Shown: positions 1 to 25,462 of the stretch, in pieces
How positions within the stretch are numbered: position 1 is the stretch's first letter
Layout of the letters: each line of letters opens with the position of its first letter
NCBI GenBank assembly: GCA_002269645.1
Contig: NIVC01003026.1
Coordinates: forward strand, 1 to 25,462
Reading direction: 5' to 3'
DNA: 25,462 nucleotides
DNA from: Macrostomum lignano
Taxonomy: Eukaryota
The notes under the pieces: generated by a model
What the model was told of the DNA's origin: nothing
Databases searched by the model: none
The model's input: only the letters and a program-made list of their open reading frames with translations
Program-made: the position numbers and the translations under genes

Positions 1-2
1 CG

Positions 3-77
3 CCTCTCGTTGATGAACCTGAAAGTTGTGTCGAGCGCTGCAGCCTACCCGTTGACCTGCTGCTCTCCTTTGTTCAG
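3..77 (+). CDS. Internal exon (5'-truncated by the window edge) of an unidentified upstream gene: PLVDEPESCVERCSLPVDLLLSFVQ
   Basis: Stop-free frame 3-77 ends at CAG|GTGAGG donor (GT at 78-79) in phase 0 and joins in frame to the acceptor at 425. Confidence 0.55.
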
Positions 78-140
78 GTGAGGACCGTGTTTTAATCGAT
101 TAGGAAGTCAGGGGTCTTGGCTATTATAGCGCTCTTGGCC

Positions 141-343
141 TAGGGACCGGGGTCTAGCCACAGGTATACAGCAGCTTCTGGCATAGGACCGGGGTCTAGC
201 CAGAGGTATACAGCAGCTTCTGCATAGGGACGGGGTCTAGCCACAGGTATACAGCAGCTTGTGGCATAGGGACCGGGTCTAGCCACAGGTATACAGCAGC
301 TTCTGGCATAGGGACCGGGGTCTAGCCACAGGATACAGCGGCT
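141..343. repeat. 43-bp tandem repeat (TAGGGACCGGGGTCTAGCCACAGGTATACAGCAGCTTCTGGCA), about 4.7 copies, within intron 78-425
   Basis: Directly visible. Copies differ mostly by single-base deletions. Confidence 0.95.
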
Positions 344-425
344 TTTGATTTGCGGCAGTTCCCGAAGCCCCTGCAAATTAACTAACCAGCCTTCCTCTCA
401 TTGTCCGGTTATTGATCTCTTCCAG

Positions 426-833
426 GCCAACGCTGCAGTGCACTTCTCCAGCGAGGTGTTGAACCTTAGCCAGAATGTCGGACGACTTCAGCGCTGGCCG
501 ACCGGCTCTCGGCCGCCTGGACCACCGAGTCGGACGCGAAGCCGCAGGCCATCTCTCTGGCCAGCCGGTCTCTCGTCTGCCGCCTGGTCGGTTCGAACCG
601 CGCACGCCAACCGGTTTCTACCGATTCGAAAGCCGCACAAGTTGCCGCCAGCCGCCACTTGGGCCACCGCCGCCGCGGCCAGGACCGGAGTGGATGCCTT
701 CTACACCCCTGCATGCCTCCGCTCCGGGCTGGCCGCCTCGGCGAGGTCGGCTGCTGCTGCTCGGAGCGGCAGCGGCGGTGCTCAGTTTGTGATCTGCCCG
801 GAGCCGCGACCTGGAGCTGGAGGCCACCATTGA
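426..833 (+). CDS. Terminal exon of the upstream gene; low-complexity Ala/Ser/Pro/Arg-rich C-terminus ending ...GAGGHH*
   Basis: Pyrimidine-rich acceptor (GATCTCTTCCAG|GCC) at 425, GC-rich open frame to TGA 831-833, phase-compatible with exon 3-77. Product not recognised. Confidence 0.55.
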   Translation, partial: ANAAVHFSSEVLNLSQNVGRLQRWPTGSRPPGPPSRTRSRRPSLWPAGLSSAAWSVRTAHANRFLPIRKPHKLPPAATWATAAAARTGVDAFYTPACLRSGLAASARSAAAARSGSGGAQFVICPEPRPGAGGHH

Positions 834-1122
834 GGATGATGATGACTAAGACAGGCGCAGATTCTAATACCGACAGAGTTTGTTCTATCCTGTTGAAAAT
901 GTTACCGTGACAAGAGTCACTGCAAACAGCTCACTAGTGACTCTTGTGACTTTTTAACGACTCAAGCGACAGTAATGCGATGGAGAGGCGACTTTTGAGT
1001 CACTCAAGTAGACTAAATGGAGTTGTTATCAGTTCGAAATATGATTCGAATTCATAAAGTTCGCACTCAGTGAGTCTACAGCGACTCCAGCACGCCTCAG
1101 ATACGACTCCACCGCCCCTGCG

Positions 1123-1749
1123 ATGAGCTCGTGCGTTCTCACTGCCTCATCAGTCTGAGCAGTCAGCTGATTGAGCTGCTGCATTCTCAACTGCCTCATC
1201 AGTCTGAGCAGTCAGCTGATTGAGCTCCTGCATTCTCAACTGCCTCATCAGTCTGAGCAGTCAGCTGATTGAGCTGCTGCATTCTCAACTGCCTCATCAG
1301 TCTGAGCAGTCAGCTGATTGAGCTGCTGCATTCTCAACTGCCTCATCAGTCTGAGCAGTCAGCTGATTGAGCTGCTGCATTCTCAACTGCCTCATCAGTC
1401 TGAGCAGTCAGCTGATTGAGCTGCTGCATTCTCAACTGCCTCATCAGTCTGAGCAGTCAGCTGATTGAGCTGCTGCATTCTCAACTGCCTCATCAGTCTG
1501 AGCAGTCAGCTGATTGAGCTCCTGCGTTCTCAACTGCCTCATCAGTCTGAGCAGTCAGCTGATTGAGCTCCTGCGTTCTCAACTGCCTCATCAGTCTGAG
1601 CAGTCAGCTGATTGAGCTCCTTCGTTCTCAACTGCCTCATCAGTCTGAGCAGTCAGCTGATTGAGCTCCTGTGTTCTCAACTGCCTCATCAGTCTGAGCA
1701 TTTAACTGAGCTCCTGCATTCTCAACTGCCTCATCAGTCTGAGCAGTCA
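1123..1749. repeat. 49-bp tandem repeat (TGATTGAGCTGCTGCATTCTCAACTGCCTCATCAGTCTGAGCAGTCAGC), about 13 copies
   Basis: Period measured as 49 (1168, 1217, ...); near-identical copies. Confidence 0.97.
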
Positions 1750-2189
1750 ACTCACTACCTTAAGCCCAGATTTGCAACTTGAATCTGAATGCCTGCTTTC
1801 TAATCTGCTAGAATTGCATTCATTTTTCGTACGCATTAAAAAACAAGTCTAGTTTTAATTAGCATGCATGATTTACTTATCATTTACAGTTATAATTCTA
1901 CCGCATTGGTGCTACTTAGCAGTAGTATGACGATATTTTCCAGCTATCTCGACGACAAAGGTTTTTTTTATCTTTTTTTTCGCTTCTTTTTGCTACAAAA
2001 TATGTTTTTTCTGGTCTTGCCGGATGCATTTTGGAATTTAGTAAAGCAAAAAGCAAACTATGTTCAATTGGTTCTACTGCTATTAATATATTTCATACGC
2101 GTGCGTAGATTTTTGTTAACTTAGTTGATTTCTTAAGTTTGGCAATTTTCGTCGAGTAATTAGTTTCGAATTGATAATTAGAAATTAAT

Positions 2190-2214
2190 AATTTTTTCTT
2201 TTTAATCTTTACAG
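2190..2214 (+). promoter_or_regulatory. Strong 3' splice acceptor upstream of the CDF start codon (5'UTR intron or trans-splice site)
   Basis: TTTTTTCTTTTTAATCTTTACAG| ends at 2214, 82 nt before ATG 2297. Confidence 0.45.
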
Positions 2215-2296
2215 CTGAAACTTTCACATTCGCCTCATTTTTATGTACAATTATCGCAATTATTCATAATTATCTGCGCTCATAAATCCATTAAAA

Positions 2297-2644
2297 ATGG
2301 ACAAGCGGAAATCAGCAACAGCTTTTGAGCCGGCCGTGTTGCCAGTCGACAACCGCTCAGCTGAAGACACCGCAGCAGCTGGGCGGCAGATGAAGATGAC
2401 GCAGATCAGTCTGTCCGCCAGCGTGCCAGATGTCAATATCGACTATAGCGGCGGCGGTGCCAGTGGAAGCGCCGGACTCGGCGCTACGACTCATCGTTGT
2501 GCTCAAAGCGCCAGCGACATCAGCCGCGTTCTGTCGCCGGATCTCAGAGCTATGCTGATGCAGCCGCCGTCGAATGAACACCAGTCCGGTGTGGACAGGC
2601 TGGCCGGGGTGGAGGCCAGCGTTGCTTGGATGTTTCCTCCGCAG
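2297..2644 (+). CDS. Mn-type cation diffusion facilitator (MTP8-11-like), exon 1 (cytosolic N-terminus, 116 aa)
   Basis: AAAATGG start context; ORF ends at CAG|GTGGGG donor in phase 0; joins in frame to exon 2. No family motif in this exon, so linkage is inferred from phase and position. Confidence 0.75.
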
Positions 2645-2677
2645 GTGGGGCCCGGTCTTGTGGCCTGTTTGGAACAC

Positions 2678-3104
2678 TGGTAGATTGTGTGGTAGTTAAG
2701 TGATTAATAGATTGTGTGGTAGTTGAGTGATTGGTAGATTGTGTGGTAGTTGAGTGATTGGTAGATTGCGTGGTAGTTGAGTGATTGGTAGATTGTGTGG
2801 TAGTTGAGTGATTGGTAGATTGTGTGGTAGCAGACTGATTGGTAGATTGTGTGGTAGTTGAGTGATTGGTAGATTTTGTGGTAGTTGAGTGATTGGTAGA
2901 TTGTGTGGTAGTTGAGTGATTGGTAGATTGTGTGGTAGCAGACTGATTGGTAGATTGTGTGGTAGCAGACTGATTGGTAGATTGTGTGGTAGTTGAGTGA
3001 TTGGTAGATTTTGTGGTAGTTGAGTGATTGGTAGATTGTGTGGTAGTTGAGTGATTGGTAGATTGTGTGGTAGCAGACTGATTGGTAGATTGTGTGGTAG
3101 CAGA
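2678..3104. repeat. 27-bp minisatellite (TGATTGGTAGATTGTGTGGTAGTTGAG, variant ...GTAGCAGAC), left arm, about 16 copies
   Basis: Directly visible; interrupted at ...TAGCAGA| by the DNA transposon. Confidence 0.97.
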
Positions 3105-3141
3105 CCCTCTGGTAAATAAACCAGATAACACCACAAGATAA
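3105..3141 (+). repeat. Left terminal inverted repeat CCCTCTGGTAAATAAACCAGATAACACCACAAGATAA
   Basis: 37/37 match to the reverse complement of 11626-11662. Confidence 0.95.
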
Positions 3142-3251
3142 CATTCGCTCAAACAAGATAACATGCCCTATTCCGGTTATGCAAAATGTTATCTTGTATG
3201 AATCTTGTTTGCGTGACGAAATCTTACGTTTCCTTGTTTCAAACAAGATTC

Positions 3252-3708
3252 AAACAGGATTCGCTGACCAGGTAACAGTCGGGTAATTCATGCGAATCCT
3301 GCAGGGAAACATCGTGTTATCCTGTTTGTTATCTTGTTTGTTATCCTGTCTGGCAAACAGGATTCGCTGACCAGGTAACAGTCGGGTAATTCGTGCGAAT
3401 CCTGCAGGGAAATATCGTGTTATCCTGTTTGTTATCTTGTTTGTTATCCTGTCTGGCAAACAGGATTCGCTGACCAGGTAACAGTCGGGTAATTCGTGCG
3501 AATCCTGCAGGGAAATATCGTGTTATCCTGTTTGTTATATTGTTTGTTATCCTGTCTGGCAAACAGGATTCGCTGACCAGGTAACAGTCGGGTAATTCAT
3601 GCGAATCCTGCAGGGAAACATCGTGTTATCCTGTTTGTTATCTTGTTTGTTATCCTGTCTGGCAAACAGGATTCGCTGACCAGGTAACAGTCGGTTAATC
3701 CATGCGAA
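3252..3708. repeat. 103-bp subterminal tandem repeat, about 4.4 copies
   Basis: AAACAGGATTCG recurs at 3252, 3355, 3458, 3561, 3664; contains GTTATCCTG/GTTATCTTG motifs related to the TIR. Confidence 0.95.
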
Positions 3709-4564
3709 AGAAGCCGGAAGGCATTGACATCAAATTTTGCAGTAAAGATGCATATAAGAAGTTGGTGTTTCAAGATTTTATGAGTAGCATCTCTATATTT
3801 AACAGCGGGTTGTACTTTGTAAGCGCCTTATACAAACTAAACAAGGAACAGGAACAAGCTCAACAGGAACGAAAACTTCTGGAGAACAGCGTGGCATACG
3901 TATGAGTTTCGACAGTCGAGTTATAAGTAGACCTACTTATACTGTGGCTACTAATTGATACTACTGAATTGGTGATCTGCTGCGAGCTGGTGCTGAGTCG
4001 CAGGTCGGACCTGCTGTACTCGGACGCCACTCTGATGGCAGTCGATGCGTGAGCCAGACGTTTGAAAGATCGGGTCGCGCGCGTGGAAGGCGATTAATGA
4101 GACCACTGATGGGGGCTTGCATTATATGCCTGCGCAATGGAACGACTCTGCAATATTAAAGTTAAATTAAATGGCGATGGAAGGCAGTTTCCCCAAAATA
4201 TACACAGTTATAAAGAAACAGCAATGTACATACAGGTGATAGAACATACATCGATAGAATTGTCATTCGTAGCATAGTCGTCGTCCGGAATCAACTGGCT
4301 TTCGTTGATCGGCTGCTCGTAGACCGGAGACAAAGTGAATTGTGTATCATCTGGTGCGCCGGCTCGCTCGGCGCTGGCTTCGTTGCGTCCACGAAATGCC
4401 GACTACGCTGGAAACTCTTACCTGATTGTTTTCGCAATCCCGTGCGCCAACGGTAATATCCAACCGACTTGGCGTTGCAGATGTCGCTAGTGCGATGGAC
4501 GATCGTCCAACGGCGTCATCAACTGCGTCGTTCGAAGCAGTGACACCCTCCGGAAAAAGTGGCT

Positions 4565-4679
4565 GACAAGATTGCCGACACTCATGGTCTGTAACGACTA
4601 CTCCCTTGACTTGTTCGAGGATTTATTAAATCTCGACAAGATTACCGACATGGTCTGTAACGACTACTCTCTTGACTTG
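4565..4679. repeat. Two about 45-49-bp direct repeats (4565-4613, 4635-4679) separated by a hairpin-forming spacer
   Basis: GACAAGATT(G/A)CCGACA..ATGGTCTGTAACGACTACTC(C/T)CTTGACTTG occurs twice; spacer TCGAGGATTTATTAAATCTCGA is self-complementary. Confidence 0.85.
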
Positions 4680-4915
4680 ATCTGCTCTCGGCTGGTGCAA
4701 CTGCAAACGCCTTAGACAAACCAATGGAGCATGCACCGACAAAAATCGGATTAGCGTCTATCTTAATAGGAAAGCTGCTTTGCATACTGGGCCAGTTAGA
4801 GCTATTTGGAACCATGCCACAGTCTCCGTCTAGACACCCAGCTGTGCCAAACAATATGGTTGGCTGACTCATGCTTCTAAGCGTCAAATATGACGATAGA
4901 ATCATTCAGCCCGTT

Positions 4916-4927
4916 GACACACTAAGC
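4916..4927 (+). repeat. Target-site duplication of the retrotransposon (GACACACTAAGC; second copy 9042-9053)
   Basis: Identical 12-mer on both flanks. The first GA of the right copy is ambiguous with the (GAA)n tail. Confidence 0.93.
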
Positions 4928-4934
4928 TGTAAGC

Positions 4935-5012
4935 GCTGGCCGATTGTTCCCCCACCTTCACGAGGTGGCCAGTGGACAAGACCCGAAAAAGTCTTGGCAA
5001 AGAAGGGAGCAA
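4935..5012 (+). ncRNA. HDV-like (CPEB3-type) self-cleaving ribozyme
   Basis: P1 GCUGGCC 4935-41 / GGCCAGU 4967-73 with G1.U wobble; P3 ACC/GGU; L3 UUCACGA; P1.1 GG 4974-75; P4 CAAGAC 4977-82 / GUCUUG 4991-96; J4/2 GCAAA with catalytic C4998; P2 UUGUUCCC 4944-51 / GGGAGCAA 5005-12, with an imperfect proximal part. Confidence 0.85.
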
Positions 5013-8000
5013 ACGGAAGGGACCATGGATCGAAGCCACTGGCGGAAGCCAGTACGACGACACCGGCCCTTTTCACTCGTGGTACCCAGAAGTAGCCGAC
5101 CTGGGTACCGAGATTAACCAGGCAAAAACCAGTGGACAGCACAAAGGTAGAGAGCTAGAGGAACAGCAGAGCCGCACAAGACCAAGCCGGAAACAAAGGT
5201 CGGCGGAAGTGAAAGCACAGCTGACGACAGTAGAGAAGAACCCAGGACCAAACAGGAAGGAAAGACCAAAGAAAGAATCCGAAAACCCAAGAAAAAGCAC
5301 AAAACGACCGAAAACCCAAAAAGAGAAGAAAAGCAGACTAATCAGAAGAACCCGACGCCGTGGAACAAGAAGAACGAAGAAGATTAACAAACGCAGAGAA
5401 ACATTAAACAACGAGCTGAGAATAACAACATGGAATGTCCAGCGGGCAAACGTGTTCGGCACGCGTTTTGGAGAGATCGCAAAAAAGATTATGAGTGAGA
5501 ATTGGGAGGTAGCCCTCATCTCGGAGTTATCGGCACCGTCAGACGGAATAAGAAGTTACCACCAACCGAAACAAAATTCATTCCTGATTCACGGCAAGAA
5601 AACAGGCATCATCCTAAACCAGGAATTGTACCAGACGTGGAAGGACAGCGGATCAAAAAAGAAGATTACGAACAGAGCGATCATGATAGAAATATACGAC
5701 GCGACATTGATCAGCGTGTACTGCCCAGTTAGAGGCACTCCGGACTACGAAACGGAACTAGCAGAGCTCAGAAACACCCTGGAACGTTACATTCATAATG
5801 AAAGAAAGAACAAACCAATCATCATTGGCGGTGACATGAACGCACAGATTGGCAAATTTGAAAGCACAGACGCGCAACATCGAGGAAAGTTTGGCTTAGC
5901 ACTGACCAACCAGCAGGGCGAAGACCTCGCAAACTGGTTAGTGACAAATGATCTAGCCTGGATCAACTCGTTCCACAAGTCAAAAAACCGGGGAACCTGG
6001 AGAAATCCAAGCACCGGCACGTGGTATGAGATAGACGGCTTCATAACTCGCGCGCAGGACAGACACCGCCTGGTCAAAACGATAAAGAACCACAACAAGT
6101 GCAACTTGTCGGACCACCTGCCCAAAACCGTCATAATTCGGGGCTGGACACGGAACAAGTACGTCAAGGACCAGACGAGACGCAGGCGGAAGAACATCGA
6201 CTGGAGGAAACTCCACGACGAGAACAAGGCATCTGAGTTAAAAAAAGAAATACTAACAAGATTCGAAGAACTAAGAGAGAAGCAGGACAGGAACCTCACA
6301 GACATGAAATGGACAGACGTTCAAAACTCAATCATCGACAGTGCAAGGCACGTATGCGGCACGGTGACACGAGTAACGAACCCGTGGATGGCCCCCACAC
6401 TGGACGAACACGAGGCACAACAAAGAGAGCTGGCAGAAACGCTGGCCCATCGCAACGCATGCGTCAGAGAAGACCCCACCTCGGCGGCGACGACCCTAGC
6501 CCGCCTAGCGACTACAACTATCCGAAAAAAGATAAAAAAGAAGCTCGCGGAATGGGAGGAAAACTGGTGGGACGCAATCGCTGAGGAATGCAGAAATGCC
6601 GCGGATAGAGGCCAGATCGCAGTGGTCTATGAGAAATTAAGGATGTTGGACAAGCGAGGAAAGTGGAACAACAGCGGAACAGACACCAACTTTGACGAAG
6701 ATGACTTCAAGAACCATTTGGAAAGAATCCAAGGGACTAGATTGGAAAACCCGGAAACCGAAACAGCCGAACTGATCAGATCAATCAAAACCATGAAGGA
6801 ACAGGAAGATACGGAAAAGACAAGAACACAACTGACGACAGTCCCAACGGACCTTGAAATAGAAGCAGCCATTAAAGAAATGAAAGACCGAAGTCCCGGG
6901 GAGGACGAACTTCGTATCAGATACATTAGAATCGCCCCAGACGCAGTACGTAAAGAACTGTATGCAAGGATCCGCTTTCTGTTTGAAGAGCGAGCGCACA
7001 AATGGAATGACAACGAGAAAATTGGACTCATTATTCCATTATTCAAGAAGGGAGACCGAGCAGACATGAATAACTACAGAGGAATCTGCCTATTACCTAT
7101 GCTCAGCAGAATACTAGCCCGCATTCTGGCTACCAGAATCCGGAATTGGGCAGAAGTGATAGGAGCGCTAGATGACAACCAGAACGGCTTCCGAAGTGGA
7201 AGATCGACGGCGGACAACGCACAGATATTCACCAGGATGCACGAGGACATTGCCGAGTACCTGGAAACAAAAAGAGCATCAGGAGACTGCAACATCGAAG
7301 ACACAGAAACGGCAATCCTCCTAGACCTCCGTAAGGCATATCCGAGAGTGTGCAAGCCGATCCTGTGGGGAATCCTCCAAGCGTACAAGATGCCGCAAGA
7401 GACGATCGAAAAACTGAAAGACCTGCATGAACATACCGCGTATAAAGTGCAAGGCAAGGAGAAATCAAGCGAAACATGGCTACCCGAGCGAGGCTTACGC
7501 GAGGGATGCCCAACTTCCCCGATATTATTTAACATCTACCACCAGGCGAGCATCAGGAAAGCGGAAGAAACTCGGGAGACAGAAGCGGCCAGCAGAGGAT
7601 TAAGCTGCGGGGTGGAATGGACGTACTTACCTGGACACTCCTTGCCACCTCAGAGAACCAACCAGTACAACTCGGAGATGCGAACGGTCAAGTGGACCTC
7701 ATCGCTCTTTGCAGACGACACCACCATCCTAGGCAATGGCAGAGAACTGACGAGAAGCCTAACAACGACCAAAGAGAATATGAAGAAGTTCGAAGAACTG
7801 ACAAATGACGAGAAACAGGAGGAGATGGCCCTAGGAACATCCGCCGGAGGTAAAACTCGCATCCTAGGGTCGTGGATGGATAGGAGATACGACACACAGC
7901 AAAGAATCCAGAGAGCCGCCAAAGCGTGGAATGCGATCAGGAAAAGGTTCCATCGATGCCGCCTGAAAAAGACCACACAAGCTAAAGTGGTCGAGGCGTG

Positions 8001-8988
8001 CGTGGAAAGTGTACTCCTGTTCCATGCGAACACCCGCCCGTTCCTGCTCGGCGAAATCAAGAAAATGCAACAGTTCATCGACAAAACATACCGCAACATT
8101 TGGTCCAACAAGAGAATGGAACCGCTGCGCGAAATGGAAAGCCTAGGAGTAAATATGCAAGATATCCGCAACGAACTAGGTGTTGTGTCATTAAGAACAA
8201 AGATTGAGAAAAGTCACCTAAAAAGGATTGGCCACGTCCTACGGATGGAAGACGACAGACAAATAAAGCAAGCCGTATTAGGGTGGTACAGAGGCCTGGA
8301 AAGGATCCCTAAGCGCAAAAAACGGAAAAACAACACCATATCCTACTGGAAGCGCCTCATCCGGGAAGCCGGTATGGAACCGCAAGACATCGAACGCCAC
8401 GTTCTAGACAGGAAACACTGGCGGAACGTAGTACACCAGCGGACTGTACACCTACAAGAGTGGGAGAGAGTGCAAGGAAAAAAGGCCAAGACGGACAGTA
8501 ACAACAGCCTGATCGAACGAAGTCAAGAACGGTACCACGTAAAAACGAACCCGAGAGAGGTTGGAGATGGCTTCAAATGCGAATACGAACTCTGCGGCAA
8601 AGTGTGTAAAAGCAAGGGCGGACTAACCATCCACCAAAAGAGGATGCATCGCGTGTTTAAAGAGCCGGTGAAATTCAGATGCCACAAATGCGACAAGGAG
8701 TTCCGACAGGAAGCGACCCTGGCAAACCATGAGAAGGTGTGCCAAGGCGAGACGGAAATAGATGCGTCAAGAGTAAAATGTCAGCAATGTGGAAGCACAA
8801 TCGTAAAATCGAACCTAGCGAGGCACAGAAAGACATGTAAAGAACAACACCACAATCCACCGGAGATGGAGGAGAACAAGAGAAGAGCAAGAAAATACCG
8901 AAGGAAGACAGCAGAATGCGACAAGTGCGGAAGAACGTTATCGGCGACAAACATGGCGCGACACAAACGCACTTGCGGTGAAGCCTGA
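4972..8988 (+). CDS. Retrotransposon ORF: basic N-terminus, APE endonuclease (about 5416-6140), reverse transcriptase (FADD at 7708-7719), four C-terminal zinc fingers (8578-8976). True start unknown.
   Basis: APE motifs TWNV, ISE, GGDMNAQIG, EIDGF, SDHLP; RT motifs PLFKKGDRADMNNYRGICLL, QNGFRSGRST, LLDLRKAY, GLREGCPTSPILFN, LFADD. No stops. Frame is open from 4933 but the first ATG is at 5491. Confidence 0.97.
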   Translation: MDKTRKSLGKEGSKRKGPWIEATGGSQYDDTGPFHSWYPEVADLGTEINQAKTSGQHKGRELEEQQSRTRPSRKQRSAEVKAQLTTVEKNPGPNRKERPKKESENPRKSTKRPKTQKEKKSRLIRRTRRRGTRRTKKINKRRETLNNELRITTWNVQRANVFGTRFGEIAKKIMSENWEVALISELSAPSDGIRSYHQPKQNSFLIHGKKTGIILNQELYQTWKDSGSKKKITNRAIMIEIYDATLISVYCPVRGTPDYETELAELRNTLERYIHNERKNKPIIIGGDMNAQIGKFESTDAQHRGKFGLALTNQQGEDLANWLVTNDLAWINSFHKSKNRGTWRNPSTGTWYEIDGFITRAQDRHRLVKTIKNHNKCNLSDHLPKTVIIRGWTRNKYVKDQTRRRRKNIDWRKLHDENKASELKKEILTRFEELREKQDRNLTDMKWTDVQNSIIDSARHVCGTVTRVTNPWMAPTLDEHEAQQRELAETLAHRNACVREDPTSAATTLARLATTTIRKKIKKKLAEWEENWWDAIAEECRNAADRGQIAVVYEKLRMLDKRGKWNNSGTDTNFDEDDFKNHLERIQGTRLENPETETAELIRSIKTMKEQEDTEKTRTQLTTVPTDLEIEAAIKEMKDRSPGEDELRIRYIRIAPDAVRKELYARIRFLFEERAHKWNDNEKIGLIIPLFKKGDRADMNNYRGICLLPMLSRILARILATRIRNWAEVIGALDDNQNGFRSGRSTADNAQIFTRMHEDIAEYLETKRASGDCNIEDTETAILLDLRKAYPRVCKPILWGILQAYKMPQETIEKLKDLHEHTAYKVQGKEKSSETWLPERGLREGCPTSPILFNIYHQASIRKAEETRETEAASRGLSCGVEWTYLPGHSLPPQRTNQYNSEMRTVKWTSSLFADDTTILGNGRELTRSLTTTKENMKKFEELTNDEKQEEMALGTSAGGKTRILGSWMDRRYDTQQRIQRAAKAWNAIRKRFHRCRLKKTTQAKVVEACVESVLLFHANTRPFLLGEIKKMQQFIDKTYRNIWSNKRMEPLREMESLGVNMQDIRNELGVVSLRTKIEKSHLKRIGHVLRMEDDRQIKQAVLGWYRGLERIPKRKKRKNNTISYWKRLIREAGMEPQDIERHVLDRKHWRNVVHQRTVHLQEWERVQGKKAKTDSNNSLIERSQERYHVKTNPREVGDGFKCEYELCGKVCKSKGGLTIHQKRMHRVFKEPVKFRCHKCDKEFRQEATLANHEKVCQGETEIDASRVKCQQCGSTIVKSNLARHRKTCKEQHHNPPEMEENKRRARKYRRKTAECDKCGRTLSATNMARHKRTCGEA
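5025..5117 (+). CDS. Short upstream ORF (30 aa, MDRSHWRKPVRRHRPFSLVVPRSSRPGYRD) overlapping the main ORF in another frame
   Basis: First ATG after the ribozyme, in strong context (ACCATGG), 12 nt after P2; TAA at 5115-5117. Confidence 0.5.
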   Translation: MDRSHWRKPVRRHRPFSLVVPRSSRPGYRD

Positions 8989-8997
8989 CGCTGTTCA

Positions 8998-9041
8998 CTC
9001 CACGCCGCAAGGCGATAAACGGAGAAGAAGAAGAAGAAGAA
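8998..9041 (+). other. 3'UTR stem-loop with GNRA tetraloop followed by (GAA)6 tail
   Basis: CUCC 8998-9001 / GGAG 9021-24 outer stem; CGCC-GCAA-GGCG 9003-9014; (GAA)6 at 9024-9041. Confidence 0.7.
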
Positions 9042-9408
9042 GACACACTAAGCAGCTGTGATAGACTACATGCCAGTGGTAGTCAAACCTCTCGCACACA
9101 ATCAGGGCGCAACAATTTTTCAATTGTCACCTGTACGGAGGATGGGCACAGCCTCACATTACGGACGCTACAGTGCCTCCGAAAAGCAGATCAATCCACC
9201 TTGCAATTTCGAGACTTTATTACCCCTCGGATTAAAGATTGACCCGCGTAGTCAAATAAAAGTGACTACTCTTAGCAGCTGCCTTGAGCCACAACAGACG
9301 CGAGGTTTGATTACCCCTCGTAGGTCAGCATTTTCAGTCAACTGCTCAACTTTGATTCATCGGTTGAAGCGGGGTTCAATTATCCCTCACTGGTGGCCAT
9401 ACACCAAC

Positions 9409-9712
9409 ACTGCAGACGCTTTAGACAACCCAATGGAGCATGCTCTAGCAAGAGCTAGAATAACGTCTGTCTTAAAAAAAGGCTACCTTAGAACTGGGCC
9501 AGTAGGAGCTTTTGGAACCATGCCACAGCTCCATCTAGACACCCAGCTGCACCAGATAATAGGGTAATCTGATACACTAAGTAACCACGACAGACTACAT
9601 GCCATTGGGAGTCAAACCTCTCCAGCACAATAAGAATGCAATAGTTTGTCGAAGAGCCAACAAAGCTATCACCTGCAGGGAGGGTGGGCACGGCCTCACA
9701 TTACGAGCGCTA
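9409..9712 (+). repeat. Copy 2 of the diverged 0.3-kb direct repeat
   Basis: See copy 1. It lacks about 50 bp that copy 1 has just before the RTE target site. Confidence 0.85.
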
Positions 9713-9734
9713 GCGTTTGCTGATATATGGCACT

Positions 9735-9900
9735 TTACCCCTCGCAGGTCAGCTTAGCAGCTGCCTTGAGTCCCAACAGAAGCGAGGATTGATTATCCAT
9801 CGCAGGTCAGCTTATAAGCTGCCTTGAGCCACAACAGAAGCGAGGATTGATTATCCATCGCAGGTCAGCTTATGAGCTGCCTTGAGCCACAACAGACGCG
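9735..9900. repeat. 58-bp tandem repeat (about 2.8 copies); a further dispersed copy at 9271-9329
   Basis: GCAGGTCAGC recurs at 9744, 9802, 9860. Confidence 0.9.
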
Positions 9901-10612
9901 AAGTCCAGTCTTATCCATAACTTCATCGAGATTCGAGTCAATGGGAGCTGATCCCTGTGGATTTGCCGAATCACTTGATCTAGATCTCTGATGAATTCCG
10001 ACTGAACTCCTGAAATCTCATCCAGAACATTTTCATTTGGAAAACCTGAAATTTGGGTCTACAATTAGAATTTAGCAGTGTTCAAGGTGAAAAATTTCGG
10101 AAAATGCAGCCGGAACAGCTTTCCTTTTTCCCGAACTTTTGCAGGATCACATTTCCGGAAAAAGGGGCTATTCCGGGCTAAAAATGCTGATCCGGGCCTT
10201 CACTTGGAAATCAATTAAATTAGGCCTGGATCACGAAATTCTGAAAAAAATTATGGGTGAAAAGTACAACGGGTTCTTACAGACCGGATAACACAAAGGC
10301 ATCTTTGAGGCATTTTCCATTATCTGGTTTGCAAACCAGATTCGCATCCTGTTATCCGGTAAATTTCAGATTCACACAGGTTTCTTACAGACTAGATAAC
10401 GCACAGTTATTCTGATTTAAATCTTGTACTGTTTTCTGTCTTTCAAACAAGCTTCGCACCATGTTATCCTGTGAAATTCCGATTCAAACAAGATTCGATC
10501 AACCAAGATAACAGAGAATTATCTGGTGGCGAATCTTGTACTGTTATCTGATTTTCAAACAAGATTCGCACCATGTTATCCTGTGAAATTCCGATTCAAA
10601 CAAGATTCAATC

Positions 10613-11560
10613 AACCAAGAAAACAAAAAATTATCTGGTGGCAAATCTTGTCATGTAATCTGATTTCTAAGCAAGATTCCGGCCATGTTATCTGGTGAAA
10701 TTCAGATAACTCACCAGATAACAGTCAAACAAGAAAACAAAAAATTATCTGGTGGCAAATCTTGTCATGTAATCTGATTTCTAAGCAAGATTCCGGCCAT
10801 GTTATCTGGTGAAATTCAGATAACTCACCAGATAACAGTCAAACAAGAAAACAAAAAATTATCTGGTGGCAAATCTTGTCATGTAATCTGATTTCTAAGC
10901 AAGATTCCGGCCATGTTATCTGGTGAAATTCAGATAACTCACCAGATAACAGTCAAACAAGAAAACAAAAAATTATCTGGTGGCAAATCTTGTCATGTAA
11001 TCTGATTTCTAAGCAAGATTCCGGCCATGTTATCTGGTGAAATTCAGATAACTCACCAGATAACAGTCAAACAAGAAAACAAAAAATTATCTGGTGGCAA
11101 ATCTTGTCATGTAATCTGATTTCTAAGCAAGATTCCGGCCATGTTATCTGGTGAAATTCAGATAACTCACCAGATAACAGTCAAACAAGAAAACAAAAAA
11201 TTATCTGGTGGCAAATCTTGTCATGTAATCTGATTTCTAAGCAAGATTCCGGCCATGTTATCTGGTGAAATTCAGATAACTCACCAGATAACAGTCAAAC
11301 AAGAAAACAAAAAATTATCTGGTGGCAAATCTTGTCATGTAATCTGATTTCTAAGCAAGATTCGGGCCATGTTATCTGGTGAAATTCAGATAACTCACCA
11401 GATAACAGTCAAACAAGAAAACAAAAAATTATCTGGTGGCAAATCTTGTCATGTAATCTGATTTCTAAGCAAGATTCGGGCCATGTTATCTGGTGAAATT
11501 CAGATAACTCACCAGATAACAGTCAAATAAGAAAACAAAAAATTACCTGGTGACGAATCT
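10613..11560. repeat. 114-bp subterminal tandem repeat, about 8 copies, preceded by degenerate related copies from about 10260
   Basis: AAACAAGAAAAC-type anchor at 10727, 10841, 10955 ... 11525; rich in CAGATAAC/GTTATCTG shared with the TIR. Confidence 0.96.
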
Positions 11561-11625
11561 GGTGGTTTCACCAGTTTCGCAACTCAAACAAGGAAATCGG
11601 TAGTGAATCTGACAAGATTTGCAAA

Positions 11626-11662
11626 TTATCTTGTGGTGTTATCTGGTTTATTTACCAGAGGG
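11626..11662 (-). repeat. Right terminal inverted repeat
   Basis: TTATCTTGTGGTGTTATCTGGTTTATTTACCAGAGGG is the exact reverse complement of 3105-3141. Confidence 0.95.
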
Positions 11663-12161
11663 GACTGATTGGTAGATTGTGTGGTAGTTGAGTGATTGGT
11701 AGATTTTGTGGTAGTTGAGTGATTGGTAGATTGTGTGGTAGTTGAGTGATTGGTAGATTGTGTGGTAGCAGACTGATTGGTAGATTGTGTGGTAGCAGAC
11801 TGATTGGTAGATTGTGTGGTAGTTGAGTGATTGGTAGATTTTGTGGTAGTTGAGTGATTAATAGATTGTGTGGTAGTTGAGTGATTGGTAGATTGTGTGG
11901 TAGCAGACTGATTGGTAGATTGTGTGGTAGCAGACTGATTGGTAGATTGTGTGGTAGCAGACTGATTGGTAGATTGTGTGGTAGTTGAGTGATTGGTAGA
12001 TTGTGTGGTAGCAGACTGCTTGGTAGATTGTGTGGTAGTTGAGTGATTGGTAGATTGTGTGGTAGTTGAGTGATTGGTAGATTGTGTGGTAGCAGACTGA
12101 TTAGTAGATTGTGTGGTAGTTGAGTGATTGGTAGATTGTGTGGTAGCAGACTGCTTGGTAG
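11663..12161. repeat. 27-bp minisatellite, right arm, about 18 copies
   Basis: Same unit and register as 2678-3104. Confidence 0.97.
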
Positions 12162-12207
12162 GCCGGATATCAGACCAACTGCTTTATTTTCTCTCGGTTG
12201 CACTCAG

Positions 12208-12351
12208 CTGTTTTCGGATAAGCTGCGCAGAGTCAGCACAGGCGGCGGTGACGTAGACACAGCCCAGATGGACCGGCGGGTGCGCAAGTTCTACAAGCAG
12301 CAAGACCGGATGATTGACACCTATCAGAGGATCTACAATGATATTGTTCAG
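12208..12351 (+). CDS. Mn-CDF exon 2 (48 aa, LFSDK...RKFYKQQDRMIDTYQRIYNDIVQ)
   Basis: Acceptor TTGCACTCAG|, donor CAG|GTAAGT, phase 0/0. FYKQQDRMIDTY resembles the conserved pre-TM1 helix of MTP-type CDFs. Confidence 0.9.
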
Positions 12352-12430
12352 GTAAGTTGTGGAACGAAACTGTAACGTTGCGAACCTCCTGAAACTTTCT
12401 GCAAACTCTGGATGTTATTATGGAAGCTTC

Positions 12431-13698
12431 CTGACAATCAGCCCAATTCCGCCCGGACAATCAGCCTGAATCCGCCCTGACAATCAGCCTGAATCCGCCC
12501 GGACAATCAGCCTGAATCCGCCCGGACAATCAGCCTGAATCCGCCCGGACAATCAGCCTGAATCCGCCCTGACAATCAGCCTGAATCCGCCCTGACAATC
12601 AGTCTGAATCCGCACTGACAATCAGCCTGAATCCGCCCTGACAATCAACCTGAATCCGCACTGACAATCAGCCTGAATCCGCCCTGACAATCAGTCTGAA
12701 TCCGCACTGACAATCAGCCTGAATCCGCCCTGACAATCAACCTGAATCCGCACTGACAATCAGCCTGAATCCGCCCTGACAATCAGCCTGAATCCGCCCT
12801 GACAATCAACCTGAATCCGCACTGACAATCAGCCTGAATCCGCCCTGACAATCAGTCTGAATCCGCACTGACAATCAGCCTGAATCCGCCCTGACATTCA
12901 GCCTGAATCCGCACTGACAATCAGCCTGAATCCGCCCTGACAATCAACCTGAATCCGCACTGACAATCAGCCTGAATCCGCCCTGACATTCAGCCTGAAT
13001 CCGCACTGACAATCAGCCTGAATCCGCCCTGACATTCAGCCTGAATCCGCACTGACAATCAGCCTGAATCCGCCCTGACATTCAGCCTGAATCCGCCCTG
13101 ACAATCAGTCTGAATCCGCACTGACAATCAGTCTGAATCCGCACTGACAATCATCCTGAGCCTGAATCCGCCCTGACAATCAGCCCAATTCCGCCCTGAC
13201 AATCAGTCTGAATCCGCACTGACATTCAGTCTGAATCCGCACTGACAATCAGTCTGAATCCGCACTGACATTCAGTCTGAATCCGCACTGACAATCAGTC
13301 TGAATCCGCACTGACATTCAGTCTGAATCCGCACTGACATTCAGCCTGAATTCGCCCTGACATTCAGCCTGAATCCGCACTGACATTCAGTCTGAATCCG
13401 CACTGACAATCAGTCTGAATCCGCACTGACATTCAGCCTGAATTCGCCCTGACATTCAGCCTGAATCCGCACTGACATTCAGTCTGAATCCGCACTGACA
13501 ATCAGTCTGAATCCGCACTGACATTCAGCCTGAATCCGCCCTGACATTCAGCCTGAATCCGCACTGACATTCAGCCTGAATTCGCCCTGACATTCAGCCT
13601 GAATCCGCACTGACATTCAGCCTGAATCCGCCCTGACAATCAGCCTAAATCCGCCCTGACAATCAACCTGAATCCGCACTGACAATCAGCCTGAATCA
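12431..13698. repeat. 23-bp minisatellite (GACAATCAGCCTGAATCCGCCCT and variants), about 55 copies, filling intron 2
   Basis: Period 23 (12433, 12456, 12479); one local irregularity near 13150. Confidence 0.97.
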
Positions 13699-13723
13699 AT
13701 AATCCCCTACTCTCATCCTCAAG

Positions 13724-14204
13724 GCCGATGACCCACCAGTGAGAGGTGAAAACGGCGGCGACCCGGACGCAGTCGATATTGAAGAGTCGGACACGAGGTG
13801 CTCCATTCGGCTTGCCCAGTTGTCATTTTTTATCAACTTAGCATTGGCTATCATCAAAGGCACCGCCATCGCTCTGTCCGGCTCATTATCTGTTGTCTCT
13901 TCGCTAATTGATTCGCTAATTGATCTAGTCAGCGGTATCGTTGTTTGGATCGCTAATCGGCAGGTGAAATCCCGGAATCCTTATTATTATCCGCAGGGCA
14001 AGACTCGCCTGGAACCCATCGCTATTGTCATTCTGGCCGTTATCATGTCCACGTCTACAATTCAGATTATTATTAAAGCTATCGAGTCTATTGTCAATAT
14101 GGCCATGGACACTAAGACTGTAGCCAGCAATGCCAGTTTCTGTTTATGCGACAATGATGCTAATGGTTCCGTGTTCGTCTCCGGACTGGCAGCGGGCCAC
14201 GGTG
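13724..14204 (+). CDS. Mn-CDF exon 3 (TM1-TM3, DSLID motif, YPQGKTRLEP)
   Basis: Acceptor CCTCAAG|GCC, donor GGTG|GTAGGT in phase 1, which gives GAC with exon 4. Motifs SGSLSVVSSLIDSLIDLVSG and YPQGKTRLEPIAI are typical of the CDF/MTP family. Confidence 0.93.
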
Positions 14205-14315
14205 GTAGGTCGCTGACTTGTACGCCTGCATATTTTCTAGAACTGTCTTACGGAAGCGACTAGTGTGTCTCACGTTGTCCAGATGTGTCTTTTCGTGAAT
14301 AGTTCTTGTTTTTGT

Positions 14316-17300
14316 TAGATGGTCCGTGTGTCTCATGGTAGATGGTCCGTGTGTCTCATGGTAGATTATCCGTGTGTCTCATGGTAGATGGTCCGTGTGT
14401 CTCATGGTAGATTATCCGTGTGTCTCACGGTAGATGGTCCGTGTGTCTCATGGTAGATGGTCCGTGTGTCTCATGGTAGATGGTCCGTGTGTCTCATGGT
14501 AGATTATCCGTGTGTCTCATGGTAGATTATCCGTGTGTCTCATGGTAGATTATCCGTGTGTCTCATGGTAGATGGTCCCCGTGTGTCTCATGGTAGATTA
14601 TCCGTGTGTCTCATGGTAGATGGTCCGTGTGTCTCATGGTAGATGGTCCATGTGTCTCATGGTAGATTATCCGTGTGTCTCATGGTAGATTATCCGTGTG
14701 TCTCATGGTAGATTATCCGTGTGTCTCATGGTAGATGGTCCCCGTGTGTCTCATGGTAGATTATCCGTGTGTCTCATGGTAGATTATCCGTGTGTCTCAT
14801 GGTAGATGGTCCGTGTGTCTCATGGTAGATTATCCGTGTGTCTCATGGTAGATGGTCCGTGTGTCTCATGGTAGATTATCCGTGTGTCTCATGGTAGATG
14901 GTCCATGTGTGTCTCATGGTAGATGGTCCATGTGTCTCATGGTAGATGGTCCGTGTGTCTCATGGTAGATTATCCGTGTGTCTCATGGTAGATTATCCGT
15001 GTGTCTCATGGTAGATTATCCGTGTGTCTCATGGTAGATGGTCCCCGTGTGTCTCATGGTAGATGGTCCCCGTGTGTCTCATGGTAGATGGTCCGTGTGT
15101 CTCATGGTAGATTATCCGTGTGTCTCTTGGTAGATTATCCGTGTGTCTCATGGTAGATTATCCGTGTGTCTCATGGTAGATGGTCCCCGTGTGTCTCATG
15201 GTAGATTATCCGTGTGTCTCATGGTAGATTATCCGTGTGTCTCATGGTAGATTATCCGTGTGTCTCATGGTAGATGGTCCGTGTGTCTCATGGTAGATTA
15301 TCCGTGTGTCTCATGGTAGATGGTCCGTGTGTCTCATGGTAGATTATCCGTGTGTCTCATGGTAGATGGTCCATGTGTGTCTCATGGTAGATGGTCCATG
15401 TGTCTCATGGTAGATTATCCGTGTGTCTCATGGTAGATTATCCGTGTGTCTCATGGTAGATGGTCCGTGTGTCTCATGGTAGATGGTCCGTGTGTCTCAT
15501 GGTAGATGGTCCGTGTGTCTCATGGTAGATGGTCCGTGTGTCTCATGGTAGATGGTCCCCGTGTGTCTCATGGTAGATTATCCGTGTGTCTCACGGTAGA
15601 TGGTCCGTGTGTCTCCTGGTAGATTATCCGTGTGTCTCATGATAGATGGTCCCCGTGTGTCTCATGGTAGATGGTCCGTGTGTCTCATGGTAGATTATCC
15701 GTGTGTCTCATGGTAGATGGTCCGTGTGTCTCATGATAGATGGTCCGTGTGTCTCATGGTAGATTATCCGTGTGTCTCATGGTAGATTATCCGTGTGTCT
15801 CATGGTAGATTATCCGTGTGTCTCATGGTAGATTATCCGTGTGTCTCATGGTAGATGGTCCCCGTGTGTCGTATGGTAGATTATCCGTGTGTCTCATGAT
15901 AGATGGTCCCCGTGTGTCTCATGGTAGATGGTCCGTGTGTCTCATGGTAGATTATCCGTGTGTCTCATGGTAGATGGTCCCCGTGTGTCTCATGGTAGAT
16001 TATCCGTGTGTCTCATGGTAGATGGTCCCCGTGTGTCTCATGGTAGATTATCCGTGTGTCTCATGGTAGATGGTCCGTGTGTCTCATGGTAGATTATCCG
16101 TGTGTCTCATGGTAGATTATCCGTGTGTCTCATGGTAGATGGTCCCCGTGTGTCTCATGGTAGATGGTCCGTGTGTCTCATGGTAGATGGTCCGTGTGTC
16201 TCATGGTAGATGGTCCGTGTGTCTCATGATAGATGGTCCGTGTGTCTCCTGGTAGATTATCCGTGTGTCTCATGATAGATGGTCCCCGTGTGTCTCATGG
16301 TAGATGGTCCGTGTGTCTCATGGTAGATGGTCCGTGTGTCTCATGGTAGATGGTCCGTGTGTCTCATGATAGATGGTCCGTGTGTCTCATGGTAGATTAT
16401 CCGTGTGTCTCATGGTAGATTATCCGTGTGTCTCATGGTAGATGGTCCGTGTGTCTCATGGTAGATTATCCGTGTGTCTCATGGTAGATTATCCGTGTGT
16501 CTCATGGTAGATGGTCCCCGTGTGTCTCATGGTAGATGGTCCGTGTGTCTCATGGTAGATTATCCGTGTGTCTCATGGTAGATGGTCCCCGTGTGTCTCA
16601 TGGTAGATTATCCGTGTGTCTCATGGTAGATGGTCCGTGTGTCTCATGGTAGATGGTCCGTGTGTCTCATGGTAGATTATCCGTGTGTCTCATGGTAGAT
16701 GGTCCCCGTGTGTCTCATGGTAGATTATCCGTGTGTCTCATGGTAGATGGTCCGTGTGTCTCATGGTAGATTATCCGTGTGTCTCATGGTAGATTATCCG
16801 TGTGTCTCATGGTAGATGGTCCCCGTGTGTCTCATGGTAGATGGTCCGTGTGTCTCATGGTAGATTATCCGTGTGTCTCATGGTAGATGGTCCGTGTGTC
16901 TCATGGTAGATTATCCGTGTGTCTCATGGTAGATTATCCGTGTGTCTCATGGTAGATGGTCCGTGTGTCTCATGGTAGATGGTCCGTGTGTCTCATGGTA
17001 GATTATCCGTGTGTCTCATGGTAGATTATCCGTGTGTCTCATGGTAGATTATCCGTGTGTCTCATGGTAGATGGTCCGTGTGTCTCATGGTAGATTATCC
17101 GTGTGTCTCATGGTAGATGGTCCGTGTGTCTCATGGTAGATTATCCGTGTGTCTCATGGTAGATGGTCCCCGTGTGTCTCATGGTAGATGGTCCGTGTGT
17201 CTCATGGTAGATTATCCGTGTGTCTCATGGTAGATTATCCGTGTGTCTCTTGGTAGATTATCCGTGTGTCTCATGGTAGATTATCCGTGTGTCTCATGGT

Positions 17301-19914
17301 AGATGGTCCCCGTGTGTCTCATGGTAGATTATCCGTGTGTCTCATGGTAGATGGTCCGTGTGTCTCATGGTAGATTATCCGTGTGTCTCATGGTAGATTA
17401 TCCGTGTGTCTCATGGTAGATGGTCCCCGTGTGTCTCATGGTAGATGGTCCGTGTGTCTCATGGTAGATTATCCGTGTGTCTCATGGTAGATGGTCCCCG
17501 TGTGTCTCATGGTAGATTATCCGTGTGTCTCATGGTAGATGGTCCGTGTGTCTCATGGTAGATTATCCGTGTGTCTCATGGTAGATGGTCCCCGTGTGTC
17601 TCATGGTAGATTATCCGTGTGTCTCACGGTAGATGGTCCGTGTGTCTCCTGGTAGATTATCCGTGTGTCTCATGATAGATGGTCCCCGTGTGTCTCATGG
17701 TAGATGGTCCGTGTGTCTCATGGTAGATTATCCGTGTGTCTCATGGTAGATGGTCCGTGTGTCTCATGATAGATGGTCCGTGTGTCTCATGGTAGATGGT
17801 CCCCGTGTGTCTCATGGTAGATTATCCGTGTGTCTCATGGTAGATTATCCGTGTGTCTCATGGTAGATTATCCGTGTGTCTCATGGTAGATGGTCCCCGT
17901 GTGTCGTATGGTAGATTATCCGTGTGTCTCATGATAGATGGTCCCCGTGTGTCTCATGGTAGATGGTCCGTGTGTCTCATGGTAGATTATCCGTGTGTCT
18001 CATGGTAGATGGTCCCCGTGTGTCTCATGGTAGATTATCCGTGTGTCTCATGGTAGATGGTCCCCGTGTGTCTCATGGTAGATTATCCGTGTGTCTCATG
18101 GTAGATGGTCCGTGTGTCTCATGGTAGATTATCCGTGTGTCTCATGGTAGATTATCCGTGTGTCTCATGGTAGATGGTCCCCGTGTGTCTCATGGTAGAT
18201 GGTCCGTGTGTCTCATGGTAGATTATCCGTGTGTCTCATGATAGATGGTCCCCGTGTGTCTCATGGTAGATGGTCCGTGTGTCTCATGGTAGATTATCCG
18301 TGTGTCTCATGGTAGATGGTCCGTGTGTCTCATGATAGATGGTCCGTGTGTCTCATGGTAGATTATCCGTGTGTCTCATGGTAGATTATCCGTGTGTCTC
18401 ATGGTAGATTATCCGTGTGTCTCATGGTAGATTATCCGTGTGTCTCATGGTAGATGGTCCCCGTGTGTCGTATGGTAGATTATCCGTGTGTCTCATGATA
18501 GATGGTCCCCGTGTGTCTCATGGTAGATGGTCCGTGTGTCTCATGGTAGATTATCCGTGTGTCTCATGGTAGATGGTCCCCGTGTGTCTCATGGTAGATT
18601 ATCCGTGTGTCTCATGGTAGATGGTCCGTGTGTCTCATGGTAGATGGTCCGTGTGTCTCATGGTAGATTATCCGTGTGTCTCATGGTAGATGGTCCCCGT
18701 GTGTCTCATGGTAGATTATCCGTGTGTCTCATGGTAGATGGTCCGTGTGTCTCATGATAGATGGTCCGTGTGTCTCATGGTAGATTATCCGTGTGTCTCA
18801 TGGTAGATTATCCGTGTGTCTCATGGTAGATGGTCCGTGTGTCTCATGGTAGATTATCCGTGTGTCTCATGGTAGATGGTCCGTGTGTCTCATGGTAGAT
18901 TATCCGTGTGTCTCATGGTAGATTATCCGTGTGTCTCATGGTAGATGGTCCCCGTGTGTCTCATGGTAGATGGTCCGTGTGTCTCATGGTAGATGGTCCG
19001 TGTGTCTCATGGTAGATGGTCCCCGTGTGTCTCATGGTAGATTATTCGTGTGTCTCATGGTAGATGGTCCCGTGTGTCTTATGGTAGATTATCCGTGTGT
19101 CTCATGGTAGATGGTCCGTGTGTCTCATGGTAGATTATCCGTGTGTCTCATGGTAGATTATCCGTGTGTCTCATGGTAGATTATCCGTGTGTCTCATGGT
19201 AGATGGTCCGTGTGTCTCATGGTAGATTATCCGTGTGTCTCATGGTAGATTGTCCGTGTGTCTAATGGTAGATTATCCGTGTGTCTCATGGTAGATTATC
19301 CGTGTGTCTCATGGTAGATGGTCCCCGTGTGTCTCATGGTAGATGGTCCGTGTGTCTCATGGTAGATGGTCCGTGTGTCTCATGGTAGATGGTCCCCGTG
19401 TGTCTCATGGTAGATTATCCGTGTGTCTCATGGTAGATGGTCCGTGTGTCTCATGGTAGATTATCCGTGTGTCTCATGGTAGATGGTCCCCGTGTGTCTC
19501 ATGGTAGATTATCCGTGTGTCTCACGGTAGATGGTCCGTGTGTCTCCTGGTAGATTATCCGTGTGTCTCATGGTAGATGGTCCCCGTGTGTCTCATGGTA
19601 GATGGTCCGTGTGTCTCATGGTAGATGGTCCGTGTGTCTCATGGTAGATTATCCGTGTGTCTCATGATAGATGGTCCGTGTGTCGTATGGTAGATTATCC
19701 GTGTGTCTCATGATAGATGGTCCCCGTGTGTCTCATGGTAGATTATCCGTGTGTCTCATGGTAGATTATCCGTGTGTCTCATGGTAGATTATCCGTGTGT
19801 CTCATGGTAGATTATCCGTGTGTCTCATGGTAGATTATTCGTGTGTCTCATGGTAGATGGTCCGTGTGTCTTATGGTAGATGGTCCGTGTGTCTCACGGT
19901 AGATGGTCTGTGTC
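14316..19914. repeat. 23-bp minisatellite (CCGTGTGTCTCATGGTAGAT[TA/GG]T, plus a 25-bp CCCC variant), about 5.6 kb and roughly 240 copies, filling intron 3
   Basis: Period 23 (14349, 14372, 14395); three main unit types plus rare marker variants. Confidence 0.98.
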
Positions 19915-19957
19915 CCATCGACCCGTTTCTAAGCGAATGGTCCTTTGCATTTTGCAG

Positions 19958-20526
19958 ACTATGGCACCAGCTGGGGCTCCGTGTTCGGGCTGATCGGATC
20001 CGTGATCATTCTCAAGCTGTTTCTATTCATTCTGTGCCACAGGCTTGGCACTACATCAAGCACTGGGGCCCTGGCTCTGGACCATCGCAACGACTGCGTA
20101 TCCAACGCCACCGTGCTCATCATGACGGTGCTGTCGGCCTATGTCTGGCCCTACTTCGACGCGATTGGAGCTCTGGCCATCAGTGTCTATATTATTTACA
20201 CCTGGGCGGAGACGCTGAAGCAGCAGATCCGGCTGCTAACGGGGTACACGGCCGATTCTGAATACCTGAAGCAGATTATCTTTATCTGCGTCAATCATCA
20301 CCCACTGATCCAGCAGCTGGAAACCGTGCGAGCATTTCACATTGGCAACAACTATCTGGTTGAGGTGGACATTGTTGTGCCAGGTGATTTAGCCCTGCGC
20401 GAGGCGCACGATATAGGCGAGAGTCTGCAGCGCAAACTGGAGCGCTTGGGCGGTGTAGAACGGGCGTTTGTTCACGTGGATTACGAGTTCATGCACCACC
20501 CCAGCACTGAGCACAAGCAGGTGTGA
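19958..20526 (+). CDS. Mn-CDF exon 4 (TM4-TM6, DHRND motif, cytosolic dimerisation domain)
   Basis: Acceptor TTTTGCAG|AC; ALDHRND, FDAIGALAIS, EVDIVVP, EAHDIGESLQRKLE, ERAFVHVDYEF; TGA at 20524-20526. Spliced total 1542 nt = 513 aa. Confidence 0.97.
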
Positions 20527-20621
20527 CAAGGCCGCTAGTGACCCAGATTACATTTTTGTATGATCTTTGACGGGAAATCTTGCAACAGATTTACTGTGTA
20601 TTCGTATCTGAACTGCCTATT

Positions 20622-20706
<85 letters not shown>

Positions 20707-20707
20707 G

Positions 20708-20776
<69 letters not shown>

Positions 20777-20779
20777 TAG

Positions 20780-20820
<41 letters not shown>

Positions 20821-20823
20821 TAG

Positions 20824-20856
<33 letters not shown>

Positions 20857-20859
20857 TAG

Positions 20860-20892
<33 letters not shown>

Positions 20893-20908
20893 TAGTGTCT
20901 GTCTTAGT

Positions 20909-20942
<34 letters not shown>

Positions 20943-20959
20943 CTGTCTGGCTGTATGTA

Positions 20960-21020
<61 letters not shown>

Positions 21021-21060
21021 GGCTGTCTGTCTGTCTCTGGCTGGCTGTCTGTCTCTGGCT
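20622..21060. repeat. (CTGT)n microsatellite, about 440 bp, with TAGT interruptions and a degenerate 3' end
   Basis: Directly visible. Confidence 0.98.
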
Positions 21061-21152
21061 TCATAACCGTATCCACAGCTAATTCGAAGTGTTTTAACTG
21101 ACAAAGCTTGCTGATTGGACGACAATCTACGAGTACATGTACCTTCTACTTC

Positions 21153-21158
21153 AATAAA
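21153..21158 (+). terminator. Candidate polyadenylation signal AATAAA of the CDF gene
   Basis: First AATAAA seen after the stop, followed by T/GT-rich sequence. Confidence 0.5.
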
Positions 21159-21650
21159 AATGCTTTGTTTTTGCATTTTTACAGATTTTCCCGTATGATA
21201 TTTGTTATAGAAGTATCCTGCACTGCAGTTAAACAAGCTAGGACAGAATAGGACAGATGTCTGATGACTTTTTGCTAAGTTTTACATGTCTTACCAGGTA
21301 GAAAGAAATAACATGTACTGAAATTTATTTACTTTTTGTTTTTAGTGCAGTATTAGTCAATAATTCATTCGTTCATTTTTTAGCTTTTATTATTTTCCTT
21401 AGTTTAGCAAATCATTTTCTGTGTTTTCAGACCTAGTTTTCATAGCGTTTGTTTTTTATTATATTGTAAAAGATTGAAGGACACCACCAACATTTATAGT
21501 GGTAGGTCTGTGGAGCTTCATGTGCAAAGCTTTCAGAATTCTGAGTTATGCCGTCAAACCTACACTTATCCGGAATAGTGAACAGCTTAGTCGGGTGCGA
21601 CTAGCCAGGTGTGCTCCCTAGGCCTAGTGTCTTTTGGTTTTTCCATGTAG

Positions 21651-22195
21651 AAATTGCCCGGATCAAGATAGCAACAAAATTTATGCACGACACCAGCTTT
21701 AGGGACCTTCGCTTCCAACCTGCTAACAAAATAAACTGACCGATTTTAGCGGACTGGCTGAAACGCAACCAAGATTTGAGAGTTCAAGTACTTCAAGAAA
21801 GTTCTTTTAAGCCTTTTTTCAAGAATCAGAGATTGAGCACCAATGAATTGGAATTTGATCAACTCATTAGTTATACATGTGTAGAGTTAGACACCTTAGA
21901 TTCGTCAAATCTGATACACTTATTGGGGGGGGATCATTTTCTTTGTCAGAAAGCCATTAAACACTTTAGCAAGGAAACTTCCAGGATAAGCATTCTGTTG
22001 AAAATTATCAATGAGGTGAATCGATCAATTCTTGGTAAAGGGATTGCCAGGTATTTGCAGATATTAAACGCTGTGCAAAGTGTAGCCAATCAGACCCGTT
22101 TACCACCAGCGCGGGAACACCGCAGTGAAAAATGTGTTTGCGATACACCTTTAGCGCTAACAATGTCTAGGCACAATCAAACCCGTCAACAGTGA
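21651..22195 (+). pseudogene. Degenerate coding fragment of unknown family (about 180 codons, one internal TGA)
   Basis: The 139-aa ORF at 21776 extends upstream in frame through a single TGA to an acceptor-like TTTTTCCATGTAG| at 21650. No homology recognised. Confidence 0.3.
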
Positions 22196-23766
22196 ACAGT
22201 TCGGGTGAGTAAGGGTAATGACTTGGATAAATCCACTCTGCATGATTGCTAGCCAAATAAAAAATCTAGGTATCATCAACATACCTACGGCTACATGCAG
22301 TAAAGGTCGGAGCACAGAGGATTCATCCACGTACATGTACTGCTTTTCCCAATGAGCCATACATATATGCACAGATGCTGGCTATTTTAGGGTCGATATA
22401 TAAAATTGTCTGCGCGGAGTTTGCCCGCCGAAGTTGCATGGTCCGCGCGAATTTTTCCCACCGAGGCCATTGCTCGTCGAAGTTCACATGTGTAACCCAC
22501 ATTAATTTACATGTATTTAGCTGGTGATCTTCATTCTTAATACATGTACATACATTTATGCAGCTATAATGCATGTCATCATGGCTTCTGTCATCGAGAA
22601 CGCCAGTTTCATCTTGGTCATATATACCTGTACATGCATGATATATTTGACAAAATCAATCAAAAAAAAGTATATATATTTTGGACTTGAATTTCCTTTA
22701 ATCTGATGCACGACTGAACGTTTGCTATGACCAATGACCCATGCATGACCTTTGTGTCGACGCAGTAGCTTTATATCGTCCAGATGGGTTTTGCGCTTCC
22801 CTAGCTCGAAGTACTCCCCCCAGGTTAAGGTATTTTACGTCAGCATGTAGTAACCTTCGCGAAAGTTCTGCACATCGACAGAATCGACTATTCTCAGAGA
22901 TTTTATTGGGATAGACTCGTTTCCAAAATTTAGACAGTGAAGTAGCTAAAAAAATTAATTAGTTTGCATTGCATTCATTGCAGGCTCGCAACCTTAACCG
23001 TGAAGTACTCATTTAAATAAATCTATCTATAATACCTTATATCTTACAAAAAATACAAAAAAGTAAATTAATCCTAAATTTATTTAAAAAATTATTTCAA
23101 TGCATTTTTCCTAGCTTCACTAATCTGTAAAATTAATTTTGCATCTTTACAAGTTTAACAGACGTAAAAACGAACTGATTTCGGATTTATTCGGACACTG
23201 ATTTGCATATATTGTGCAATATATTCCGTTTGCAGTGTAATCTGTAAGGAGTTATTTATTGTTTCAAAGAAAGCGTAACTTATCAAGTATTAACCATAAG
23301 TCATGGATATTGCATCAAGTAGTGGTGTTTCGATGTAAGTTGATTTTCAATTCTCTAGTTGTCTAGGGCCTAGTCTTGAACTAAAGTTAACTTTTATACT
23401 ATAGTCTATAGTATACTAGGTAGGTATGCCATAGGTACGCCTTGTATCTTAGACCATCCATATACTAAATCAAATTTAAATACTAATTTTGTGCTGTTTT
23501 ATGTCTGTAATGGATTTTTGCAAGAACTGTCTTACCAATTTTTTTAAATTCAGCCTAGGCCACCTAGTTTAAAAATTTAGGCATTTTTTGGTGGTCTTGT
23601 ATAACTTTTTCAATAAAAATTCAAATGGGAAGTGGGTCACAAAAAGTAGCACAAAATTTGGTATACATATCATGATTGCTTTAATCTTTGGTATAGGCCC
23701 TAAACTTCATGCTGTAAAAACATTATTTTTATACAATTGTTAAAAACTTGAAAACTATTTTCATTA

Positions 23767-24515
23767 TGATTTTAGCATGTTTGGACATCCCCAGAGCTAC
23801 TAAAACAGTAAAATTAATAACTTTGTTTTCTAGTACTTTTTTCCATCTTCAGCAATTCCTAACAATTCCTAGACCTAACAATTTGAAGTTTAAAGTTTCT
23901 GATTTCAGACTAGTGCAAAAATGTGGGAATTATGTTGTCAAAGTTGACAATTAACTAATAACTAATAATATAAGTGATGAGCAGGGTAGAAAAGAAATGA
24001 AGGGCCTAAGGTGCAAGTTGAACTTGTATTTAAACTAACATAGTAAATAGGTTAGCTGAAATATCTAATGTCCCAATTAATGGTTGGAATTGTCTGTGGG
24101 GAAGAGCATAGTAGACAAGTACAAGACTGAATTGCAGAACAAAAAGTACAAATATTTGGAGAATGGAAAATATGATACATGTTGTCTAATATGGCATTGA
24201 TGCTTAAGAGTGTCTATGGCCCAAAGGGATGAGTTGGTTAGATTGAAGGGAAGTATGAGCACTCAGACTTATGTTCTTGCTGCTAAGTTCTTGCTAGGAC
24301 CATTAACCATTAAGTCTATCAGCAGCATGCCAAGAGGCTATCCTGCAGCACTATCATTTATTGTACCAATTCACACCAATCCAAAATAAAAAAACTTTGA
24401 TTTTTGAATTATTAAGAATCATTAGGAATTGCTAAAGATGGAAAAAGTACTAAAAAACAAAGTTGTTAATTTTATTGGTTTAATAGCTTTGGGATGTCCA
24501 AACATGCTAAAATCA
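23767..24515. repeat. Imperfect inverted repeat pair (about 105 bp; 23767-23871 and 24413-24515); possible foldback/MITE relic
   Basis: TGATTTTAGCATGTTTGGACATCCC...AGCAATTCCTAA matches the reverse complement of the right arm with scattered mismatches. No TSD found. Confidence 0.75.
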
Positions 24516-25462
24516 GCTTTCAAGAGGAGAAAATGCATAAAATATTAAAGTTGTTTAAGGAATGATTTGAGAAGAATGCAAAATTTTTGGTATAAGAAAC
24601 TAAAAAGTTTTGTTTTATGTTAAATAAGCAAATGTGCTTATTGCCTTTTTTTCTTAAGATTTTAAAATCCTAGGCCTGTGTTATATATGCTTATATATAC
24701 TTTGACAACTTGTTACCTTAAAACTTTTATGTACTTTTATTATATTGAAATTTTATAATCTAAATCTCTAGATTGAAAAAAAGTATATTAATTCATTATA
24801 ATGAAATAGGTGACAGTCATTATTATTTTGTTATAATGAAATAATTTAATTATTATACTATAAATGCTACTATTGTAGAAAAGTTTAATAAAGTTATATA
24901 AAAATTCAACTAAAATGACAATAAAAGCCTAAAAATATAATATTATTCTTGGTAAAGACTTTTCTTTCAGAGTACTTTTACTTTTATATACCTTTTAATA
25001 TTATCTATCACTAGTATTAGCATAGCCTTTATGTAATCATTTTTTTCTTATCAGTTTTAATAATATTTTAATAAATATTTTGATGTGTACTTTTTTTTCT
25101 AATATATAGAAAAGAAAGACTCCAAGCTAAACAGGCTCTAACAATGCTTTTCCCAACCAAGGCAGATAAATGAAAATTGATACAATTAGCGTCTGCTTCA
25201 TTAATTTTGCAAATCTAATCATTTGCATTTTGCATAGCTGCCCTCAGTCATGCTTGACTATATTTTAGTCTCAGATTAATACAACAGCAAAGCTTAATTG
25301 ATATTCTCTAGAATTGTTCCAAAACTAAAAACAACCAAAATTGGGGCACTGTTAAACAGAATTTATAGCATTCCATACTGAATGCTTTGCTTTTAAGACT
25401 TTATGAGGAAAATTTATAATTAAGATATATAACTATTGTTTTAAAGCCTCCGATTTGGTGTG

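What the first reader, a model, noticed from the sequence alone, without database searches (positions are those of the whole stretch)
4935..5012. HDV-like self-cleaving ribozyme at the 5' end of the RTE element
All elements of the nested double pseudoknot appear in the right order (see feature), and L3 UUCACGA differs from the CPEB3 ribozyme loop UUCACGU by one base. The predicted cut (4934/4935) is 7 nt from the end of the TSD, so the insertion is full length to the ribozyme. HDV-like ribozymes are known at the 5' ends of RTE and R2 elements. P2 here has a C x AA internal loop next to J4/2, which could slow cleavage.
Basis: partly seen in the sequence, partly recalled or inferred. Interest (0 to 1): 0.8.

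Follow-up and report, generated by a model that had tools for sequence, protein, structure and literature searches.

The report
HDV-like ribozyme heading a flatworm retrotransposon
The first 76 bases of a full-length, recently active non-LTR retrotransposon in this Macrostomum lignano window fold into a hepatitis-delta-type self-cleaving RNA, a known way for such elements to cut themselves out of longer transcripts, so this is a real but fairly ordinary new example.

Summary
Window 4935-5010 (+) has P1, P2, P3, L3, P1.1, P4 and a J4/2 cytosine (C4998) in the order of an HDV-like nested double pseudoknot. It starts 7 nt after a 12-bp target-site duplication of a 4.1-kb retrotransposon.

No Rfam family reaches its gathering score (best 31.6 bits against 44). 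Related elements settle the matter. Six other autonomous families and one short non-autonomous family, from other assemblies and metagenomes, carry the same fold at the same place. Their P1, P2 and P4 sequences differ but still pair, and the core is conserved (ACC-UUCNCG, GG, R-C-AAA). A model built without the window finds 4935-5013 at 49.4 bits; the next best hit scores 13.5. Copies of one relative diverge upstream exactly at the predicted cut.

The most likely function is self-cleavage of a read-through transcript, which defines the element's 5' end. The retained fold probably also supports cap-independent translation, because the ORF runs through the ribozyme and a 2A-like peptide follows it.

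The "RTE" label is unverified. The layout (ribozyme, 2A, APE, RT, C2H2 fingers, 12-bp TSD) resembles L1Tc/Ingi-type elements.

This is a new member of a known kind. Catalysis is untested.

The parts
4916..4927 (+). Left target-site duplication GACACACTAAGC
   Evidence: Exact 12-bp repeat of 9042-9053.
4928..4934 (+). Seven extra bases TGTAAGC between the TSD and the element. TAAGC repeats the end of the TSD. These bases would lie upstream of the cut.
   Evidence: Relatives show 0, 9 or 15 extra bases at the same junction.
4935..5010 (+). HDV-like ribozyme. P1 4935-4941/4967-4973; P2 4946-4951/5005-5010 with closing pair C4953-G5002; P3 4954-4956/4964-4966; L3 4957-4963; P1.1 4958-4959/4974-4975; P4 4977-4982/4991-4996. 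Predicted cut between C4934 and G4935.
4998..4998 (+). Predicted catalytic cytosine at the start of J4/2 (C-AAA)
   Evidence: The motif purine-C-AAA directly after P4 is present in all 7 autonomous families and in the non-autonomous family G.
4933..8988 (+). Single long open frame that runs through the ribozyme. It is open from the UAA at 4930-4932 to the stop at 8986-8988. The first in-frame ATG (5491) lies inside the endonuclease domain. An in-frame CUG sits at 4936 (+2).
5230..5250 (+). 2A-like ribosome-skipping motif V-E-K-N-P-G-P, about 105 codons into the open frame
   Evidence: The motif is conserved in relatives as DVEKNPGP, DIETNPGP, IERNPGP, IHPNPGP and IEKNPGP. 2A peptides in non-LTR elements: PMC3708506.
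5428..6123 (+). AP-type endonuclease domain
   Evidence: Pfam Exo_endo_phos / Exo_endo_phos_2.
7048..7827 (+). Reverse transcriptase domain
   Evidence: Pfam RVT_1, E = 2.8e-18.
8572..8976 (+). C-terminal cluster of C2H2/C2HC-type zinc fingers. No RNase H domain was detected between the RT and the fingers.
   Evidence: Pfam zf-C2H2.
8998..9024 (+). 3' stem-loop just before the tail: outer CUCC/GGAG, inner CGCC-GCAA-GGCG. Probably the recognition site for the reverse transcriptase.
   Evidence: It covaries with family A (CCUC/GAGG, UGCC-UAAC-GGCG), and the non-autonomous family G has a similar hairpin.
9023..9041 (+). (GAA)n 3' tail
9042..9053 (+). Right target-site duplication GACACACTAAGC

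Best explanation
Window 4935-5010 encodes an HDV-like (nested double-pseudoknot) self-cleaving ribozyme. It is the first module of a 4.1-kb APE-type non-LTR retrotransposon of Macrostomum lignano.

Proposed mechanism:
1. Inferred: the element has no evident promoter of its own, so it is transcribed as part of a longer host or read-through RNA.
2. The fold is shown; catalysis is inferred. The ribozyme folds co-transcriptionally. C4998 in J4/2, with a bound Mg2+, cuts the bond between C4934 and G4935. This leaves a 5'-OH on G4935, so the retrotransposition template starts exactly at the element's first base.
3. The open frame through the ribozyme is shown; the mode of initiation is inferred. The cleaved, uncapped RNA keeps the folded ribozyme at its 5' end. 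Translation of the single ORF starts within or just after it, from an in-frame AUG at +9 to +11 in relatives A, B and E. This copy has no AUG; a CUG lies in frame at +2.
4. The motif is shown; its activity is inferred. A 2A-like NPGP motif releases the ribozyme-encoded leader peptide from the APE-RT-zinc-finger protein.
5. The TSD, tail and a truncated copy are shown. The protein binds the 3' stem-loop and (GAA)n tail and inserts a copy by target-primed reverse transcription. This makes the 12-bp TSD and, in full-length copies, a 5' junction at +1, with or without a few extra bases.
For: **The fold is present**
- All helices are present and script-checked.
- A strict descriptor is unique in the window, with 0 hits in 120 shuffles.
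- The Rfam HDV-F-prausnitzii model matches 4935-5010 over its whole length, E = 2e-4.

**The fold is conserved in relatives**
- Protein-level relatives with 29-46% identity carry the same fold at the same place. They are A (L001, L003, L004, L013, L016), B (L005), C (L010), D (L008), E (L009) and F (L011), plus the non-autonomous family G (L001:2231-2368).
- P1 examples: GCUGGCC/GGCCAGU, GCUCGGU/ACCGAGC, GCUUGGC/GCCAAGC.
- P2 differs in sequence in every family but still pairs. P4 differs likewise.
- On the model-fitted alignment, 95.6% of cells pair, against 27-43% when partners are slid. Six pairs change on both sides. The covariation score is 0.433 against 0.14 for shuffles (0 of 500 shuffles as high).
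- The leave-window-out model R2 scores 49.4 bits (E about 3e-13) at 4935-5013. The next best hit in the window scores 13.5 bits.

**The RNA, not the peptide, is conserved**
- The peptide encoded across the ribozyme is not conserved between families, while the pairings are. Selection therefore acts on the RNA.

**The 5' boundary falls at +1**
- Five family-A copies in different contexts share sequence only from +1 onward.
- In the window, +1 lies 7 nt from the TSD.

**The family is young**
- The 1338-codon ORF is intact.
- A 5'-truncated copy elsewhere in the same genome differs at 1 of 959 bases.

**Precedent**
- HDV-like ribozymes cleave at +1 of L1Tc, R2, R4, Baggins and RTE elements, and act in an IRES-like way (PMC3185411, PMC6765202, PMC3774820).
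Against: - No cleavage assay and no RNA 5'-end data exist for this element.
- No Rfam family reaches its gathering score.
- The pseudoknot-free MFE fold prefers an alternative 7-bp hairpin (C4952-U4958 with G4962-G4968). It competes with L3 and two P1 pairs. The z-score of the fold is only -1.76.
- Only one full-length copy of the window's own family could be examined.
- This copy has no in-frame AUG ahead of the endonuclease, so it might be translationally impaired.
- A family-A variant with the ribozyme core deleted is present at two loci (L018, L020).
- The base at -1 is G at 7 of 8 junctions in relatives. This is unexplained if the cut is precisely at +1.
- The covariation counts come partly from an alignment fitted to the model.
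Confidence: 0.85

Rival explanations
1. The family carries a genuine ribozyme, but this copy is slow or inactive. The cause would be the competing extended P3 hairpin, the P2 internal loop, or the C at -1. On this view the window holds a structural relic rather than a working ribozyme.
For: - An alternative 7-bp hairpin dominates the nested MFE fold: -25.8 kcal/mol against -18.6 for P1+P3+P4.
- This copy lacks the in-frame AUG seen in relatives A, B and E.
- L1Tc downstream sequence is reported to inhibit its own ribozyme (PMC3185411).
Against: - Every core position is intact: G.U at +1, U4957/G4962 in L3, P1.1, C4998 and A-rich J4/2.
- The CxAA loop with a C-G closing pair is identical in relative D.
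- The ORF is intact, and a near-identical truncated copy shows very recent activity of the family.
- Nested-only energy models cannot score the pseudoknotted fold, so the energy comparison is not fair.
Confidence: 0.1
2. The conserved 5' fold works mainly as something other than a self-cleaver. It could be an internal promoter (as Pr77 of L1Tc also is), an IRES-like platform for ribosomes, or a binding site for the element's protein. On this view the 5' end is set by transcription initiation.
For: - L1Tc's first 77 nt are both a promoter and a ribozyme (PMC3185411).
- The ORF runs through the fold, and relatives place their AUG inside it.
- The review describes IRES-like roles for such ribozymes.
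Against: - The conserved features are those specific to catalysis, not merely a stable fold. They are the J4/2 cytosine followed by AAA, the L3 U...G, the two-pair P1.1, and a G-initiated P1 that starts exactly at the element boundary.
- These other roles are compatible with cleavage rather than alternatives to it.
Confidence: 0.04
3. The match is a chance resemblance to the HDV fold in GC-balanced sequence.
For: - A loose descriptor matches about 7 places in the window.
- The Rfam score is below gathering.
Against: - The strict descriptor gives 0 hits in 120 shuffles.
- The site sits exactly at the element's 5' boundary.
- The fold is conserved with covariation in seven other families.
- The leave-out model gives E about 3e-13.
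Confidence: 0.01

Closest known systems
[quoted passage not shown]
   Same: - An HDV-like ribozyme occupies the first ~77 nt and cuts at +1.
- A short leader peptide and a 2A sequence follow.
- Then come an AP endonuclease, an RT and a C-terminal zinc-finger nucleic-acid-binding region in a single ORF.
- The 3' UTR is very short and the TSD is 12 bp (PMC3185411; PMC6765202; window).
   Different: - No RNase H domain was detected here.
- The tail is (GAA)n, not poly(A).
- The host is a flatworm, not a kinetoplastid.
- The ORF here is open through the ribozyme itself.
- Promoter activity is untested.
- No sequence-level or phylogenetic link to the Ingi clade was tested.
HDV-like ribozymes of RTE, Baggins, R2, R4 and SART elements (Ruminski et al. 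2011; Eickbush & Eickbush 2010, 2013)
   Same: - The ribozyme sits at the 5' terminus of a promoter-less non-LTR element.
- It frees the element from a co-transcript.
- The retained fold promotes translation (PMC6765202, PMC3774820).
   Different: - The Rfam models derived from insect examples barely match: drz-agam-1 scores 16 bits.
- This element adds a 2A peptide and C2H2 fingers.
- Membership of the RTE clade is unverified. The primary paper is not in the held library.
Rfam RF02682, HDV ribozyme from Faecalibacterium prausnitzii (best-scoring Rfam model)
   Same: The match covers the whole model (positions 1-74), with P1, P3, P4 and J4/2 aligned.
   Different: - The score is 31.6 bits, below the gathering score of 44.
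- That family is bacterial and has no retrotransposon context.
- Relatives A to F are not detected by it at all.
CPEB3 ribozyme (mammalian intronic HDV-like ribozyme)
   Same: The UUCNCG core of L3 is conserved across families W, A, B and F here.
   Different: - The Rfam CPEB3 family gave no hit at E <= 10.
- The genomic context differs (an intron of a host gene, not a transposon end).
- The comparison rests on recalled sequence and was not tested.
Twister-variant ribozymes at the 5' end of Perere-3 (RTE clade) in the flatworm Schistosoma mansoni
   Same: - The job is the same in the same phylum. A 5' ribozyme sits next to the TSD and cleaves the co-transcript.
- The residual fold suffices for translation of APE/RT (PMC8501958).
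   Different: The ribozyme class is different: twister there, an HDV-like double pseudoknot here.

Membership tests
HDV-like self-cleaving ribozymes | Nested double pseudoknot: P1, P2, P3, P1.1 and P4 in the order P1a-P2a-P3a-L3-P3b-P1b-P1.1-P4-J4/2-P2b | tested here: met
   All helices pair, and P3b abuts P1b directly.
HDV-like self-cleaving ribozymes | Cut site immediately 5' of the first base of P1, typically a G in a G.U or G-C pair | tested here: met
   G4935.U4973 is present. Relatives have G-C or G.U, and one has A-U. The position of the cut itself is inferred, not measured.
HDV-like self-cleaving ribozymes | Catalytic cytosine at the start of J4/2, directly after P4 | tested here: met
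   C4998 is followed by AAA. The motif purine-C-AAA is conserved in all families examined.
HDV-like self-cleaving ribozymes | L3 of about 7-8 nt whose positions 2-3 pair with the two bases after P1 (P1.1) | tested here: met
   L3 is UUCACGA, with U4958.G4975 and C4959-G4974. The GG is invariant in relatives. L3 is 2 nt longer in A, B and F, and carries a 24-nt insertion in D.
HDV-like self-cleaving ribozymes | Helices supported by compensatory changes among homologues | tested here: met
   One search covers P1 and P4: 6 pairs change on both sides and 95.6% of cells pair. One search covers P2, which differs in all seven families yet still pairs. P3 is nearly invariant, so it is uninformative.
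HDV-like self-cleaving ribozymes | Reaches the curated score of an Rfam HDV-like family | tested here: not met
   There are no gathering-level hits. The best is RF02682 at 31.6 bits against 44. Rfam's HDV-like families are narrow, lineage-specific models.
HDV-like self-cleaving ribozymes | [quoted passage not shown] | not testable with these tools
   This needs an in vitro transcription and cleavage assay.
RTE clade of non-LTR retrotransposons | Single ORF with an N-terminal AP endonuclease and an RT | tested here: met
   The ORF also has a 2A-like leader and C2H2 fingers, which are not part of the RTE description in PMC8501958.
RTE clade of non-LTR retrotransposons | Very short 3' UTR ending in short tandem repeats (feature recalled from Malik & Eickbush 1998, not checked in a held paper) | tested here: met
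   A 34-nt 3' UTR is followed by (GAA)6.
RTE clade of non-LTR retrotransposons | RT domain groups with RTE reference elements in a phylogeny | not tested
   No named reference sequences were available. The protein hits carry no clade names.
Ingi/L1Tc-type (or Vingi-type) non-LTR retrotransposons | HDV-like ribozyme, then N-terminal 2A, APE, RT and a C-terminal C2H2 region in one ORF, with a 12-bp TSD | tested here: met
   compared with PMC3185411 and PMC6765202. This is a match of layout only.
Ingi/L1Tc-type (or Vingi-type) non-LTR retrotransposons | RNase H domain after the RT, and a poly(A) tail (L1Tc/Ingi proper) | tested here: not met
   No RNase H hit even at E <= 1. The tail is (GAA)n. 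From memory, Vingi lacks RNase H; that paper is not held.
Ingi/L1Tc-type (or Vingi-type) non-LTR retrotransposons | RT phylogeny with Ingi/Vingi references | not tested
   No reference sequences were available.

The most novel reading that the evidence does not exclude
The ribozyme is also the translation start site. After self-cleavage the RNA is uncapped, and its ORF begins inside the folded double pseudoknot. In relatives A, B and E an in-frame AUG lies only 8-10 nt from the new 5'-OH end. In the window and in relatives C and D there is no AUG at all, and the window and D have an in-frame CUG at +2. A 2A peptide then discards the ribozyme-encoded leader.

If true, this would be a compact cleave, initiate and skip expression cassette, shared by a widespread marine group of non-LTR elements and copied by a non-autonomous partner element.
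Probability: 0.3. Interest if true: 0.6.

Novelty: new member of a known kind. Interest (0 to 1): 0.35.

Why it matters
- **Annotation gap.** This element group occurs in Macrostomum lignano, in several unidentified eukaryotic assemblies and in marine metagenomes. Standard Rfam annotation misses its ribozymes. A family-specific covariance model would annotate them and would mark true full-length 5' ends.
- **A tractable system.** M. lignano is a laboratory flatworm with transgenesis. The family looks recently active, so 5'-end processing, cap-independent and possibly non-AUG initiation inside a ribozyme, and 2A skipping could all be tested in vivo.
- **Wider distribution of a known layout.** The ribozyme-2A-APE-RT-zinc-finger layout first described for trypanosome L1Tc also turns up here in a flatworm.
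- **Limits.** The principle is well established, so this does not change the current understanding.

Tried and rejected
**Ribozyme detection**
- Rfam at gathering scores found nothing.
- Rfam in E-value mode found no HDV-like hit in any relative.
- A loose structural descriptor hit about 7 sites in the window and was dropped as uninformative.
- A MAFFT alignment of six families misaligned the 3' halves. I used model-based alignments and a script-checked manual parse instead.
- A pseudoknot-free MFE fold cannot represent the structure and gave only z = -1.76.

**Other copies and relatives**
- No second copy of the element lies in the window.
- The strongly AT-skewed region 14-21 kb looked like another retroelement. 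It is a 23-bp minisatellite.
- The distant relatives L006 and L007 (22-23% identity) and L002 show no ribozyme.
- L012, L014, L015, L017, L019 and L021 are 5'-truncated, cut by the contig end, or too divergent.

**Clade assignment**
- No named reference sequences were available, and the protein hits carry no clade names.
- The supplement of Odon et al. and that of the 2025 2A survey are not held.
- Ruminski 2011, Webb 2009 and Kojima 2011 are not held.

**Literature checks**
- The CPEB3 L3 comparison could not be verified.
- No paper in the held library links M. lignano to ribozymes of this kind.

Full report
**1. The observation**

- P1 is G4935-C4941 with G4967-U4973, 7 bp, with a G.U wobble at the first pair.
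- Twelve bases follow that contain the 5' strand of P2.
- P3 is A4954-C4956 with G4964-U4966. It closes the 7-nt loop L3, UUCACGA, and abuts the 3' strand of P1 directly.
- G4974-G4975 can pair with C4959 and U4958 of L3, forming P1.1.
- P4 is C4977-C4982 with G4991-G4996.
- Then come G4997, C4998 and AAA.
- The 3' strand of P2 is G5005-C5010, pairing with G4946-C4951. C4953-G5002 is a closing pair, and C4952 faces A5003-A5004.
- All pairs were checked by script.
- The 12-bp target-site duplication GACACACTAAGC lies at 4916-4927 and 9042-9053. Seven bases, TGTAAGC, separate it from G4935.

**2. Chance**

- A deliberately loose descriptor matched about seven places on the two strands of the window. 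A loose match therefore means little.
- A strict descriptor was then used. It requires:
  - a G at +1 and a 7-bp P1;
  - a 3-bp P3 abutting P1;
  - an L3 of 7-9 nt with U at position 1 and G at position 6;
  - a two-pair P1.1 and a P4 of at least 5 bp;
  - CAA within 2 nt after P4, and a P2 of at least 6 bp.
- It matched only 4935 in the window and nothing in 120 dinucleotide-preserving shuffles, both strands. It was written after the site had been seen, so it is not an unbiased test.
- Rfam gives nothing at gathering scores.
- In E-value mode on 4850-5100, the HDV-F-prausnitzii family (RF02682) aligns end to end with 4935-5010: 31.6 bits against a gathering score of 44, E = 2e-4. drz-agam-1 aligns weakly at 16 bits.

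**3. The element**

- The ribozyme opens a 4.1-kb insertion. A single frame is open from 4933 to the stop at 8986-8988.
- Domains: AP endonuclease (Pfam Exo_endo_phos_2), RT (RVT_1, E = 2.8e-18) and a C-terminal cluster of C2H2-type fingers. No RNase H was found even at E <= 1.
- About 105 codons into the frame lies V-E-K-N-P-G-P (5230-5250), a 2A-like ribosome-skipping motif.
- After the stop come 34 nt that form a small nested stem-loop (8998-9024). A (GAA)n tail (9023-9041) and the second TSD copy follow.
- An exact look-up of the last 204 residues places the family in Macrostomum lignano (GCA_002269645.1). It also retrieves a 5'-truncated 959-nt copy at another locus that differs at one base. 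The family was therefore active very recently.

**4. Relatives**

Protein searches and contig look-ups gave related elements with 29-46% identity from other assemblies and marine metagenomes.

Each relative with an intact 5' end carries the same fold at the same place:
- family A: L001:2618, L003:1493, L004:536, L013:436, L016:302;
- family B: L005:2493;
- family C: L010:1574;
- family D: L008:536;
- family E: L009:347;
- family F: L011:82.

Conserved across families are ACC-UUCNCG (P3 and L3), the GG of P1.1, and purine-C-AAA after P4.

The helices differ in sequence but still pair:

| Helix | W (window) | A | B | C | D | F |
|---|---|---|---|---|---|---|
| P1 | GCUGGCC/GGCCAGU | GCUCGGU/ACCGAGC | GCUUGGC/GCCAAGC | | | |
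| P2 | GUUCCC/GGGAGC | UGACUUC/GAAGUCA | GGC(G)UCCU/AGGAGCC | GUGUGU/GCACAC | UUGGUC/GACCAA | GGAUUC/GAAUCC |
| P4 | CAAGAC/GUCUUG | CAGGG/CCCUG | CAGGAG/CUCCUG | | | |

Quantitative support:
- On the model-fitted alignment A5, 95.6% of cells pair, against 27-43% when the partners are slid by 1-3 columns.
- Six pairs show changes on both sides.
- The covariation score is 0.433 against 0.14 for shuffles (0 of 500 as high).
- A model built only from A, B and F, so without the window, finds 4935-5013 at 49.4 bits (E about 3e-13; calibration is rough). The next best hit in the window scores 13.5 bits.

The peptide encoded across the ribozyme is not conserved between families. The constraint is therefore on the RNA.

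**5. The 5' boundary**

- Five family-A copies in unrelated contexts share sequence only from the first G of P1 onward. The preceding base is G in four copies and T in L013.
- Between the target and +1 there are 0, 9 or 15 extra bases in A copies and 7 in the window. This is the kind of variable 5' junction described for R2 (PMC3774820).
- This is what a 5' end set by cleavage at +1 predicts.

**6.

- The CxAA internal loop with a C-G closing pair next to J4/2 is identical in family D. In A it is replaced by AxG with a U-A closing pair, and in E by Ax(AG) with a C-G closing pair. It is a family trait rather than damage.
- The nested MFE fold of this copy prefers an extended P3 hairpin (C4952-U4958 with G4962-G4968). 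That hairpin competes with L3 and with two P1 pairs. It is a more concrete candidate for slow folding, but pseudoknot-free energies cannot decide.

**7. Translation**

- In A, B and E an AUG lies inside the ribozyme at +9 to +11, in J1/2 or the 5' strand of P2. It is in frame with the whole ORF. P0009 (1326 aa), P0017 and P0039 start there.
- In the window the equivalent triplet is AUU, and it is out of frame.
- The long frame has no AUG until 5491, which already lies inside the endonuclease domain. It is open back to 4933 and has CUG at +2.
- Family D uses the same frame with the same CUG.
- Either these elements initiate without an AUG on the cleaved, uncapped RNA, or this copy is impaired.
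- Reviews and the L1Tc and Perere-3 papers describe ribozyme-terminated RNAs being translated in an IRES-like way.
- The 2A motif is conserved in all relatives (DVEKNPGP, DIETNPGP, IERNPGP, IHPNPGP, IEKNPGP). It would remove the ribozyme-encoded leader.

**8. Comparison with known systems**

- HDV-like ribozymes at the 5' ends of R2, R4, Dong, Baggins, RTE and L1Tc elements are established (PMC6765202, PMC3774820, PMC3185411).
- The closest layout is L1Tc: a ribozyme in the first 77 nt, a short peptide, 2A, APE, RT, a zinc-finger chaperone, a very short 3' UTR and a 12-bp TSD.
- This element differs from L1Tc in lacking RNase H and in having a (GAA)n tail.
- Odon et al. found 2A in the Rex1, Crack, L2, L2A, CR1 and Ingi clades, and did not list RTE.
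- The short 3' UTR with a trinucleotide tail and the single APE+RT ORF fit RTE.
- In another flatworm, Schistosoma mansoni, the RTE element Perere-3 uses twister variants for the same job.

**9. Verdict**

- This is a real feature, correctly read.
- It is a new member of a known kind: an HDV-like 5' ribozyme of an APE-type non-LTR retrotransposon. Current Rfam models do not detect it at curated thresholds.
- Catalysis, the in vivo 5' end and the mode of translation initiation are inferred, not shown.

Noticed in passing
window 5230-5250; L001:2881-2904; L005:2753-2776; L010:~1865-1888; L009:~610-630; L011:~862-885: A 2A-like ribosome-skipping motif (xExNPGP or IHPNPGP) lies between the ribozyme-encoded leader and the endonuclease in the window and in every relative. 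In P0041 (L010) a PHD-like finger follows it.
   Followed up: partly
window 4933-5491; L003:1501; L005:2501; L009:357: The ORF runs through the ribozyme. Relatives A, B and E have an in-frame AUG at +9 to +11 inside the fold. The window, C and D have none. In the window the first in-frame ATG (5491) is inside the endonuclease, and the window and D have an in-frame CUG at +2.
   Followed up: partly
L001:2231-~2610 (ribozyme 2231-2368); L004:4646-~4980; L005:6568-end; L003:5545- (5'-truncated): A short (~380 nt) non-coding element has its own complete HDV-like ribozyme. P1 is GCUAGCC/GGCUAGC in consensus, L3 is UCCUCGU, P4 is large (CACAG...CUGUG), GGCAAA follows, and P2 is UGGUUGG/CCAACCA. Its 3' hairpin and repeat tail resemble those of the autonomous family. 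It looks like a non-autonomous partner that borrows the LINE machinery.
   Followed up: partly
window 8998-9024; L004:~4540-4566; L001:~2512-2540: A small nested stem-loop sits just before the repeat tail. It covaries between the window (CUCC/GGAG, CGCC-GCAA-GGCG) and family A (CCUC/GAGG, UGCC-UAAC-GGCG). It is probably the 3' recognition element for reverse transcription.
   Followed up: partly
L004:~520-536, L005:2340-2492, L011:~40-81, L001:2190-2230, L004:4585-4645: Families A, B, F and G usually sit directly after long (GAT)n arrays, either tandem to the tail of another element or targeted to the microsatellite. The base before +1 is G at 7 of 8 junctions. It is T in L013 and C in the window. 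The recurrent G is unexplained.
   Followed up: partly
L018:1-60, L020:12-70: A family-A variant has the ribozyme core deleted, from P3 to about 150 nt downstream. It is present at two loci, and both copies carry stop codons.
   Followed up: no
L008:555-585: Family D (Tara Oceans contig) has a 24-nt insertion inside L3, the catalytic loop. All other ribozyme elements, including the CxAA P2 loop, match the window. It may be inactive or may have an extended P3.
   Followed up: no
L022:4712-5670 (M. lignano NIVC01000271.1): A 5'-truncated 959-nt copy of the window's element, with a longer (GAA)n tail, differs at 1 base (window 8350 A, copy T). This indicates very recent retrotransposition. A second annotated fragment is PAA53620.1.
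   Followed up: yes
window 4952-4968: An alternative 7-bp hairpin (CCACCUU/GAGGUGG) competes with L3 and two P1 pairs. It dominates the pseudoknot-free MFE fold. It is not seen in relatives.
   Followed up: partly
window 13739-14263 and 19945-20526 (+); 14316-19913; 20622-21054: Two exons of a Cation_efflux/ZT_dimer (CDF zinc transporter-like) gene are separated by an intron. The intron is filled with about 240 copies of a 23-bp minisatellite, which explains the strong AT and GC skew. A (TCTG)n array of about 109 units follows the second exon.
   Followed up: partly
window 136-344, 1124-1749, 2678-3100, 3251-3708, 9735-9901, 10320-11560, 11666-12161, 12431-13697: The window is packed with minisatellites (periods 23-114). 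The 27-bp array at 2678-3100 recurs at 11666-12161. The element's own flanks are repeated: 4700-4860 resembles 9408-9566.
   Followed up: partly
L002:1-60: A distant relative (P0002; 35% identity to the query over 36% of its length) starts right after (TTTAGGG)n telomere-type repeats. It is possibly a telomere-associated insertion. No ribozyme was recognised.
   Followed up: no
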